Part shown: piece by piece, positions 1 to 64,000 of the stretch
Layout of the letters: each line of letters begins with the position of its first letter
Position numbering within the stretch: position 1 is the stretch's first letter
Notes under the pieces: model-generated
Database searches by the model: none
Told to the model about the DNA's origin: nothing
What the model saw: the letters and a program-made list of their open reading frames with translations, nothing else
Made by a program: the position numbers and the translations under genes
Origin: Ilumatobacteraceae bacterium
Lineage (GTDB): Bacteria > Actinomycetota > Acidimicrobiia > Acidimicrobiales > Ilumatobacteraceae
Length of the DNA: 64,000 nt
Direction: 5' to 3'
Assembly: GCA_963776935.1 (NCBI GenBank)
Contig: CAVZOP010000007.1
Span: forward strand, 8,788-72,787

Positions 1-791
1 GGCGGCCCGGATCCCAGGTCGTACCTGCGGATCTTCGATCGCTACTACCCGCGGCCTTCGAGGCGGGTATCCAGAGTCGGATCGTGCACGCCGACCAGTT
101 CCGGCAGCGCGACGCGGCGGACTTCGTGGCCGAGTTCCCGACCCTCGTCGTGCCGACGCTCTACGTCGCCGATGACGGCATGCTCGACGCCCTCGTGCGC
201 TACGCGGAGTCGGGCGGGCACCTCGTGGTCGGCATCCGAACAGGCTACGGCGACCAACTCGCCAGGGCCCGGCCCGAGCGAGCGCCCGGGCGTCTCGCCG
301 CCGCAGCGGGGGTCTGGTACGACGAGTACTCGACGCTCGACGCTCCGGTCGGCATCGACGGCACCACCTTCGGTGGCGGCCAGGCTGAGGGTTGGGCCGA
401 CACGCTCGTCGCTGACGGCGCCGACGTTGTGGCGGTGAACTCCTCGGGCATCTACGCGGGCCGACCCGCGGTGACCTCGCGCGAGCACGGTGCCGGTCGC
501 GTCACCTACGTGGGCACGCTGCCCGACCTCGCGCTTGCGACATCCATTCTTCGCTGGGCCGTACCGATCACGAGAGCGAGCGATTGGCGGTTGGATGCCT
601 CGGTCACGGTCACCTCGGGCAGCAGTAGCGGCGGGCGCGTCTGGTTCATCAGCAACTGGTCGCCCGAGCCCGCCACCGCTCACCCGCCGCAGCGGCGCGG
701 CGGAAAACCGATCGTTCTCGAACCGTGGGACGTCACCGTCCTCGTCGAGCAACGCGATCCCGAATCTGGGGCGTTTTCACTCAAACACTAA
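1..791 (+). CDS. GH42-family beta-galactosidase, C-terminal portion (5' end outside window)
   Basis: The frame is open to the window edge and stops at 789-791. The translation (..PTLYVADDGMLDALVRYAESGGHLVVGIRTGYGDQ.., ..VTYVGTLPD..) looks like the GH42 trimerisation and C-terminal domains. It lies directly upstream of sugar ABC transporter genes. Confidence 0.7.
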   Translation, partial: RPGSQVVPADLRSLLPAAFEAGIQSRIVHADQFRQRDAADFVAEFPTLVVPTLYVADDGMLDALVRYAESGGHLVVGIRTGYGDQLARARPERAPGRLAAAAGVWYDEYSTLDAPVGIDGTTFGGGQAEGWADTLVADGADVVAVNSSGIYAGRPAVTSREHGAGRVTYVGTLPDLALATSILRWAVPITRASDWRLDASVTVTSGSSSGGRVWFISNWSPEPATAHPPQRRGGKPIVLEPWDVTVLVEQRDPESGAFSLKH

Positions 792-807
792 AGAGAGTAG
801 AGCAATC

Positions 808-2196
808 ATGAGGCAAGGAGCACGCAAGGCCGCGGTCGCGATCACCTCGATCGCTACCGTGGCAGCATTCACGCTCAGCGGCTGCGGGTCCAACGGGGGC
901 ACGGGCGGCACCAGCGGTGAGCCCACGGATGGCACGGGCAACACCAACGGTCAGATCACGGATGCGCAACACGAAGAGGCGTTGAACACGCCGACCGAGC
1001 TGACCTTCTGGACATGGGTACCCGACATTCAGGATCAGGTCGACATGTTCATGGAGGAGTACCCGGCGATCAACGTCACGGTCGAGAACGTCGGCCAAGG
1101 ACTGGATCACTACTCAAAGGTGCGCACCGCTTCGCAGGCCGGTAGCGGCGGTCCCGACGTGGTCCAGCTCGAGCAACAGTTCATCACGTCGTTCGCCGTG
1201 ACCGGCGAGCTGCTCGATCTCACGCCGTACGGTGCGGCAGACATCGGGGACGAGTACGTGCCATGGGTCTGGAATCAGGTCGTCGCCAACGGCGAGGTCC
1301 TGGCGATCCCGCAGGACTCGGGCCCCTTGGGCAACCTGTACCGCGAGGACATCCTGACGGCGGCAGGTGTGACGGAGCCGCCCGCCACGTGGGCGGACTA
1401 CAAGACCGCCGCGGAGTTGGTGCGCGCGAACACGGACTCGTACATCTCGAACATGGCGCCGAACCAGGGCGCCGGTTGGGTCGGGCTGCTGTGGCAGGCG
1501 GGCGTCAAGCCGTTCGGCTATGACGGCGGCGAGGGTGTCACGATCAGCGTGAACAGCGCTGAGGCGAAAGAAGTGGTCAGCTACTGGCAGGACCTCATCC
1601 AGAACGATCTCGTCTCGGTCGACCCGGACTTCACCGACGAGTGGTACCAGGGTCTCAACCAGGGCAAGTACGCCGGCTGGATCACGGCCGCGTGGGCTCC
1701 CGTCTTCCTCTCCGGTGCCGCGGCTGACACGTCGGGTCTGTGGCGCGCCGCGCCACTGCCGCAGTGGAATGAGGGCGAGGAAGCCTCGGGCAACTGGGGC
1801 GGTTCAGTCAACGCGGTGCTCAAGACCTCGGAGAACCCGATCGCGGCCTACGAGTTGGCGAAGTGGATCAACTACGAACAGGAACCTGCGTTGCTGTTCG
1901 CGACCCAGCAGCACTTCTTCCCAACCAAGATCTCCGTGCTGGAGGACCCGGAGTTCGCTGCTCAAGAGCCTGAATTCTACGGTGGGCAGAGGGTCAACGA
2001 GCTGTTCGCGGGAATCTCCGAAACGGTCGACACCGAATGGGAGTGGCTGCCGTTCATGGAGTTCGCTTACACGAGCTTCAACGAAACGTTCGGGGCCCAG
2101 GTTGCGGCCAAGGGCGATCTCTCTGCAGGCCTGGATGCCTGGCAGGCCGCGCTCGAAGAGTACGCGACCCAGCAGGGCTTCACGGTCAACGAGTAG
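808..2196 (+). CDS. ABC sugar transporter, extracellular solute-binding lipoprotein
   Basis: ATG at 808 follows the stop of the upstream gene. The lipoprotein signal is MRQGARKAAVAITSIATVAAFTLSGCGS (lipobox LSGC). The body resembles family-1 solute-binding proteins (..LTFWTWVPD.., ..VLAIPQDSGP..). Confidence 0.85.
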   Translation: MRQGARKAAVAITSIATVAAFTLSGCGSNGGTGGTSGEPTDGTGNTNGQITDAQHEEALNTPTELTFWTWVPDIQDQVDMFMEEYPAINVTVENVGQGLDHYSKVRTASQAGSGGPDVVQLEQQFITSFAVTGELLDLTPYGAADIGDEYVPWVWNQVVANGEVLAIPQDSGPLGNLYREDILTAAGVTEPPATWADYKTAAELVRANTDSYISNMAPNQGAGWVGLLWQAGVKPFGYDGGEGVTISVNSAEAKEVVSYWQDLIQNDLVSVDPDFTDEWYQGLNQGKYAGWITAAWAPVFLSGAAADTSGLWRAAPLPQWNEGEEASGNWGGSVNAVLKTSENPIAAYELAKWINYEQEPALLFATQQHFFPTKISVLEDPEFAAQEPEFYGGQRVNELFAGISETVDTEWEWLPFMEFAYTSFNETFGAQVAAKGDLSAGLDAWQAALEEYATQQGFTVNE

Positions 2197-2267
2197 CACG
2201 CGGACGGCCCGGGGATCAAAACCCGGGCCGCCCCCGCTGCACCATCACCTGAGCGAAGGAACCTGAG

Positions 2268-3150
2268 ATGACCAGCGCGATCCACCGGAAGCACCGCCTC
2301 GTTGCCTACGGATTCGTCCTCCCATTCTTTGCCGTGTTCGCGGCGATGTTCATCGCACCGCTCGCCTATTCGGGCTACCTGAGTTTTTCGTGGACCGGCT
2401 CGTCGGCGACGCGAATTTCGTCGCCTTCGAGAACTATCTGCGCGCGTTCCAAGATCCCGGCTTCCTCGATGGCCTCGGGCGCACCGCGCTGTTTCTCGTG
2501 ACACAGGTGCCCATCATGCTCGGGCTCGCGCTGTTCTTCGCGCTCGCGCTCGACTCCGGTCGAGCGCGCGGCAGCAAGACGCTGCGGCTGCTCATCTTCT
2601 TGCCCTACGCGGTGCCCGGCGTCGTCGTTGTGCTCATGTGGGGCTACCTCTACGGGCAAGAGTTCGGACTCGTTGCCCAGATCATCGACGCAACCGGGTT
2701 GCCTCCAACCAACTTCCTGTCGGATTCTCTCATCTTGTTCTCGATCATGAACATCGTGACGTGGGCGTTCGTTGGCTACAACATGATTGTCATGTACGCG
2801 GCGCTCAAGTCGATTCCCACCGAACTGTACGAGGCCGCCGAGATCGACGGAGCGAGCCAATGGCAACTGGCCTGGAGCGTGAAGATTCCTATGATTCGGC
2901 CCGCCATCCTCCTGACCACCATCTTCTCGGTCATCGGGAGCTTCCAGATCTTCAACGAACCGAAACTTCTGGTGGAGATCGCGCCTACCGGGATCACGCA
3001 GTCGTTCACGCCCAACTACTACGCCTTCAACCTCGCGTTCGTGAACCAGGACATCAATTACGCCGCGGCGATCGCATTCCTGCTCGGCTTCATCATCATG
3101 ATCGTCTCGTACGTCGTGCAACTGAGCGCCCAGAGAAGGAAGTTCCAGCA

Positions 3151-3154
<4 letters not shown>
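2268..3154 (+). pseudogene. ABC sugar permease (MalF/LacF type), frame broken at a T5 run (2384-2388) as sequenced
   Basis: Track ORFs 2268-2501 and 2390-3154 are two halves of one permease. Adding one T to agtttttcgtgg gives ..GYLSFFVDRLVGDANFVAFENYL... The multi-TM body carries the EAA-like loop ..YEAAEIDGASQWQLAWSVKIPMIRP... Confidence 0.8.
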
Positions 3155-4655
<1,501 letters not shown>

Positions 4656-4666
4656 TCGGTAAGGGC

Positions 4667-5197
4667 TCACGACAGGTCTGATTGGGCGTTGATGGTGTAG
4701 TTCCATTCGCCGTGGAAGTCGTGTGGGTGGAGTGGGACGGCGGCGAGTTCGGTGTCGGTGATCCGGACGCCCTTCGCGTACCACTCGGGGTCGTGTGCGG
4801 CTTGCACGGTGAGGCCGGTGGAGGTGGTGGTTGCGGAGATCAGTTCGATGATGGTGCGCAAGCTGGTGAGGGGCCGTCCGCGCCAGTTCATCGTGATGAA
4901 CGAGAACATGCGGTGCTCGATCCGGTTCCACTTCGAGGTGCCGGGCGGGTAGTGACAGACCGTGATCGTCAGTCCTTTCTCAGCGGCGAGGCGGGCGAGG
5001 TGGAGTTTCCAGGCGCGAGCCGGTAGCCGTTCGAGCCGCCGGCATCAGCGGTGATCAACAGCCGCGTCGCGTTCGGGAACCGGGTGCTGCCCATCTGGTT
5101 CCACCAGGCCCGGATCGATTCGGCCGCGAACTCGGCGGTGTCAGCGACATCACCAACCGACACCCAGCCTTCGTTGGCGTCGGCGTGACGACCCGCT
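4667..5197 (-). mobile_element. ISAzo13-family (DDE_Tnp_ISAZ013) transposase remnant, C-terminal half, frameshifted near 5010
   Basis: Joining track ORFs 4969-5247 and 4667-4909 gives ..LLITADAGGSNGYRL/RAWKLHLARLAAEKGLTITVCHYPPGTSKWNRIEHRMFSFITMNWRGRPL..FHGEWNYTI... These are hallmark motifs of the ISAzo13/Rhodopirellula-type DDE transposase. The N-terminal half is absent. Confidence 0.7.
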
Positions 5198-5356
5198 GGG
5201 CTGCTGCCAGGCACGACGCGTTCGCAGAGGTTTAGCGTTGTCGCCAAACGGAGCCCACTAGACGCTTGGATATCGGTCTGAGATTTGCCTCTGAACAGGC
5301 ATTTCCTGTGGAGCGGACGACGGGATTCGAACCCGCGACCCTCACCTTGGCAAGGT
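5198..5356. repeat. Left copy of island-bounding direct repeat (attL-like): tRNA-Gly 3'-flank homologue plus exact 48-nt tRNA-Gly 3' half
   Basis: 5309-5356 is identical to 15062-15109. 5198-5308 aligns with 14953-15061 with scattered mismatches. Both copies start at GGGCTGCTGCCAGGC. Confidence 0.85.
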
Positions 5357-5841
5357 CATGAAAATGGTCTCCCCCGTCTCACCAGTCTCCCGAGCAGCGT
5401 GTCGTCTCCTCGCTAGTCTCCCCAGTCCGCAGAGTGCACCCCTGTCGCCTCGCAACCGTTTAGCGCGCTAAACCACCACGAACTCGCAGAGCGTGCGTCC
5501 TCGCCGAACGCCCGGGAAGCAACGCAGCTCCGCCTGGTCGCCGAGGCGCACAGATCGCCGGATCACGCGCTCGTTCTCATAAGCGGATCGCCGGATGCTA
5601 TCTGCATCTATACCAGTGCGCGTTGGTACGCACGGATGATCTGCAGAGCGTGTGTTGTTCTTGGATCGCGTATTTCGGCGGTGGGCGCGCATCGGTAAGT
5701 CTGGCACGCCCCGCACTTAGCCAACAAACTGGATCGAGGTGATCACGCTGTCGTCGACGGCCACGTTGAGACATCGATCAACACCGGTAATCGCACGCGA
5801 ATGCATCGGCAACGTCACACCTCCCGAGTAGAACGGCGCAC

Positions 5842-6684
5842 ATGCTCGAGATGCTTCCTGGCCGTCGACTTAACGACGCTATTATGCGCACTGTTCAAGA
5901 CGTGGCGACCGATGCTGGTAACCGGCGGGCAGCGGGCCAACCGATTCGGGCATTGCACGAGTGGGCGACCAACACCGAGGCCGGGTTTCGCGGCATCATT
6001 CCGACCAGCGAGGTGCAACGACTCGTCTACACCGAGAGGTACTGGCACGCTGGGACCGTCGACTCGCACTGGCCGAGATCGACGACGCCTACCACCGGTG
6101 GACACGCGAATTCGATGAGCTCAAGGCATGGCGCCAGCGGTGGCTCATCGAGCAACGCGATGATGATTGTCTCCGACACGTCCGTGATCCTGCGCGCCCA
6201 GGGTTCGATCGCCAGCATTGAGTGGTTCAAGCTCGTCGGCGCCGGCAAGCAAGATCCGGTTCGGGTGGTCATCCCGCTCGTCGTCCTCGATGAGCTCGAG
6301 AACCAGAAAGACCGCGGCGAGAACAAGGCACAAGAAGGTCAAGAGCACTCCCCGCGCGTCAAGGCTCGTCATGCCCTGCGAGACCTCGCAGCGCTGTTCG
6401 CCACCCGCATGTTGCCCACGCAGCCGACTGAGGTACCCGTCGAGTACGTCGTCGCTGCGCGGCCCACCGTTGAGGTGCTCGAAGATCCGCCCGGGGGTCA
6501 CGTCCGCTACCCGCGTGCCGACGATGAACTCATCCGCCGAGCCGTGCATCTGCGCAACACCACCGGCCGCCGAGTCGTCCTCGTCACCTATGACGTTGCG
6601 ATGTCCATCCGGGCGCAGATCGAGGAACTCAGCGTTGTACTTCATGATGGCGCGGGCGGCGCCGTGCCGCTCAATTTCCAGTGA
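5842..6684 (+). pseudogene. PIN-domain nuclease-like protein with helical N-terminal region (frame-disrupted upstream of the PIN domain)
   Basis: The C-terminal ~175 aa read ..MMIVSDTSVIL..VIPLVVLDELENQKD..YPRADDELIRRAV..VLVTYDVAMSIRA.., with four acidic positions spaced as in PIN domains. Upstream coding sense hops between track frames 5842 and 5961 (..LALAEIDDAYHRWTREFDELKAWRQRW..). Confidence 0.55.
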
Positions 6685-6977
6685 CCAGCTCGAGGCGTGG
6701 ATCCGAAGGCGGTCGATCATCGAGTCGCACCGATGCACGACCATCAGTGTCATGAACGACCACGACTTCTGCCACTCTGAGTGCGGCCGACGTCGTCGCC
6801 CTACTCAACTTCATCGACCGTGCTCTCGGCGACGACGCAGACCTTCGCGAAGAGCTGCGGATGCGCGGCCTCGACTGCGACGCAGCGAACGGAGTGCCCC
6901 GACAACCTCGTCGGCGGCTAATCGCGCGAACAAACGCATCGCGGGCAGCTGAGCTGTGGTCTCCTCGGCAACTGAGC

Positions 6978-7241
6978 CTAGTTGATCGTGCTGACCGCTG
7001 CCCGCACCGCGTCGGCGCGGCCGTCCAGATCGATGGCGACGAACCAATTGCCAGAGCTCTCGACGCGTAGCTGTGCAGGTGACTTGACCTGGCGGCCGCC
7101 GTAACCCCGGTAGTTGAGGCCACGCGTGTAGCGGGCGTAGTTGTAGCTGTCGACGAGGTGCACGTTCGCTTGCTTGTCGAGCTCGACCGTCACGGTGGTG
7201 CCGGCGGCGATGTGGCCGAGATTGAACTTGAGATGGTGCAT
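6978..7241 (-). CDS. DUF1883 domain-containing protein
   Basis: 87 aa: MHHLKFNLGHIAAGTTVTVELDKQANVHLVDSYNYARYTRGLNYRGYGGRQVKSPAQLRVESSGNWFVAIDLDG... This matches the remembered DUF1883 pattern (..DLG.l..G..v.V.L...aNV.LmDs.Ny..Y..G....Y.GG....SP..l......G.W.v.iDl.G). Confidence 0.7.
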   Translation of the reverse strand: MHHLKFNLGHIAAGTTVTVELDKQANVHLVDSYNYARYTRGLNYRGYGGRQVKSPAQLRVESSGNWFVAIDLDGRADAVRAAVSTIN

Positions 7242-7355
7242 TGATGTCTCCCCTTCAGGGGCTGGACTTCACGTTGGACGATGAACGAAAGGTCCACACG
7301 TGATGCCCGCTTGGCACGACCCAACGCGTCGTCGGGTCATGCCAGCGGCGGCACG

Positions 7356-7571
7356 TCAGACGCGCTGGGTGATGGTTCCGCCGGGGTTGCGGCGTGCGGT
7401 TGCTTCGGTGACGAAGCGGCCCGTACTCGCCGAGCGGCTGACGGGCGTGTTGTTCCGGGTGCTCCCGCCGACCCGCTCCGTGGTCGTGCGGGCCGGGTGG
7501 CGCTGGGCGGTCCCTCGAGTAACGAAACGTCCGGTCGATGCGCTGCGGTGGACGGTGTGTCCTTTGGCCAT
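7356..7571 (-). CDS. Small basic protein with two tandem ~35-aa repeats (SASTGRFVT..A.R.P..T..[EQ]RV)
   Basis: 71 aa: MAKGHTVHRSASTGRFVTRGTAQRHPARTTTERVGGSTRNNTPVSRSASTGRFVTEATARRNPGGTITQRV. A strong SD (AAGGAGAA, complement of 7581-7588) lies 9 nt upstream of the ATG. Confidence 0.5.
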   Translation of the reverse strand: MAKGHTVHRSASTGRFVTRGTAQRHPARTTTERVGGSTRNNTPVSRSASTGRFVTEATARRNPGGTITQRV

Positions 7572-7590
7572 GGTGGTGTGTTCTCCTTGA

Positions 7591-7710
7591 TCAGCGGCGG
7601 GTGAGGGTGACGCGGGTGGTCAACTTGACCGGCACGTATCGCGTGCCGGTTGAGGTACGGACCGGCACCCTGCGGGTCGTGGTTCGGGTGATCGTGCGGC
7701 TGGTCGCCAT
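7591..7710 (-). CDS. Candidate 39-aa Arg/Thr-rich micro-ORF (below the ORF-track size cut-off)
   Basis: Hand translation gives MATSRTITRTTTRRVPVRTSTGTRYVPVKLTTRVTLTRR*. Its stop lies 19 nt upstream of the next ATG, and the SD of the downstream gene sits directly after that stop. GAAAGGA lies upstream of its own ATG. Confidence 0.3.
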   Translation of the reverse strand: MATSRTITRTTTRRVPVRTSTGTRYVPVKLTTRVTLTRR

Positions 7711-7784
7711 GGTCTGATGTCCTTTCACCGTTGGGTTGTTGTGACGGACCTATGTCTGGCAGCGACGATTCGCCAGCAGGTTTC

Positions 7785-8903
7785 TCAGCTGACACGGCGG
7801 TCGAGTTGTTGCTCGAGGACCATGCGTCGCTTGATGGTCTTGCGGCCGTTCTTCAGTCGGTACTCCACTTGCGGCACCGTCATTTCGACTTCGGCGCTGA
7901 TCTCCGGGTCGGTCCAGCCGCTGCAGTCGAGTCGGAGCACCTCCGCGATCTCCTCGCCGACCAACTCCATGTACCGGTCGAACTCGACGGCGCCGAGCAC
8001 GTCGTCGGGTTGTCCGACGATGTCGCCGCGGCATCCTGAGACCTGTTGCATCGCTTCCCGCTCGCGACGCATCTGGGTGCGCCAGGCTCGCCACGCTGTG
8101 GGGAGTCGAAGCACGGCGAGGTTGGTCGCCCACGTCCGAATCGCGGCGCCTCCGTCCACCGTCCACATCCCTGTCGCGAGCTGATCACGCAGTACAGGCA
8201 TCATCGCTTGCACGGTGCGTTCGGCCATGGCCTGCGCAGCGTCGTGCGGCACTCCGTTCGCCGGCGTCTGCAAATCGAGTGCTGGATGACCGCCGAGCTG
8301 CACGTACCACGACCAGACGTTCCCTTTGCGGATCATGGAGGCGACGACCTTCGTCGTGTACAGCCACACGTGCTCTTTGATCTCGGTCCAGGCCGGACCG
8401 TCCTCGTTGCCGTCGCTGAGCTCGAACTGAAGATAAAGGACCCGATCCGCATCAGTGAGTTTCGGCTCGTAGGGCGCCCCGCCTCCGGTTATAAGAACGG
8501 CTCGTTCGGCCGGTCGGAGGCGGAGTCGAATGATCCATGAGCGGAGTTGAGTAACGGCGACTCGATAACTAGCTCGTCCCTCGCTACTCATCGACCCGTC
8601 GTATGGCGACATGCGAGAGCACCATGAACTTTTTCGGAAAGCGTCGAAAAGCTCTGTGACCAGGAGCGACGCACACCCACCACCATCCCGTAACAGCGCT
8701 GGATTGTCGAAGAGATCCAACAGGCTGTTCGTAGATGCCGGGCATCGGCAGGGACTTGTCGGTCGTGGCACGATGAGCCGTGCCGGAACGCGACGCCGGG
8801 CTTCGGCGGTGAAATCGGCGCCGACGCTGTGTGACCTGTACGCGTCGGCACGCATGACGAGCATCCTGCCCAGCAGAAGGTCGATGTCATCGTTGTCAGG
8901 CAT
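7785..8903 (-). CDS. Putative transcription regulator with C-terminal sigma-70 region-4-like HTH and a long novel N-terminal region
   Basis: 372 aa. The C-terminus ..EEIAEVLRLDCSGWTDPEISAEVEMTVPQVEYRLKNGRKTIKRR.. resembles ECF-sigma region 4. I did not recognise the first ~280 aa. Confidence 0.55.
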   Translation of the reverse strand: MPDNDDIDLLLGRMLVMRADAYRSHSVGADFTAEARRRVPARLIVPRPTSPCRCPASTNSLLDLFDNPALLRDGGGCASLLVTELFDAFRKSSWCSRMSPYDGSMSSEGRASYRVAVTQLRSWIIRLRLRPAERAVLITGGGAPYEPKLTDADRVLYLQFELSDGNEDGPAWTEIKEHVWLYTTKVVASMIRKGNVWSWYVQLGGHPALDLQTPANGVPHDAAQAMAERTVQAMMPVLRDQLATGMWTVDGGAAIRTWATNLAVLRLPTAWRAWRTQMRREREAMQQVSGCRGDIVGQPDDVLGAVEFDRYMELVGEEIAEVLRLDCSGWTDPEISAEVEMTVPQVEYRLKNGRKTIKRRMVLEQQLDRRVS

Positions 8904-9462
8904 TCAAGATCGATCGTACGACGAGGGTGTGACAGCAATAGGCGCTTCGACGGGCCAGGACGCTACGCGCTGCGAAACGCGTCGAGGCTGACGGCAAGTC
9001 GTTGAACACGCGCAAGTCGAATCCTCAGGCCTTGCTCAGTGGACCGGCAGGAACCGCAGTCAGGGCGTTCGCGAGCAGACCGATCTGTGCCAGCCACGAA
9101 ATCGGCGATCAGCGCAGAAACACGCGGCGCAGAACGACGCCACCGTCATTGACGGACGACGCGTCCTATCGGCGCCTCGGATTCAAAGCGACCGGGTTGT
9201 TCGGTGGATCGGACGCTCACGGAGACCAATCGTTGAGTGCGCGTCGCGTCTGAGCGTCCCTCGACAGGGTTGCGTAGTTGAGCGATCGATTAGCGACTCT
9301 CCCGGTGCGGAGGCAGCGCCGGCACCCTACGTCGGCCCACGCGTGACCCAGGAAGCGCGGGCTGAAGCTCTCGACATTCAACGGGTCGGTGAGATGGGCG
9401 GCTGAAGCCTCACATCATCGACATCTCAGCCATCGCCGCGCCCGGCGTCGGCAGGCCCTTCC

Positions 9463-10189
9463 TCAGTTCAGCGAACACTTCTTGACTATGTGCTCTGCCA
9501 GGACCTTTGGTGACATCCGGCGGGCATCGAGATACCCGATCGTTGGTCGGATTCCGGGCAACTCAGTGTCATCGAACCGAACCGGAAGAATGTAATCGGA
9601 ATCCTGGTTCTCCAATGCAGCTGAGAGTGCGCTGCGCCGCTCATGCACAGTCCACATCCACGTGCGGTATTCCGCTGAGATGAACATGACCACATGTCTC
9701 GAGCGAAGGCGGTACACACCGTCGAGGTGCTCAGCGAGATCCTTGCCCCAAAGTTCGGTCTGCGCATCTCGGTCGTAGAAGATTCGAAGGTTCCGGGCCT
9801 TCAGTTTCGTCGCCACGCGCTCGACGTATCACGTTGCCGCGCGCCACAAACGATAAAGCCACGTCGTACTCAGCCACCTTCAGCCCCACGTCCGTCAACC
9901 GCTGTCCAAGATCCCACATCATACTTGCTAGATCGTCGCCCTGACCGATAGCTCGGAGTACCGACGAGTCGTACGCAGCCGTGGAGGACAGCACAAGCGC
10001 GCCGACGATAAGCCCTTTCTCGGGGGCCTCTTCTCGCACGATGGGGATGGAACGTTGAAAGGCCCAGCGTTCGCCGCCGTGGCCGCTGTTTTTCTGCATC
10101 GTCTCGCCGAAGAGTACCGAATGCGCCGCAAGGTTGGCGGTGTCCGGATGAAGTGAAAACGCCTGAACCGTCCTCGCATGTTTAACCAC
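9463..10189 (-). pseudogene. TIR-domain protein with ~115-aa N-terminal extension (frame break at ~9832-9850 as sequenced)
   Basis: The upstream frame ends ..LKVAEYDVALSFVARGN. The downstream frame continues YVERVATKLKARNLRIFYDRDAQTELWGKDLAEHLDGVYRLRSRHVVMFISAEYRTWMWTVHERRSAL..DYILPVRFDDTELP... This is the bacterial TIR_2 pattern (D-V-x-L-S-F start, FYD, S..Y....W...E, ILPV). The N-terminal part (..RSIPIVREEAPEKGLIVGALVLSS..) is faintly like the C-terminal half of a GAF domain. Confidence 0.65.
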
Positions 10190-10360
10190 GAAAGCGCTCG
10201 ACCCCCACTGCTCAACATGCGTTGGACCCGTTAATCCACGCGCTCAGTTCGATCTGTTCGTTGCTCGGCGGCCTCGGAAGCGATGCAAGCGCACCAAAGA
10301 GCAGGCGATGAAACTCTTGGAAGATAAGACTGAGGCTGCGCTCGTCGGCGAAGCGACGAT

Positions 10361-11297
10361 CTAGAGACTTGTACCAACCTCCTTGCGCTTCGAAAATGAC
10401 TCTGGCCAGTAGTCGTGGCCTGCGACGGCGGCGATCGTGAGTTCATTGACGATTTCCGCGATGTCGCCGTACGTCGAAAGACTAAACACGTCGATTCCAC
10501 GCTGGCCGAGTGTTTGGGCCACAAGTCGGTGTAGTTGTGGAGTCCGGTCATCTGGCCTGCGCTGCGTTACGAACAGCTTGACGGCGCAATTGGGGTCTGG
10601 AAGGCGCCGTACAAGTTTCGCCACGAGTGGATGCAGCACTGGGAAACCAAGCAGCAGGCATACATCGGCGCGGAGGATCCAAATGAGCGCCCCCTCGTCG
10701 ATCTCAGGCGGCAGGGTCTGGACAAGATTTGACCGGCGCACGGCCGGTTCGATCGGGCCCGGAAATCCCGTAGAGATGCAGCACACTCAAATGACCAAGC
10801 AGATCCACCTCTACATCATTGGGCGGCGTGATCTCAGCCGGTAGAACGGGCACTATCCTCACTTCGCCTCTGGCGACGGAGTGAGCTGTTCGGCCCAGAG
10901 CGTCCTCGATCTCGAGGGTTCGCGATGTGGTCGCTATCCGAATCCAGGTGTTACGAGTGCAAGCCGAGCGATGCGGCTGATCAGGAGGCTGGATCTGAAG
11001 CTGACAGGTCACTCGGTGGTTCATGGAGCTCAAGAACGGTCCCGAGGGTGTCGAGCTCAAGAACTCGAGCGCTTCCAGCTCGTCCTCCCAGACGGACGGC
11101 GCGTGAGTGCGGTCGACCCGAAAGATCTCATCGACCAGTGCCCTCCTCACCAACTCGACGTCATCTGGTCGCCCAAGACTTGCGGCGACACCAGGACCTA
11201 GCACGAGCGAAACCGCCGTGGCTCCCCGCACTCGATCGATCAGACGCACGAAGTGCAGGTTGTGTTCCGAGAGGACGCTCTCACTCGGATAAATCAC
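10361..11297 (-). pseudogene. SIR2-like (SIR2_2/DHS-like NAD-binding fold) protein (frame break at ~10765-10785 as sequenced)
   Basis: GTG start at 11297. Four motifs support the call:
- ..AVSLVLGPGVAASLGRPDDVEL.. (GAGxS-like loop)
- ..IRIATTSRTLEIEDAL.. (cf. ITTNYD..lE)
- ..LSVLHLYG.. (cf. KLHG)
- after the shift, ..ALIWILRADVCLLLGF.. (cf. llfiGyS)
No SLOG-like C-terminal domain was recognised. Confidence 0.55.
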
Positions 11298-11977
11298 CGA
11301 GGCGCCCCCGAGCCAAGGTCCTGAGGCTGCATGTCACGACGCGCCCGTTAGACATGGCCACCAATCTAGGGCTTGACGCGGGGCGACCAGCTGGAGCTTC
11401 GGCGCGTGCGAGCTGTTGAGCGTCGAACGTGCGGGGCGGAGCGCGCCTTGCCGCCGAGGACCTCATGCAACTCAAGCGCGCTTCGTTCAAGCTGAACGCG
11501 CCTCATTCGAGGGTCCCGGCGGACCGGACCATCTCCGGGGCACTCGACCGGAGTCACGCATATCGCGCACACAGAACGGTTCAACTCGGCATCGCCAGGA
11601 GCGCCCATATCGGCGCATCGGCGTGCGCCCGCGAGCCGGGTGCTGGGGCGCCTGCATCGTGAGACGGCCGGAGCATTTGGCCGTGCCAGACCTCGTTGTC
11701 GGATTCCTCCGGAGTGAACCGCCCTGGCTTCGTTGGAGGCCACACCTCCGCACCGAGATCGGCTGAACCGCAACACAGCGTCGCGTCTGACCCCTGAACC
11801 GGCCAACGCCCACCAGGCTGTTCGACGAACGAATTGTCGACACGACGCCAACACCGGCGCGGGCCGTGACTTAACAGGAGCCTGCCCTCACTCGAGTGGC
11901 CCATCTCTGTCGTGTCCGACCAACCGCGCCACAGGTTCCTTGACAACACAGGAGGATCGATCTGAATACCATCGGCG

Positions 11978-12372
11978 ATGTCCCCGAGTGCCGATCGGGG
12001 ATACAGAACTACCGCACAGATCGACCGCGACTGGTCCACTCGTCGCCGCGCTCCAAACGGCGTCTCTGTTCGACGCGATACCATTCGGCTACGGCGACCC
12101 GCCCGGAAGAAACTCGAGGCAGTTTGGCGCGCCGATGGCACGATCATCGCGGTGGCTCGCCGCTTCGAGGTAGCGCCGACAACGGCCGCGATATGGCTCG
12201 CAGACGTCGGCATCTTCGTCAAGTCCGAGCCGGCAATCTGCGCGCCAACCCGCTGGCGGCGATCGACGCCGGCAAGTCGATCAACGAGATCGCCGCCGAT
12301 CACGGCGTCGGTGATCGGACAGTTAGTGTCGAGCTTCGCCGCCACGGCCTAGTCGAACGCCACCGCCGCAGA
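11978..12372 (+). pseudogene. Tandem helix-turn-helix fragment (resolvase/transposase-type HTH), frame-disrupted; 3' limit uncertain
   Basis: ..KKLEAVWRADGTIIAVARRFEVAPTTAAIWLADVGI.. is in track frame 11978. ..LAAIDAGKSINEIAADHGVGDRTVSVELRRHGL.. follows in frame 12124. No catalytic domain follows. Confidence 0.3.
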
Positions 12373-12660
12373 CCAACGGGTCCCGTAACGGCTTCGTCGA
12401 AGACCTCCAGGCGGGCGCGGGAGGAGCTCAGTCAGCGCGAGTTCGTTGAGCACCAAACGCGACATTCGATGAACCCCCCTCGACAGACCGGCAGGGATGG
12501 CGACGTCGTGCGTGGCTGCGGAACGAAGTGGAGGCTGCGACCCATCGATCGCTTTCGTCGCCCTGTCTGTATGCGAAACCGCGACGACGCTTCCTTGACA
12601 GCCCCACGCGTGAGGTACACCATGAAAGCCGCAGCACGAAAGTGCCGAGAGAGGGGATCA

Positions 12661-13560
12661 GTGATGGCGATAATATCCGGAGACGGCTTCACTGCGCCGT
12701 TTGACGAGGACGGAGAACCCTATGGCACCTTCGGTGCACGGACACCGGCGTTGCGGACCTTTCGCCTGACTTTTGGATCGCACCGAAAACTGGCGCTGAT
12801 CGGTGTCCTTCCTGGAGGCGAATCGCAGGACCTAAATCCCGCAACGCCGCCAGACACGGATGATGATCCCGGACCAGTCGCTCCAGGGCCGGTGGAGGTA
12901 CCCGATGGGCGACTTTATGTGTACCTCCAGGACGCCCATCCGGAGGGCGACGAGTTTTCATACGAGGTATCACATTCCGCCGTTCGCATCCCAGGGGCAC
13001 GGAGATATCAACTCCGTGACGTGGGTTGCGTGGGTGTTTGTACTCGCGTTCTCCCCTTCTCTGTCCTGGGAGGAATAAGTGCGGTCAGTCGACCACTCCT
13101 CGCTCTCGTCGGGTTCAAGCTGTATTTCATCGGCGGGCGCGAGCACAACATCGATCGAATAGGTGTCTGGTTTGTAGAAAACAAGCTCAAGGTTGCATTT
13201 AATGACAAGAACGACGACGACACCTTCGGATACGTCGTCGACTTCGTGGTAATTCCAAGCTTGGGGTTGAATTTGAACGAGGGTGAACTTAAGGGCAAAG
13301 GTGCGACAGGGTTACAGACCGTTCCTTTGGCAACCCCGAGTCGCGGCAGCTTTATGCTCACCGGATTCGACTTGAATTATCAAAAGGGCGACCACGAAGT
13401 ACGCGACGTCGGGGTTTATCGTCGGCGGAACGACTTGACCGTGATTCATGCTGACGATGCCGGAGCATCACCCTTCGATTGGCGAGTTTCTTTCGCTCAA
13501 CCCGCTCCTCAGGTGTTCGCTGATGAGGGAATTCGATCAACCCTTGTTGCTGTTCCATAG
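12661..13560 (+). CDS. Hypothetical protein with three internal repeats (L-x-[GT]-F-x-L-x-[FY]..H..[IV]..[IV]GV..)
   Basis: GAGGGGA RBS at 12651-12657, then GTG 12661 / ATG 12664. The three repeats are LRTFRLTFGSHRKLALIGV, LVGFKLYFIGGREHNIDRIGVWFVENKLKVAFNDKNDDDTFGYVVDF and LTGFDLNYQKGDHEVRDVGVYRRRNDLTVIHADDAGASPFDWRVSF. This is the lowest-GC stretch of the window. Confidence 0.5.
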   Translation: MMAIISGDGFTAPFDEDGEPYGTFGARTPALRTFRLTFGSHRKLALIGVLPGGESQDLNPATPPDTDDDPGPVAPGPVEVPDGRLYVYLQDAHPEGDEFSYEVSHSAVRIPGARRYQLRDVGCVGVCTRVLPFSVLGGISAVSRPLLALVGFKLYFIGGREHNIDRIGVWFVENKLKVAFNDKNDDDTFGYVVDFVVIPSLGLNLNEGELKGKGATGLQTVPLATPSRGSFMLTGFDLNYQKGDHEVRDVGVYRRRNDLTVIHADDAGASPFDWRVSFAQPAPQVFADEGIRSTLVAVP

Positions 13561-13668
13561 GATAGCTGCAATAGAGAGCAGCGCGCTGGGCGTACGGTTC
13601 GCCCGGAAGTGGTGCCTACTCCCAGGCGGAGAGCGCACAGGCCGGGACAATCGGCAACACTGACGGCG

Positions 13669-14628
13669 ATGCGCGGCTCCTCGACCAGCCGGTTCGCCGC
13701 CTTCCGGTCGGCGATCGTTCTGGGCGGAATCATCGCGTCCGTGACCGGATGTGAGGACGTGCCCCGGAATCTGATGGTGTTACCCGTGCGCTGGTGCGCT
13801 CTCGAAGGGTCGTCGATCGCCCTCGGAGCGCCGGGCGAACTGGTGTCGTCTCATCCCGACATCGCCGCTGCGACGCTTTCGGCCGGCGAGATTTGGGCTC
13901 AGGCCGACATCGCACTGATCGCAGTCGTTACCGAACGATCGGGTGTGAAAGGCGTGCCGGTGATCGTGGACCTCGATTCGTTTCATGCCCCGGGCGAGGA
14001 CACCGGAGATATCTACTCCGAGGGTGGTGATCTCTTCGAGGCGCAGATCGCGGCTCAGGAATGTGATCAGGTATGGAGGAAGCTCGGTCCCGGCGCCTCT
14101 GGCCCCGTCGCGGTCGTTGCCCGGCGATTCGTCGGCTTGGGGCTGACGCGTGGCGTGGCGCCGCCGCCCCCGTTCTCGATGCGGCGAAATGGTCCGCGCT
14201 GGGGAGATCTGTGCGCCGAGCCGTGTGCCTTGTCAGCGAGCGACGTGTTCGACATTGGGCACCACACATCGTCCGATCGCGGTTGGATGGTCATCCAGGA
14301 CTTCGCGCTGTACTCAGGCACGCGACGCCGTGACGAAGACATCGCTCACGAACTCGGTCATGTGCTGTACGTCGGTCACGGCGACGGCGTCGACAACAAT
14401 GATGATGGAACGGCGACGCCAACTGACGGTTTCCGTCGCTACGACGAGTATTGCGATCCGCTCGGCAGCGGTGAGGATGAGCAGTCGTCGCCGCCTCCGG
14501 CATGTTCTGCGTCGCTGATGATGCCGTCTCCCTGCGATACGAAACTGACGGACTTGCAGGTCGAGCAAGCGCGTGCCGCGGCGGCGGTGATGCCTGGCTG
14601 CAAGGGGTCGGCCTGCACACCGGGTTGA
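13669..14628 (+). CDS. Secreted zinc metalloprotease-like lipoprotein (metzincin-type HELGHxxxxGH motif)
   Basis: The signal peptide is MRGSSTSRFAAFRSAIVLGGIIASVTGCED (lipobox VTGC). The zinc motif is HELGHVLYVGHGDG. The C-terminal tail is Cys-rich. Confidence 0.65.
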   Translation: MRGSSTSRFAAFRSAIVLGGIIASVTGCEDVPRNLMVLPVRWCALEGSSIALGAPGELVSSHPDIAAATLSAGEIWAQADIALIAVVTERSGVKGVPVIVDLDSFHAPGEDTGDIYSEGGDLFEAQIAAQECDQVWRKLGPGASGPVAVVARRFVGLGLTRGVAPPPPFSMRRNGPRWGDLCAEPCALSASDVFDIGHHTSSDRGWMVIQDFALYSGTRRRDEDIAHELGHVLYVGHGDGVDNNDDGTATPTDGFRRYDEYCDPLGSGEDEQSSPPPACSASLMMPSPCDTKLTDLQVEQARAAAAVMPGCKGSACTPG

Positions 14629-14952
14629 GGTGGTGCGATCGGGCGTCGGCGGGGTGTTGCGGTGCCAGAAGTGCTCGTCCGGCGTTCTGCGCGAGCGACA
14701 CAGCACGTACACCATGCAGCCCACTCGGGCGGTGGCCACGGCCCCGCGGTGTGCGCTCCAGAGTCGGGCAATCAGTAGCGCCGCGCCTTCGTCTCGAGGC
14801 TGACCAGTCGCTACCGCCGTTTGACGCTGCTTCGAGGCTATTCAAAAGAGTCGCCGGCTCACCCACGACGTGAACCTGGGTACCCGGCCGCCTAGCACCG
14901 ATTCGGTAGAGCATCACCTGACCGGACCGAATCTGAGACGCTCTACGAGAAT

Positions 14953-15109
14953 GGGCTGCTGCCAGGCTCGACGCGTTCGCAGAGGTTTAGCGTTGTCGCC
15001 AACCGAAGGCCACGAACGCTTGGATCCGGTCCGAGATTTGTCCTCTGAACAGGTACTTCGTGTGGAGCGGACGACGGGATTCGAACCCGCGACCCTCACC
15101 TTGGCAAGG
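14953..15109. repeat. Right copy of island-bounding direct repeat (attR-like), overlapping the intact tRNA-Gly
   Basis: See 5198-5356. The exact 48-nt core 15062-15109 covers the tRNA from the CCA end to the anticodon loop. Confidence 0.85.
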
Positions 15110-15136
15110 TGATGCTCTACCACTGAGCCACGTCCG
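15062..15136 (-). tRNA. tRNA-Gly (anticodon GCC)
   Basis: The reverse complement GCGGACGTGGCTCAGTGGTAGAGCATCACCTTGCCAAGGTGAGGGTCGCGGGTTCGAATCCCGTCGTCCGCTCCA folds as a 75-nt cloverleaf. It has a 7-bp acceptor stem, an anticodon loop TTGCCAA, a GTTCGAATC T-loop and an encoded CCA. Confidence 0.93.
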
Positions 15137-15157
15137 CGTGGGTCGCCAGATTACCAA

Positions 15158-15754
15158 TCATTCAAGGGGAGCGGACAACCGCGACTCGACCACCTCGGGC
15201 TGTCGTGCGTTGACCGCGATCACCCCCAGCGCAGCCAGCACGGCGACCGCGCCGCCGATCTGGAGCGCCGCCATCGGCTGGTCGAGCCACAACCACGCCC
15301 CCACCGCTGAGATCACCGGACTGGCGAGCGTGAGCAGCGACGCCACCGACACCTCGAGGTGGCGTTGCGCCCAGGTCATCAATCCGTGTCCGAACAGACC
15401 GGGTCCGACCACCATTCCGGCGAGGAACAACCAGTCCCATCCGGCAACCGCTCCGAGGTCGTCGGCGATCAACACGCACACCGGGACGGCGAGCAACGCT
15501 GCGATCGCGGTGATCGCTCCGATCGGCGCCCAGGAGTGCACACCGGAGTCGCGGCGTCGCTTCACCGCCAAGAAGTACATGGCGAAAGCCACGACGTTCA
15601 CGACCGCGAGCGCGTCGCCCGAGAAGGCCGCGCCCGCGGTCTTGCCGGCCCCCACGACCACCACGATGATCCCCACCACCGCCACCCCGGCGACGAGGTA
15701 GTGCAGACCACGGATCCGTTCGTGCATGAACAGGCGGGTGGCGAGGGTGATCAA
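15158..15754 (-). CDS. EamA/DMT-family transporter (short, ~6 TM)
   Basis: 198 aa of hydrophobic helices with a glycine-rich DMT-like pattern. The TTG start directly follows the stop of the upstream ORF, so the N-terminus may be truncated or mis-set. Confidence 0.6.
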   Translation of the reverse strand: MITLATRLFMHERIRGLHYLVAGVAVVGIIVVVVGAGKTAGAAFSGDALAVVNVVAFAMYFLAVKRRRDSGVHSWAPIGAITAIAALLAVPVCVLIADDLGAVAGWDWLFLAGMVVGPGLFGHGLMTWAQRHLEVSVASLLTLASPVISAVGAWLWLDQPMAALQIGGAVAVLAALGVIAVNARQPEVVESRLSAPLE

Positions 15755-15988
15755 TCAGCTGCGTTCGTCGGAAGGTCGCAGATCAACCCGCAGTGTGAGG
15801 ATGCCGTCATCGATGCTCGCCTCGGCGTCGCCGACGAGGGCGAAGTCCTGGAAATCCAGCTGCGCCTGCTTCAGGAACTGTTGGCGCTCCTCCCCCGCGA
15901 CCGGGGGCAACGGGCGGCGCTTGACGGCGGCGGCGCGCTCTCGGAACCGTGCGATCATCGCATCGACGTCGAGGGTGGCCATCGGCAA
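15755..15988 (-). CDS. Hypothetical small protein
   Basis: 77-aa ORF with normal composition (..LDVDAMIARFRERAAAVKRRPLPPVAGEERQQFLKQAQLDFQDFALVGD..). It abuts the DMT gene on the same strand. An ATG at 15982 is an alternative start. Confidence 0.45.
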   Translation of the reverse strand: MPMATLDVDAMIARFRERAAAVKRRPLPPVAGEERQQFLKQAQLDFQDFALVGDAEASIDDGILTLRVDLRPSDERS

Positions 15989-16003
15989 CGAGGGTACCCG
16001 GCG

Positions 16004-16997
16004 TCAGCCGGACTCGTCACGCTCGTCGACGTCGGGATCGTCCGAACGATCGTCCTCCGACTCGACATCGGGCTCGCTCGCAGGATCGATCGACTCGACC
16101 TGCCGACTCGACATCGGGCTCGCTCGCAGGGTCGACCTCGGGATCGCTCACGTGCGGGTCGTCGCCGGGCTCGCTCACCGAATCGGCCTCTGGCTCGCCG
16201 TCGGACGCGACGGCCGGCTCGGCTTCCGGCTCGCTGACAGCATCGTCGACCGGCTCGGATTCCGGCTCCTTGACGGCTTCGTCGACCGGCTCGGATTCCG
16301 GCTCCTCGGCGACCACCGACTCGTCGGTCTCGACATCTCGGTCGCGCTCGTCCGCCTGTTCGAGCACGGCGAGGAAATCGTCGGTGTCCTGCTCACCGGT
16401 GATGTCCTCGTCGTCGTCATCGCCCTCACTGCCGCCGTCGGCCGCGACGCCGTCCGCATGCTCGTCGACGCCCTCGGCGGGGCCGACCGCGTCAACAGGC
16501 TCCGGGGTGTCGGTCGCCGACTCGGCGGCAGCCGCCGCATCACCAGCGTTCGTGTCGACGTCGCCGGGCCCTTCCACCGCGACCGCTCCGATGGCCGGAG
16601 CCGGGAGCTCTGTCGCAGGCGCGTCCGGAGCATCGCTCGACACGACGAGGTCGTCGAAGCCGATCGGTTGCGGGCCGCGCTCGAACTCGGCATCCGTGTC
16701 GGGTGGCGCGCTCATCGGCTCCAACGGATCGGCACCACCTGGTCGCACCTCGTCGAGGCGCCGGCGTTGCCAGACCGGGTCAGCGCGCCGCCACTTGCGC
16801 TGCCCCATCCGTTCGAGCGGCGCGAGCACCTCGGGGTCGGGCCGGGTGTTCCGCACCAGCCAGACGGCCAACATGATCATCGTGAACCCGAGCGCCACGA
16901 GCAGCACGATCGTCGCGTACACCGTGCGGTCGCGGCTGGGGTCGCCGACGGCGACGAGCGCCGCGGAAGACCGAGCGGGGAACGGGAGGAGAGGCAT
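16004..16997 (-). pseudogene. Membrane-anchored, highly acidic repeat protein (frame break at ~16090-16100 as sequenced)
   Basis: ATG at 16997 (MPLLPFPARSS..), one TM helix (TIVLLVALGFTMIMLAVWLV), then a D/E/P-rich tail. The tail includes the repeats EPESEPVDEAVKEPESEPVDDAVSEPEAEP. A duplicated DPASEPDVES unit falls out of frame in its second copy. The restored frame ends ..DERDESG* at 16004. Confidence 0.55.
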
Positions 16998-17020
16998 CGT
17001 CGGATCGCAAAGGTGGCAGG

Positions 17021-17785
17021 TCACCTCTGATGGTAGGCGCACCACACCGTCGTTCGACCGCCGATCTGCGCGACGTGCAGCGGCCTGCCGTCGCGTGGGC
17101 ACGGTGGCCGGGCCGCGCGGACGTCTGGCGACAGCACTCCGGTGTGGCTTCCGCCGCGTTCGAGCATCGCCGGCAGGTGCTCCAGCATCGCCGCGTGCAG
17201 CCGGCCAACCTGCCGTGCGGTGACGGTGTTGGCGATCCGTCGCGGGTCGAGCCCGCAGTGCCACAACAGCTCGTCGACGAGCATGTTGCCGAGCCCTGCG
17301 ATGGCGTGCTGATCGAGCAACACCGCCTTCAACGCAGTCCGCCGGCGGCCGAGCACCGCAGCCAACTGCGGCCGCGTCACGTCGAACAGATCAGGCCCGA
17401 GTGGCGCCGCGTCGGGATCGATCGAGAAGCGCGCCCACCGCCGCGGATCGTTGACGCGCAGCACGCCGCCATCCGTGAACTCGATGCGCAGCCGATCCCA
17501 ACGCGGCTCGTCGCGACGACTGCCGTACTCGAGCCGTTCGATCGGCGCCGCGCCGTCCAGTACGAGACGGCCGGTCATCCCGAAATGGAGCCCGATCGTG
17601 GGTCCGTCGGTCCCGATCAGCAAGAGCTTCCCCACACGGTCGGCGGACGTGAGCTCCCGAAAGGCCACGGCGTCGGCGAAGTCCGGTGGCGCCAGCGAAT
17701 CGTCCACCGCGACGGACGCGACAACCCGTCCGATGGCGCCGAGCGCGGTTCGTCGGTACAACTCGACTTCCAAGCCCTCGGGCAC
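17021..17785 (-). CDS. Fpg/Nei-family DNA glycosylase / AP lyase
   Basis: The N-terminus MPEGLEVE has the catalytic Pro2/Glu3. The H2TH region is ..LLDQHAIAGLGNMLVDELLWH... The C-terminal finger region is atypical. Confidence 0.8.
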   Translation of the reverse strand: MPEGLEVELYRRTALGAIGRVVASVAVDDSLAPPDFADAVAFRELTSADRVGKLLLIGTDGPTIGLHFGMTGRLVLDGAAPIERLEYGSRRDEPRWDRLRIEFTDGGVLRVNDPRRWARFSIDPDAAPLGPDLFDVTRPQLAAVLGRRRTALKAVLLDQHAIAGLGNMLVDELLWHCGLDPRRIANTVTARQVGRLHAAMLEHLPAMLERGGSHTGVLSPDVRAARPPCPRDGRPLHVAQIGGRTTVWCAYHQR

Positions 17786-17811
17786 GCTGCGAGTGTGGCT
17801 GACCGGCGCAG

Positions 17812-18234
17812 GTGCGGCACACTCGCGTCGTCATGACGGACTGGTTGTGGGTCATCGGTTTCGTCGCCGTGCTCGGCGGGATGTACTACGCCGCGTTCCG
17901 CGTCGATCCGCACTGGGTGTCGAAGGACGGGCGACGGTTCATCTGCCACGGCCAACTCGTCGACCGGCACGGCAACACGCTGCAGAACTGGCGCGAGTAT
18001 CGCTTCGAGGTCATCGACGACAAGCGGATCTTCGGCAGGCGCCGTTCACGATGGACCCGCCGCGCCGAAGGTGTCTGGCGTGTCGCGGCGAAGTCCGACA
18101 ACCCGCCGAAGAAGCGTGAGGTCTACCTGCTCACGTCGGCCGAGAGCGACAACACCGACCAGATGGCGATTCGAATGCCCGCGTCGAGTCGAGCGGTCCC
18201 GGTCCTCGAAGCGATGCGCCTGCGCGCGAACTGA
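17812..18234 (+). CDS. Hypothetical membrane protein
   Basis: 140-aa ORF with one N-terminal TM helix (DWLWVIGFVAVLGGMYYAAF). It is divergent from the glycosylase gene. Confidence 0.45.
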   Translation: MRHTRVVMTDWLWVIGFVAVLGGMYYAAFRVDPHWVSKDGRRFICHGQLVDRHGNTLQNWREYRFEVIDDKRIFGRRRSRWTRRAEGVWRVAAKSDNPPKKREVYLLTSAESDNTDQMAIRMPASSRAVPVLEAMRLRAN

Positions 18235-18249
18235 TGCAACCCTGGGCGC

Positions 18250-19419
18250 TCAGCCGACGCGGCCGAGGAACTTGCCGAGGGGTGCGCTCACCTGATCGAC
18301 GTTGATCAGGAACGCGTCGTGACCGTGCGGTGAGTCGACTTCGGCGTACGAGCTGGGAGTCCCCTGCCGGGTGAGCATCTCGTGGATCAGGCGCTGCTGG
18401 TAGGACGGGTAGAGCATGTCGCTCGAGATCCCGATCGCCAGCGACGGGACCGTGATGCGCGCCATCGCGCTCTCGACCGACCCGCGCGATCGGGCGATGT
18501 CGTGCAGGTCCATCGCCTTGCCGATCACGAGGTAGCTGTTGGCGTCGAAACGGTGCACCAGCCGCTCGCCGTGGTACTCGAGGTAGCGCTCGACCTCGAA
18601 CTGCTGCCACAGCCCGAACGTGTCGCCGAACGCCGGCCGGTCGGCCAGATCGCGGCCGAATCGATCGGTGAACACGTTGTCGCTGCGGAACGTGACCTGG
18701 GCGATCTGGCGGGCGATGGCGAGACCCTCGGACGGGCCGTCACCGGGCTCGGCGTCGTAGTAGTCGCCACCGCGCCACCGTGGGTCGAGGCGGATCGCAC
18801 GGCGACCGATCGCGCCCCACGCGATCTGCTGGGCGGTGGCCTGCATGCACGCCGCGATCGGGGCGATCGAGCGCACGCGCCGCGGGTACGTGATGGCCCA
18901 TTCGAGGACCTGCATTCCACCCATCGATCCGCCGACGACCGCGTGCCACGACTCGATTCCGAGGTACGGCATGAGACGGACCTGGGCGCGAACCATGTCG
19001 CGGATCGTGACAACGGGGAAGCGCGATCCGTACGGGCGACCGTCGACGGGGTGTGGCGACGCCGGCCCGGTGGAGCCCTGGCACCCGCCGAGCACGTTGG
19101 CGCAGACGACGAACCACCGGTCGGTGTCGAGCGCCAGTCCGGGTCCGATGACATCGGACCACCAGCCCGGTGCGTTGTGGCCCGTGCCGGCGCGGCCCGA
19201 GGCGTGACTGTCGCCGGTCCACGCGTGGCAGACGAGGACGGCGTTCGAGCGATCCTCGTTGAGCACGCCCCACGTCTCGTAAGCGATCACGACGTCGCGA
19301 AGGGCGACGCCGCTCTCGAGCGCGAACGGGTGGTCGTTGGCGAACGTGAAGAACCGGCGGCATCCGGCTGGATCGGTCGGTTGCCAGGCCCCGGTCACCG
19401 GGAGCGGCTCAGTGCTCAC
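18250..19419 (-). CDS. metX: Homoserine O-acetyltransferase
   Basis: 389 aa with ..VLVCHAWTGDSHA.. and the nucleophile elbow ..VVGGSMGGMQ... GTG start is preceded by GAGGAGG. Confidence 0.9.
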   Translation of the reverse strand: MSTEPLPVTGAWQPTDPAGCRRFFTFANDHPFALESGVALRDVVIAYETWGVLNEDRSNAVLVCHAWTGDSHASGRAGTGHNAPGWWSDVIGPGLALDTDRWFVVCANVLGGCQGSTGPASPHPVDGRPYGSRFPVVTIRDMVRAQVRLMPYLGIESWHAVVGGSMGGMQVLEWAITYPRRVRSIAPIAACMQATAQQIAWGAIGRRAIRLDPRWRGGDYYDAEPGDGPSEGLAIARQIAQVTFRSDNVFTDRFGRDLADRPAFGDTFGLWQQFEVERYLEYHGERLVHRFDANSYLVIGKAMDLHDIARSRGSVESAMARITVPSLAIGISSDMLYPSYQQRLIHEMLTRQGTPSSYAEVDSPHGHDAFLINVDQVSAPLGKFLGRVG

Positions 19420-19452
19420 GTCGCCTCCTCAGCGCGCGTCTCGTCGTGTCTT

Positions 19453-19590
19453 GCAGTGCATCGCGAGCGGCACGAACGCCGGGTTGCCGGACGGATCCGG
19501 CCACATCCCACCGTTGCCGGTGGAGGCACCTTGGAGCGTTCATCCAGGTTGCCGGGCCCATTGTGCGGGCCGCTCGAAATGCTGCACCGA
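19453..19590 (-). promoter_or_regulatory. Candidate SAM riboswitch (SAM-I/SAM-IV-like core) in the metX leader
   Basis: The RNA reads ..CGAGCGGC-CCGCACAAUGGGCCCGGCAACC-UGGAUGAACGCUCCA-AGGUGCCUCC-ACCGGCAACGGU..GCCGCUCG. An 8-bp closing helix (19569-19576 with 19464-19471) encloses several hairpins. The conserved SAM-I/IV strings GCAACC and AGGUGC are present in the expected order. Confidence 0.45.
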
Positions 19591-19627
19591 GCGTACAGCG
19601 CGTGTGCGTCCGCCGACGACGCATAAA

Positions 19628-20542
19628 TCAACTCCGGTAGTGGTCGTCCTGCTCGGCGATCGCGGCAAGGCCGACGAGGGCGGTGAAGTCCTCGAACGCG
19701 ACGAGCCCGTCGAGGTGATCACGGAGGCTGCCGTGGTCGTGGAGGATCGTCAGCGCCCGCTGCACGGCGTGGACCGCGGCGAACATCGCCGTCACCGGTG
19801 AGACCACCAACCGAAAGCCGAGCTGTCCGAGCTCGTCGGGCGTGAGCAACGGTGTCTTCCCCGTCTCGACCATGTTGGCGACGAGTACGACATCGGGGAG
19901 CGCGGCCGCGATCGCCTCCAGCTCGGCGATGCTCCCGGGCGCCTCGACGAACACCGCGTCGACACCGACGTCGCGCGCCATCTTCGCCCGCTCGATCGCG
20001 TCGGTGAGCCCGTTCACCGCCAGCGCGTCGGTACGCGCCGTCACGTGCAGGTGCACTCGGTGGTCACACGCGGCCCGGAGCTTGGCGAGCCAGTCGTCCA
20101 CCGCGATGACCTGCTTGCCGGCCATGTGTCCGCAGCGCTTCGGCCACACCTGATCCTCGAGGAAGACCCCGGCCGCCCCCGCCGCCTCCCACATCTCCAC
20201 GGTGCGGATGACGTTGATCGGGTTGCCGTATCCGGTGTCGCCGTCGACCACCACGAGTGATCCCGGGACGGCAACGCACACTCGCCGTGCCACGTCGGCC
20301 ATCTCGGTCTGCGTGACGAGCCCGACGTCGGGCATCGCGAGCGTGCTCGCCGACACGCAGAAGCCGGACACGAACACGCCAGGGAAACCGGCTTCGACGG
20401 CGAGATGCGCCGACAGCGCGTCCCACACACCCGGCAGCACGGTCGGCTCGCCGGTCGTCAGCAGGGCACGCAGGCGATCACCGGGGAGGGGCGGGGCGGT
20501 AGCACTCATCGTGGCGGACCGTAACCGGGGGTGGTCCGCCAC
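19628..20542 (-). CDS. Isocitrate lyase/PEP mutase-family protein (methylisocitrate lyase / carboxyvinyl-carboxyphosphonate phosphorylmutase-like)
   Basis: ..GVWDALSA..GFPGVFVSGF..PDVGLVTQTEM..VVVDGDTGYGN..AGAAGVFLEDQVWPKRCGH.. are characteristic of the family. Confidence 0.8.
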   Translation of the reverse strand: MADHPRLRSATMSATAPPLPGDRLRALLTTGEPTVLPGVWDALSAHLAVEAGFPGVFVSGFCVSASTLAMPDVGLVTQTEMADVARRVCVAVPGSLVVVDGDTGYGNPINVIRTVEMWEAAGAAGVFLEDQVWPKRCGHMAGKQVIAVDDWLAKLRAACDHRVHLHVTARTDALAVNGLTDAIERAKMARDVGVDAVFVEAPGSIAELEAIAAALPDVVLVANMVETGKTPLLTPDELGQLGFRLVVSPVTAMFAAVHAVQRALTILHDHGSLRDHLDGLVAFEDFTALVGLAAIAEQDDHYRS

Positions 20543-20603
20543 GGATGCACGGACCCGGCACCCGGTCAGGCACGCGGTTTGGGGACACGGTTAACGTCTC
20601 CCC

Positions 20604-21878
20604 ATGCGAGTCCTCGTGGTGGGTTCCGGCGGGGTCGGCTCGGCATTCGTGGCGATCGCGTCGAGTCGCGATGCCTATGAGCACATCACGATCGCCGACG
20701 TCGACGTCAAGAAGGCGGAGGCCGCCGTGGCGACGGCGAAGAACAACGACCGCGGCAGTCGTGTCGTGGCCGCCCAGATCGACGCCTCGTCGGAAGAGGC
20801 CGTCGCCGAACTGGCCCGCTCGGTCGATGCCCACGTGATCCTCAACGCCTGTGATCCGCGCCTCAACCCGTCGATCTTCGAGGGTGCGTTCCAGGCCGGC
20901 TGCCACTACGTCGACATGGCGATGAACCTGTCGCAGCCACACCCGACCCGACCGTACGAGAAGTGCGGGATCCGCCTCGGCGACGGCCAGTTCGCGCAGC
21001 ACCCGGTGTGGAAGAACCGCGGTCTGATGGCGCTCGTCGGGATGGGTGTCGAGCCCGGCTTCTCCGATGTCGCCGCCCGCTACGCCGCCGACGAACTGTT
21101 CTCGTCGATCACCGAGATCGGCGTGCGTGACGGTGCCGATCTCGTCGTCGAGGGGTACGACTTCGCGCCGACGTTCTCGATCTGGACGACGATCGAGGAG
21201 TGCCTCAACCCGCCGGTGATCTACGAGCGCGAGCGTGGCTGGTTCACCACCAGGCCGTTCAGCGAGCCGGAGATGTTCACGTTCCCGGACGGCATCGGGA
21301 CGTTGCAGTGCGTCAACGTCGAGCACGAAGAGGTGATCCTGATGCCGCGCTGGATCGACGTCGAGCGGGTCACGTTCAAGTACGGGCTCGGCGAGGAGTT
21401 CATCGACGTCCTCAAGACGCTCCACAAGCTGTCGCTCGACCAGACGACGGTGGTCGACGTACGCGGGGTCAAGGTCTCGCCGCGCGACGTGGTCGCCGCG
21501 ATCCTGCCCGACCCGGCCGAGCTCGGCGCCCAGATGCGAGGGCGGACGTGTGCCGGTTCCTGGGTGCGCGGGATCGGGCAGGACGGTGCGCCGCGTGAGG
21601 TGTACGTGTACCACGTGGTCGACAACGCCTGGTCGATGAAGAAGTTCGGCCACCAGGCGGTCGTCTGGCAGACGGCCGTGATGCCCGCCGTCGCGATCGA
21701 GCTGATGGCCCACGGCGTGTGGTCGGGGAACGGCATCGTCGGGCCCGAGGCGCTCCCCGCCCAGCCGTTCCTCGACCTGCTCGACGACCACGGCACCGAG
21801 TGGGACTGGGACGACTACCTCGACCGCGCCCCCTCCCCCGCCGCCCCGACCGCCTCACCCCCCGAACTGTCTGCTTGA
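20604..21878 (+). CDS. Saccharopine dehydrogenase-family oxidoreductase
   Basis: The N-terminal Rossmann motif is MRVLVVGSGGVGSAF. Length is 424 aa, with typical ..CHYVDMA.. and ..GVEPGFSD.. segments. Confidence 0.8.
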   Translation: MRVLVVGSGGVGSAFVAIASSRDAYEHITIADVDVKKAEAAVATAKNNDRGSRVVAAQIDASSEEAVAELARSVDAHVILNACDPRLNPSIFEGAFQAGCHYVDMAMNLSQPHPTRPYEKCGIRLGDGQFAQHPVWKNRGLMALVGMGVEPGFSDVAARYAADELFSSITEIGVRDGADLVVEGYDFAPTFSIWTTIEECLNPPVIYERERGWFTTRPFSEPEMFTFPDGIGTLQCVNVEHEEVILMPRWIDVERVTFKYGLGEEFIDVLKTLHKLSLDQTTVVDVRGVKVSPRDVVAAILPDPAELGAQMRGRTCAGSWVRGIGQDGAPREVYVYHVVDNAWSMKKFGHQAVVWQTAVMPAVAIELMAHGVWSGNGIVGPEALPAQPFLDLLDDHGTEWDWDDYLDRAPSPAAPTASPPELSA

Positions 21879-21910
21879 GACTGCCCGCCGGCCCGTCTGA
21901 AGCAGACAGA
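21867..21910. repeat. Palindromic element CTGTCTGCTT[G/C]AGA..TCTGAAGCAGACAG (same motif as 56796-56875)
   Basis: 14-nt arms (one mismatch) flank a GC-rich loop containing GCCCGC. The left arm supplies the last codons and the TGA of the saccharopine dehydrogenase gene. It lies between convergent genes. Confidence 0.75.
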
Positions 21911-21927
21911 ACGGTCAGGGGGTCAGG

Positions 21928-22912
21928 TCACGGCGTCAGTTTGTGGGCGTAGGCGAGGGCGTGGGTGAGGGACTCGGTGAAGGCGATGCCCTGCCAGGCG
22001 ATGTCGAAGGCGGTGCCGTGGTCGACCGACGTGCGGATGATCGGCAGGCCGAGCGTGACGTTCACGCCGGTGTCGAACGCGAGCAGCTTCATCGGTCCGT
22101 GGCCCTGGTCGTGGTACATGCACACGATCGCGTCGAACCGCTTCTGGTGGACGGCCTGGTAGAAGACGGTGTCGGCGGGGTGCGGACCGCTGGCGTCGAT
22201 GCCCGCCGCTCGCGCGTGCTCGATCGCCGGGGCGATGTGCTCGGCGTCCTCGTCGCCGAACAGTCCGTGCTCGCCGGCGTGCGGGTTGAGCCCGCACACG
22301 GCGATCCGCGGGACGTCGAGGAACCGCCGCAACGTGGCGTTCGTCAACTCGATCACGTCGAGGACACGCTGGGGCCGCACCCGCTCGATGGCCTCGCGCA
22401 GCGAACAGTGCGTGCTGACGTGGGTGACGGCGAGATCGCCGCTGGTGAGCATCATCGTGACCTTCGAGGCGCCGCACAGCGAGGCGATGAACTCGGTGTG
22501 ACCGACGAACGCAGGATCGCTGAGCTGCGTCGCTTCCTTGTTCATCGGCATCGTGACGATGCCCGCGACCAGCCCATCGAGGGCGTCGGCCGTCGCCCGC
22601 TCGACGTAGTCACGCGCCGCCGCGCCGACTGCGACCGTCGAGCTCGCCGGGCCGGTGTTGGTCGGCCGTCAGGCACTTCAGGTCGACGACACCCAGTCGT
22701 CCGGGTTCGACGTCGACGGGCGAGGCGATGGCGTGCACATCGACGTCGACGCCGAGCAGCTCGCAGCCGTGCGACAGGATCGCGGCGTCGCCGTAGACGA
22801 CGACCGAGCCGTCGAGCAGGTCGCCGTCGGCGGCGCGCCGCAGGACGATCTCGGGGCCGACGCCCGACGCATCCCCCATCGTGATGGCCATCGGCGCCGG
22901 CTGCACGGTCAT
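21928..22912 (-). pseudogene. PdxA-family 4-hydroxythreonine-4-phosphate dehydrogenase-like (PdxA2-type), frame break at ~22640 as sequenced
   Basis: The N-terminal part MTVQPAPMAITMGDASGVGPEI.. is in one frame and ..AAARDYVERATADALDGLVAGIVTMPMNKEA..NPHAGEHGLFG..MYHDQGHGP..IRTSVDHGTAFDIAW.. is in another. The ATGA overlaps the upstream kinase gene. Confidence 0.8.
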
Positions 22913-24039
22913 GGCGTGAGTGTGCCCCAGATGAGATCGACAAGCGCGTCCGGGCCCCCGAAGCCTCCCGCCCGCGTCACGATCAGCGGCCGGTCCCGGC
23001 CGGGCCGCAGCGACCACGGTGTGCCATCGACCACCAACCCACCGACGTCGAGACGCTCCGGACCGAGCACCGCGTCGGCGGTGTCGCCACCGATCACCAC
23101 CATCGCGCCGAGCTCGTGGGCGGCCGAGATCGCGGACACCGCCCGCGCCATCTCCGCCATCGCCCGAGCGGCCACGTCGGGCGACATCGGCTCGTCCGCT
23201 GCGGGCGGTGCGAGCACCACTGGATCCCCCGCGGCGAGCGCGTCCACGGCGAGCTCGTAACCGTCGCGGAGCACCCGCGCCCCGCGTTCGGCCGTCCGAT
23301 CCACCTGCTCGACGGCCCGCGGGTGGGCGCTGCCGCACACGACCAGCACGGAACCGCGCACGCTCGGACGTTCGTTGCGTTCCTCGCTGTCGAAGAGCCG
23401 TGCCCCGGCGGCGCCGATGGCGCCCGACGTGCCGGCGAGCAGCACACCCTCGACGCCGACCCACCGGTTGGCGATGGCGGCCAGGTCGTTGTCGGTCGCC
23501 GCGTCGGCGACGGCGATCCCGCCGGGCACCTCGAGCCAGTCGACGAGATCGGTGAGATCGTGGCAGCCGACCACATCGAGCGCCCCCGCAGTCTTCAACA
23601 AGTCGGCCGGGCGGCTGGTGCTGATCGGTGCCCGCACGTCGCGCCCGGCCGCCCCCTCGTGGACCGGGACGCCATCGTCGTACACGATCCCTCCGACGCA
23701 CGTCCGGCCGAGCGCCGGGTAGGCCGGGATCACCAGCACCGGATGGCCAGACGCAGCGTGTCGCGCCACCAACTCGCTCGCCCAGTTGCCGCGCAGCGTG
23801 CTGTCGATCTTGTGGGCAGAGCGGGTGGCTGCGATCACGCCGACCTTCACGGCTCGCGACGCGGCCGTGTCGGCCACGACGTGACGCGTGGCGATGTCGA
23901 TCACCGCCGCGCGCGACCCGACGCCGGAGAGCTCGCCCAGGTTGGTGAGCATGGGAACGACACCGGCACCGTCGTGGGCCAGCGCGCCCGCCGTCTCGAG
24001 GGCACCGGTTCGGTCATCGGCGGCGACCAGGAACTCCAC
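22909..24039 (-). CDS. Four-carbon acid-sugar kinase family protein (DUF1537; OtnK/DtnK/LtnK-like)
   Basis: MEFLVAADDRTGALETAGALA.. N-terminus and ..SAHKIDSTLRGN.. motif. It is translationally coupled to the PdxA-like gene, which is the known pairing for this family. Confidence 0.75.
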   Translation of the reverse strand: MEFLVAADDRTGALETAGALAHDGAGVVPMLTNLGELSGVGSRAAVIDIATRHVVADTAASRAVKVGVIAATRSAHKIDSTLRGNWASELVARHAASGHPVLVIPAYPALGRTCVGGIVYDDGVPVHEGAAGRDVRAPISTSRPADLLKTAGALDVVGCHDLTDLVDWLEVPGGIAVADAATDNDLAAIANRWVGVEGVLLAGTSGAIGAAGARLFDSEERNERPSVRGSVLVVCGSAHPRAVEQVDRTAERGARVLRDGYELAVDALAAGDPVVLAPPAADEPMSPDVAARAMAEMARAVSAISAAHELGAMVVIGGDTADAVLGPERLDVGGLVVDGTPWSLRPGRDRPLIVTRAGGFGGPDALVDLIWGTLTP

Positions 24040-24084
24040 GTCCGTATTCTGACCGACTCGGGGCGGCGGCTACGTTCCCCCGTC

Positions 24085-24921
24085 ATGCCCTTCACACGCA
24101 ACGGTGACTGTGAGCTGTACTACGAGACGTTCGGCTCGCCCAGCGACCCGACGCTGCTCCTCATCAACGGACTCGGCAGCCAGTGCATCAACTACGCCGA
24201 GGCGTGGTGCGAGAAGTTCGTCGCCCGCGGGTTCCACGTCATCCGGTTCGACAACCGCGACGTGGGCCTGTCGACGCACTTCAACGATGCGCCGGTCGGT
24301 GGGCGGGGCGAGGCCTACGTGCTGTCCGACATGGCGAACGACGCGATCGCGGTCCTCGACGCCAACGGCGTCGAACAGGCGCACATCATGGGCCTGTCGA
24401 TGGGCGGGATGATCGCCCAGACGCTCGCCATCGAGCACCCCGACCGCTTGCTGTCGATGACGTCGGTGATGTCCGACACGAGCGAGCCCGACCGCCGGAG
24501 CGCGTCGCCGGAGGCGTGGGCCCACCTGACCCGTCCACCGGCGACGAACCGCGACGAGTACGTCGCCGGCCACGTGGCCGGGATGCGGATCTGGGGGAGC
24601 CCCGCCTACGCCGACGACGATCGCTGGCGGGCCGACGCCGAACGAGCCTTCGACCGCTGCTTCGACCCGTCCGGCACTCGACGCCAGTTCCTCGCCATCG
24701 AGGCCTCACCCCCTCGGGCGGAACTGCTCCGCAAGATCGACCTCCCCGTGCTCGTGATCCACGGCGACTGCGACACGCTGATCGGCGTCGAGGGCGGTCG
24801 GCGCACCGCCGAGCTGATCCCAGGCGCCCGGCTCGAGGTGATCGAGGGCATGGGCCACGACTACCCCCCGCAGATGTGGGACCACTGGGTCGCGCTGGTC
24901 GGCGACTTCGCCCTCGGCTGA
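24085..24921 (+). CDS. Alpha/beta-fold hydrolase
   Basis: ..PTLLLINGLGSQ.., nucleophile elbow ..GLSMGGMIAQ.., C-terminal ..GMGHDYP... Confidence 0.8.
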   Translation: MPFTRNGDCELYYETFGSPSDPTLLLINGLGSQCINYAEAWCEKFVARGFHVIRFDNRDVGLSTHFNDAPVGGRGEAYVLSDMANDAIAVLDANGVEQAHIMGLSMGGMIAQTLAIEHPDRLLSMTSVMSDTSEPDRRSASPEAWAHLTRPPATNRDEYVAGHVAGMRIWGSPAYADDDRWRADAERAFDRCFDPSGTRRQFLAIEASPPRAELLRKIDLPVLVIHGDCDTLIGVEGGRRTAELIPGARLEVIEGMGHDYPPQMWDHWVALVGDFALG

Positions 24922-24925
24922 CTCG

Positions 24926-24972
24926 ATCTCGTGAAGTTTCGGCGCCGTCAGGACGCCGAAACTTCACGAGAT
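24926..24972. terminator. Perfect 19-bp-stem hairpin between convergent genes (bidirectional terminator candidate)
   Basis: ATCTCGTGAAGTTTCGGCG-ccgtcagga-CGCCGAAACTTCACGAGAT. It starts 5 nt after the hydrolase stop and overlaps the last codons of the DUF4262 gene. There is no U-tract, as is common in high-GC actinobacteria. Confidence 0.45.
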
Positions 24973-25461
24973 GGGGTCGAGCGTGCCGAGGACCGGCTGG
25001 GCGAGGCGCATCCGCTGGTCGTAGCCGGTCTCGTACGGCATGAACCCGTTGCGGTCGGGATAGAGCAGCTGCACCAGCTCGAACGGCTCACCCCGGTACC
25101 ACGCGATCGCGGTCGGGAAGAACGCGCCGTAGGTCGCGAGGTCGACGCGTCCGAACGCGCACCGCAGGTCGTTGTCGAGCAGGCCGACCACCTCGACACC
25201 GAGCGGGATCTCGGTGCCGCCCCGACAGGCGTCGACGACGAGCTCGAGCAGACCGTTGGCCGCGGCCGGGGTCAGCCCGAACACGGCGACCTCGGCGAAC
25301 CCCACCGCGGCAGGGACTCCGATCGTGTACGCGTAGGCCGGGGTCGGCGGATCCGTGTCGGTCCGGGGCGTGATCGCCTCGAGCGCCCACCCGTTGGTCT
25401 CGATCATCCATTCGATCTTCTCGGCGTGTGGGATGTGGAAGTCGGGCAGCTCCATCGGCAC
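24964..25461 (-). CDS. DUF4262 domain-containing protein
   Basis: 165 aa with ..WALEAITPRTDTDPPTPAYAYTIGV..GFAEVAVFGL.., typical of DUF4262. Confidence 0.65.
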   Translation of the reverse strand: MPMELPDFHIPHAEKIEWMIETNGWALEAITPRTDTDPPTPAYAYTIGVPAAVGFAEVAVFGLTPAAANGLLELVVDACRGGTEIPLGVEVVGLLDNDLRCAFGRVDLATYGAFFPTAIAWYRGEPFELVQLLYPDRNGFMPYETGYDQRMRLAQPVLGTLDPIS

Positions 25462-25511
25462 TTCCTACCAGCGGCCGCGACCCGCACGACCGCAGCTACC
25501 GTCGCCACGAG

Positions 25512-26237
25512 ATGTACCGGTTCCTCCTGCGCCCCAAGTGGATCGGGTTCCACCTGCTCGTCGTCGCCGGCATCGTGGCGATGGTCAACCTCGGGTTCTG
25601 GCAGCTCCGCCGTCTCGAGCAGCGGCGCGACTTCAACGCCAGGGTCGAGGTTCGCAGCGAGCTGCCCCCCGAGCCTCTGGACGACGTGGTGGCCAGCGGC
25701 TCGCCCGACGAGATCGAGTGGCGACTCGTCACGGTCGACGGCCGGTACCTCGCCGACGAGCAGTTCGTGGTCATCAACCGCTCACAGGGCGGGCGCGCCG
25801 GCGACAACGTGGTCACGCCACTGGATCTGGGCGACGGCCGAACGCTGATCGTGAACCGTGGTTTCATCCCGTTGGGCGACGAGCCTCCGCCGCCGCCGGA
25901 TGGAGACGTCGCCATCACCGGACGGATCCGGCAGTCCCAGGAGCGCCGCACGGGACAGCTCTCCGACCCCTCCGATGGCGACCTGACCGAGGTGCAGCGC
26001 CTCGACATCCCACGCGTCGCGCCGCAACTGCCCGGCGAGGTCGTACCCGTCTACATCGACCTCCAGACGTCCGATCCGCCGGAAGCCGCCGGGCTTCCCG
26101 AACCGGTGCCCCGACCACCCCTCGGCGAAGGGCCGCACCTGTCGTACGCGGTGCAATGGTTCATATTCTCCATCTGCGTCGCCATCGGATGGGTGCTCGC
26201 CGTCCGCCGATCGATCGCCACCCGCCGTCGGGCGTGA
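25512..26237 (+). CDS. SURF1-family protein (cytochrome oxidase assembly)
   Basis: MYRFLLRPKWIGFHLLVVAGIVAMVNLGFWQLRRLEQR.. N-terminal TM plus W-Q-x-x-R motif. It has a C-terminal TM and the ..HLSYAVQWF.. motif. Confidence 0.8.
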   Translation: MYRFLLRPKWIGFHLLVVAGIVAMVNLGFWQLRRLEQRRDFNARVEVRSELPPEPLDDVVASGSPDEIEWRLVTVDGRYLADEQFVVINRSQGGRAGDNVVTPLDLGDGRTLIVNRGFIPLGDEPPPPPDGDVAITGRIRQSQERRTGQLSDPSDGDLTEVQRLDIPRVAPQLPGEVVPVYIDLQTSDPPEAAGLPEPVPRPPLGEGPHLSYAVQWFIFSICVAIGWVLAVRRSIATRRRA

Positions 26238-26247
26238 TCGAGCGGGC

Positions 26248-27207
26248 TCAACGAATCCCGTCGAGCTCCCCCATGCGCCGGAACTGCTCGACGACGTCGG
26301 CGCTACGGTGGTCGGGGTCCAGCGCCCTGTAGACGGCGTCGACGTTGACCGCGATCCGACCGAATTCACTGAGCTCGCCGAACTCCTCCGTGGCGCGGAT
26401 GCTGCGCCCGATGTCGCGGGCAGCCTCGAAGGCGTCCATCCCGGCGGCGTGACGTTCGGTCGCCTCGCGATCGACGAAGGCGAGGTAGTCGCGCACGGCA
26501 GTGATGCCGGCCTTGTCGGTGACCGGACCGTGGCCGGGCACGACGGTGTCGACGTCCATGCCGAGCATCAGGTCGCAGGCGTCGATCCAGTTCGACAGTG
26601 GCCCGGCCCACACGATCGGCGTGCCACCGATGAACAGGATGTCGCCGGTGTAGATGGTGGCCGCGTCCGGCACGTAGGCAAGGGTGTCGCCGCGGGTGTG
26701 GGCGGGGCCGACCTCGATCAGCTCGACGGTACGGCCGCCGACGTCGAGCTCGAGCCGACCGTCGAACGTGCGGTCCGGGAGTCGCGGCTCGATCCCGTCG
26801 AACTCGAACTCACCGAAGAAGCTGCGGAACAGGTCGCCGACCTCTCCCTCCGCCGCGTTGAGCGCGGCGAGCATCGACGGCGGTACCTCGCTCATCTCGT
26901 GGGCGGTGGCCGACGAGGCGACGATCTGGGCGCCGCCGACGAGTTGGTTGCCGTAGCAATGATCGCCGTTGGCATGGGTGTTGACCACCGTGCCGATCGG
27001 CGCCGCACGCGTGTGATCGGCCATCGCCGCCAGCATCGCCTCCGTCAGCCGGAGGTCGAACAGCGTGTCGACCAGGAGCGATGCCCCGTCACCGACGACG
27101 AGACCGGCGTTGCTCCACCCCCAGCCGCCGCTGCCCTGGATGTACGCGAAGCACCCGTCACCGAGCTCATCGAGCTCGCCGTGACGCTGAACGAGAGGCT
27201 GATTCAC
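26248..27207 (-). CDS. MBL-fold metallo-hydrolase
   Basis: HxHxDH-type motif ..VVNTHANGDHCYGN.. and downstream ..GPAHTRGD.. and ..VPGHGP... Confidence 0.8.
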   Translation of the reverse strand: MNQPLVQRHGELDELGDGCFAYIQGSGGWGWSNAGLVVGDGASLLVDTLFDLRLTEAMLAAMADHTRAAPIGTVVNTHANGDHCYGNQLVGGAQIVASSATAHEMSEVPPSMLAALNAAEGEVGDLFRSFFGEFEFDGIEPRLPDRTFDGRLELDVGGRTVELIEVGPAHTRGDTLAYVPDAATIYTGDILFIGGTPIVWAGPLSNWIDACDLMLGMDVDTVVPGHGPVTDKAGITAVRDYLAFVDREATERHAAGMDAFEAARDIGRSIRATEEFGELSEFGRIAVNVDAVYRALDPDHRSADVVEQFRRMGELDGIR

Positions 27208-27236
27208 GGCCTCTCCCTAGCACGTACGATCGGGGC

Positions 27237-28723
27237 ATGCGACAGCTCAGTGGCATCGATGTGACCTTCCTCAACATGGAGACGTCGACCACCTACGGCC
27301 ACGTCTCGTCGCTCAACATCTACGACCCGACCGGGGTACCCGGCGGGGCCGGCGTCGAGGCGATGAAACAACTGATCCTCGAACGCATCGACCAGCTGGC
27401 GCCGTTCCGGCGGCGACTCGTCGAGGTTCCGCTCGGACTCGACCTGCCGTACTGGATCGAGGACCCCGATTTCGACATCGACTTCCACGTCCGCCACCAC
27501 GCGGTCGCACCGCCCGGCACCCCCGAGCAGCTCGGGGAGGCGATCAGTCGCATCCACGGGCGCCCGCTCGACCGTCGCCGCCCACTCTGGGAGCTGTACG
27601 TCATCGAAGGTGTCGATGGCGGCCGCCTGATCGCCCAGCTCACCAAGGTCCACCACGCCGCCATCGACGGCGCGGCCGGGGCGCTGATGCTCGCCGCGAT
27701 CCTCGACTCCGATCCCGACAGCGCGTCCCACGGGCTTGCCACTCCCGTGGTCGCCCGACCGGATCCCGACCGACCAAGAGCTGCTGCAGCGCACGCTCGC
27801 CGAGTACGTGCGGCGGCCCGAGAAGCTGATCCGCCTGTCGGTGCGGTCGCTACGGGAACTGGCGGCGTCGACGCAGGTCGGCGGGTTGCGAATCCTCGCC
27901 GATCTGATCGCCCAGCCGATGCCGGGACCGCTCGGATCGCTGATGCGCAACGCGCCTGCGGCGGGGCTCCGAGTCCGAGGTCGACCGGCCGCCGCACCTG
28001 CCACCGACGGCCGCGCCTCGGACACCGTGGAACAAGTCGATCTCACCGCATCGGCGGTTCGCCTACACCACGATCGACCTGGAGTCGGCGAAGCAGGTGC
28101 GGCGGGCGACCGGCTGCACGTTCAACGACGTCGTGATGGCGATCTGCTCCGGGACGCTGCGGCGCTACCTCCTGAAGCACGACTGCCTACCCGAGGAGTC
28201 GTTGATCGCGATGGTGCCGGTCAGCGTCCGATCGGGGTCGGAGTCCGACAGCTACTCGAACCGGGTGTCGGCGATGCTCGGCGACCTGGCGACGGACGAG
28301 GCCGACCCGGCGAAGCGGCTGGCGCGGGTGCAGCGCAGCATGACGGCGGCGAAGGAGAACTTCAGGGCGATCCCGGCCGAGACGCTCCAGGACTTCACCC
28401 AGTTCGCGCCGCCTGCGATCGCGGCGCGGGCGATGCGGATGTACAGCCGGTTGCGGATCGCCGATCGCATGAACCCGCCGTTCAACGTCGTGATCTCCAA
28501 CGTGCCCGGGCCACCGACCCCGCTCTACGCCGCCGGCGCCAAGCTCAAACACTTCTACCCGGTGTCGGCGCTGGCCGACGGTCAAGGCCTCAACATCACC
28601 GTGCAGAGCTACAACGGCAACCTCGACTTCGGGTTCCTCGCCGACCGCGAGCTGGTCCCCGACGTGTGGGCGATGACCGAGCTCCTCCACGAGTCGATGG
28701 ACGAGCTGCTCGCCCTCGTGTAA
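27237..28723 (+). pseudogene. Wax ester synthase/diacylglycerol acyltransferase (WS/DGAT) family, two frame breaks (~27730, ~27960) as sequenced
   Basis: MRQLSGIDVTFLNMET.., catalytic ..HHAAIDGAAGA... The middle part is in the track frame 27736 (..PLPWSPDRIPTDQELLQRTLAEYV..). The C-terminal part is in the frame 28097 (..TPWNKSISPHRRFAYTTIDL..NVVISNVPGPP..). Confidence 0.8.
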
Positions 28724-28724
28724 T

Positions 28725-28783
28725 CCCCTGTTTGTGTCACCGCGCCCGGCGACCCTCGCCGGTGTCGGTGACACAAACAGGGG
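28725..28783. terminator. Nested perfect hairpin between convergent genes (bidirectional terminator candidate)
   Basis: The outer stem is CCCCTGTTTGTGTCACCG..CGGTGACACAAACAGGGG (18 bp). It encloses the inner stem CCGGCGA-ccc-TCGCCGG. It fills almost all of the gap between the WS/DGAT stop (28723) and the reductase stop (28785). Confidence 0.45.
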
Positions 28784-28784
28784 T

Positions 28785-30803
28785 TCACAGGGTCAGGGCG
28801 AGGGCGCGACCTTCGTAGAAGGCGAGGCTGGCGCGGCGCGGGGCGACGCAGTCGCCGATCTGATGGACGGCGACACCGGCACGTCCGAGCTCGAGGCCCA
28901 ACTCGTCATTGGCGCGGGGCGTCTCGGCGATCACCAACCAGTCGAACGGTTCGGACGCCACCAGTCCCGTGAGCGTCGAACGCAACGTGGCGCTGTCGCC
29001 GTGCCACGCGTCGACGACGGTGTGGGGACGCATGACCCCGCCCGCGCGTGCGAAGCGTTGGCGGGCCGGGACGTCGGCGGCGCTGTGGAACAGGCCAGCG
29101 GCGACGGCTGCCGCAGATGTCGCGATGGTCACGTCGCAGCCGTGCTCCTGCAGGAACATCGCGGTTCCGATCCCCTGCCAATCGCCCAGGTCGTCGAGCA
29201 GGAGCACCCGCTCGCTGATCGACGACCCGAGGTCGCGCCCGTCGAGGATGTCGTCGATCGAGACCACGTGCCGATCGTCGATGCCCACCAGTCGATCGAT
29301 CATCGGTGCCGCGCGTTGGAATCCGGCCCGCGCCGGCGAGGCACCCGTGGCGACGATCACGACCTGCGCCCCGCTCGCCGCGATCCACGCACCGTCGACG
29401 TGTGTGTCGACCCGAAGGTCGACGCCGAGCTGGGCGAGCTGGCGGCCGTACCAGTCGATGTGGTCGAGCACCTGCCGGCGGGTCGGCTGCAATCCCGCCA
29501 GCCGATACCGGCCTCCGATCTGTGGTGCCGCCTCGACGAGGATCACGTCGTGGCGCCGTTCGGCACAGACACGCGCCGCCTCGAGGCCGGCCGGTCCGGC
29601 ACCGACGACGAGCACGGTCTGGCGCCGTTCTGCCGGCACGAACCGGTCCCCGCCCCAGATGTGCTCACGACCGGCCGACGGATTGATCAGGCACGAGATC
29701 CAGTAGTCGCGGGAGCGACGCCCCCAGCACAACTGGTTGCACGAGATGCAGGGGCGGACATCGCCGGCACGACCCTCCCGCGCTTTGCGGACCAGATGCG
29801 GATCGGCGATCTGACCGCGGACGATCGACACCATGTCGGCATGGCCGGCGGCGAGCACCTCCTCGGCAGCTTCAGGCGTTCGGATGTGGCTCTCGGCCTG
29901 CACGAGCGCATGCGACGTCACCTGCTTCAGCGCCGCCGCAAACGGTTCTCCGAGGCGGGCCGGATACAGCGACGTCGGCATCAACTTGTAGAAGTCGAAG
30001 TAGCTCCCCGTGCCGCACGTGACGTAGTCCATCAACGCCCGCTCGTCGTGCCAGGCGACGATCTCCTGCATCGACTCCAACGACAGCGACGGGTCCGACT
30101 CGGGGTCGACGTTGACGGCCAGACCGACGATGAAGTCGTCACCCACCTCCTCGCGGATCGCTTCCAGCAGCGTCGCCGAGAACCTCACGCGGTTCTCGAG
30201 TGCACCTCCCCAACGGTCGGTCCGGCGGTTCGACCACGGCGTCCAGAACTGATCGATGACGGCGTGGTAGGCGGCGAACAGCTCGACGCCGTCGAACCCC
30301 GACGACCGGGCCCGCCCGGCGGCGCGCACGAACGCTTCGACGAGCTCGAGGATCTCGGCTTCCGTCATCGCGTGGCTGCCGTCTGCGTCGTGGTACGACG
30401 GCAAGCCGGACGGCGACCAGTTGGGCGCGAACGAGTTGTCGGCATCACCGTGCTGACCGACGTGGTACAGCTGGTGGATCATGACGACGTCGCCGTCGGC
30501 AGCATCTCGACATGCATCCGTCAGTCGCCGGAAGCCAGGGATGACAGAGTCGTCGTCGGGCCGGAAGTTGCCGCGCGTGAGCACGGCGGTCCGGTGTACC
30601 GGCATCGGCTCGACGACGATCATCCCGACACCGCCGAGGGCGCGTTCGCAGTAGTACGCGATGTGCCGCTCGGAGACGAGACCGTCCTCGCCCATGTTGG
30701 CGGTGTGAGCGCCGAAATTGATCCTGCTGCGCAGCGTGCGGTGGCGCAGTTGCAGCGGCGCGAACACGTGGGGGAAGGCGCCGGCGGCGGACTCGGCGCT
30801 CAC
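28785..30803 (-). CDS. NADH:flavin oxidoreductase (Old Yellow Enzyme family) fused to FAD/NAD(P)-binding domain (2,4-dienoyl-CoA reductase-like)
   Basis: ..FAPLQLRHRTLRSRINFGAHTANM.., ..GFDGVELFAAYHAVIDQFWTPWSNRRTDRWGG.., then the Fe-S linker ..CISCNQLCWG.. and the Rossmann motif ..VLVVGAGPAGLEAA... The GTG start at 30803 overlaps the GMC stop (GTGA). Confidence 0.8.
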   Translation of the reverse strand: MSAESAAGAFPHVFAPLQLRHRTLRSRINFGAHTANMGEDGLVSERHIAYYCERALGGVGMIVVEPMPVHRTAVLTRGNFRPDDDSVIPGFRRLTDACRDAADGDVVMIHQLYHVGQHGDADNSFAPNWSPSGLPSYHDADGSHAMTEAEILELVEAFVRAAGRARSSGFDGVELFAAYHAVIDQFWTPWSNRRTDRWGGALENRVRFSATLLEAIREEVGDDFIVGLAVNVDPESDPSLSLESMQEIVAWHDERALMDYVTCGTGSYFDFYKLMPTSLYPARLGEPFAAALKQVTSHALVQAESHIRTPEAAEEVLAAGHADMVSIVRGQIADPHLVRKAREGRAGDVRPCISCNQLCWGRRSRDYWISCLINPSAGREHIWGGDRFVPAERRQTVLVVGAGPAGLEAARVCAERRHDVILVEAAPQIGGRYRLAGLQPTRRQVLDHIDWYGRQLAQLGVDLRVDTHVDGAWIAASGAQVVIVATGASPARAGFQRAAPMIDRLVGIDDRHVVSIDDILDGRDLGSSISERVLLLDDLGDWQGIGTAMFLQEHGCDVTIATSAAAVAAGLFHSAADVPARQRFARAGGVMRPHTVVDAWHGDSATLRSTLTGLVASEPFDWLVIAETPRANDELGLELGRAGVAVHQIGDCVAPRRASLAFYEGRALALTL

Positions 30804-32132
30804 GTCGCGGCGGCTCCGCCGCGCAACCAGTGCGCGGCCATCGTCTCGGCGAGCATCACCGTCGGGATGTGGGTGTTGACCGGAGGGATGTCGGCGAACA
30901 CGGATGCGTCGCACACGAACAACCCGTCATAGCCGTTGACGCGGCAGTCGTCGTCGACGACGACACCCATCCGGCACGAGCACGACGCGTGCACGTAGTC
31001 GCCGACGCTTTCCACGAGCCATTCGGCGATGCGCACCGGGGAGTCGAGCTCATCGATCGTGGTGCCCACGTCGTCGATGTAGGCGGACGTGACGATCGCC
31101 TCGAACGCCGGATGACGCAGGAGCCCCAGCGTCAACTCGACGCCCCGCACCAGCGCCGCCGCGTCGGCGGGATCCGAGAGCATGCGGAACTCGACGTGCG
31201 GATGGACGCGCGGATCGGGGTCGGCGAGCGAGACCCGGCCGGCGCTGCTGACGTTCATCAGCGCCGGCATCAGCAACCCGTAACCCCGCGCCCGCGGCCC
31301 GAGGTGGTTCATGGGCAACACCTGCAGGCCGTCGCGACGCAGCATCGTCGTCGCTACTGCCGACGACGGATCGGCGATCGCATCGGCAATGAGCTTCAGC
31401 GCGATCGGCGCCGACGGGTGGTCCTTCAATCCCTCCCCCACCCCGGGCGTCTCGACGCCGCTGCGCAGCAGGATCGCCGGGCTGTGGATCGCACCGGCGC
31501 TGACGACCACCCGGTCTGCTTCGAGATGGACGCCGGCTGCCGTCTCGACACCGACCGCCCGCCGGCCGTCGAAGACGACCCGGTCGACGTGGACGTCACC
31601 CATGATGTCGAGGTTCGGCCGGGACCGGATCGGATCGAGGTACGCCTCCACCACAGTGACGCGCCGGCCACCACGACGGGTGAGCGGGACCGGCCCGGCG
31701 TCGGGATCGGCGGCAACGAGCGCCCGGTCGACCGCACCCCACTCGTACTCGGGAACGAGCTCGGTGGCGACCAGGTGGTCGGCGACGAACGGCCCACCCT
31801 CCAGCGCGATCATCGCGTTGACCGCCCCCGAACCGCCGAGCCCCCGCCCACTCAGGTAACGGGTCGGCGCCTGACCGTCGACGCGAACCGCGGTGAGGTC
31901 GCGATGAGTGCGATCGGGGTCGGCGAGATCGTCGAAGAAGCTCCGGCTGCCGGCGCTGCCGCGCGCCGCCGGCTCCCGCTTCGCCGGCGTCGCCCTCGGC
32001 ACCGGATCGGCGCGCCGGGCCCGATTCGAGCAACGTCACCTCGTTCGACGGATCGGCGCTCAGTCGGGCGGCGAGCACGCAGCCGGCCGATCCGCCTCCG
32101 ACGATGGTCCACCGCGCCGTCGATTTCGTCAT
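30800..32132 (-). pseudogene. GMC-family oxidoreductase (choline dehydrogenase-like), frame break between ~31900 and 32010 as sequenced
   Basis: The N-terminus ..WTIVGGGSAGCVLAARLSADPSNEVTLLESGP.. is in one frame. ..YLSGRGLGGSGAVNAMIALEG.. and the C-terminal substrate-binding half are in the track frame 30800-32002. Confidence 0.75.
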
Positions 32133-32189
32133 CGTCTACGTCACCGGGGGGTGAGCAGGACGGTCGACGGATGGATCATCGGTCGCTGG

Positions 32190-32861
32190 TCACGGCGACG
32201 ACGCCTCGACCGTGGCGAGGTGGGCGTGATCGTTGTACCGCTCGAGCCTCCAACGGCCCGGGCCCACCAGCAACAGCTCGGTGATCGAGGTGTTCGACGT
32301 GCGCATCTCGAAGATCCCGGTCGACGGGGTACGCAGCGCCATCCTCAGGGTGGCGTCGACGACACCGCCATGACACACCACCACGAGCGTCTGCCCGCTG
32401 TGGCGGTCGAGCACAGCGCGCAGGGCGACACCCACACGGTGGTGGAACGCGGCGACCGTCTCACCTCCAGGGAACGTCACCGCGTGGGGATCGACCTCCC
32501 AGTCCGGCCGCCCGTGGGCCTCGATGAAGGCTTCGAACGTCATCCCGTCGCAGTCGGGGCCGGGATCGTGCTCGCCGAAGCCCTCGTCGACCTTCACGTC
32601 GAGCCCACCCAGCGCCGGGGCGATGATCTCGGCCGTCTCGATGGCGCGCGGGTAGGCGCTGGCGTACAGCGCGTCGGCGGTGATCTCGCCCGTCGTCGCA
32701 AGTCGGTCCCGGAGGGCCTCTGCCTGCCGGCGCCCGAACGGCGACAGTCCCACGCAGGTTCGCGGCCCACCGATCACCCGGTTGACGGTGACCATCGACT
32801 CGGCGTGGCGGACCAGGACCAGGCGCGTCTGGACGTAGTCGGGCGCATCGAACTCACTCAT
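32190..32861 (-). CDS. Histidine phosphatase (phosphoglycerate mutase) family protein
   Basis: ..RLVLVRHAESM.. (RHG-type motif) and ..LVVVCHGGVV... Confidence 0.75.
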   Translation of the reverse strand: MSEFDAPDYVQTRLVLVRHAESMVTVNRVIGGPRTCVGLSPFGRRQAEALRDRLATTGEITADALYASAYPRAIETAEIIAPALGGLDVKVDEGFGEHDPGPDCDGMTFEAFIEAHGRPDWEVDPHAVTFPGGETVAAFHHRVGVALRAVLDRHSGQTLVVVCHGGVVDATLRMALRTPSTGIFEMRTSNTSITELLLVGPGRWRLERYNDHAHLATVEASSP

Positions 32862-32972
32862 CCGGCCCCACTCACCCCCGCTCGATCATCCGGCCTGGCA
32901 CACGGATCCGACTCATCGCGGTCAGGCTACGCGGGCCCGCCGGCAAACATTTCGTTCAAAGTCACGTGCGGA

Positions 32973-35801
32973 GTGGCCAGGACTCCTAGGGTCGGCGCAG
33001 TGGCCGCTGGGCACCGACTGACCATCACGTCGATCGATCCCGACCCCCGTGGCCGGGCCCTCGTCGCCGCCATCGCCCAGCTCGGCCTGCCCGCGCCGGA
33101 TCCCGACGAGGTCGCCGTCGCCGACCTCGTGTTCGTCGATGGGCCGCTGAGCAGGGACGACCTGGTCGCCCTCGAAGACTTCCTCGTCGATCCGTTGCTG
33201 CAGCGCGGCACGTGGTCCACACCTACGGCACCCGGCATCGAGATCACATACCTCGCCGGCGTCACCGACGGAGCGGCCGCCGCCCTGATGCATGCCGCGG
33301 CCCAGCTCGGAGTGCCCGTGAAGGTCGCCGCGACGGGTCGCCGGGTCGAGCTCGGTCGGGCCATCGATCCGGCGACCGCCGACGACATCGTTCGCCGCGT
33401 CGTCGCCAACCCGATCATCGAGCGGTGGGCGTTCGGATCGATCGAGCCCGACCTCACGTCGGGCGGGCGATCCGACGGCACCGCCGCAGTCGTTCCCGTG
33501 CGCGAGCTGTCAACCCGCGAGCTCGAGCAGGTCGGCATCGATCGCGCCCTCGCCCTCGATCCCGACGAGCTGGTGGCCGTGCAGCAGCACTTCGTCGCCG
33601 AGGGTCGCGATCCCACCGACGTCGAGCTCGAGACGATCGCCCAGACGTGGAGCGAACACTGCTCGCACAAGACGTTCCGGGCGTCGCTCGTCACCGACAC
33701 CGGCGACGAACGGCCACCGCTGCTCACCGTGCTTCGCCGGTGCACCGACACCATTGCCGCCCCGTTCGTGCGATCGGCGTTCGTCGGCAACGCCGGCATC
33801 GTGTCGTACCGAGCCGGCACGACGATCGCGCTCAAGGCCGAGACCCACAACCACCCGTCGGCGGTCGAGCCGTTCGGCGGCGCCAACACCGGCGTCGGCG
33901 GCGTGATCCGCGACGTGCTCGGGGCCGCCCACCGTCCCATCGCGATCACCGACGTGTTGTGCTTCGGACCGCCCGACATCCCCCTCGCCGATGTCCCCGA
34001 CGGCGCCCTCCACCCACTACGGATTCGCGAGGGTGTGATCGACGGCGTCGCCGACTACGGCAACAAGATCGGTCTGCCCACGGTCGCCGGAGCGGTCCTC
34101 TACGACCCCGCCTTCACCACCAACCCGTTGGTGTTCGCCGGATGCATCGGCGTCGCCGACGATCGACCCGCCTCCACGGGCCCGCACCCCGGCGATCGCG
34201 TCGTCGTGCTCGGTGGCCGGACCGGCCGCGACGGCATCCGCGGTGCGACGTTCTCGTCGGCGACGATGGACGCCACCACCGGTTCGGTGGCGGGCGCGAG
34301 CGTGCAGATCGGCGACCCGGTCACCGAGAAGTTGCTGATCGACGTGCTGGTGGGTGCGGAGGACCTCTACACGGCGATCACCGATTGCGGCGCAGGCGGG
34401 CTGTCGTCGGCGGTCGGCGAGATGGCCGACGGTGTCGGTGCCGATGTCGAGCTCGACCTCGTGCCCCTCAAGTACGCGGGCCTCGAACCGTGGGAGATCT
34501 GGCTGTCGGAAGCGCAGGAACGGATGGTCGTGGCGGTCGACCCGCACCGCCTCGGCGAGCTGCGCGAGCGCTGCCGGGCGCACGGTGTGGAGCTGGCCGA
34601 CCTCGGTTCGTTCACCGGTGACCGCCGGCTGGTCGTCCGCTCGCACGGCGATGTCGTGCTCGATCTCGACACCGGCTTCCTGCACGACGGCCGGCCACCG
34701 CGGCGGATGACCGCCACGATGCCGCAGCCCGACCGAACGGCCGGCATCGGTCGCACCGTCGACGACCCGAACTCGGCGCTGCTCGCCCTGCTCGCCCACC
34801 GCAACATCGCGTCCAAGGCAACCACGATCCACCGCTACGACCACGAGATCCTGGGCGCCACGGCGGTGCGCCCGCTCGTCGGCGTGCTGTCGGATGCGCC
34901 GGCCGACGGGGTCGTCCTCGCCGATCCTGGCGACGTCGACGGCATGGCGATCGGCATCGGCGTCAATCCGTGGTACGGACTCCACGACCCGTGGGCGATG
35001 GCCTACGCCGTCGTCGACGAGGCGATCCGCAACATCGTCGCCGTCGGTGCCGACCCCGATCGAGTGTCGTTGCTCGACAACTTCTCGTGGGGCGACCCGC
35101 GGCGGGCGTCGACACTCGGCGACCTGGTCGCCGCCGTCGACGGATGCTGCGCGGCGGCCATCGACCACGGCGCGCCGTTCGTGTCGGGGAAGGACTCGCT
35201 CAACAACGAGTACACGGGCGCCGACGGCGAGCGCCATGCCGTGCCCCCGACGCTGGTGATCACCGCCGTCGGCCACGTCCCCGACGCCGATGCGTGCGTC
35301 ACCCCCGATCTGGCGACGGCCGGCGACGCCCTGTTCCTGCTCGGCGGCACGCACAGTGAGTTCGCGGGGAGCCACCTCGACCTCGTGCTCGGTGCGCCCG
35401 CCAGGGCGGGCTCGGTGCCTCGCCCGGATCCGAACGCGCCGGCGCGCTACCGCAACCTCCACCGGGCGATCCGTGCCGGGCTCGTGCGGGCGTGCCACGA
35501 CGTGAGCGAGGGCGGCTTGGCGGTCGCCCTCGCCGAGATGTGCATCGGTGGCCGGCTCGGTGCATCCGTCACCGCGCTCCCGCACGACGACATCACCACG
35601 GCGCTGTTCGCCGAGTCGACGAGCCGGCTCGTCGTCGAAGTCGCACCGGCCGACGTCGACCGCTTCCGCGACCTGATGGCCGAGCCGATCCACCACCTCG
35701 GTCATGTCACCGACGATGGCCAGCTGTCGATCGCCGGCGTCGCACCACTCCACGTCGACGAGCTCGTCGCCGCCTTCGAACGGATCGGGATGAGCGCGTG
35801 A
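32973..35801 (+). CDS. purL: Phosphoribosylformylglycinamidine synthase subunit PurL with two N-terminal PurS-like modules
   Basis: The core is ..ETIAQTWSEHCSHKTF.., ..KAETHNHPSAVEPFGGANTGVGGVIRD... About 190 extra N-terminal residues form two PurS-like units (..ITSIDPDPRGRALVAAIAQLGL..LVDPLLQR..; ..LAGVTDGAAAALMHAAAQLGVP..VVANPIIERWAF..). The start is ambiguous (GTG 32973 or 33000). Confidence 0.85.
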   Translation: MARTPRVGAVAAGHRLTITSIDPDPRGRALVAAIAQLGLPAPDPDEVAVADLVFVDGPLSRDDLVALEDFLVDPLLQRGTWSTPTAPGIEITYLAGVTDGAAAALMHAAAQLGVPVKVAATGRRVELGRAIDPATADDIVRRVVANPIIERWAFGSIEPDLTSGGRSDGTAAVVPVRELSTRELEQVGIDRALALDPDELVAVQQHFVAEGRDPTDVELETIAQTWSEHCSHKTFRASLVTDTGDERPPLLTVLRRCTDTIAAPFVRSAFVGNAGIVSYRAGTTIALKAETHNHPSAVEPFGGANTGVGGVIRDVLGAAHRPIAITDVLCFGPPDIPLADVPDGALHPLRIREGVIDGVADYGNKIGLPTVAGAVLYDPAFTTNPLVFAGCIGVADDRPASTGPHPGDRVVVLGGRTGRDGIRGATFSSATMDATTGSVAGASVQIGDPVTEKLLIDVLVGAEDLYTAITDCGAGGLSSAVGEMADGVGADVELDLVPLKYAGLEPWEIWLSEAQERMVVAVDPHRLGELRERCRAHGVELADLGSFTGDRRLVVRSHGDVVLDLDTGFLHDGRPPRRMTATMPQPDRTAGIGRTVDDPNSALLALLAHRNIASKATTIHRYDHEILGATAVRPLVGVLSDAPADGVVLADPGDVDGMAIGIGVNPWYGLHDPWAMAYAVVDEAIRNIVAVGADPDRVSLLDNFSWGDPRRASTLGDLVAAVDGCCAAAIDHGAPFVSGKDSLNNEYTGADGERHAVPPTLVITAVGHVPDADACVTPDLATAGDALFLLGGTHSEFAGSHLDLVLGAPARAGSVPRPDPNAPARYRNLHRAIRAGLVRACHDVSEGGLAVALAEMCIGGRLGASVTALPHDDITTALFAESTSRLVVEVAPADVDRFRDLMAEPIHHLGHVTDDGQLSIAGVAPLHVDELVAAFERIGMSA

Positions 35802-36520
35802 CACCACTGCCGGCGATCGTCATCAGCGGACCGGGCACCAACCGCGACGGAGATGCGGCGCTCGCGCTCCGGCTGGCCGGAGCCGATGCGACGATCGTGT
35901 CGGCGACCGAGCTCGTCGAACGTCCGGGCCTGCTGCACGACGCGCGTCTCGCCGTCGTCGCCGGCGGTTTCAGCTACGGCGACGCACTCGGTGCGGGTCG
36001 GATGCTCGCCCTCGACCTCACCGTCGGGCTCGGCGACGCGTTGCGCGACTTCGTCGCCGCCGGTCGCCCGCTGATCGGGATCTGCAACGGCTTCCAGGTG
36101 CTCACCCGCACGGGCCTGCTCCCGGGAGCGCTCGGCCACAACGCCCAGGGGCACTTCGACTGCCGCTGGGTCGAGCTCGATCCGCAGCCCGGGTCGAGGT
36201 GCGTGTGGACGATGGGCCTCGACGAGGCCGTCCACTGCCCGATCGCCCACGGCGAGGGCCGCTACGTGCACCCCGACGTCGACACGCTGGCGGCCGACGG
36301 TCAGGTCGCGCTGCGCTACCGCGGATCCAACCCCAACGGCTCGATGGCCGACATCGCCGGGGTGTGCGACGTCTCCGGGATGGTGCTCGGGCTGATGCCG
36401 CATCCCGAGAACCACGTCGTCGCCCGCCAGCACCCGCACCACCGGCGCGGTGGTGGCGGCTCTGCCCACCTCGGTCTGCGGGTGTTCGAGAACGGCGTCG
36501 ACTACGCGAGGGCTGCATAG
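35798..36520 (+). CDS. purQ: Phosphoribosylformylglycinamidine synthase, glutamine amidotransferase subunit PurQ
   Basis: GTG at 35798 overlaps the purL stop. Motifs are ..GGFSYGD.., nucleophile ..GICNGFQVL.. and ..MPHPE... Confidence 0.88.
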   Translation: MTPLPAIVISGPGTNRDGDAALALRLAGADATIVSATELVERPGLLHDARLAVVAGGFSYGDALGAGRMLALDLTVGLGDALRDFVAAGRPLIGICNGFQVLTRTGLLPGALGHNAQGHFDCRWVELDPQPGSRCVWTMGLDEAVHCPIAHGEGRYVHPDVDTLAADGQVALRYRGSNPNGSMADIAGVCDVSGMVLGLMPHPENHVVARQHPHHRRGGGGSAHLGLRVFENGVDYARAA

Positions 36521-36528
36521 GAGGATCG

Positions 36529-37482
36529 ATGCAGACGAACACGATCGAACCCTTCATCGAGATCGAGCTCCCGCTCGCCGATCGACGCGACGGCAAGGTG
36601 CGGGCGTCGTACGAGCTCGATTCGGAGCGACGGTTGATGATCACCACCGATCGCCTGTCGGCCTTCGATCGAGTGATCGCCGCGGTGCCGTACAAGGGGC
36701 AGGTGCTCAACGAGCTGTCCGCATGGTGGTTCGCGCGGACCTCCGACATCGTCGCCAACCATGTCGTCGGTGTGCCCGACCCGAACGTTCTGATCGCCCG
36801 CGCGGCGCGGCCGCTCCCGGTCGAAGTCGTCGTGCGCGGCTACATCACCGGTGTCACCGACACGTCGTTGTGGCGCCAGTACCACGACGGGGCGCGCACG
36901 ATCTACGGCCATCGCTTCCCCGACGGGCTGGCCAAGAACACGCCGCTCCCCGACGCGATCGTGACGCCCACCACCAAGGCCGAGCACGGCGGCCACGACG
37001 AGCCGGTCACGTGCGACGAGGTCGTCAGCCGCGGGCTCCTCGACGCCGAGCTGTGGGAGCGGGTGATGGCAGCCGCCCTCGAGGTGTTCCACCGCGGGAG
37101 CGTGCTGGGGCGCGAGGCTGGGCTGATCCTCGCCGACACGAAGTACGAGTTCGGTCTCGCATCTGACGATTCGCTGCTGCTGATCGACGAGGTCCACACC
37201 CCGGATTCGTCGCGGTGGTGGATCGCCGCCACCTACGACGACCGTCTCGCCGCCGGCGAGGAGCCCGAGAGCCTCGACAAAGAGGTCGTCCGACGGGCGT
37301 TCGCGGAGATCGGCTACCGCGGTGATGGCCCTGTGCCGCGGCTCTCAGATGACGTGTGGGCCGCCACCTCGGCGCGCTACATCGACGCCTTCGAGCGCCT
37401 GACCGGCGCCGCATTCGAGCCGGGCTCATACCCGGTCGCCGAGCGCATCGTCGCCAACCTGACAGAAGCGGGGATCCTTTGA
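36529..37482 (+). CDS. purC: Phosphoribosylaminoimidazole-succinocarboxamide (SAICAR) synthase
   Basis: An AGGAGGA RBS precedes ATG 36529. Motifs are ..GKVRASYE..ITTDRLSAFD.. and ..LADTKYEFG... Confidence 0.88.
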   Translation: MQTNTIEPFIEIELPLADRRDGKVRASYELDSERRLMITTDRLSAFDRVIAAVPYKGQVLNELSAWWFARTSDIVANHVVGVPDPNVLIARAARPLPVEVVVRGYITGVTDTSLWRQYHDGARTIYGHRFPDGLAKNTPLPDAIVTPTTKAEHGGHDEPVTCDEVVSRGLLDAELWERVMAAALEVFHRGSVLGREAGLILADTKYEFGLASDDSLLLIDEVHTPDSSRWWIAATYDDRLAAGEEPESLDKEVVRRAFAEIGYRGDGPVPRLSDDVWAATSARYIDAFERLTGAAFEPGSYPVAERIVANLTEAGIL

Positions 37483-38933
37483 CCACACCGGTGTTCGTTC
37501 GCACGCCTCGATCGGCGGCGCTAGAAGACTCCAAGCCGCGCGAAGAGTGCGGGGTTCTCGGCATCTCGACGCCGCACGGCGACGGCGTCGCCGAGTTGGC
37601 GTTCTTCGGGTTGTTCGCGTTGCAGCATCGCGGGCAGGAGGGGGCCGGCATCGCCGTCAGCGACGGCCACCGGGCGCGCGTGCACAAGGACGCCGGGCTC
37701 GTCACCAACGTCTTCACCCGCGACACGATGGCGCCGCTCGTCGGCTACCACGCCATCGGCCACACCCGCTACAGCACGACCGGGTCGAACGCCCAGCGCA
37801 ACCTCCAACCGTTCCTCGTCGAGACGATGCACGGGCCGCTGGCACTCGCCCACAATGGCAACGTCGTCAACGCGACGGCGCTGCGCGACGAGCTGCTGGC
37901 GAAGGGATTCGGGCTGACCGCGACGAGCGACACCGAGGTGTTGACGTTGATGCTGGCGGCTGCCGGTGGTCGCACGTGGGAGGAGCGGGTCGAGCGCACG
38001 TTGCCGGCATGGAAGGGCGCCTTCTCGCTCGTGATACTGGCGCGCGATCAGGTGATCGCGGTGCGTGACCCGTGGGGGTTCCGGCCGCTGTCGGTCGGCC
38101 GCCTGCCACTCGGGGGGCACGCCGTCGCCAGCGAGACGTGCGCGCTGTCGACACTGGGCTGCGTCGACATCGACGAGGTGCGCCCCGGCGAGATGGTCAC
38201 GTTGCAGGGCGCCGAGGTGCGTCGCCACCAGGCACTCGCGCCCGCAACGACGTCGGCCAGGTGCACGTTCGAGTTCGTCTACTTCTCGCGCCCCGATTCG
38301 GTGTGGGACGACCGCGGCGTCCACCACGTGCGCCAACGACTCGGGGTCGAGCTCGCCACCGAGTCGGGGGTCGACGCCGACGTCGTCATCCCCGTGCCCG
38401 ACTCCTCGATCCCCGCCGCCATCGGGTACGCGCGCCAGAGCGGCCTGCCGTTCAACGACGGGCTCATCAAGAACCGCTACATCGGCCGGACGTTCATCGA
38501 GCCGACCCAGGACATCCGCGACCGCGGCGTGGCACTCAAGTTCAACGCCCTCGCCGAGAACCTCTCCGGCAAGCGAGTCGTGATGATCGACGACTCGCTC
38601 GTGCGCGGCACGACCGCGGGACCGCTCGTGAAGCTGGTGCGCGACGCGGGTGCCACCGAGGTGCACATGCGGATCACCTGCCCACCCATCACGCACGCCT
38701 GCCACTTCGGCGTCGACATGGGCCACGACGGCGACCTGATGGCGGCCCGCCTGACGGTGCCCGAGATGGCCGCCCAGATCGGCGCCGACAGCCTGGCGTT
38801 CCTGTCGCTCGAGGGGATGATGCGGGCGATCGACTCGCAGTCCGGGTACTGCAACGCGTGCTTCACGGGTCGGTACCCGATCGCCGTCGAGGAGGCCCAA
38901 GCCAAGCTCTCGTTCGAGGGGGCATTGGCGTAG
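37479..38933 (+). CDS. purF: Amidophosphoribosyltransferase
   Basis: ..EECGVLGI.. (N-terminal Cys nucleophile after a propeptide), ..ALQHRGQEGAGIA.., and the PRPP loop ..VVMIDDSLVRGTT... The start is either TTG 37479, which overlaps the purC stop, or GTG 37491. Confidence 0.88.
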   Translation: MTTPVFVRTPRSAALEDSKPREECGVLGISTPHGDGVAELAFFGLFALQHRGQEGAGIAVSDGHRARVHKDAGLVTNVFTRDTMAPLVGYHAIGHTRYSTTGSNAQRNLQPFLVETMHGPLALAHNGNVVNATALRDELLAKGFGLTATSDTEVLTLMLAAAGGRTWEERVERTLPAWKGAFSLVILARDQVIAVRDPWGFRPLSVGRLPLGGHAVASETCALSTLGCVDIDEVRPGEMVTLQGAEVRRHQALAPATTSARCTFEFVYFSRPDSVWDDRGVHHVRQRLGVELATESGVDADVVIPVPDSSIPAAIGYARQSGLPFNDGLIKNRYIGRTFIEPTQDIRDRGVALKFNALAENLSGKRVVMIDDSLVRGTTAGPLVKLVRDAGATEVHMRITCPPITHACHFGVDMGHDGDLMAARLTVPEMAAQIGADSLAFLSLEGMMRAIDSQSGYCNACFTGRYPIAVEEAQAKLSFEGALA

Positions 38934-41125
38934 TGGTCCGCGTCCTCGTCATCGGCGGCGGCGGCCGCGAGCAGGCGATCGCATGGGCGTGCCGCCGTCA
39001 CGGGCACGAAGTCGAGCTCGCCGCCGACCTCGGTGACGCCTCGCCGGCCACGGTCGATCTCGTGATCGTCGGGCCGGAGGCGGCGCTGAGCGCCGGCGTC
39101 GCCGACGAGTGCGCCCGCCGCGGTGTGGCGTGCTTCGGGCCGACGGCCGAGCTGGCCCGGCTCGAGTCGTCGAAGGGCTACACGCGCGAACTGGGCGAGC
39201 GGTTGGGGATCCCCGGACCCGCCTACCGGCAGTTCGATTCGGCCGAGCCGGCAATCGAGTGGTTCCGGTCGGTCGGACGTCCGGTCGTCGTCAAGCTCGA
39301 CGGTTTGGCGGCAGGCAAGGGCGTCATCGTGCCCGCCGACGCCGACGAGACCGTCGCCGCCATCCGGGCGACCGCCGAGCAGGGTCCGTTCGTGGTCGAG
39401 GAACGCCTCTCCGGGCCCGAGTGCTCGTTGCTCGTGCTGTGCGACGGCCGCATCGGCCGGCCACTCCCGATCGCCCAGGACCACAAGCGCATCGGCGAGG
39501 GCGACACCGGGCCCAACACCGGCGGGATGGGTGCCTACGCGCCCGCTCCGGTGCCGTACGGCGCCGACGAGCTGGTGGCGACGTTCGTCCAACCGGTGCT
39601 CGATCACCTCGCCGCCGCCGGCACGCCGTACGTGGGCGTGTTGTACGCGGGGCTGATGCTCACCGCCGACGGCCCCCGGTTGATCGAGTTCAACTGCCGC
39701 TTCGGCGATCCCGAGGCGCAGGCCGTGCTCCCCCTCGTCGACTCCGACCTCGCCGAGCTGTTGCTGGCGTGCACGCGCGGTGAGCTCGCTGATGCGCCGT
39801 TGCGGGTGCGAGCTGGCGTGGCCTGCACCGTGGTCGCCGCCGCGCCCGGTTATCCCGAGGCGCCGATCGCCGGGGCTGAGATCGGTGGACTTTCGCCGAC
39901 CGAGGACGCCTCGACGATCCTGTTCCCTGCGGGCATCGTCGAGGGGCGCGTCACGGGTGGTCGGGTGCTGGCCGTCACCGGGCTCGGCGCCGATCTCGCG
40001 GCCGCGCGTGCCGCGGCGTACGAGCGCATGGCGTCGATCCGGTTCGACGGCATGCAGGTGCGTCGCGACATCGGATGGCGGGCGCCGGGCGCGATGCTCA
40101 CGTCGTACGCGGCGGCCGGCGTCGACATCGACGAGGGCAACCGCGCGGTCCGCAAGATGACCGGCGCGATCGAGCGCACGCTCGGGCCCGACGTGCTGCG
40201 CGGCGTCGGCAGCTTCGGCGGCGTGTTCTCCGCCAAGTCGATCATGGCGATGGACGACCCGGTGCTCGTGGCCTCGACCGACGGCGTCGGCACCAAAGTC
40301 GAGCTGGCCGCCCGCGCCGGGATGGTGCGAGGGGTCGGCGCCGACATCGTCAACCACTGCATCGACGACGTCCTCGTGCAGTCGGCGCGGCCGCTGTTCT
40401 TCCTCGACTACATCGCCGCCAGCAAGCTCGACGCCGAGCTCGTCGCCGAGGTCGTCACGGGCATGGCCGAAGCGTGCGAGGCCGCCGGGTGCGCGCTGCT
40501 CGGAGGCGAGACGGCCGAGATGCCCGGCGTGTACACGCCGGGCGCGTTCGACATCGCCGGGACGCTGATCGGCGTGGCCGAGCGGTCACGGCTGCTCCCC
40601 CGCGACGATCTCGCCGCCGGTGACGTGCTGATCGGCGTCGCGTCGAGCGGCCCGCACACCAACGGGTACTCGTTCCTCCGCAAACTGTTCGAGTGGCTGC
40701 CGCTCGATTCGGTGCCCGCCGGGCTCGACCGCCCGCTCGGCGAAGCGCTGCTCGAACCGCACCGTTCGTACCTCGCCGTGCTCGGCCCCGTGATCGACAG
40801 CGGGATGGTCAAAGCGCTGGCCCACATCACCGGCGGCGGGCTCCCCGAGAACCTCCCGCGGGTGCTGCCCGACGGCATCGACGCTCACGTGCGGCTCGGT
40901 TCGTGGCCGGTCCCGCCGCTGTTCCAACTCGTGCGCGAGCTGGCGACAGGCGTCGACACCCACGAGCTGCACCGGATGCTCAACATGGGAATCGGCATGG
41001 TCGTGGTGTGTCACCCGACTGCGGTGGCCGATATCCAGGCGTCGATCCCGGAGGAGACCTGGGTGATCGGCTCGCTCGTGCCGGGCACACCCGGCAGTCG
41101 CACTGTGCGCCTGATCACGTCGTAG
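38933..41125 (+). CDS. purD/purM: Single ORF encoding phosphoribosylamine-glycine ligase (PurD) fused to AIR synthase (PurM)
   Basis: The PurD part is VVRVLVIGGGGREQAIAW..DHKRIGEGDTGPNTGGMGAY..VRRDIGWRA. It continues without a stop as PGAMLTSYAAAGVDIDEGN..DGVGTKV..GGETAEMPG..SSGPHTNGYS.. (PurM). There is an internal ATG at 40094. Confidence 0.85.
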   Translation: MVRVLVIGGGGREQAIAWACRRHGHEVELAADLGDASPATVDLVIVGPEAALSAGVADECARRGVACFGPTAELARLESSKGYTRELGERLGIPGPAYRQFDSAEPAIEWFRSVGRPVVVKLDGLAAGKGVIVPADADETVAAIRATAEQGPFVVEERLSGPECSLLVLCDGRIGRPLPIAQDHKRIGEGDTGPNTGGMGAYAPAPVPYGADELVATFVQPVLDHLAAAGTPYVGVLYAGLMLTADGPRLIEFNCRFGDPEAQAVLPLVDSDLAELLLACTRGELADAPLRVRAGVACTVVAAAPGYPEAPIAGAEIGGLSPTEDASTILFPAGIVEGRVTGGRVLAVTGLGADLAAARAAAYERMASIRFDGMQVRRDIGWRAPGAMLTSYAAAGVDIDEGNRAVRKMTGAIERTLGPDVLRGVGSFGGVFSAKSIMAMDDPVLVASTDGVGTKVELAARAGMVRGVGADIVNHCIDDVLVQSARPLFFLDYIAASKLDAELVAEVVTGMAEACEAAGCALLGGETAEMPGVYTPGAFDIAGTLIGVAERSRLLPRDDLAAGDVLIGVASSGPHTNGYSFLRKLFEWLPLDSVPAGLDRPLGEALLEPHRSYLAVLGPVIDSGMVKALAHITGGGLPENLPRVLPDGIDAHVRLGSWPVPPLFQLVRELATGVDTHELHRMLNMGIGMVVVCHPTAVADIQASIPEETWVIGSLVPGTPGSRTVRLITS

Positions 41126-41606
41126 CGCCGACGCGCAGGGCGACCGTCAGTGTGCCGGCGGCGGCGATCGCCGAGATCGTCCGCACGTGGTTCCAGGCCG
41201 TCCACGCCGACAGGTAGTGATCCCAGTGGCTGACGGCGTCGATGCTGTCGGCATCGACCACGGCGAGGGCGTCGTTCCGGGGGACGTGGTACACGACGGT
41301 CAGCACGATCGTCACGAGGTACAACACGCCGCCGATGAGGTGGTAGACGGCGTCCGGCTCGTCCATCCGGAACAGCGCTGAGACGGCGAGGGCGACGCAC
41401 GCCAGGCCGGTGCCGAAGAGTGCCGCCATGAACCACGGCGTCGGAGCCGCGGTGTTGATCGATTGCATGGCGGCGATGCCCTTCGCCGGGGGCAGTCGAC
41501 CGAGGGCCTTCATCACGAACACGGAGAAGGCGAAGAAGACACCACCGACGACGCCGCAGCCGACCGCCGCCAGCGTGGTCAACGTGCTCAGAGATCGATC
41601 GAGCAT
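41115..41606 (-). CDS. DUF1772 (anthrone oxygenase-like) membrane protein
   Basis: 163 aa from MLDRSLSTL.. with four TM helices and a ..VPRNDAL.. loop typical of DUF1772. Confidence 0.65.
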   Translation of the reverse strand: MLDRSLSTLTTLAAVGCGVVGGVFFAFSVFVMKALGRLPPAKGIAAMQSINTAAPTPWFMAALFGTGLACVALAVSALFRMDEPDAVYHLIGGVLYLVTIVLTVVYHVPRNDALAVVDADSIDAVSHWDHYLSAWTAWNHVRTISAIAAAGTLTVALRVGATT

Positions 41607-41619
41607 CGTGTGACCCCGC

Positions 41620-42458
41620 TCAGCGATTCCACACGCCGGTGGCGGCGGTGGCGCGGGCGTACTCGGTGAAGTCGCGAGGCTCACGCCCGAGCGCCCGTTG
41701 CACACCGTCGGTGAGGTGGGCGTTGCGGCCGTCGAGCACGGTGGTGAACAACTCGCTGAGCGGCTGCGCCTCCTCGACCGGCACCCCGGCTGCGATCGCC
41801 GCCGCCACGTACTGCTCCGGCGTCACGTCGTAGAAGCGGATGTCGCGACCGATCGCGGCGGCGATCTCGTCGGCGACGTCGGCGAACGTCAGCAGCCGTG
41901 GTCCGGTCAACTCGTACACCTGCCCGACGTGTCGGTCGTCGGTCAGCGCCGCGGTCGCGACGTCGGCGACGTCGCCGGCGTCGACGAACGGCTCCGCCAC
42001 GTCGCCGGCCGGCAGAGCGATCACACCATTGAGCACGGGCTCGAGCAAGAAATGCTCGCTGAAGTTCTGCGAGAACCAGCTCGCCCGCACGATCGTCCAG
42101 TCGGCCCCGGACTCCTGCACGGCTTTCTCGCTGACCTGGGCCTCGTCCTCGCCGCGGCCGGACAGCAGCACCAGCCGACGGGCACCGCTCGACACGGCGA
42201 GGTCGGCGAACGAGCGGATGGTGTCGGCCGCGCCCGGGAACGCCAGATCGGGGTAGTACACGACGTAGACGGCGGTCACGTCGCGCAGGCGGGCGCCCAG
42301 GTGGCGGGGTCGTTCCACTCGAACGGCGGCGTGCCCGAGCGCGACCCGATCCGGGTCGGCACTCCACGGGCCGCGAGGCGCTGTGCCACTCGGCGGCCGG
42401 TCTTGCCGGTGCCGCCGAGGACGAGGGTGGTGTGGGAGGTCGATGTGTTTGTGCTCAT
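41620..42458 (-). pseudogene. NmrA-like / NAD(P)H-binding SDR-family protein, frame break at ~42290 as sequenced
   Basis: MSTNTSTSHTTLVLGGTGKTGRRVAQRL.. is in one frame. After the shift it continues ..RDVTAVYVVYYPD..RRLVLLSGRG..WTIVRASWFSQNF... Confidence 0.75.
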
Positions 42459-42539
42459 GCCGTCAGTGAACGCCAAGTGGGTTGGACGTTCCATAGCCGA
42501 TTCGCTCAGATCCATCATCGAGCGTCTAGGATTCGGTCG

Positions 42540-43517
42540 ATGGACGCGCTCGCCGGTCTGCTCGACGGTGCCAGAGCCCGTGGGGCGTTCCTGCTCCGAT
42601 CCGTGATGGCGCCGCCGTGGGCGATCCGGATCGAGGACCGGGCGCCGCTGTCCCTGCTGGCGATGGTTCGGGGCGAGGCGTGGGTGATGCACGACGGCGG
42701 CACGCCGGTGTTGCTCGTTCCAGGCGACGTGGCGCTGATGCGGGGCCCCGACCCGTACACCGTCGCCGATGACCCACGCACCGCGCCCCAGATCGTGATC
42801 CACCCCGGCCAGCACTGCACCACACTCGACGGCACGGATCTGGCACAGGCGATGGACCTCGGTGTCAGGACGTGGGGCAACGACCTCGGCGGGTCCACGG
42901 TCATGCTCACCGGCACGTACGAGGGTGCGTCGGCCATCGGCCAACGACTTCTCGGCGCGTTGCCGGCGCTGGCCGTCCTGCCGCGCGACGGTTGGGACAG
43001 TCCGCTCGTCGCGTTCCTCGCCGACGAGATCGTCAAGGACGAGCCCGGCCAGGAAGTCGTGCTCGACCGGCTGCTCGACCTCCTCGTCATCGCCGCCGTC
43101 CGAAGCTGGTTCGCGCGGCCCGACGCCGAGGCGCCCCCGTGGTATCGGGCGCACACTGACCCCGTCGTCGGCAAGGCACTGCGACTGCTGCACAACAACC
43201 CGGCCCATCCCTGGACGGTGGCCGAGCTCGCCGCCGAGTGCGGCATCTCCCGCGCCGGCCTGGCCCGCCGATTCACCGACCTCGTCGGCGAGCCACCGAT
43301 GACGTTCCTCACCGGCTGGCGGCTGGCCCTCGCCGCCGACCTGTTGCGTGAGACCGACGCGACCGTCGGCTCGGTCGCCAACCGGGTCGGCTACGGCAGC
43401 CCGTTCGCGCTCAGTACCGCCTTCAAGCGCGTCCACGGCATCAGCCCCCGCCAACACCAACTCCAGTCCACCCGCACGGATCAGATCCCGAGGATGTCGG
43501 CGATCAGGTCGGCGTAG
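42540..43517 (+). CDS. AraC-family transcriptional regulator with N-terminal cupin-like domain
   Basis: MDALAGLLDGARARGAFLLRSVMAPPW.. (AraC_binding_2/cupin_6-like). The C-terminal HTH is ..WTVAELAAECGISRAGLARRFTDLVGEPPMTFLTGWRL..VANRVGYGSPFALSTAFKRVHG... Confidence 0.8.
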   Translation: MDALAGLLDGARARGAFLLRSVMAPPWAIRIEDRAPLSLLAMVRGEAWVMHDGGTPVLLVPGDVALMRGPDPYTVADDPRTAPQIVIHPGQHCTTLDGTDLAQAMDLGVRTWGNDLGGSTVMLTGTYEGASAIGQRLLGALPALAVLPRDGWDSPLVAFLADEIVKDEPGQEVVLDRLLDLLVIAAVRSWFARPDAEAPPWYRAHTDPVVGKALRLLHNNPAHPWTVAELAAECGISRAGLARRFTDLVGEPPMTFLTGWRLALAADLLRETDATVGSVANRVGYGSPFALSTAFKRVHGISPRQHQLQSTRTDQIPRMSAIRSA

Positions 43518-44344
43518 TACTGCTGGCCCTCGGGTCGGAGGTGGATCCCGTCCTCGTAGAAGCACTCGCCGGGGCACTCGACCGATCGCGCCTCCCAGTC
43601 GAACAGGATCTTGTTGTCGCCCTCGTGATCGGCGGCACGCAGGAGTGCATTGTTCTCGGCGGTCCAGCCCCGGTCGGCCCTGACCGTCAGGAGGACCACG
43701 TTCGGCACGTCGTCCATCGTCGCCAGGAAGGCGTCGAGCGTCACCTGGCTGATCGGGCCGTTGGTGCCGAGGTGCACGACGACGACCCGGCCGAACAGGC
43801 CCTGGTCACGGAACTGCTGGAGCACCGGGATCATGTCGATCATCTGGCGGCTCACCGCCGCATCCACGACCAGACCGTGGGCGGTGAGCGATGGCGCCGC
43901 GCCGAGCATCACCGAGTCGCCGACCGCAAGGTACGGGACCGGTTCGAGCGGCAGCGGCAGCGCGGTCGTCGCAGTCGTCGCAGTCGTCGTCGTCGCTCCG
44001 GCCGGTGTCGAATCTGTCGTCGGAGCGGACGCTTCGGTCGCGGTGTTCGTGGTGGTCGGGACGGGCTCGCTGACGGAGGTCGACTCGGTCGGGTTCACGA
44101 GCTCACCGAGGTCAGTGACCACCTCCTCGCCGGCATCGAGCGATTGGGCGACCTCCGTGGTTTGGTCGGGGTCACCGTCGACGACGAACGCGAGCGACCC
44201 GACGAGAAGTCCTACGACCGCGCCCAGACTCAACACTCGCGTGGCCTCCCGGCGGCGGCGGAGGCGCCGGGCGCGCTCGGAGACGCGGGCGAGCGTGTCG
44301 AGGCCGGGTCGGGGTGGGTCGGGGTCCATGAGGTCGTCGAACAC
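43481..44344 (-). CDS. Membrane-anchored SGNH/GDSL-like hydrolase-domain protein coupled to an ECF sigma factor gene
   Basis: A short cytoplasmic N-terminus is followed by a TM helix (VLSLGAVVGLLVGSLAFVV) and a Thr-rich linker. The hydrolase-like domain reads ..YLAVGDSVMLG..VVVHLGTNG..EDGIHLRPEG... The start is 2-17 nt after the sigma gene stop. Confidence 0.6.
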   Translation of the reverse strand: MFDDLMDPDPPRPGLDTLARVSERARRLRRRREATRVLSLGAVVGLLVGSLAFVVDGDPDQTTEVAQSLDAGEEVVTDLGELVNPTESTSVSEPVPTTTNTATEASAPTTDSTPAGATTTTATTATTALPLPLEPVPYLAVGDSVMLGAAPSLTAHGLVVDAAVSRQMIDMIPVLQQFRDQGLFGRVVVVHLGTNGPISQVTLDAFLATMDDVPNVVLLTVRADRGWTAENNALLRAADHEGDNKILFDWEARSVECPGECFYEDGIHLRPEGQQYYADLIADILGI

Positions 44345-44345
44345 G

Positions 44346-44823
44346 TCAGTCCTCCAGTGCCCACGTGGGGCCGAGGTGAATCCGGAGCGCGGCGAGGCCA
44401 CGCGAGGTCGCGCTCTTGACGGTGCCGGTCGTGCATCCCATCGCGGCTCGCCGTGTCGCGCTCGGTCAGGTCGAGCAGATGGCGGAGCACCACCGCTTCG
44501 CGTTGTCGGCGCGGCAGCGCTCGCAAGGCACGGACGAGGTCGGCCCGCCGCAGGCTGAGCGGGTCGTCAGAACCGTCGGGGGGCTCGTGCGGGTGCGAGC
44601 GTGATCGCTTGCGCCAGCGGTCGATCGCGCCGTTCGTCGCCACCCGGGCGACCCACGGCGTCGCCCGGTCCTCGATGCGACCCCACCGGGCGAGTGCCTT
44701 CGCCAACGCGTCCTGGGCGCAGTCCTCTGCCTCACCCCGCTCGCCGAGGATCGCGAACGACGCCCGATAGGCGACGGCGAACAGTTCCCCGAACTGATCG
44801 ACGAACCCGGCCGACTCGCTCAC
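44346..44823 (-). pseudogene. ECF-type RNA polymerase sigma factor, frame break at ~44440 as sequenced
   Basis: Region 2 is ..LFAVAYRASFAILGERGEAEDCAQDAL... Region 4 is ..LPRRQREAVVLRHLLDLTERDTA, then after the shift AAMGCTTGTVKSATSRGLAALRIHLG..*. Confidence 0.75.
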
Positions 44824-44921
44824 ACCCGGGAAACGTACGACGACCCCCGGAGGTTGTCCCGGGGGGCTGACTTTCGTTCATGGTCGCCGCGATCGACGGG
44901 ACCCGCGCCTACGGTCTCCAC

Positions 44922-47030
44922 ATGGAGCCGCCGAGCCGCCGCCCGACTCGGATCGTCGTGATGGTCTCGGGTGACGGGTCGAACCTGCAGGCGATCCTCG
45001 ATGCCTGCGCGAGCGGCGAACTGCCGGCCGAGGTGGTCGCCGTGGTGTCGAACCGGGCCGACGTGTTCGCCCTCCAACGCGCCGACGCAGCGGGGGTGCC
45101 GGCGGTGCACGTCGGCGCCCAGCCGGACGAGTCGCGGGCCGACTACGACGCCCGCCTGGCCGACGTCGTGGCCGGGTTCGGTCCCGACCTGGTGGTGCTC
45201 GCCGGGTGGATGCGCGTGCTCACGATGAGCTTCCTCGGCTGGTTCCCCCAGCGCGTCGTCAACCTCCACCCCGCCCGCCCGGGCGAGCTCCCCGGCACCC
45301 ACGCCATCGAGCGGGCGTGGCACGAAGCACTGGCCGGCGAACGCACCGAGACCGGCGTGATGGTGCACCTCGTCCCCGACGAAGGCGTCGACGACGGTCC
45401 GGTACTCGCCACCGCAACCGTCCCCATCCGACCCGACGACACCCTAGAAACCCTCACCGAGCGGGTGCACGCCACCGAGCACCGCCTGCTCGTCGATACC
45501 CTCCGCACGATGTGCCTGAAGGAGCTGACGCGCATGACGCACCCGAACCACGACTTCTTCGACCGCTTCGAGGCGCTGACGTTCGACGACGTCGTCGTCG
45601 TCCCCGGCTACTCCGAGACGCTGCCCGACTCGGTCGACACGACGGCCACGTTCGCCGCCGACATCGAGCTCGCCGTGCCGTTGGTCTCGGCGGCGATGGA
45701 CAAGGTGACCGAGGCCCGCATGGCGATCGCCATGGCGCGTCACGGCGGGATCGGCGTGATCCACCGCAACATGTCGATCGTCGAGCAGGCGGCCGAGGTG
45801 CAGAAGGTCAAGCGCAGCCAGAGCGGGATGATCTCCGACCCGGTCACGCTCCCACCGACGGCGAAGCTGCACGAGGCCGAGGAGCTGATGAACCGCTTCC
45901 GCTTCTCCGGGATGCCGATCACCGATCCCGACGGCCGCCTCGTCGGCATCCTCACCAACCGCGACATCCGGTTCTGCGAGGGCGGCGACTTCGAGCGGCC
46001 GGTGTCGGAGTTCATGACCCACGAGCGGCTGATCACGGCCAAGGTCGGCACGTCACTCGACGAGGCCAAAGCGGTGCTGCAGACGTACCGCATCGAGAAG
46101 CTCCCCCTCGTCGACGACGACGGCCGGCTGGCCGGTCTGATCACGGTCAAGGACATCCAGAAGCGCCTCGAATACCCGAACGCCTCCCGCGACACCCTCG
46201 GCCGCCTGCGTTGCGCGGCGGCGGTCGGCGTCGGCGACGACGTCGAGGAACGGGTCGAGGCACTGGTGGCGATGGGGGTCGACGCGGTCGCGATCGACAC
46301 GGCCCACGGCCACTCCGCCGGCGTCATCAAGACGATCGAGCGGATCAAGGGATCGTGGCCCGACCTCGCCGTGACCGCCGGCAACGTCGTCACCGAGGAG
46401 GGCGTCGACGCACTGGCCGACGCCGGAGCCGACGCCATCAAGGTCGGCGTCGGGGCCGGCTCGATCTGCACCACCCGCGTCGTCAGCGGGGCGGGGATGC
46501 CGCAACTCTCGGCGATCTGGTTCACGACGCGGCGGGCCCGCCGGCGCGGCGTCCCGGTCATCGGCGATGGTGGCATCACGTACTCCGGCGACATCGTCAA
46601 GGCGATCGCCGCCGGCGCCGACACCGTGATGCTCGGTTCGCTGTTGGCGGGCACCGAGGAGAGCCCGGGCGAGACCGAGCTGTTCGAGGGGCGCCGGTTC
46701 AAGAGCTACCGCGGCATGGGCTCGCTGGGTGCGATGCAGGGACTCGGTGCCGACCGCTACGCCACCGCCCAGTCGACCGTGGCCGCCACCAGCCGCAAGC
46801 TCGTCCCCGAGGGCATCGAGGGACGGGTGCCGTACGCCGGACCGCTCGGCGACACGATCTACCAACTCGTCGGCGGGCTGCGCAGCGGGATGGGCTACGC
46901 GGGTGCCGGCGACCTGGAAGCGCTGCGCACCAGCAGCCGCTTCATGCGGGTCACCACCGCGGGCCGCGAGGAGAGCCACCCGCACGACGTGACGATCACC
47001 AAGGAAGCCCCCAACTACCAGCGCAGCTAG
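44922..47030 (+). CDS. purN/guaB: Phosphoribosylglycinamide formyltransferase (PurN) reading through, without a stop codon, into IMP dehydrogenase (GuaB)
   Basis: The PurN part is ..[49 protein letters not shown]... The GuaB part starts at ATG 45534 ([28 protein letters not shown] pair..[21 protein letters not shown]..). An AAGGAG lies at 45519-45524, 9 nt upstream of that ATG. Confidence 0.85.
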
Positions 47031-47040
47031 ACAGCCCCGC

Positions 47041-47445
47041 TCATCCGGGCTGGGTCGCGGGCTCGTACCCGAGCGCGCGGGTGAGACCGACCGGGTCGTC
47101 GAGGCTGATCGCCAGCTCGCGGACACGGATCGGCACACCGAGGACGCGCGCCCGTGCCGGAGGCTCGATGGCGAGCACCACGATCCCGTGCGACGACCCG
47201 TTCACCAGCCATCGCTGTCGCCACCCGTGCACCCCCCAGCTCCACACGCGACCGGTCCACGGCGTCACCGAGCTGACCGCGGAGCGGTCGAACGCGGACC
47301 TGAACGCGTAGCTCATCCACACGACCACTTGGTCGCCGTCGATCGTCACCCGACTCCACCGAGGAACGAGCCCGCACACGACCGCGATCCACCGGTACCA
47401 ACCGTCGTGCCGGATCGTGAAGACCTCCACAGGATGACGATACAA
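47041..47445 (-). CDS. Hypothetical protein
   Basis: 134-aa Trp-rich ORF with normal composition. It is convergent with guaB. No family was recognised. Confidence 0.4.
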   Translation of the reverse strand: MYRHPVEVFTIRHDGWYRWIAVVCGLVPRWSRVTIDGDQVVVWMSYAFRSAFDRSAVSSVTPWTGRVWSWGVHGWRQRWLVNGSSHGIVVLAIEPPARARVLGVPIRVRELAISLDDPVGLTRALGYEPATQPG

Positions 47446-47487
47446 AAGCGCCCGAACGAGCGACCGCTCAATACAGTCGTGGTCCGG

Positions 47488-48273
47488 ATGGCCGACAGCT
47501 TCTTCACGAGCGATGACGATTGGTTCTCACCGACCGACCATTGCCGCGGCCCGTGGGACCCCGACTCGTGCCACGCCGGCCCGCCGAGCGGGCTGATCGC
47601 CCGCGCCACGGAACGACTGGTGCCCGACCAACGCCTGGTCCGTCTGACGGTCGATCTGACCCGTCCGATCCCGTTCGCCGGGTTCCGGGTCGAAGGGGTC
47701 ATCGTGCGTGCCGGCCGCACGGTGTCGACGACGGCGCTCACGCTGGTCGACCGCAAGGGCAAAGCGATCGTCACGGCACGGGCGCTGCACGTCCGTGAAC
47801 AATCGCCGGTCGAGCTGCCGACCACCGCGTGGAACCCACCCGAGCTCGCCAAGTCCGGCGCCGGGCTGTTCCCGATCCGCGAGAGCCGCCACCCGCTGCC
47901 GAACTTCACCGGTGACGGCGTGGCCGTGCGATACCCGCCCGGCAACGGCATCGCTGGTGGACCGACGACTGCCTGGATGCGCACCGTTCCATTGCTCGAC
48001 GACGAGAACCCCTCACCGTTCCAACGCATCTGCCCGCTCGCCGACTGCGGCAACGCCTTCTCCCGCAACGGCGAACCGTGGGACTACACGTTCGTGAATC
48101 CCGACCTCACCATCGTGCTCCACCGCGATCCGATCGGCGAATGGCTCGGCGCCTCGTCGGTGTCGCGATGGGAGCCGTCGGGGATCGGCATGTCGGACTC
48201 GCTGCTGTTCGACGAGCACGGCCCGGTCGGTCGAGCGGTGCAGACGCTCGTGATCACACCCGTCGTCCGCTGA
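47488..48273 (+). CDS. Thioesterase-family protein (acyl-CoA thioesterase, double hot-dog-like)
   Basis: MADSFFTSDDDWFSPTDHCRGPWDPDSCHAGPPSGL.. and ..CPLADCGNAF.. resemble the PF13622/PF20789-type thioesterase-like family. Confidence 0.6.
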   Translation: MADSFFTSDDDWFSPTDHCRGPWDPDSCHAGPPSGLIARATERLVPDQRLVRLTVDLTRPIPFAGFRVEGVIVRAGRTVSTTALTLVDRKGKAIVTARALHVREQSPVELPTTAWNPPELAKSGAGLFPIRESRHPLPNFTGDGVAVRYPPGNGIAGGPTTAWMRTVPLLDDENPSPFQRICPLADCGNAFSRNGEPWDYTFVNPDLTIVLHRDPIGEWLGASSVSRWEPSGIGMSDSLLFDEHGPVGRAVQTLVITPVVR

Positions 48274-48288
48274 CCCGAGGCACCGGAG

Positions 48289-48678
48289 GTGTCGATGCCC
48301 GATCTCGAGAGCAACAAGCGCACCGTGATCGAGTTCTTCGATCTGGCGTTCAACCAGAAGCGCCTCGACGAGGCGTTCGACCGATGCGTCGGCCCGACCT
48401 ACCGGCAACACAACCCCGAGGTCGCCGACGGCCGTGACGGTCTCGCGGCGTTCGTGCGTCAGCTGACGACGGACTTCCCGGACTTCACCGTCAGCATCCA
48501 GCGAGTGATCGCCGAGGGCGATCTGGTCGCCGCCCACGTGTTCGCCAAGCGAACCTCCGACGATCGCGGAGCGGTGTCGATGGACATGTTCCGCCTCGAG
48601 GACGGCAAGCTGGTCGAGCACTGGGACGTGATCCAGGAGATCCCCGAGACCGCGGCCAACGACAACGGGATGCTCTAG
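48289..48678 (+). CDS. SnoaL-like / NTF2-fold protein (ester cyclase-like)
   Basis: 129 aa: ..NKRTVIEFFDLAFNQKRLDEAF..YRQHNP..DGKLVEHWDVIQ... Confidence 0.7.
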   Translation: MSMPDLESNKRTVIEFFDLAFNQKRLDEAFDRCVGPTYRQHNPEVADGRDGLAAFVRQLTTDFPDFTVSIQRVIAEGDLVAAHVFAKRTSDDRGAVSMDMFRLEDGKLVEHWDVIQEIPETAANDNGML

Positions 48679-48696
48679 ACAGCCGAACCGGCACCC

Positions 48697-50920
48697 TCAG
48701 ACTCCGACGAGCTCGCGATCGTCGTCGTCGTCCAACTCGCGGGCATCGTCGGGGACGACGACCTCGAGCGCTTCCATCACCGAAGCACCCTCGACGTCGA
48801 TGTGCGGCAATGCCCGATCGAGCCACCGCGGCAACCACCAGTTGGCGTCGCCCATCAGCGCCATCGTCGACGGCACCAGCACCATCCGCACGATCGTTGC
48901 GTCGACGAACACCGCGACCGTCAGTCCGACGGCGAACATCTTGACCTCGACGTCGGACGACAGCAGGAACGCCGCGAACACACTGATCATGATGAGCGCC
49001 GCCGACGTGATCACCCTCGCCGTCGCCGCCAGGCCGTCGACGACGCTCTGGTGGCTGTCGCCGGTGCGCACGAACTCCTCACGCACCCGGCTGAGCAGGA
49101 ACACCTCGTAGTCCATCGACAGCCCGAACAGGATGGCGAACATGATCATCGGCAGGAACGGACTCACGGGCACGGTCTCCTCGACGCCGATCAGGCCGTT
49201 GCCCCATCCCCACTGGAAGACTGCGACGACCACGCCGTAGGCGGCGCCGATCGACAGCAGGTTCATGATCGCCGCCTTGAACGGCACGAACACCGACCGG
49301 AACACGAGCATCAGCAGCAGGAACGACACACCGACGACGGCGGCGATGAAGATCGGCAGCCGCGAGTCCGAGCTTCTCGCTGATGTCGATGTAGCTCGCG
49401 GTCTGACCGGTGACGTAGGCGTCGACGCCGGAATCCGTCAGCGACTCGGGGAGCACGTCGTCACGCAGTGTGTGAACCAGTGCCTCGGTCTCCTGCTCCT
49501 GCGGCGACGTCGCCGGGAAGGCGGTCACGACCGCCGTGTCGGACTCGGCGTTGAACACCGGATCGGTGACGAACACGATCCCTTCCGTCGCCGCGACCGA
49601 GGCACGGACCTCCTCGGCGACGGACTGGTCGACGTCACCACCGTCGACGCCCTCGAGGGCGATCGTCAGCGGGCCGTTGAAGCCGGGCCCGAACCCGTCG
49701 GCCAACAGGTCGTACGCCTTGCGGTACGTCTTGTCGGTTGCCGCCGTGCCGTCGTCCGCCATGCCGGTCCGCATCGCCAGCACCGGAGCGGCGATGGCGG
49801 TCAGCACGACGAAGCTGCCGATCGCGTAGCGCCATGGATGACGGCCGACGTGGTCGGCCCAGCGACCCGACAGCGTGGTGTGGGCGGCAACCTCCGCCGC
49901 CGAGCGCCGGCGACCGATGTGCAGCCGATCGATCTTCGAGCCGGCCAGTCCCAAGAAGGCGGGGAGCAGCGTGACGGCGCCGAGCATGGCGACGAGCACG
50001 GTGACGGCCGACGCGTATCCCATGACGGCGATCGAGGGGATCCCGGCGAGCGTCAGGCCGGCCAGTGCGACCACGACGGTCGTGCCGGCGAACAACACGG
50101 CGGTTCCCGACGTTGCGTTGGCGAGCGCCGCCGACTCGACGGGCGAGCGGCCCTCGTGCATGAAGCCCCGGTGACGGGTGACGACGAAGAGTGCGTAGTC
50201 GATGCCGACGCCGAGTCCGATCATCGTGGCGAGCATCGGCGAGATCGACGGCACGTCGGTGAAGCCCGACATCACTCCGACCAAGCCCAGCCCGATGAAG
50301 ATGCCGAACAGCGCCGAACCGATCGGGATGCCTGCCGCGATCACCGAACCGAATGCCACGAGGAGCACGATGATGGCGACCGCCAGGCCGACCATCTCGC
50401 CGCCCTCGACCTCTTCGGACCCGCTGACGATCGAGCGTGACAACTCGGCCTGCAGACCGGCGTCGCGTGCGATCTCGACGGCCGCTTCGGCTGCCTCGCC
50501 TTCCTCCGGGCCGGGCGGATCGACGCTGTAGCGAACCGTCGCGTAGGCGATCCGCCCGTCGGCGCTGACCGACGCGTTCGCCGGGTCGTAGGGATCGGTC
50601 ACGGCGAGCACGTTGGGGCCGGACGCGATCTCGCCGAGCGTCTCGGCGATCGCCGCCCGAGCAGTCGGATCGGTGATGTCACCGTCCGGATCGGCGAACA
50701 CGATCTGACCACTCACGCCACCCTGGGTCGGGAAGCGCTCCTCGAGCAGGTCGATGCCGCGCTGGGCCTCGGTGCCGGGGATCGTGAAGTCGTCACTGGT
50801 CTCGCCGCCGACGGAAGCGTTGAGACCGACGACCGCGACCGCGATCACGATCCACGCCCCGATCATCCGCCATGGGTGCAGTGCGGCAACCCGCCCCCAC
50901 CGGTACAGGATCTTGGACAT
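48697..50920 (-). pseudogene. MMPL-family (RND superfamily) transporter, frame break at ~49340-49380 as sequenced
   Basis: A GAGGAG RBS precedes MSKILYRWGRVAALHPWRMIGAWIV.. at 50920. There are two 6-TM bundles. The second bundle (..SFLLLMLVFRSVFVPFKAAIMNLLSIGAAYG..) is in the track frame 48697-49329. Confidence 0.8.
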
Positions 50921-51106
50921 TTGGATGCTCCTCAATGAGTAGAGGTGAGTGGACGTCAGCGCCGCACGGAACGCGGCTCACCCGACGATCGAACGGGACC
51001 ACGCTGACGTGCGCCCGACCTCGCGCTGACACGCCCGCTGACGGGCCGCTGATGCGGCATCCTCCCTGGTCAGAGCGGTGCGATCACCGCATCGACGAGG
51101 TCGTCG

Positions 51107-54100
51107 TCAGAGCAGTGCGAGCACCTCGTCGACCAGTTCCTGGACATCGCGCCCGGCACCGATCGCGAACTCGGCGTCGAATGCCTCATCGCCCAGCGAT
51201 CGGCGGCCGCGCCGCTCGGCGCGGTCGACGTCGAACCGCTCCGCGGGCGGCATCGGCCCGCCCGATCGGCGCCGGAGCGCATCGCCGGCACCGAGCAGGC
51301 CGCGCGCCAGCTGCGTGGAGGCTCGGGTCGGGCGCGATCACGAGTGCACCGGCCATCCCTTCCAGCGAGTTGGCGACGACACGAGGGGCGGCGTGGGCGA
51401 GTGCGACCTCGAGGCCGTGTCGCTGGTGGGCCAGGGCCTGCTCGTAGTCACGCACGAGGTCGGCTGTGTAGCCACGCCCGACGAGCACGAGTGCCTGCGT
51501 GACGGGAACCTCGCGGGTGCGCGAGACCGACCATGCCTGTTCGATCCAGCGCTGCGCCTGCTCGGGACGCTGCGTGCGGCGGGCGATCGAGGACAGTCCC
51601 GTGTACGACATCGTGCGCAACCACGGGACGGATTCGTCGGCGACCTCACTGAGCAGATCGAGGTGCATCTGCTCGGCTCGTTCGGTGTTGCCGCGGAGCG
51701 TCTCGACGTTGGCCAACCGCACCCGCATCGCGAGCAGCTTGACCGAGAACCCGACCCGCTCGCTCAGCTCGATCCCACGACGGAGCATCTCGAGGGCGGC
51801 GTCGTAGTCGCCGTACATCTCGACGATCTCGGACGCCTCGGTGAGAGCGATCGCCAACGAGAACTCGTCGCCGACCTCCTCGAACAGGCGGACCGCCTCC
51901 CACAACGCCGCCTCACTGAGATGCGGCTCACTCTGGTACTGCCCGACCACCCCGCGCACCAGCGCCATGATTGCCGCCGTCCAACCGTCGGCCGATCGCC
52001 GGGTGGCGTCCTCGGCGATGGCCATCGCCTCCGGCACCTCGTCCATCCGCCCACCGAACAGCAACGCCATGATCCGGGTGACGGCGACGAACGACTCCAC
52101 CCATGGATCATCCGTTCCCGCCACCAGCCGCATGGCCTCGGCGCTGGCGTCGATCGCGACAGCGAGGTTGGTCCCGTTGGCGCTGAGCCAACCGAAGTGG
52201 GCGAGCACGATCGCCCGCAGATCGGGTTCGACGGGGCCGGGGCAGCTGAGCGCGTCCTCCAACGCCAACGTGCCGAGATCGGCCTGACCGATCATGTAGA
52301 AGTACCAACCGACAGGCGCGGTGAGGCGGAGGGCGAGGTTGGCGTCACCCCGCGCCACCGCAACCTCGAGCGCGACCCGGAGGTTCTCGCGTTCGGCGTT
52401 GATCGTCGCGATCCACGTGCGCTGCTCCGGCCCGAGCAGCCCGCGCAGCGCCGGTTCGAGGAGGTCGGCGATGTATTGGGCGTGAATGTCGCAGACGCGC
52501 TCGATCTCACCGGACTCTCGGAGGCGCTCCGCCCCGTACTCGGCGAGCGTCTCCAACATCGAGTAACGGGCCCGACCGGACGACCGGTCGACCATCACCA
52601 ACGACTTGTCGATGAGACGCTCGACGATCGCCCCCACCTCGTCGACCAGCACGATGTCGTCGTCGCTGCACACGACCTCGGCGGCGTCGAGCGTGGCTCC
52701 CCCTGCGAACGCGGTCAGGCGGCGGAACACCGTGCGCTCGCGTTCGTCGAGCAGGTCGTGACTCCAGTCGACGACCGCCCGCAGCGTCTGCTGCCGGGGA
52801 TCCACCGTGCGCGGACCGGATGCGAGCACGGTGAACCGGTCGTCGAGCCGAGCCAGCAACTCGGTCACCTGCATCGACCGGATGCGTGCGGCCGCCAACT
52901 CGATCGCCAATGGGAGCCCGTCGACACGCGCGCAGATCTCGGCGACGACCGCCTCGTCGAGGTCGGCGTCGTCGAGGTCGGGCGCGGCGAACGCGGGCCC
53001 GCTCGACGAACAGCCGGGCCGCGGCATCGGCGGGGAGTGGCGGCAGCGGACGGACGGTCTCGCCGGGCACTCCGAGCGCCTCCCGGCTCGTCGCCAGCAC
53101 GACCAGGTCGGGGCACGACTCGAGCAGTTCGTAGACGGCCTTCGCTGCGGCGTCCACGACGTGCTCACAGTTGTCGAGCACCAGCAGGTGGGGCGCGCCG
53201 GCGATCGCATCGATGACACGATCGAGCGTCGACAGCCCGGCCGCGGCAGCGGGTGTGTCGCCCGCCGAGATCCCGAGCTCGGACGCGATCGCCGGGATCA
53301 CCGAGTCGGGATCGGTCAACGGAGCGAACTCGACGAACGTCACCGAACGGGTGCTGGCGCGCCGGGCGAGCTCGGTCGCGATCGTCGTCTTGCCGGCCCC
53401 GCCGGGCCCGAGCAACGTCACCAACCGGGCGCTGGTGAGCTCCTCACCGAGGTCGGCGAGCACGTCGTCGCGGCCGATGATCGACGTCAGGCGGTTCGGG
53501 ATGCGGCCGATCCGCCGGTCGTGGTGGCGCGGCGCTTCGCTCGAGCGCGTCCCGGCCGGCCGCAGCGTCGGATCCTGGGCGAGGATTCGCTGCTCGAGCT
53601 CGCGCAGCTCGGGACCCGGTTCGAGCCCGAGCTCCTCGCCGAGCACGCTGCGAGCGGTCTGGAACGTGCGCAGTGCCTCGCCTTGGCGACCCTGGCGATA
53701 CTGGGCCGTCATGAGCAGCGCCCACCAGTGCTCGTCGACCGGTTCGGTGACGACGAGCGCCTCGAGCTCGGCGCACGCCGCGTCGACGTGCTCGTCGGAG
53801 TGCAGCTCGAGCTCGAGCCGCCGCACCCGCGCCGAGCGTGTCACCCGCTCCAGGCGAACGCTCTCGGCGCGGCCGAGCTCGGTGTCGGCGATGTCGTCGT
53901 AGGGACGGCCACGCACCAGCGATTCCGCGGCACGCAGCAGGCACCTCGCTTCGGCGGGGTCGTCGTCCACGTAGGCGGCCGATCGGGCGAGGAGCTCCTC
54001 GAATCGCCGGACGTCGATGGCGTCCTGGGCCACGGCGAGCGTGTAGCCCCGATCGTCGGACCTGATCTTCGCCGGCGAGATGTCACGTCGGAGCCTCGAC

Positions 54101-54294
54101 ATCTGGGCCTGGATCGCGTTCGCCGAGGGCGGACGACCGGGCCACAGCACCTCGGCCAGTCGATCCGCTGACACGGGGTCGGGTACGGCCGCGACCAGCG
54201 CCGCCAACAGGCGACGCTTCTGGATGCCGCGCGGCGTCACGTCGATGCCGTCGCCGTCGCGGACGACAAGTGGACCCATCACTTCGAACCGCAC
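51107..54294 (-). pseudogene. Large SARP/AfsR-family regulator (winged-helix + BTAD + NB-ARC ATPase + TPR), at least two frame breaks (~53000, ~51330) as sequenced
   Basis: Recognisable parts, in order:
- MRFEVMGPLVVRDGDG.. (OmpR/SARP DNA-binding domain)
- ..WWALLMTAQYRQGRQGEALRTFQTARSVLGEELGLEPGPELRELEQRIL.. (BTAD)
- Walker A ..LLGPGGAGKTT..
- ..VDGLPLAIELAAAR..
- a long TPR-like tail
The true C-terminus ..LLGAGDALRRRSGGPMPPAERFDVDRAE..VDEVLALL* is in a third frame. Confidence 0.8.
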
Positions 54295-54392
54295 CGCTCA
54301 AAGACACTACGAGAGCGAACCTGCTTCATCGCCGACCGTGACCGGTGGCATATCTGATCCCCGACGGCGAAGCGGCTGACGCCGCCGCGGGT

Positions 54393-55835
54393 TCACGCCA
54401 GCTTCTCGACGAAGCCTTCCAGTTGGCGCAGGTTGCGGCACTCGTACACACCGTCGGTGTGGGTGCCGTACTCGCCGACGATCGAATCGCCGGTGTTCCA
54501 GTACGACCGCGGCTCGGGGTTGAGCCAGTACACGTGGCGCGCCTTGTGGCGCATCTCCTTGACGACCCACGACTGGCTGGCGTGGTAGTTGTTGCGGGCG
54601 TCTCCGAGCAGCAGCACGGTGGTCTTGGGACCGACGTCCTTGCCGTAGCGCTCCCAGAACACTTCGAACGCGTGCCCGTAGTCGCTGTGGCCGTCGACCC
54701 ACACGACGTCGGCCTCGGTGTTGACGCGATGGATCGCTTCGGTGATGTCCTCGGTGGCCTTGAAGTAGTCGGTGACCTCGTCGATGCCGTCGATGAACAC
54801 GAACGAGCGGACCTTCGAGAACTGGTTCTGGATCGCGTACACGAGCATCAGCGTGAAGCGGGCGAAGGCGGCGACCGAGCCCGAGATGTCGGCGACGACC
54901 ATCAGCTCCGGCTTGGCCGGGCGCGGGTACTTGAACTTCGGTTCGGCCGGCACGCCGCCGTAGCTCAGCGAGTGGCGCACGGTGTTGCGGAAGTCGAGCG
55001 GTCCCTTGCGCCCGTGGCGGCGCTTGCGGGTGAGGCGGGCGGCGAGCTTGCGGGTCAGCGGGTACAGCGCCTTCTTCAGCGACTGCATCTCGTCGCGCGA
55101 GGCGTGCATGAACTCGACGTCCTCTGGCAGCGGCTTGCGCAGCGTCTTGGCCATCGCCTCGGCGCCGCGGTCGGCGACCAGCCGGCGCCTGATCTCGGCT
55201 TCGACCTCGGCCTTGAACTTCTCGATCCGGTCCTGGTACTCCTCTTTCTCGAGCCGCTCCTCGAGCGACGTCAGCTCGCCGCCGACCTGTTCCTTGGTGG
55301 CCTCCATCAGCTTCTCGAGCATGCCGTCGAGGTCGAGGTTGCGCAGCGTGCGGTACAGGTAATAGGTGCCGCCGACGGGCCGTCCCGGCTCCATCCCGGC
55401 GAAGCGCTGCACGGCCTGGCGGGCCATCGCCCGCATCATCGCCTGGTCGCCGTTGAGCAGCGCCTGCATCAACAGCTGGGCGATCTCCTCGGGGGTGAGG
55501 TTGTCCATCGCCCCGCCACCGTCGGCGCCGCGCCCCTCGCCCTGGCGCATCTGGTCCTGCATCTCGCGCCACATCTCGTCGAGGTCGGTCTCCTCGCCGT
55601 CGAGCAGCCGGTACTCGGGACCGCGCAGGCTGAAGTACACCTCGAACACCGTCTCGAACGCCCGCCAGTGGGCGTTGTTCTTGACGAGCGTGGCGCCGAG
55701 CGCGTACTTGAACGCCTCCCGGTCGTCGATCGGGATGTGCTGCACCGCCTCCATCGCGTCGAGGTTCTCGGTGAGGCTGACGGGGAGCCCCGCGTTGCGG
55801 AGCTCACCGACGAACCCGTTCAGCAGGTCGAGCAT
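54393..55835 (-). CDS. VWA domain-containing CoxE-like protein
   Basis: The N-terminus MLDLLNGFVGELRNAGLPVSLTENLDAMEAV.. is typical of the CoxE family. The C-terminal VWA domain carries the MIDAS-like motif ..VVADISGSV... Confidence 0.8.
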   Translation of the reverse strand: MLDLLNGFVGELRNAGLPVSLTENLDAMEAVQHIPIDDREAFKYALGATLVKNNAHWRAFETVFEVYFSLRGPEYRLLDGEETDLDEMWREMQDQMRQGEGRGADGGGAMDNLTPEEIAQLLMQALLNGDQAMMRAMARQAVQRFAGMEPGRPVGGTYYLYRTLRNLDLDGMLEKLMEATKEQVGGELTSLEERLEKEEYQDRIEKFKAEVEAEIRRRLVADRGAEAMAKTLRKPLPEDVEFMHASRDEMQSLKKALYPLTRKLAARLTRKRRHGRKGPLDFRNTVRHSLSYGGVPAEPKFKYPRPAKPELMVVADISGSVAAFARFTLMLVYAIQNQFSKVRSFVFIDGIDEVTDYFKATEDITEAIHRVNTEADVVWVDGHSDYGHAFEVFWERYGKDVGPKTTVLLLGDARNNYHASQSWVVKEMRHKARHVYWLNPEPRSYWNTGDSIVGEYGTHTDGVYECRNLRQLEGFVEKLA

Positions 55836-55854
55836 GGCGGACGGTGGCGAGCGC

Positions 55855-56724
55855 TCAGGTCTCGACCGACAGCTCTTTCGCCGTCTTGGCGATGTCGGTC
55901 TGGTACTTGAGGAGGATGTGCAGGGTCTCCTTGGCGACCTTCTCGTCGATGGTCTCGATGTTGAGCAGCATCAGCGTGCGCGCCCAGTCGAGGGTCTCCG
56001 ACACGCTCGGTGACTTCTTGAGGTCGAGCTGGCGGATCGAGCGGACGATGCGGGCGATCTGATCGGCGAGGTTCTCGGTGACCCCGGGAACCTTGGTGAG
56101 CACGATCTCCTTCTCACGCTCGAGCGTCGGGTAGTCGACGTGGAGATAGAGGCAGCGCCGCTTCAACGCCTCCGACAGCTCGCGGGTGTTGTTCGACGTC
56201 AGGAACACGAGCGGGATCTGCTTGGCGACGATCGTGCCCAGCTCGGGGATCGACACCTGGTAGTCGGAAAGGATCTCGAGCAGCAGCGCCTCGGTCTCGA
56301 CCTCGACCCGGTCGACCTCGTCGATCAGCAGCACGACGGGATCGTCGGCGCTGATCGCCTCGAGCAACGGGCGGGTGAGGAGGAACTCGTCGGAGAAGAT
56401 GTCGTCGTGGACCTCGCTCCACGAGTCGGAGTCCTTGTCGGCCTGGATCCGCAGCAGCTGCTTCTTGTAGTTCCACTCGTACAGCGCTTTGGACTCGTCG
56501 AGCCCCTCGTAGCACTGCAGGCGGATCAGCCGGGCGCCCGTCATCTCCGCCGCCGACTTGGCGAGCTGCGTCTTGCCGGTACCAGCAGGACCCTCGACGA
56601 GCACCGGCTTGCCGAGACGGTCGGCGAGGAACACCACACCTGCGATCCCGTCGTCGGCCAGGTAGTGCACATCGCGGAGCCCGTCTCGCACTTGCTGCAC
56701 GCTCTCGAAGCGCTCTGCTGTCAT
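55855..56724 (-). CDS. MoxR-type AAA+ ATPase (CoxD-like)
   Basis: Walker A ..VEGPAGTGKTQLAK.., Walker B ..VLLIDEVDR.., ..FLTSNNTRELSEALKRRCL... It lies directly upstream of the CoxE-like VWA gene. Confidence 0.85.
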   Translation of the reverse strand: MTAERFESVQQVRDGLRDVHYLADDGIAGVVFLADRLGKPVLVEGPAGTGKTQLAKSAAEMTGARLIRLQCYEGLDESKALYEWNYKKQLLRIQADKDSDSWSEVHDDIFSDEFLLTRPLLEAISADDPVVLLIDEVDRVEVETEALLLEILSDYQVSIPELGTIVAKQIPLVFLTSNNTRELSEALKRRCLYLHVDYPTLEREKEIVLTKVPGVTENLADQIARIVRSIRQLDLKKSPSVSETLDWARTLMLLNIETIDEKVAKETLHILLKYQTDIAKTAKELSVET

Positions 56725-56795
56725 GCATCGAACGCTACCGCCCCTCTTGACCAGGGGGTCAATCGGATATGTCTGCCCCAAACTGCCCATCCGCT

Positions 56796-56875
56796 CATCT
56801 GAAGCAGACAGTTCGGAGCAGCCCGCGGAACTGTCTGCTTCAGACGGCCCGCGGGTGCATCTGAAGCAGACAGTA
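56796..56875. repeat. Three alternating-orientation copies of the CATCTGAAGCAGACAG(T/A) motif in a divergent intergenic region
   Basis: The copies are at 56798-56811 (TCTGAAGCAGACAG), 56831-56844 (reverse complement) and 56860-56873 (direct). They are separated by GC-rich spacers containing GCCCGCGG. The same arms occur at 21867-21910. Confidence 0.8.
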
Positions 56876-56888
56876 CGCTTCGGCGGCG

Positions 56889-58263
56889 ATGGCAGGGCCG
56901 CTGGAGAAGCACGTCTCGGCCTTCGTCGATGCCATCGACCACGATCTGACGGCGCTGGCGGGCGAGTCGCACCGCGACGGACTGCCTGCGCGAGGCCTCC
57001 GACCTCGTCGAGCGCGCTGCTCGATGCCGACGGCCGCCTCACCGACGCCGAGCTGCGGGCGTGGGTCGAAGACGTCGGCTCGCTGTTGACGCCGCCGATG
57101 ATCGTGACCCCCCAGCGGCTCCGGGACGGGGAGATGCTGGACGGCATGGTCGCGTGGATCGAACGTCCGAGCACGCTGTTCGACCTGCTCCTGAAGGCCG
57201 ACGCCCGCGACGGCGAACGCCGCGCGCGAACCGCTACTACGACCTGGCGCTCAAGCTCGCCCACGCGACCGCGGCGATCGACCTGATCCCGTCACCGGAC
57301 GAGATCGATGCCATCGATCGCTTCCGCTCCACGTTGCTCACCGCGATGGACGGCGCCGGCGTCGCACGACCCGGCCACCCGAGCGTCACGTCGTCCAAAG
57401 TCCGCACCGCCGGATCCCCGCCCGGCGCCACGGCCGCTGAGCCCGAGCTCCCGCCGGAGCGTCCGTTGGAGGAGTTGCTCGCCGAGCTCGACGAGTTGAT
57501 CGGGCTCGATCACGTGAAGGAGGAGATCCGCCGGTTGACGAGCTTGCTGCGGATCCAGCGGATCCGTGTCGAACGCGATCTCCCGACCGTCGAGACCAGC
57601 CACCACCTCGTCTTCACCGGGAACCCCGGCACCGGCAAGACCACCGTCGCCCGGCTCCTCAGTCAGATCTTCCGCACCCTCGACGTCGTCACCAAGGGAC
57701 ATCTCGTCGAGACCGATCGCTCCGAGCTCGTCGCCGGATACGTCGGCCAGACCGCCGTTCGCACGCGCGCCGTTCTCGAGTCGGCGCTCGGTGGCACGCT
57801 GCTGATCGACGAGGCGTACGCACTCGCGAGGGGTGGCGAGAACGACTTCGGCCTCGAGGCCATCGACACACTCGTCAAGTTCATGGAAGACCATCGCGAC
57901 GACCTGGCCGTGGTCGCCGCCGGATATCCCGAGGAGATGCGCAAGCTGATCGAGGCGAATCCGGGGCTCGAAAGCCGCTTCACACGGACGATCGACTTTC
58001 CCGACTACACCGACGACGAGCTCGTCGCGATCTTCGACTCGATGAGCTCCAAGAAGCGGTACGACCTCGATCCCGATGCGAGGAAGGCGTTGACCGCACT
58101 CGTCGCAGCAGAGCCACGCACCCGCGGTTTCGGCAATGCCCGTTTCGTGCGCAACGTCTTCGAGCAGGCGGTGTCGTTGCAGGCAATGCGCCTCGCCGCC
58201 GTCGAACAACCCACCGACGATGAGCTCACGAAACTCGTCGCGGCCGACATCAGGGGCGTGTAG
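56889..58263 (+). pseudogene. AAA+ ATPase of the CbbX/SpoVK/EccA type with helical N-terminal domain, two frame breaks (~57000, ~57225) as sequenced
   Basis: The N-terminus is spread over three frames (MAGPLEKHVSAFVDAIDHDL.. / ..LLDADGRLTDAELRAWVEDVGSLL.. / ..RYYDLALKLAHATAAIDL..). The ATPase part reads ..HLVFTGNPGTGKTTVARLL.., ..LLIDEAYAL.., ..VVAAGYPEEM..NPGLESRF... Confidence 0.75.
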
Positions 58264-58269
58264 CCGCTG

Positions 58270-58989
58270 ATGAACCTGCGCGATCGGTTCTTCACACCGC
58301 GGACGGCGAAGGCGATCCTGTCGTGGCGGATCCTGCTCGGCATCGGCGTCGCCATCGCCCTGGCCTTCACACCGATCGGAGTCCCGGCGGCGATCGGCAT
58401 CGGCGTGCTCGTCTACGCCGGCTCGGTCGCGGCGGCAATGCCACGCGGACCGGCGGTCCCACGAATCGATCCGTTCACGTTGAGCGAGCCATGGCGACAG
58501 ATGGTGCAAGGTGCACAGCGCGCCGCCAAGCAGCTGCACGAGACGGTGCGTGGTACGCCGAGCGGTCCGCTGCGCGACCGCATGGAGGGGATCGTCGGAA
58601 GGCTCGACCAAGCCCTCGCCGAGAGCTGGGAGATCGCCCGCCGCGGCGACTCGATCGACGGCACCGTCGCCCGCCTCGACCCGACTGCGCTGCGTTCGAA
58701 GCTGGCCACGTTGCGAGCCAAGTTCGACGCCGGCCCGACGGACGACCTGGCGGCGGCCATCACGTCGGTCGAGGGCCAGCTCGCCTCGGCCGATCGCCTG
58801 AAGGAGCTGTCGGCGCAGACCGCCGGCCGGCTGCGCCTCACCCAGACCCGCCTCGACGAGCTCGTGGCACGCACCGCCGAGGTCAGCATCGGCGCCGGCG
58901 ATACCGACGCCTACGCCAACGACGTCGACGACCTCATCATCGAGATCGAGGCGATGCGGTTGGCGGTCGAGGACACGCGAAGCGCATGA
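58270..58989 (+). CDS. Hypothetical membrane protein with long coiled-coil C-terminal region (paralogue A)
   Basis: 239 aa with an N-terminal DRFFTP motif and two TM helices, then ..DPFTLSEPWRQMVQGAQ..ESWEIARRGDSIDG..RLRLTQTRLDELVARTAEVSIGAGDTD... It aligns along its full length with the 61781-62566 product. Confidence 0.65.
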   Translation: MNLRDRFFTPRTAKAILSWRILLGIGVAIALAFTPIGVPAAIGIGVLVYAGSVAAAMPRGPAVPRIDPFTLSEPWRQMVQGAQRAAKQLHETVRGTPSGPLRDRMEGIVGRLDQALAESWEIARRGDSIDGTVARLDPTALRSKLATLRAKFDAGPTDDLAAAITSVEGQLASADRLKELSAQTAGRLRLTQTRLDELVARTAEVSIGAGDTDAYANDVDDLIIEIEAMRLAVEDTRSA

Positions 58990-59939
58990 TCCTCAAACGC
59001 CTGGGAGCGATCGCCCTCACCGTGGTCCTGATCGGTGGAGCGTGGCTGATCCGCGATCGAGTGATCGAGGACAACGACAACTCCGGCAACGACGACCAGC
59101 CGCAAGCCGACCGCGAGATCGTGTGCGTCGAGGACCTTCGCGAGGCGTGCGACGCGCTCGCCGACAGCTCGACCTGGACATTCGGATCGAGGACGCGGCG
59201 AGCGACGCTCGACGCACTGGCCGCGCTCGAAGACCCCTCCGAGGCGCCGATCTGGATCACGATGGAGCCGTTCCCGGCGATGGTCGACGACCTGCGCGCG
59301 GCTGCGCGCGCGCGACCCGTTGCAGACCGAGCAGACGGCGGTTGCCTCGTCGCCGATCGCGCTCGTCGTGCTCGCCGATCGGGCCGCCGCCTTGACAACG
59401 GCGTGCGGCGACCCGCTGGACTGGCAATGTGTCGGTGAGGCCGCCGGCAACCCCTGGGCGGAGATCGGCGGCGATGAGGACTGGCGAGACGTCCGACCCG
59501 CGTTCTCCCCGATCGACAGCGCGATCGGACTGCTCGGGGTTGCCGACGCGGTGTCGGGCTACTTCGGGACGAGTCCGATTCAGGTCGACGATCCCGGCTT
59601 CGTCTCGTGGGCGAGGCGGTTGGCGCGCGCGGTCCCGGCGACCGCGCTGTCCGGCGGCAGCGCGATCACCACGATCCAGACGCGTCCGAGTCGCACTCGA
59701 CATCGCCGTCGGCGCCGTCGCCGAGATGTCCGATACGAGCGTTGTGCCGGTCACCCCCCAATACGCTGACCCGATGATCCGTGCAGATGTCGTCGTGGCG
59801 GTCCCCGCAGGAGCCTCTGCGCCGAGCGGTCTCATCGACGGAACTGGAGCGCTTGCTGGTGACCGAGGGCAGATGGGATCGCCTCATCGACCGATCCGAA
59901 CCCGCTCCCGAGCGCACGAGACATGCTCGCCATTCGTGA
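58986..59939 (+). pseudogene. Membrane-anchored solute-binding-protein-like protein (about three frame breaks as sequenced)
   Basis: The ATGA overlaps the upstream gene. MILKRLGAIALTVVLIGGAWLI is a TM anchor. The body is spread over three frames (..APIWITMEPFPAMVDDL.. / ..SSPIALVVLADRAAALTTACGDPLDWQCVGE..SAIGLLGVADAVSGYFG.. / ..VVPVTPQYADPMIRADVVVAV.. / ..ELERLLVTEGRWD..*). It resembles the N-terminal half of the downstream SBP-VWA protein. Confidence 0.45.
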
Positions 59940-59942
59940 GGC

Positions 59943-61763
59943 ATGGAAGGATTTCTCATGACGCGACGTCGCTGGTTCGCGGCTGCCATCGTCGCCGGCA
60001 TCGCGGTCACGGCGTGTGCCGGCTCCGACGATGACTCCGCCGATTCCGGCGACCTGTCCGGTGCCGATCCCGGCGATTGCATCACCGTCGACATGGCGGT
60101 CAGCAGCGAGAAGATCGCGCTGTTGACCGAGCTGGCCGAGGAGTTCAACGACAGCGAGGACGCCGAGATCGACGAGGGATGCGTGTTCGTTCGTCCCTAC
60201 AGCAAGGCTTCTGGCGGAGCGGCGCAGCTCATCGTCGACGGCTGGCCGAACCCGGAGGCCAACGGCACCCGGCCCGTGATCTGGTCGCCCGCCGCGTCCG
60301 GGTGGGCGGGCATCGTCAACGAACAGGCCGGCGCCGAGCTTGCCCCGGCCGGCACGCCGTTCATGCTCACCCCGCTCGTCATCGCCATGCCCCAACCGAT
60401 GGCCGAGGCCCTTGGGTGGCCCGACACGCCGATCGGCTTCGCCGACATCGTCGAGCTGGCCAACGACCCCGAAGGCTGGGCATCGCTCGGCCACCCGGAA
60501 TGGGGTCCGTTCCGACTCGGCAAGACCAACCCGAACTTCTCCACCAGCGGTCTCAACTTCACCATCGCCGAGTACTACGCGGCCACCGGCAAGTCCCGCG
60601 GCCTCACGACCGAGGATCTCAATCGACCGGAGGTGATCGAGTTCGCCGAGAACGTCGAATCGGCCGTCGTGCACTACGGCGACATCACGATGACGTTCCT
60701 CAACAACTGGTTCGCCACCGACGTCCGCGGCACATCGCTCACGTATGCGTCGGCGGTGGCGGTGGAGGAGAAGAGTGTCATCGACTACAACCTCGGCAAC
60801 CCCGACGGTGTCCTGGCGGCCGGTGAGACACCTCGCGAACCACGCGTGCCGCTCGTCGCGATCTACCCGAGCGAGGGCACACTCTTCTCCGACAATCCGT
60901 TCATCATCCTCGACACCGAGTGGGTCACGCCCGAGCAGAAGATCGCGGCCGCCGCGTTCGAGGAGTACGTGCAGCGGCCGGAGAACCAGGCGAAGGTGCT
61001 CGAGTTCGGGTTCCGGCCGAACAACCCGAGCGTCCCACTCGCCGATCCGGTGAGCGCCGCGAATGGCGTCGACCCGAACCAGCCCACCGCCGAGCTCGAA
61101 GTGCCGTCGCCGGAGGTGCTCGTGCGGATCCTCGATGCGTGGGCCGAGCAGCGCAAGGAGGCGCGTGTCCTGCTCGTGCTCGACATCTCGGGTTCGATGG
61201 GCGAGCCGGCCACCGACAACGAGACCAAGCTCGACCTCGCCAAGCAGGCGGCGGTCACCGCGCTCGACCAGTTCAAGGACGCCGACGAGGTCGGGCTGTG
61301 GGTGTTCAGCACCGACCTGGGTGGAGACGACCCGAACTACCGCGAGGCCGTGCCGGTGGCGCCGATCGGCGAGAACGGCAGCCAACTGGAGCAGCAGATC
61401 CTCGCCCAGTTCCCCACCAACGGCACCCCGCTGTACGACGTCACATCGAAGTCGTACACGGCAATGCTCGAGACCTACGACCCAGAGAAGATCAACGCGA
61501 TCGTGTTGCTCACCGACGGCGTCAACGATGACGGCAACCTCGGCGACGACGACGAGGAGTTCGACGCACTCATCGCCCAGCTGCAATCGGGCAGCGAAGG
61601 CGCGAGCTCGCGACCGGTGCGCGTGTTCACGATCTCCTACGGCGACGGCGCCGACGTGGTGACGCTGCGGGCCATCGCCCAGGCGACGTCGGCCGCCCAC
61701 TACGACGCCTCGAACCCCGCCACCATCGAACAGGTGTTCACCGGCGTCATCTCCAACTTCTAA
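59943..61763 (+). CDS. Substrate-binding-domain plus VWA-domain lipoprotein
   Basis: The signal is ..MTRRRWFAAAIVAGIAVTACAGS (lipobox VTAC). A periplasmic-binding-protein-like N-terminal half is followed by a C-terminal VWA domain with the MIDAS motif ..LLVLDISGSMG.. and ..VLLTDGVNDD... Confidence 0.8.
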   Translation: MEGFLMTRRRWFAAAIVAGIAVTACAGSDDDSADSGDLSGADPGDCITVDMAVSSEKIALLTELAEEFNDSEDAEIDEGCVFVRPYSKASGGAAQLIVDGWPNPEANGTRPVIWSPAASGWAGIVNEQAGAELAPAGTPFMLTPLVIAMPQPMAEALGWPDTPIGFADIVELANDPEGWASLGHPEWGPFRLGKTNPNFSTSGLNFTIAEYYAATGKSRGLTTEDLNRPEVIEFAENVESAVVHYGDITMTFLNNWFATDVRGTSLTYASAVAVEEKSVIDYNLGNPDGVLAAGETPREPRVPLVAIYPSEGTLFSDNPFIILDTEWVTPEQKIAAAAFEEYVQRPENQAKVLEFGFRPNNPSVPLADPVSAANGVDPNQPTAELEVPSPEVLVRILDAWAEQRKEARVLLVLDISGSMGEPATDNETKLDLAKQAAVTALDQFKDADEVGLWVFSTDLGGDDPNYREAVPVAPIGENGSQLEQQILAQFPTNGTPLYDVTSKSYTAMLETYDPEKINAIVLLTDGVNDDGNLGDDDEEFDALIAQLQSGSEGASSRPVRVFTISYGDGADVVTLRAIAQATSAAHYDASNPATIEQVFTGVISNF

Positions 61764-61780
61764 GAGCGTCACCCGCAACC

Positions 61781-62566
61781 ATGGCCCGATCCAGCTTCCG
61801 CGATCGCTTCCTCACCCCGCCGGTCGCCCGCGCCATCATGTCGCCGCTCGGCATCGTGCTGTTCGGCGCCGCCGCGGCGGGGGCGATCTTGATCGGCGCA
61901 CCGATCGTGGCGGCGGCCGGGATCGGTGCGGTCGCATGGGGTGGGCGTGTGCTGGCGGCCGTGCCACGCGATCCGAGTCGTGGCGATCGGATCGAGCCAT
62001 CCACGCTCAATGATCCGTGGAAGTCGTACGTGATCGGCGCCCAGCAGTCGAAGGAACGTTTCGACCGAATGGTCCACGACATGGCCAGTGGGCCTCTGAA
62101 GGAGCGGCTCGCCGATCTCGCCGCTCGGCTCGACGACGGTGTGGCCGAGTCGTGGCGGATCGCGCGCCGCGGCAACGACATCTCCGGGGCGCTCGCCCGA
62201 CTCGACACGGTGAGTGCCCGGGCCGAGTTGGCGGAACTGCAGGCGACGACCGGCAACGCGATGCCGCAGCGTTCGACGGCGAAGACGATCGAGGCACTCG
62301 AGGCGCAGATCGCGTCGGCCGAACGGCTGCAGGCGACGTCCGACGACGCCCAGTCGCGGTTGCGGTTGCTCGACGCCCGGTTCGACGAGCTCGTCGCGCG
62401 TGGCGTCGAGGTGAGCATCGGCTCTGGCGACACCGACGTGTTCGGCAACGAGGTCGACGGGCTCGTCAGCGATCTCGAATCGCTTCGCGCCGCACTCGAG
62501 GAGACGAACGCGGCCGATGAGGCACCCGGCAGCGAGGGCCTGCCGAGCACGTGGCCGCCTACGTGA
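61781..62566 (+). CDS. Hypothetical membrane protein with long coiled-coil C-terminal region (paralogue B)
   Basis: 261 aa: ..FRDRFLTPPVARAIMS.., two TM helices, then ..EPSTLNDPWKSYVIGAQ..ESWRIARRGNDISG..RLRLLDARFDELVARGVEVSIGSGDTD.., matching paralogue A motif for motif. Confidence 0.65.
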   Translation: MARSSFRDRFLTPPVARAIMSPLGIVLFGAAAAGAILIGAPIVAAAGIGAVAWGGRVLAAVPRDPSRGDRIEPSTLNDPWKSYVIGAQQSKERFDRMVHDMASGPLKERLADLAARLDDGVAESWRIARRGNDISGALARLDTVSARAELAELQATTGNAMPQRSTAKTIEALEAQIASAERLQATSDDAQSRLRLLDARFDELVARGVEVSIGSGDTDVFGNEVDGLVSDLESLRAALEETNAADEAPGSEGLPSTWPPT

Positions 62567-62591
62567 GCGGGCCGACCTGAGCGGGCGCGGT

Positions 62592-64000
62592 GTGAGCGAC
62601 CTGTTCAAGTCGAACGTCACCGTCGCGGTCGGAACCGCGCTCTCGCGGATCACCGGCTTGCTGCGCGTCGTCGTGTTCGGCGCGGTCATCGGGCGGACCG
62701 CGCCTCGCCGACACCTACAAGCTGGCCAACGAGACGCCCAACATCGTCTACGAACTGCTGCTCGGCGGCGTGTTGTCGGCGACGCTGGTGCCGCTGTTCT
62801 CGGCGTTCGTCGAGAACGACGACGACGACGCGACCAATGTCGTGATCACCGTTGCGACGACGCTGATGGCCGCTTTGACGTTCGTCGCGGTGATCGCCGC
62901 ACCGCTGATCTTCCGGCTGTACACGCTGTCGCCGGCGGATGGTGTCGACGCCGACGTCCTCCACGACGTGGGCACCACACTCACGCGGATCTTCCTGATC
63001 CAGATCCTCTTCTACGGCCTGGCCGGGCTCGCCAACGCGTTCTTGAACAGCCGGCGCCGGTTCTTCGCCGCCGCGTGGAGCCCGATCCTGCCCAACTTGA
63101 TCATCGCCGTCACCCTGCTGTCGTTGCCGTCACCGGAGGGGGGTGGCTGGCAGCTCGACGACGTGCTCACCGACGACCGCTTGCGCTGGACGCTCGGCCT
63201 GGGAGCCACCGCCGGCATCGCCACGATGGCGCTGGCGCTGATCCCGGCCGTGCTGCGGACCGGCTTCCACGTCCGACCGGTCTGGAACTGGCGCCACCCG
63301 GCGGTGCGGAGACTGCTCACGATGTCGGCGTGGACGCTCGGCTACGTCGCCGCCAACCAAGTTGCGCTGATCGTCGTGCGCAACCTCGCCGATCCCGGGT
63401 CGGGCGACGCCGCCGCCTACTTCGACGCGTTCATCTTCTTCGTGCTCCCGCACGGCTTGCTCGCGGTCTCGATCGCGACGACGTTCCAGCCGGAGATGGC
63501 GCGGGCCGTCGCCCGCCACGACCGCGCATCGTTCATCAGCCACACGTCGCTTGGCATTCGGCTGATCGCGTTGTTCACGATTCCCGCCGGCATCGGCATG
63601 TTCGTGCTCCGCCGACCGATCGTCGGCGCGCTCCTCCAACACGGCGAGTACGGCGCCGACGACGCGCTCGCCACATCGCGGGCGCTCGGTGGCTTTGCGC
63701 TCGGCTTGGTCGGGTTCTCGCTGTACCTGTTCGTCCTGCGCGGCTTCTACGCCCACCAGGACACCCGCACGCCGTTCGTCGTCAACGTCGTCCAAAACAC
63801 GATCAACGTCGTCCTCGCGATCATCCTCGTCGACCGCTACGGCGTCCTCGGCCTCGGGCTGGCCCTGGGCGTCGCGTACATCCTGGCGGCGGTCTGGGCC
63901 TTGCAGATCATCGGCTACAAGGTGCCCGGGTTCCCGGTGCGCGACGTCCTGCGGAGCCTGTGGCCGATGCTGCTCGCCGCGGTCGTGATGGGTGAGGTCG
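62592..64000 (+). pseudogene. murJ: Lipid II flippase MurJ (MviN), 3' end outside window; frame break at ~62695 as sequenced
   Basis: GTG 62592 gives VSDLFKSNVTVAVGTALSRITGLLRVVVFGAVIGRTA. After a 1-nt shift it continues LADTYKLANETPNIVYELLLGGVLSATLVPLF.. and stays open to the window end. That frame is not in the ORF track because it has no stop. Confidence 0.8.

Follow-up and report, generated by a model that had tools for sequence, protein, structure and literature searches.

The window analysed here is a stretch of 64,000 nt from an Ilumatobacteraceae bacterium (GCA_963776935.1, contig CAVZOP010000007.1, positions 8,788-72,787, forward strand), whose source contig appears to be a metagenome assembly. 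ARAGORN and Rfam find tRNA-Gly(GCC) once in it, at 15063-15137 on the minus strand (Rfam tRNA, 74 bits); in relatives L001-L004 and L006 the corresponding tRNA has 96% identity to it. An island of 9.75 kb (about 5357-15062) lies at its 3' end, between two copies of a repeat, with an inverted 15-nt tRNA fragment at 14905-14919. The features that frame the island are:

1-4662 (+): part of a sugar-uptake block (GH42, solute-binding protein, two permeases and a truncated second GH42; Pfam)
4663-5196 (-): frameshifted C-terminal half of an ISAzo13-family transposase, abutting the left repeat copy
5197-5308 (-): left flank copy (88.5% identity with the right copy overall, 49/50 over the distal 50 nt)
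5309-5356 (-): displaced 3' tRNA-Gly fragment (tRNA positions 28-75, exact), the distal attachment-site core
14952-15062 (-): right, tRNA-proximal flank copy (~110 nt), read as the island's P'-type arm
15063-15137 (-): intact tRNA-Gly(GCC), the integration target, whose 3' 48 nt (15063-15110) form the proximal attachment-site core

The inner part of the repeat, 5309-5356, reproduces tRNA positions 28-75 without a mismatch (48/48, by blastn-short and an identity check); the preliminary description had recognized this copy and was off by one in placing its original at 15062-15109 instead of 15063-15110. The fragment is co-oriented with the tRNA, extends exactly to its 3' end and begins at position 28, in the anticodon stem, a start that matches the "anticodon-centred" class of attachment sites described in PMC4383910. 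The outer part (5197-5308 versus 14952-15062) begins with TGGGCTGCTGCCAGGC in both copies and aligns with 100 matches, 10 mismatches and 3 indels, so the reported flank similarity of ~110 nt, with scattered mismatches and a common start, holds; the right copy has no Rfam match and no significant fold. The two parts have not diverged alike: no change is seen in the 48 nt of tRNA, against 13 in 113 flank columns (Fisher p = 0.011), and at the flank rate (about 11% difference) the probability of 0 changes in 48 nt is 0.003. Because the tRNA fragment, now functionless, is still intact at 48/48 while the flanks differ, the data support a flank divergence older than the insertion that created the repeat.

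This asymmetry bears on whether any integration took place. The repeat could be a local segmental duplication or a by-product of IS-driven rearrangement, and the region is indeed heavily rearranged (truncated ISAzo13, truncated GH42, inverted sugar block, truncated EamA, to which the inverted 15-nt tRNA fragment can be added). However, a local duplication predicts equal divergence across the repeat, and would have to produce a correctly oriented and arranged piece, bounded by the anticodon stem and the tRNA 3' end, around DNA that is compositionally foreign and absent from relatives; we consider it most improbable. The island DNA is foreign: its G+C content is 62.4%, against 69.5% in the core (z about -7; sd among 4.8-kb core chunks, 1.0%), and its tetranucleotide distance reaches z = 7.6-9. 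These figures supply the composition check called for by the preliminary description, whose own two counts (25/60 G+C at 13141-13200 and 43/60 at 33241-33300) are exact. Low G+C extends past the distal repeat (64.0% over 1-5196), into the sugar block, which is thus itself compositionally atypical.

Relatives provide the empty site. L001, L002, L003, L004 and L006 share the gene order of the window between Nei and the tRNA and part from it immediately after GCTCCA; neither the island nor the repeated ~110-nt flank is present in any of these five relatives compared at tRNA-Gly. L001, L004 and L006 share another, terminator-like flank (95-97% identical between L001 and L006), unrelated to either window copy, and downstream of the tRNA in L001 the G+C is normal and no tRNA-fragment repeat occurs. 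The earlier proposal of a discrete foreign insert at the 3' end of tRNA-Gly, absent from these three relatives, is supported. Because the flank common to the three is another one, the lineage's native flank is something other than the repeated 110 nt.

What the flank might be instead is suggested by an inverted motif that it shares with the far end of the island:

5208-5237 (no strand): third motif copy, within the left flank copy
5466-5495 (no strand): imperfect inverted copy of the flank motif, containing GGTTTAGCG, inside the island's left end
14963-14992 (no strand): inverted-repeat partner, within the right flank copy

The inverted match between the flank and the opposite end of the island is 23/30 over 30 nt, a score reached by 0/1000 random island segments, and the 9-mer GGTTTAGCG has only 3 occurrences in 64 kb, none outside the three motif copies. 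An inverted repeat with the far end is expected for element arms and not for a chromosomal flank. Since the flank shares a significant one with the other end of the island, the ~110 nt in both copies look like element (attP-arm) DNA and not chromosomal flank, and 5466-5495 is a candidate arm-type site or terminal inverted repeat. No other copy of the flank or island was found in the viral, metagenome or genome collections searched, which leaves the idea of an arm common to a family of elements without an outside replicate.

The preliminary description had seen in the flank a diverged copy of another genome's tRNA-Gly flank, that is, a single integration in which attP carried the tRNA 3' half and ~110 nt of chromosomal flank from a related host; the left copy would then be the genome's native flank and the right copy the donor's. 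Flanks that differ by ~11% beside an identical tRNA part, and so had already diverged when they were joined, are what such a capture would leave, and long att identities that reach beyond the tRNA and match native host sequence exactly are known from Streptomyces SLP1 and Haemophilus phage HP1. Yet none of the five relatives has this flank and three share a different one, the arm-like inverted repeat with the far end is significant, and the left copy would have to continue into chromosome while it abuts a truncated IS, at a breakpoint that L007 has too. In addition, two words taken from the best-conserved block (a 20-mer and a 23-mer) occur neither in IMG/VR nor in 241 million metagenome records, one chance match aside. 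We regard a captured host flank as unlikely, and the claim is not supported in its original form.

The island itself carries few recognizable genes:

5842-6684 (+): PIN_4-domain protein of 280 aa, cargo (Pfam PIN_4, E = 5.7e-14)
6978-7241 (-): DUF1883 protein of 87 aa (Pfam E = 3.3e-19; positions 14-94 of 268 in phrog_9211)
7785-8903 (-): 372-aa protein (275 aa according to the source's gene caller), C-terminus weakly sigma-70 region-4-like
9463-10189 (-): TIR-domain gene with a 1-nt frameshift near 9826-9830 (TIR_2 frame 9463-9831)
10200-12400 (no strand): stretch with weak coding signal (GC3 scan) and no Pfam family match in six frames
12676-13560 (+): 294-aa protein in the lowest-G+C part of the island, no meaningful match in family searches
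13609-14628 (+): putative lipoprotein of 339 aa with a HELGHVLYVGH zinc-binding-like motif, no family match

With X put in place of stops, a Pfam scan of all six frames of 5200-15140 recovered PIN_4, DUF1883 and TIR_2 only. No Phage_integrase, Resolvase or Recombinase match occurs in that interval, in agreement with the earlier reading of the open reading frames, no recombinase, relaxase, FtsK/Tra or Rep family in the six frames of the island, and no recombinase among ten ORFs of 300-450 aa elsewhere in the window. Neither an integrase remnant nor conjugation or mobilisation remnants were seen in the island. Having no recombinase of its own, the island is unable to move by itself, and with no integrase remnant at hand we infer the recombinase family from site geometry alone. 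Phage structural, packaging and replication genes are likewise missing from the island, the only PHROGs matches being to PIN (PhoH-like), DUF1883 and TIR families; the 372-aa protein has no tblastn match in 50,697 phage records and IMG/VR holds no relatives of the island. A prophage or phage satellite remnant was rejected on these grounds.

The description of the island as filled with conflict-type domains was overstated. One PIN, one DUF1883 and one frameshifted TIR domain are real, but SIR2 has no match in Pfam, PADLOC, NCBIfam or PDB sequences and the supposed metzincin comes down to the motif in the putative lipoprotein. PADLOC detects no complete anti-phage defence system in the island; its one weak match is PDC-S66 (E = 1.7e-8), on the frameshifted TIR gene. 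In that gene, the first TIR_2 strand is missing from the called frame and is read as "EYDVALSF" in the adjacent frame, and once the two pieces are rejoined, the match to TIR models runs through the junction; the break is either a pseudogene mutation or a sequencing error. The neighbouring 10200-12400 probably consists of decayed genes, with short HTH-like remnants in two frames at 11978-12400 (HTH_23, E = 0.04). The sole candidate for an element-backbone gene encodes the 372-aa protein (C-terminal Sigma70_r4_2, E = 0.04), whose one homologue, P0122 (45% identity), is encoded on a contig of 5.5 kb that also carries RVT_1, HTH_17 and tyrosine integrase (Arm-DNA-bind_4/Phage_integrase) genes. This one 45%-identical homologue is what links the island to an integrase-bearing element.

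Beyond the distal repeat, the sugar block has a history of its own. In full it spans ~8.1 kb (LacI, GH42, solute-binding protein, two permeases, GH42' and ISAzo13'). The part at 1-4662 is 90-94% identical to L006, L007 and L008 (L006: 93.7%), against 83-88% to L006 in the core; across genomes the block is 92-96% identical, and their core, where comparable (window, L006 and L001), only about 82-84%. Its terminal transposase fragment covers positions 142-308 of 308 of DDE_Tnp_ISAZ013 in two ORFs (Pfam); L007 has the same fragment with the same end and L008 lacks it. In L007, similarity to the window (92%) stops at exactly 5198 and gives way to a truncated ISL3 transposase; the repeat's left edge (5197/5198) thus coincides, with a 2-nt overlap, with a breakpoint also present in L007, a coincidence that a simple deletion fails to explain. 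Because this edge is an independent evolutionary breakpoint, the homology of the repeat was probably once longer: the length that the preliminary description called unusual was correctly seen, but it is a lower bound. In L006, the Nei-side core genes and tRNA-Gly are on one contig with the sugar block and no island separates them, and the block adjoins tRNA-Gly in L006 and in the window in opposite orientations. Its left end is common to L006 and L007, its right end, within 2 nt, to L007 and the window. It is conceivable, though rather improbable, that the block is a discrete mobile unit without a recognizable recombinase that repeatedly lands 80-110 nt downstream of tRNA-Gly or of its fragment; if so, the left edge of the long repeat would be the insertion point of this unit and the repeat homology would resume beyond the block, outside the window.

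These junctions also speak to a possible assembly chimera, in which two co-occurring populations would have been joined through a shared tRNA or flank. The source is a 114-kb contig, all relatives come from metagenome assemblies, and similarity to L006 differs by side (83-88% in the core versus 93.7% in the sugar block). A join through a shared repeat, however, yields no partial tRNA copy with unique sequence on both sides, the 2-nt overlap with L007-like sequence at 5197 is far below any assembler k-mer, and the island contains no internal repeat able to seed a misjoin. We give a chimera hardly any credence.

Taken as a whole, the island is probably a decayed, integrase-less remnant of a tRNA-Gly element; judged from its sequence, it is best read as CIME-like (cis-mobilizable), with both attachment sites kept and no integrase. 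It is also best read as the tRNA-proximal module of an atypical, highly rearranged and IS-scarred region that extends downstream of tRNA-Gly for at least 15 kb and whose distal end, with any native flank there, falls outside the window. We propose that site-specific recombination of the tyrosine-integrase type would have placed the element in the 3' half of tRNA-Gly(GCC), with a crossover within or close to the anticodon loop; a replacement 3' half would have come with the element, and the former one would have been shifted to 5309-5356. The integrase and excisionase module would have been lost afterwards and the cargo would have decayed, leaving a frameshifted TIR gene and about 2 kb without recognizable genes. 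The right flank copy would be the tRNA-proximal arm of the element. The left copy is tentatively the corresponding arm of a related element that had inserted earlier, as part of a tandem array, and the rest of which would have been removed by later rearrangements in the IS-scarred region; ~110 nt of this proposed element are left. We infer the type of integrase, the deletion of int and xis and the derivation of the left flank copy from a tandem array.

No island integrase would be needed if a circular DNA with a ~160-bp homologue had inserted by RecA-dependent, Campbell-type recombination, duplicating the whole stretch: such an event gives direct repeats over the full homology, and the repeat is long enough for homologous recombination. 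It does not predict an inner repeat edge at tRNA position 28, a classical integrase att boundary, and the circular DNA's own piece of tRNA needs an origin, which again implies an integrative element; moreover, this reading too requires a non-native resident flank. A Campbell-type insertion is therefore very unlikely. Returning to the integrase-placed element, it is conceivable, though rather improbable, that the 9.75-kb island can still be mobilised in trans, given the complete attP-like site at its distal junction; movement would be possible only with a cognate integrase in trans or after a related element had inserted alongside.

Integrase-less, tRNA-linked remnants are an ordinary and already known class of mobile-element remnant, and the island brings no new mechanism. 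It offers an example of how a tRNA-linked island ages in a poorly studied, uncultured lineage of Acidimicrobiia, with the integrase gone, the cargo decaying and neighbouring att arms and IS scars accumulating; automated island finders that demand an integrase would overlook it. In practice, it provides an annotated integration hotspot at tRNA-Gly in Ilumatobacteraceae, and a caution that a long att repeat need not be a captured host flank but can be what truncation has left of tandem elements.

Among known systems, the island resembles SLP1 and HP1 in an att similarity far longer than the minimal core that continues past the tRNA 3' end, but here the extension is ~11% diverged and unlike the relatives' native flank. 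With the element on the P0122 contig (sigma-like protein, reverse transcriptase, HTH_17 and tyrosine integrase) it shares the homologue of its 372-aa protein (45% identity); unlike that contig, it has neither int nor an xis-like gene. As in Islander-type islands (PMC4383910; Williams 2002, as cited there), the intact tRNA is accompanied by a co-oriented 3' fragment running from the anticodon arm to the 3' end, the island restores the tRNA, is atypical in composition and occurs sporadically, L001, L004 and L006 having an uninterrupted site and a shared native flank. It departs from them in that similarity runs ~110 nt beyond the tRNA and in failing the integrase filter, with no tyrosine integrase inside or overlapping it. 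CIMEs, whose definition and accretion model are given in PMC5704250, are exemplified by the ICESt1/ICESt3-related CIMEs of Streptococcus thermophilus reviewed there. Unlike these, the island yielded no conjugation or mobilisation remnants, so that an ICE or IME ancestry is at most putative, its host belongs to the uncultured Acidimicrobiia, its proposed tandem partner has shrunk to ~110 nt and its mobilisation in cis is putative. Like CIMEs, it appears to keep attL and attR without integration or transfer genes at the 3' end of a conserved gene and, like accreted CIMEs, it adjoins a related att arm.

The DNA between two direct-repeat copies 3' of tRNA-Gly(GCC) is probably a decayed tRNA island that lacks an integrase; the preliminary description had called an island here, and in this it was right, the observation behind it being real. 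The tRNA gene (15063-15137, minus strand), the single tRNA of the window (ARAGORN, Rfam), has its last 48 nt (positions 28-75) copied exactly, orientation unchanged, at 5309-5356. Similarity continues past the tRNA into the flank (5197-5308 versus 14952-15062) with 100 matches, 10 mismatches and 3 single-base indels (88.5% identity), and both repeat copies start with TGGGCTGCTGCCAGGC; the reported repeat is real and its tRNA fragment exact, only the right-hand coordinates having been off by one. The two parts of the repeat have diverged unequally: 0 differences in the 48 nt of the tRNA piece against 13 in the 113 columns of the flank, which is non-random (Fisher p = 0.011; zero changes in 48 nt at the flank rate have a probability of 0.003). 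Within the flank, the distal 50 nt are 49/50 identical and the tRNA-adjacent 60 nt only ~80%. No function shields the displaced tRNA piece from change, so its 48/48 identity next to diverged flanks means that the flank copies had diverged before the repeat arose, and the event that created the repeat is recent relative to that divergence. Duplication in place, as the origin of the repeat, is contradicted by this inequality and by the foreign content of the enclosed DNA. Apart from the repeat itself, positions 17-31 of tRNA-Gly (D-arm to anticodon stem) recur as an exact 15-nt match at 14905-14919 on the plus strand, in the orientation opposite to that of the tRNA gene and 33 nt beyond the edge of the right repeat copy (blastn-short E = 0.003 within the window). 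This match could be a trace left by an earlier att rearrangement or could be due to chance.

That the island is compositionally foreign had been proposed from spot counts of G+C (25/60 and 43/60, both exact), and a proper computation bears this out: G+C is 62.4% in 5357-14951 and 69.5% in the 48.9 kb right of the tRNA (sd 1.0% in 4.8-kb chunks; z ~ -7), while the tetranucleotide distance between the two gives z = 7.6-9. The 5.2 kb to the left of the repeat deviates as well (G+C 64.0%, tetranucleotide z = 8.2), so that the island is one module within 15 kb or more of atypical DNA.

To describe its genes, Pfam was searched with the six-frame translation of 5200-15140, in which X stood for stops; PIN_4, DUF1883 and TIR_2 were the only matches.

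Features of the island (window coordinates)
5842-6684, plus strand: PIN_4 domain (Pfam)
6978-7241, minus strand: DUF1883 domain (Pfam)
7785-8903: 372-aa protein with a weak sigma-70 region-4-like C-terminus
9463-9831, minus strand: TIR_2 domain (Pfam)
9463-10189, minus strand: TIR-domain gene, frameshifted, with the break near 9826-9830
13609-14628: putative lipoprotein with an HELGHVLYVGH motif, no family match

The same scan contained no Phage_integrase, Resolvase, Recombinase, transposase, relaxase or FtsK-like match, in agreement with the recombinase absence that had been noted by reading alone, and neither ORF-by-ORF scans (E up to 1) nor scans with PADLOC, NCBIfam and PHROGs added anything except weak TIR matches. 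Two of the domains named earlier did not survive: SIR2 is without support in the profile libraries (Pfam, PADLOC, NCBIfam) or among PDB sequences, and the metzincin assignment has as its sole basis the HELGHVLYVGH motif of the putative lipoprotein, which matches no profile, family or PDB sequence. In the TIR gene, a 1-nt frameshift parts the first strand, EYDVALSF, from YVERVATKLKARNLRIFYD… in the next frame; TIR-model matches to the rejoined protein span the junction, and the split gene is either a pseudogene or a sequencing error. The stretch at ~10200-12400 has poor coding signal, no family matches and HTH-like scraps in two frames. Two such peptide stretches at 11978-12400 on the plus strand (…IIAVARRFEVAPTTAAIWL… and …INEIAADHGVGDRTVSVEL…, in different frames; HTH_23 at E = 0.04 only) could be what is left of the N-terminus of a transposase or regulator. 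The ORF at 14291-14917, adjoining the tRNA, was considered as a hidden recombinase and rejected: it is an arginine-rich, match-free antisense artefact of the HExxH gene, not a gene. A search for an integrase acting in trans among ten ORFs (300-450 aa, at 19-58 kb) found none; every one of these is metabolic or regulatory.

Homologues of the neighbouring Nei/Fpg glycosylase place the window in the Ilumatobacteraceae (Acidimicrobiia), the nearest (81-92% protein identity) all coming from metagenome assemblies. Five relatives were read at tRNA-Gly (contigs L001, L002, L003, L004 and L006); L001 and L006, like the further contigs L007 and L008, are from sister assemblies of the ERZ250395xx series. 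All five keep the order Nei then tRNA-Gly and diverge from the window right after the tRNA 3' end. L001, L004 and L006 have in common a terminator-like native flank (TCCGAAACCCCAGCTGTGCTGGGGTTTCGCC…; inverted, …CCCCAGCACAGCTGGGGTTTCGGA…), 95-97% identical between L001 and L006 over ~80 nt. L002 has yet another, unrelated and hairpin-containing flank (2694-2755), and L003 a putative IS-like gene directly after the tRNA (5295-5600; by eye from the translation). The two 110-nt flank copies of the window resemble none of these. In L001 the G+C is normal, and the 8.6 kb downstream contain no repeat of a tRNA fragment. In L006, one contig carries Nei, EamA, tRNA-Gly, the native flank and then LacI-GH42-SBP-permease-permease-GH42', with no island between the tRNA and the sugar genes: a relative with an effectively empty tRNA-Gly site. 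Given that L002 and L003 also have different DNA after the tRNA, the site seems to be a general insertion hotspot in the clade.

Two further observations concern the surroundings of the tRNA gene. In L001, L004 and L006 the tRNA is directly followed by CCCCAGC-TGTG-CTGGGG and then TTT, and the occupied tRNA-Gly of the window has no terminator-like hairpin after it (14952-15062). Just upstream of the tRNA, the EamA-family transporter gene (15158-15754, minus strand) encodes 198 aa, where its L003 counterpart has 309 aa; the window lacks ~300 nt that L006 and L003 retain, and L001 lacks the whole gene, so the tRNA-upstream side is also eroding.

The flank itself is neither a terminator nor a structured RNA, two readings that were considered and rejected (no Rfam match; fold z-scores of -0.7 to +1.2). 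A 30-nt stretch of the flank arm (TGGGCTGCTGCCAGGC…GGTTTAGCG), present in both copies (14963-14992 and 5208-5237), recurs imperfectly and inverted at 5466-5495, a short way into the island's opposite end. This copy matches the right flank at 23 of 30 positions, an inverted score against the flank reached by 0 of 1000 random 150-nt island segments, and the shared 9-mer GGTTTAGCG occurs nowhere else in the 64 kb. Were the island excised at the att core, these motifs would lie on either side of the core, ~70-100 nt and 110-140 nt away, a spacing that resembles the arm sites of an attP of ~250 bp (PMC4383910). Together with the different native flank in relatives, the inverted motif argues for an origin of both flank copies in integrative elements, not in the chromosome. 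The preliminary description had instead proposed that the element carried a diverged host tRNA-Gly flank, copied from another genome. The divergence pattern fits such a capture, but the reading is weakened, as the flank is absent from all relatives read and from large collections and the inverted arm motif counts against it. Searches with a flank 23-mer in IMG/VR gave no match, and a 20-mer gave one match in the metagenome collection, on a low-G+C and unrelated contig (L005), which we attribute to chance. For the long repeat, two related element arms, truncated, are a better reading than a host flank that was captured.

The left edge of the repeat coincides with the end of an ~8 kb sugar-uptake block (LacI, GH42, SBP, two permeases and a truncated GH42), found in four genomes.

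Positions of the sugar-uptake block
Window: 1-5197
L006: 3072-10456
L007: 2885-10968
L008: 3432-10541

The block is 90-96% identical among the four genomes (93.7% for L006 versus window 1-4560), and the core is ~82-84% identical among the three compared (window, L006 and L001). Its left end is the same in L006 and L007 and its right end in L007 and the window; it adjoins tRNA-Gly in both L006 and the window, in opposite orientation relative to the tRNA. A simple in-place inversion of an L006-like ancestor was rejected because the window flank is unrelated to the native flank of L006, and a clean insertion of the block in L006 relative to L001 because L006 never rejoins L001 past it. Left of 5197, a frameshifted fragment of an ISAzo13-family transposase, its C-terminal half (profile positions 142-308 of 308), lies inside the truncated GH42 gene. 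L008 matches the window up to 4662 without the ISAzo13 fragment, showing the locus as it was before the IS insertion. L007 matches from window position 1 to exactly 5198 (92%), with the same IS fragment and the same truncation point, and continues with the C-terminal third of an ISL3-type transposase in place of the tRNA flank: the ISAzo13 truncation (window 5197/5198; L007 10968/10969) is identical within 2 nt and joined to different DNA. Since the left edge of the repeat is a junction common to other genomes, its ~160-nt length is a minimum; the sequence once beyond 5197 in the left copy has apparently been replaced, and the distal end of the variable region should lie left of the window. 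An assembly chimera would not yield a partial copy of the tRNA bordered on either side by unique sequence, and the overlap with L007-like sequence at 5197 is just 2 nt.

A link to an integrase-bearing element, suggestive only, comes from the 372-aa protein, whose single homologue among 5.8 billion proteins (P0122, 45% identity) lies on a 5.5 kb metagenome contig (JGI 3300067032) that carries, in addition, genes for a reverse transcriptase, for an excisionase-like protein (HTH_17) and for a tyrosine integrase of 400 aa that has an arm-binding domain. Genome-collection scans with the alignment of the 372-aa protein and P0122, and with the EamA protein, gave no useful match; the 372-aa, PIN and 294-aa proteins have no relatives in IMG/VR, and tblastn with the 372-aa protein as query gave no match in phages or plasmids.

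Beyond the tRNA, a SAM-I/IV riboswitch (19470-19587, minus strand; 49.6 bits, above the gathering score) precedes a homoserine O-acetyltransferase-like gene (18250-19419). A gene at 16017-17264 (minus strand) encodes a membrane-anchored, very acidic protein and contains imperfect 33-nt repeats (16021-16246); it is kept beside Nei in relatives with varying length (243-329 aa as called there).

In the most likely history, tRNA-Gly was the target of an integrative element whose tyrosine integrase acted at an anticodon-centred site, the incoming element replacing the 3' half of the tRNA and displacing the old one; its integration module would have been lost later, as cargo decay began. RecA-driven Campbell insertion would produce the same repeat but does not predict a boundary at the anticodon stem. 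Under the integrase-driven history, the left flank copy could stem from a related element that arrived earlier and represent its tRNA-proximal arm, ~11% diverged (tandem accretion); the rest of that element may have been lost through IS-scarred rearrangements to the left of the copy. This tandem remnant is the explanation that we prefer for the left copy, though tentatively. Islander-type tRNA islands are defined by such a boundary (here tRNA position 28), orientation and configuration (PMC4383910). The island keeps attL and attR without recombination or transfer genes, which fits the definition of a cis-mobilizable element (CIME), and remnants of this kind build up beside related elements, in tandem, at a single target (PMC5704250): we read the element as an ordinary tRNA island of the CIME type, decaying and integrase-less, from an under-sampled lineage.

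What the first reader, a model, noticed from the sequence alone, without database searches (positions are those of the whole stretch)
9463..11297. Adjacent SIR2-like and TIR-domain genes with non-canonical architecture inside the tRNA-Gly island (Thoeris-like but not Thoeris)
A SIR2_2-type NAD-binding-fold gene (GAGxS-like loop, ITTNYD-like and KLHG-like motifs) lies head-to-tail with a TIR_2-type gene. The TIR domain is preceded by an unassigned extension of ~115 aa or more. SIR2 and TIR are the two NAD+-consuming and signalling modules of Thoeris. Here, however, the SIR2 protein shows no recognisable SLOG sensor domain, and the extra domain sits on the TIR protein instead. I could not match this domain distribution to type I or II Thoeris, SPARTA/SPARSA, DSR or AVAST layouts from memory. 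Both genes carry a single frame break as sequenced, so the system may be inactive or mis-sequenced.
Basis: partly seen in the sequence, partly recalled or inferred. Interest (0 to 1): 0.8.

Follow-up and report, generated by a model that had tools for sequence, protein, structure and literature searches.

The report
Broken TIR gene, unproven SIR2 neighbour
A frame-shifted copy of a common bacterial TIR-domain (NAD-cleaving immune) gene sits in a small decaying tRNA-Gly island. The neighbouring "SIR2" gene cannot be confirmed by any accepted test, so this is an ordinary defence-gene remnant rather than a new SIR2+TIR system.

Summary
The TIR half of the finding is real. Window 9463-9868 (- strand) encodes a complete TIR_2 domain: Pfam 44 bits, 179-205 bits against a profile of 40 homologues, and an AlphaFold model closest to AbTir. 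Every invariant family residue is kept, including the catalytic Glu. The gene is broken inside the conserved SFAGEDR motif (9829-9841).

The open frame continues about 107 codons upstream. That stretch has no homologue anywhere and is mostly modelled as disorder.

The SIR2 half is not supported. There is no Pfam, PADLOC or NCBIfam hit at E<=10 in any frame. No homologue turned up among 5.8 billion or 1.84 billion proteins. ORFs of that length are expected by chance.

Unfiltered comparison with my own SIR2 profiles leaves only a weak colinear resemblance (about 4 bits; hhalign P 0.002-0.02, probability 3-16%). Genuine distant SIR2 proteins score 104-223 bits against the same profile. Under that alignment the catalytic Asn, Asp and His are all replaced.

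None of nine gene neighbourhoods of related TIR genes contains a SIR2. The closest label is the single-gene PADLOC candidate PDC-S66, not Thoeris. Interest is low.

The parts
9463..9816 (-). 3' ORF (117 aa): TIR domain from helix alphaA to the C-terminus, stop at 9465-9463
   Evidence: Pfam TIR_2 E 2.6e-9. 179 bits against a profile of 40 homologues, profile positions 21-139.
9829..9841 (-). Frame-break zone inside the conserved SFAGEDR motif. It holds 13 nt (CGCGGCAACGTGA) where the family has 12, and TGA at 9831-9829 is in the downstream frame.
   Evidence: The third frame reads RQRD, which matches the family's (E)QRD. A two-lesion repair (+2 in the GCGCGCGG run, -1 at GAT|AC) scores 205.3 bits against 198.2 for a one-lesion repair.
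9731..10189 (-). 5' ORF (152 aa): an orphan N-terminal stretch of about 107 aa, then the first TIR strand (YDVALSF from 9868), then an out-of-frame tail
   Evidence: The N-terminal stretch has no homologue. AlphaFold gives pLDDT about 30 for residues 1-73 and two helices at 75-100.
9640..9642 (-). GAG codon of the conserved Glu (E183 of the repaired protein, motif WTVHER), the predicted catalytic residue
   Evidence: The column is invariant in 41 sequences. It aligns with the Glu of AbTir WTNYEL. Coordinates checked.
10704..11297 (-).
   Evidence: No family hit. No homologue among 1.84 billion proteins. The only local SIR2-profile match is 11219-11142, at -4 to +1 bits.
10361..10786 (-).
   Evidence: No family hit. 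The only local SIR2-profile match is 10531-10436, at 0.5-1.7 bits.
10400..10732 (+). Alternative protein-like reading on the opposite strand, with one in-frame stop, overlapping the 141-aa ORF
   Evidence: Backbone-trained codon-usage scoring favours this frame at 10441-10800. No homologue.
5197..5360 (.). Left copy of the direct repeat that bounds the island: a partial 3' end of tRNA-Gly plus about 110 nt of flank
   Evidence: 94-95% identical to 14952-15114.
14952..15137 (-). Right copy of the repeat (14952-15114), overlapping the intact tRNA-Gly(GCC) at 15063-15137

Best explanation
The locus is a pseudogenised stand-alone TIR-domain effector gene. It belongs to a large modular family in which one conserved AbTir-like TIR NADase domain is fused to variable N- or C-terminal regions. 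PADLOC knows this family only as the single-gene candidate PDC-S66. The gene lies in a roughly 9.6-kb island of lower G+C, bounded by a duplicated 3' end of tRNA-Gly, with no integrase found in it.

Inferred mechanism when intact: the variable N-terminal region would hold the TIR domain inactive until an infection cue. TIR self-association would then form the active site around the conserved Glu (E183) and cleave NAD+. The outcome would be either NAD+ depletion (abortive infection) or production of an ADPR-derived signal.

As sequenced, the gene is interrupted inside the SFAGEDR strand-loop motif, most likely by two small indels. No full-length TIR protein can be made.

The 1.1 kb upstream (10190-11297) is unassignable orphan sequence. 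It could be a lineage-specific or decayed gene, or non-coding DNA. It is not demonstrably SIR2.

Shown: the TIR identity, fold, conserved residues, frame break, island borders, and the absence of SIR2 support. Inferred: NADase activity, the regulatory role of the N-terminal stretch, and inactivity.
For: - TIR_2 at 44.3 bits, above the cut-off of 28.
- 626 homologues, the best 63% identical over the TIR domain only.
- The family carries varied N- and C-terminal regions, including AbiJ_NTD3.
- All 19 invariant columns are kept, including W179, H182 and E183.
- A profile search of the PDB finds AbTir, BtpA and another bacterial TIR, with the Glu aligned.
- AlphaFold gives pLDDT 80-96 over the TIR domain. 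The top Foldseek hit is AbTir 7uxu, TM 0.78.
- 41 of 41 family members hit PDC-S66, best E 3.9e-46; the window copy hits at 2.9e-8.
- The break is mapped to 9829-9841. The two-lesion repair scores 7 bits better.
- The island repeat is shown.
- The neighbours of nine relatives are restriction-modification genes, integrases, transposases, helicases and GmrSD, never SIR2.
Against: - No orthologue shares the N-terminal stretch, so its reality and the true start codon are unknown. The protein could start at the ATG pair at about 9921 and be TIR-only.
- Without reads, the break could be a sequencing error in a GC-rich run.
- A weak colinear resemblance of the upstream ORFs to SIR2 persists (1-3 of 2000 shuffles reach the observed score; hhalign P 0.0016-0.019). 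A degenerate partner gene is therefore not excluded.
- NADase activity is inferred only from conserved residues.
Confidence: 0.7

Rival explanations
1. One reading: a two-gene module of a SLOG-less SIR2-like protein (10361-11297) and an N-terminally extended TIR protein. It would be related in logic to Thoeris, with both genes frame-shifted.
For: - With filters off, the repaired 311-aa reading aligns end to end with SIR2 profiles (hhalign 220-237 columns, P 0.0016-0.0029, probability 11-16%).
- The two local HMM matches are colinear, spaced 229 codons apart against 225 in the profile.
- Only 1-3 of 2000 shuffles reach the observed score.
- The two frames rank 1st, or 2nd and 3rd, among about 420 independent six-frame tiles of the window.
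- Real Thoeris loci do place SIR2 next to TIR.
Against: - The absolute score is only 0.3-4.6 bits, whereas genuine SIR2 proteins of other clades score 104-223 bits against the same profile.
- No Pfam, PADLOC or NCBIfam hit at E<=10.
- No homologue in 5.8 billion or 1.84 billion proteins, nor in plasmids or phages.
- The hypothesis was chosen because of these same motifs, so the P-values are uncorrected for selection over many families and about 420 tiles.
- The signal stopped growing when the profile was diversified further.
- Catalytic Asn, Asp and His are replaced by Ser, Thr and Tyr.
- The neighbouring TIR is well preserved, so parallel decay cannot explain an unrecognisable SIR2.
- Zero of nine TIR-relative neighbourhoods contain a SIR2.
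- This TIR clade's profile does not hit the ThsB genes of real Thoeris loci.
Confidence: 0.15
2. The frame break is an assembly or sequencing error, and the TIR gene is intact and functional in the organism.
For: - The net change is +1 nt in a GC-rich run (GCGCGCGG).
- All invariant TIR residues are kept.
- Backbone genes inspected (purL, purD, purM, guaB) look intact, so the genome is not obviously riddled with errors or decay.
Against: - The better-scoring repair needs two separate indels.
- The near-invariant A-G-E of SFAGEDR reads V-A-R even after repair.
- The island shows other signs of decay: no integrase, and a truncated GH42 gene beside it.
- The backbone genes show no frameshifts that would point to a noisy assembly.
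Confidence: 0.15
3. The stretch upstream of the TIR gene (10190-11297) holds no gene belonging to the TIR unit. It is non-coding remnant DNA, or carries a decayed gene on the + strand (10400-10732 and about 10881-11201).
For: - ORF lengths are within chance.
- Codon-usage scoring favours + strand frames over 10441-11040.
- The + strand reading is protein-like with one in-frame stop.
- Nothing in any frame has a homologue.
Against: - The codon model was trained on backbone genes of different composition, and every frame scores negative.
- The + strand reading has no homologue either.
- The weak SIR2-like colinearity lies on the - strand.
Confidence: 0.45

Closest known systems
PADLOC candidate PDC-S66 (single-gene, TIR-containing phage-defence candidate; untested)
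   Same: The TIR domain matches profile positions 146-240 of 282 (31.5 bits, E 2.9e-8). All 41 aligned family members hit this model, best E 3.9e-46. The genes stand alone in mobile or defence islands.
   Different: The N-terminal 145 positions of the model are not matched by the window's N-terminal stretch. The window copy is frame-shifted. Only annotation listings mention PDC-S66 in the searched literature.
AbTir/BtpA-type bacterial TIR NAD+ hydrolases (PDB 7uwg, 7uxu, 8g83, 4lzp)
   Same: Closest solved structures both by sequence profile (E 1.3e-4 to 2.3e-4) and by fold (7uxu, TM 0.78). The WTxHE Glu aligns with the Glu of AbTir WTNYEL.
   Different: About 20% identity. AbTir and BtpA have coiled-coil N-terminal parts and are described as virulence or signalling enzymes. 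No activity data exist for this clade.
Type I Thoeris (ThsA SIR2-SLOG plus ThsB TIR)
   Same: A TIR gene in a defence-type island. 38 of 41 relatives give weak hits to a PADLOC ThsB model. There is a sub-threshold SIR2-like resemblance upstream.
   Different: No ThsA, SIR2 or SLOG profile hit. The window TIR itself misses the ThsB models. Its family profile does not hit the ThsB genes of real Thoeris loci. Real loci read TIR-ThsA(480-484 aa)-TIR.
Retron type XII RT-TIR (NCBIfam NF042941; PADLOC RT-TIR_XII)
   Same: The TIR domain resembles the C-terminal TIR of these fusions (34.6 bits). 31 of 41 relatives hit RT-TIR_XII.
   Different: No reverse-transcriptase domain in any frame upstream. The score is far below the family cut-off of 600. 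Rfam finds no RNA family in the region at gathering thresholds.

Membership tests
Pfam TIR_2 (PF13676) | Profile match above the gathering score | tested here: met
   44.3 bits against a cut-off of 28, profile positions 2-110 of 122, on the repaired protein. 38 bits on the 117-aa ORF alone.
Catalytic TIR NADases | Conserved catalytic Glu in the WxxxE motif, and a TIR fold | tested here: met
   E183 is invariant in 41 sequences and aligns with the AbTir Glu. The fold is modelled at pLDDT 80-96 and matches AbTir. Enzymatic activity itself cannot be tested here.
SIR2_2 (PF13289) / defence sirtuins | Profile match to a SIR2 model | tested here: not met
   No Pfam or PADLOC hit at E<=10 for the fragments, the repaired join, or six frames. 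Unfiltered scores against my own SIR2 profiles are 0.3-4.6 bits, against 104-223 bits for real members.
SIR2_2 (PF13289) / defence sirtuins | Catalytic Asn and Asp of TTNYD, and His of K(L/M)HG | tested here: not met
   Under the best hhalign alignment these positions read Ser, Thr and Tyr (TTSRT, HLYG). Their importance is shown by the mutant entries ThsA TTAYD, DSR2 H171A and KomC H146N.
Thoeris | ThsA partner with a signal-binding SLOG (or Macro) domain beside the TIR gene | tested here: not met
   No ThsA or SLOG hit in PADLOC or Pfam in any frame. A 311-aa reading leaves no room for SLOG; real ThsA proteins are 480-484 aa.
Thoeris | ThsB-type TIR protein | tested here: inconclusive
   The window TIR misses the ThsB models at E<=0.001, although 38 of 41 relatives hit ThsB1 weakly. 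The clade profile does not hit the ThsB genes of three real Thoeris loci.
Thoeris-like SIR2+TIR pair | Conserved co-occurrence of the two genes | tested here: not met
   Zero of nine distinct neighbourhoods of TIR relatives (13 loci) contain a SIR2, by precomputed Pfam and by my SIR2 HMM. The upstream ORFs have no orthologue to test.
PDC-S66 | Full-length match to the 282-position model | tested here: inconclusive
   Only positions 146-240 (the TIR part) are matched, at 31.5 bits.
Retron RT-TIR (type XII) | Reverse-transcriptase domain fused upstream of the TIR | tested here: not met
   No RVT hit in six frames. NF042941 scores 34.6 bits against a cut-off of 600.
SPARTA | TIR-APAZ fusion with an adjacent short pAgo | tested here: not met
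   The protein ends right after the TIR domain. The Aga_TIR hit covers the TIR only, E 0.002. No pAgo or APAZ family was found on the island ORFs scanned.

The most novel reading that the evidence does not exclude
The two upstream ORFs are the remains of an extremely divergent, catalytically inactive SIR2-fold protein that worked with this TIR effector. That would be a SLOG-less, Thoeris-like two-gene module absent from PADLOC and Pfam, with the orphan N-terminal stretch of the TIR protein as its interaction or sensing part.
Probability: 0.1. Interest if true: 0.55.

Novelty: new member of a known kind. Interest (0 to 1): 0.15.

Why it matters
It matters little as it stands. The locus adds one inactivated, lineage-specific member to a very large family of modular bacterial TIR proteins whose defence role is still only a candidate annotation.

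The main value is corrective. A motif-by-eye SIR2 call next to a TIR gene looked like a new Thoeris-like system, but it does not survive profile, homology or co-occurrence tests.

If an intact orthologue ever showed the upstream ORFs to be a real, dead SIR2-fold partner, it would illustrate an enzyme fold recruited as a regulator of a TIR effector.

Tried and rejected
- **Exact-protein look-ups** of three window ORFs, to find the source contig: nothing on record.
- **Genome-collection scans** with the TIR protein and with a 74-nt codon-degenerate pattern: no relative and no match. The organism therefore stays unidentified. A **metagenome pattern scan** also found nothing.
- **Single-sequence AlphaFold** of the repaired 'SIR2': pLDDT 36, uninformative, so I did not run a fold search on it.
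- **phmmer against the PDB** with the 'SIR2' reading: only chance beta-lactamase matches, E about 0.8.
- **tblastx** of the upstream region against the fetched loci and the rest of the window gave only compositional noise. The best hit (43 bits, to a Streptomyces histidine-kinase coiled coil) fell to 19 bits with composition correction.
- **Plasmid and phage searches**, by DNA and by a 474-aa concatenated reading: no match.
- **Retron/RT-TIR idea**: rejected, with no RT domain and no Rfam hit.
- **Backbone-trained codon-usage model** to settle strand and frame upstream of the TIR: inconclusive, every frame scoring negative.
- **Promoter and terminator scan**: nothing above shuffle expectation.
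- **Motif triple count**: I give it no weight because the patterns were defined after seeing the sequence.

Full report
**What is in the sequence.** On the minus strand of 9463-11297 there are four ORFs in three frames: 10704-11297 (197 aa), 10361-10786 (141 aa), 9731-10189 (152 aa) and 9463-9816 (117 aa). The region lies in a stretch of lower G+C (0.58-0.62, against about 0.70 in the backbone). That stretch is bounded by a direct repeat: 5197-5360 and 14952-15114, 94-95% identical. The repeat contains the 3' 52 nt of the tRNA-Gly(GCC) gene at 15063-15137 plus about 110 nt of flank. This defines an island of roughly 9.6 kb. Among the island ORFs I scanned, the only family matches were a PIN_4 protein and a DUF1883 protein. 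I found no integrase.

**The TIR gene is real.**
- ORF 9463-9816 matches Pfam TIR_2 (E 2.6e-9). Joined to the upstream frame, the match covers profile positions 2-110 of 122 at 44.3 bits, against a cut-off of 28.
- A search of 5.8 billion proteins returned 626 homologues. The best are 53-63% identical, but only over the TIR part, about 55% of the query.
- The family is modular. The same TIR domain sits C-terminal to coiled coils, AbiJ_NTD3 or other regions, or N-terminal to other domains, and TIR-only proteins also exist.
- In an alignment of 41 sequences the window copy keeps all 19 invariant residues, including W179, H182 and E183.
- A profile search of the PDB finds AbTir, BtpA and another bacterial TIR. 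The family's WTxHE motif aligns with AbTir WTNYEL. From published work as I recall it, not checked here, that Glu is the catalytic residue of TIR NADases.
- AlphaFold with the alignment models residues 105-241 at pLDDT 80-96. The best structural match is the AbTir TIR domain, TM 0.78.

**The frame break.** A profile built from the 40 homologues places positions 7-17 (AEYDVALSFVA) in the frame of ORF 9731-10189 and positions 21-139 in the frame of ORF 9463-9816. Between them lie 13 nt (9841-9829, CGCGGCAACGTGA) where the family has 12.

Removing one base gives SFVARGNVYVE. The third frame reads RQRD, which matches the family's (E)QRD. That reading requires a +2 insertion in the GCGCGCGG run and a 1-nt deletion at GAT|AC, and it scores 205.3 bits against 198.2. 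Either way the near-invariant A-G-E of SFAGEDR reads V-A-R. I therefore favour a true pseudogene over a sequencing error, but only reads can settle it.

**The N-terminal extension.**
- The frame is open for about 107 codons upstream of the TIR domain, and its codon-position G+C pattern is compatible with coding.
- It has no homologue among the 120 listed TIR relatives, in a dedicated search, or in plasmids and phages.
- AlphaFold models residues 1-73 as disorder (pLDDT about 30) and residues 75-100 as two helices of moderate confidence.
- Whether it is translated is unknown. In-frame starts also exist at about 10099 and 9921.

**The 'SIR2' gene: standard tests.**
- The two ORFs, a repaired 311-aa join, and all six frames of 10150-11520 give no hit at E<=10 in Pfam or PADLOC. 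NCBIfam gives only a chance 12.5-bit CTX-M match.
- The repaired join has no homologue at E<=0.01 among 5.8 billion proteins.
- The 197-aa ORF has none at E<=0.001 in an exhaustive phmmer scan of 1.84 billion representatives.
- Dinucleotide shuffles of the 1.3 kb give an ORF of at least 197 aa 13% of the time, and of at least 141 aa 54% of the time.
- The opposite strand at 10400-10732 also reads protein-like and is slightly favoured by a codon model, but it too is an orphan.

**The 'SIR2' gene: deeper test.** The library scans use speed filters, so I built my own SIR2 profiles. I started from the BcThsA SIR2 domain, recalled from memory and verified as identical to 6lhx, plus three other solved SIR2 NADases. 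I added ThsA-like sequences from viral and metagenome contigs and diverse plasmid SIR2 proteins, including actinobacterial and other high-G+C ones.

| Profile | hmmsearch, filters off | Shuffles (of 2000) reaching the score | hhalign |
|---|---|---|---|
| 4 solved SIR2 domains | 0.3 bits | 7 | P 0.016, probability 2.9% |
| 100 ThsA-like sequences | 2.7 bits | 3 | P 0.019, probability 2.4% |
| 50 diverse sequences | 4.6 bits | 1 | P 0.0016, probability 15.9% |
| 55 diverse sequences | 3.9 bits | 1 | P 0.0029, probability 10.6% |

- The hhalign alignments are colinear over 220-237 columns.
- Only two local HMM matches exist, at 11219-11142 and 10531-10436. They are in the right order and are spaced 229 codons apart, against 225 in the profile.
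- The candidate frames rank first, or second and third, among about 420 independent six-frame tiles of the window.

So there is a persistent weak signal. Five things argue against calling it homology.
1. Genuine SIR2 proteins of other clades, left out when the 50-sequence profile was built, score 104-223 bits against it.
2. The signal stopped growing with further diversification.
3. The P-values are uncorrected for the fact that this sequence was picked because of these very motifs, out of many possible families and about 420 tiles.
4. The island's lower G+C favours matches to these profiles.
5. The catalytic Asn, Asp and His read Ser, Thr and Tyr. These are the residues mutated in the inactive ThsA, DSR2 and KomC structures listed.

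A well-preserved TIR beside an unrecognisable SIR2 is also not what parallel decay of a two-gene system would produce. I put the chance of true SIR2 ancestry at about 15-25%.

**Co-occurrence.** Nine distinct neighbourhoods of TIR relatives show type I restriction-modification genes, integrase plus UvrD, HTH/RES/integrase, HIT plus a ThsB_TIR gene, transposases, a helicase plus GmrSD, and others. None shows a SIR2, either by precomputed Pfam or by my SIR2 HMM. No neighbour resembles the window's upstream ORFs.

Real Thoeris loci fetched as SIR2 sources read TIR-ThsA(480-484 aa)-TIR. Their ThsB genes are not hit by this TIR clade's profile.

**Classification.**
- All 41 family members hit the PADLOC single-gene candidate PDC-S66, best E 3.9e-46. 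The window copy hits at 2.9e-8, over the TIR part only.
- Weaker hits go to ThsB1 (38 of 41) and RT-TIR_XII (31 of 41). Neither a ThsA nor a reverse transcriptase is present.
- In the searched literature PDC-S66 appears only in annotation listings.

**Verdict.** The locus is a frame-shifted member of a widespread, modular, AbTir-like TIR effector family, in a degenerate tRNA-Gly island. It has an orphan N-terminal stretch and orphan upstream sequence. The SIR2+TIR reading is not supported at any accepted threshold, and the locus fails the membership tests for Thoeris. The weak SIR2-like colinearity is recorded as an open possibility. Interest is low.

Noticed in passing
window 5197-5360 and 14952-15114: A 163-nt direct repeat (94-95% identical). 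It comprises the 3' 52 nt of tRNA-Gly plus about 110 nt beyond the tRNA end, and it brackets a roughly 9.6-kb island of lower G+C in which I found no integrase. The repeat extends well past the tRNA, which is unusual for a simple att core.
   Followed up: partly
window 4090-4662 (+): A fragment of a GH42 beta-galactosidase (Pfam positions 31-174 of 376, E 4e-64), downstream of sugar ABC-transporter genes. It stops about 0.5 kb before the island's left repeat and is apparently a truncated pseudogene.
   Followed up: no
window 5842-6684 (+) and 6978-7241 (-): A PIN_4-domain protein and a DUF1883 protein inside the island. Neither matches any PADLOC model.
   Followed up: partly
window 7356-7571 (-): A small 71-aa ORF with an internal duplication of the motif SASTGRFVT(R/E)..A.R.P. 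It has no Pfam or PADLOC hit.
   Followed up: partly
window 12124-13560 (+) and 13609-14628 (+): Two large island ORFs without any Pfam or PADLOC hit. The second contains an HELGH (HExxH-type) motif suggestive of a zinc metalloprotease.
   Followed up: partly
window 19470-19587 (-): A SAM-I/IV riboswitch (Rfam RF01725, 49.6 bits against a gathering score of 41.1) in the backbone.
   Followed up: no
window 49079-50935 (-): An MMPL-family transporter ORF of 618 aa that matches only positions 171-460 of a 910-position model. It may be another truncated gene.
   Followed up: no
L119 4822-5895 and L120 976-2049: In two metagenome contigs a 254-aa relative of the TIR protein is followed by the same 357-aa protein with no Pfam hit. 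This could be a conserved partner for that sub-clade. It shows no similarity to the window's upstream ORFs.
   Followed up: partly
L005 5001-7295: In a Streptomyces contig, a TIR relative with an N-terminal TIR domain is followed by a HIT/DcpS_C protein, and a ThsB_TIR gene lies nearby on the other strand. This makes a small cluster of two different TIR genes.
   Followed up: no
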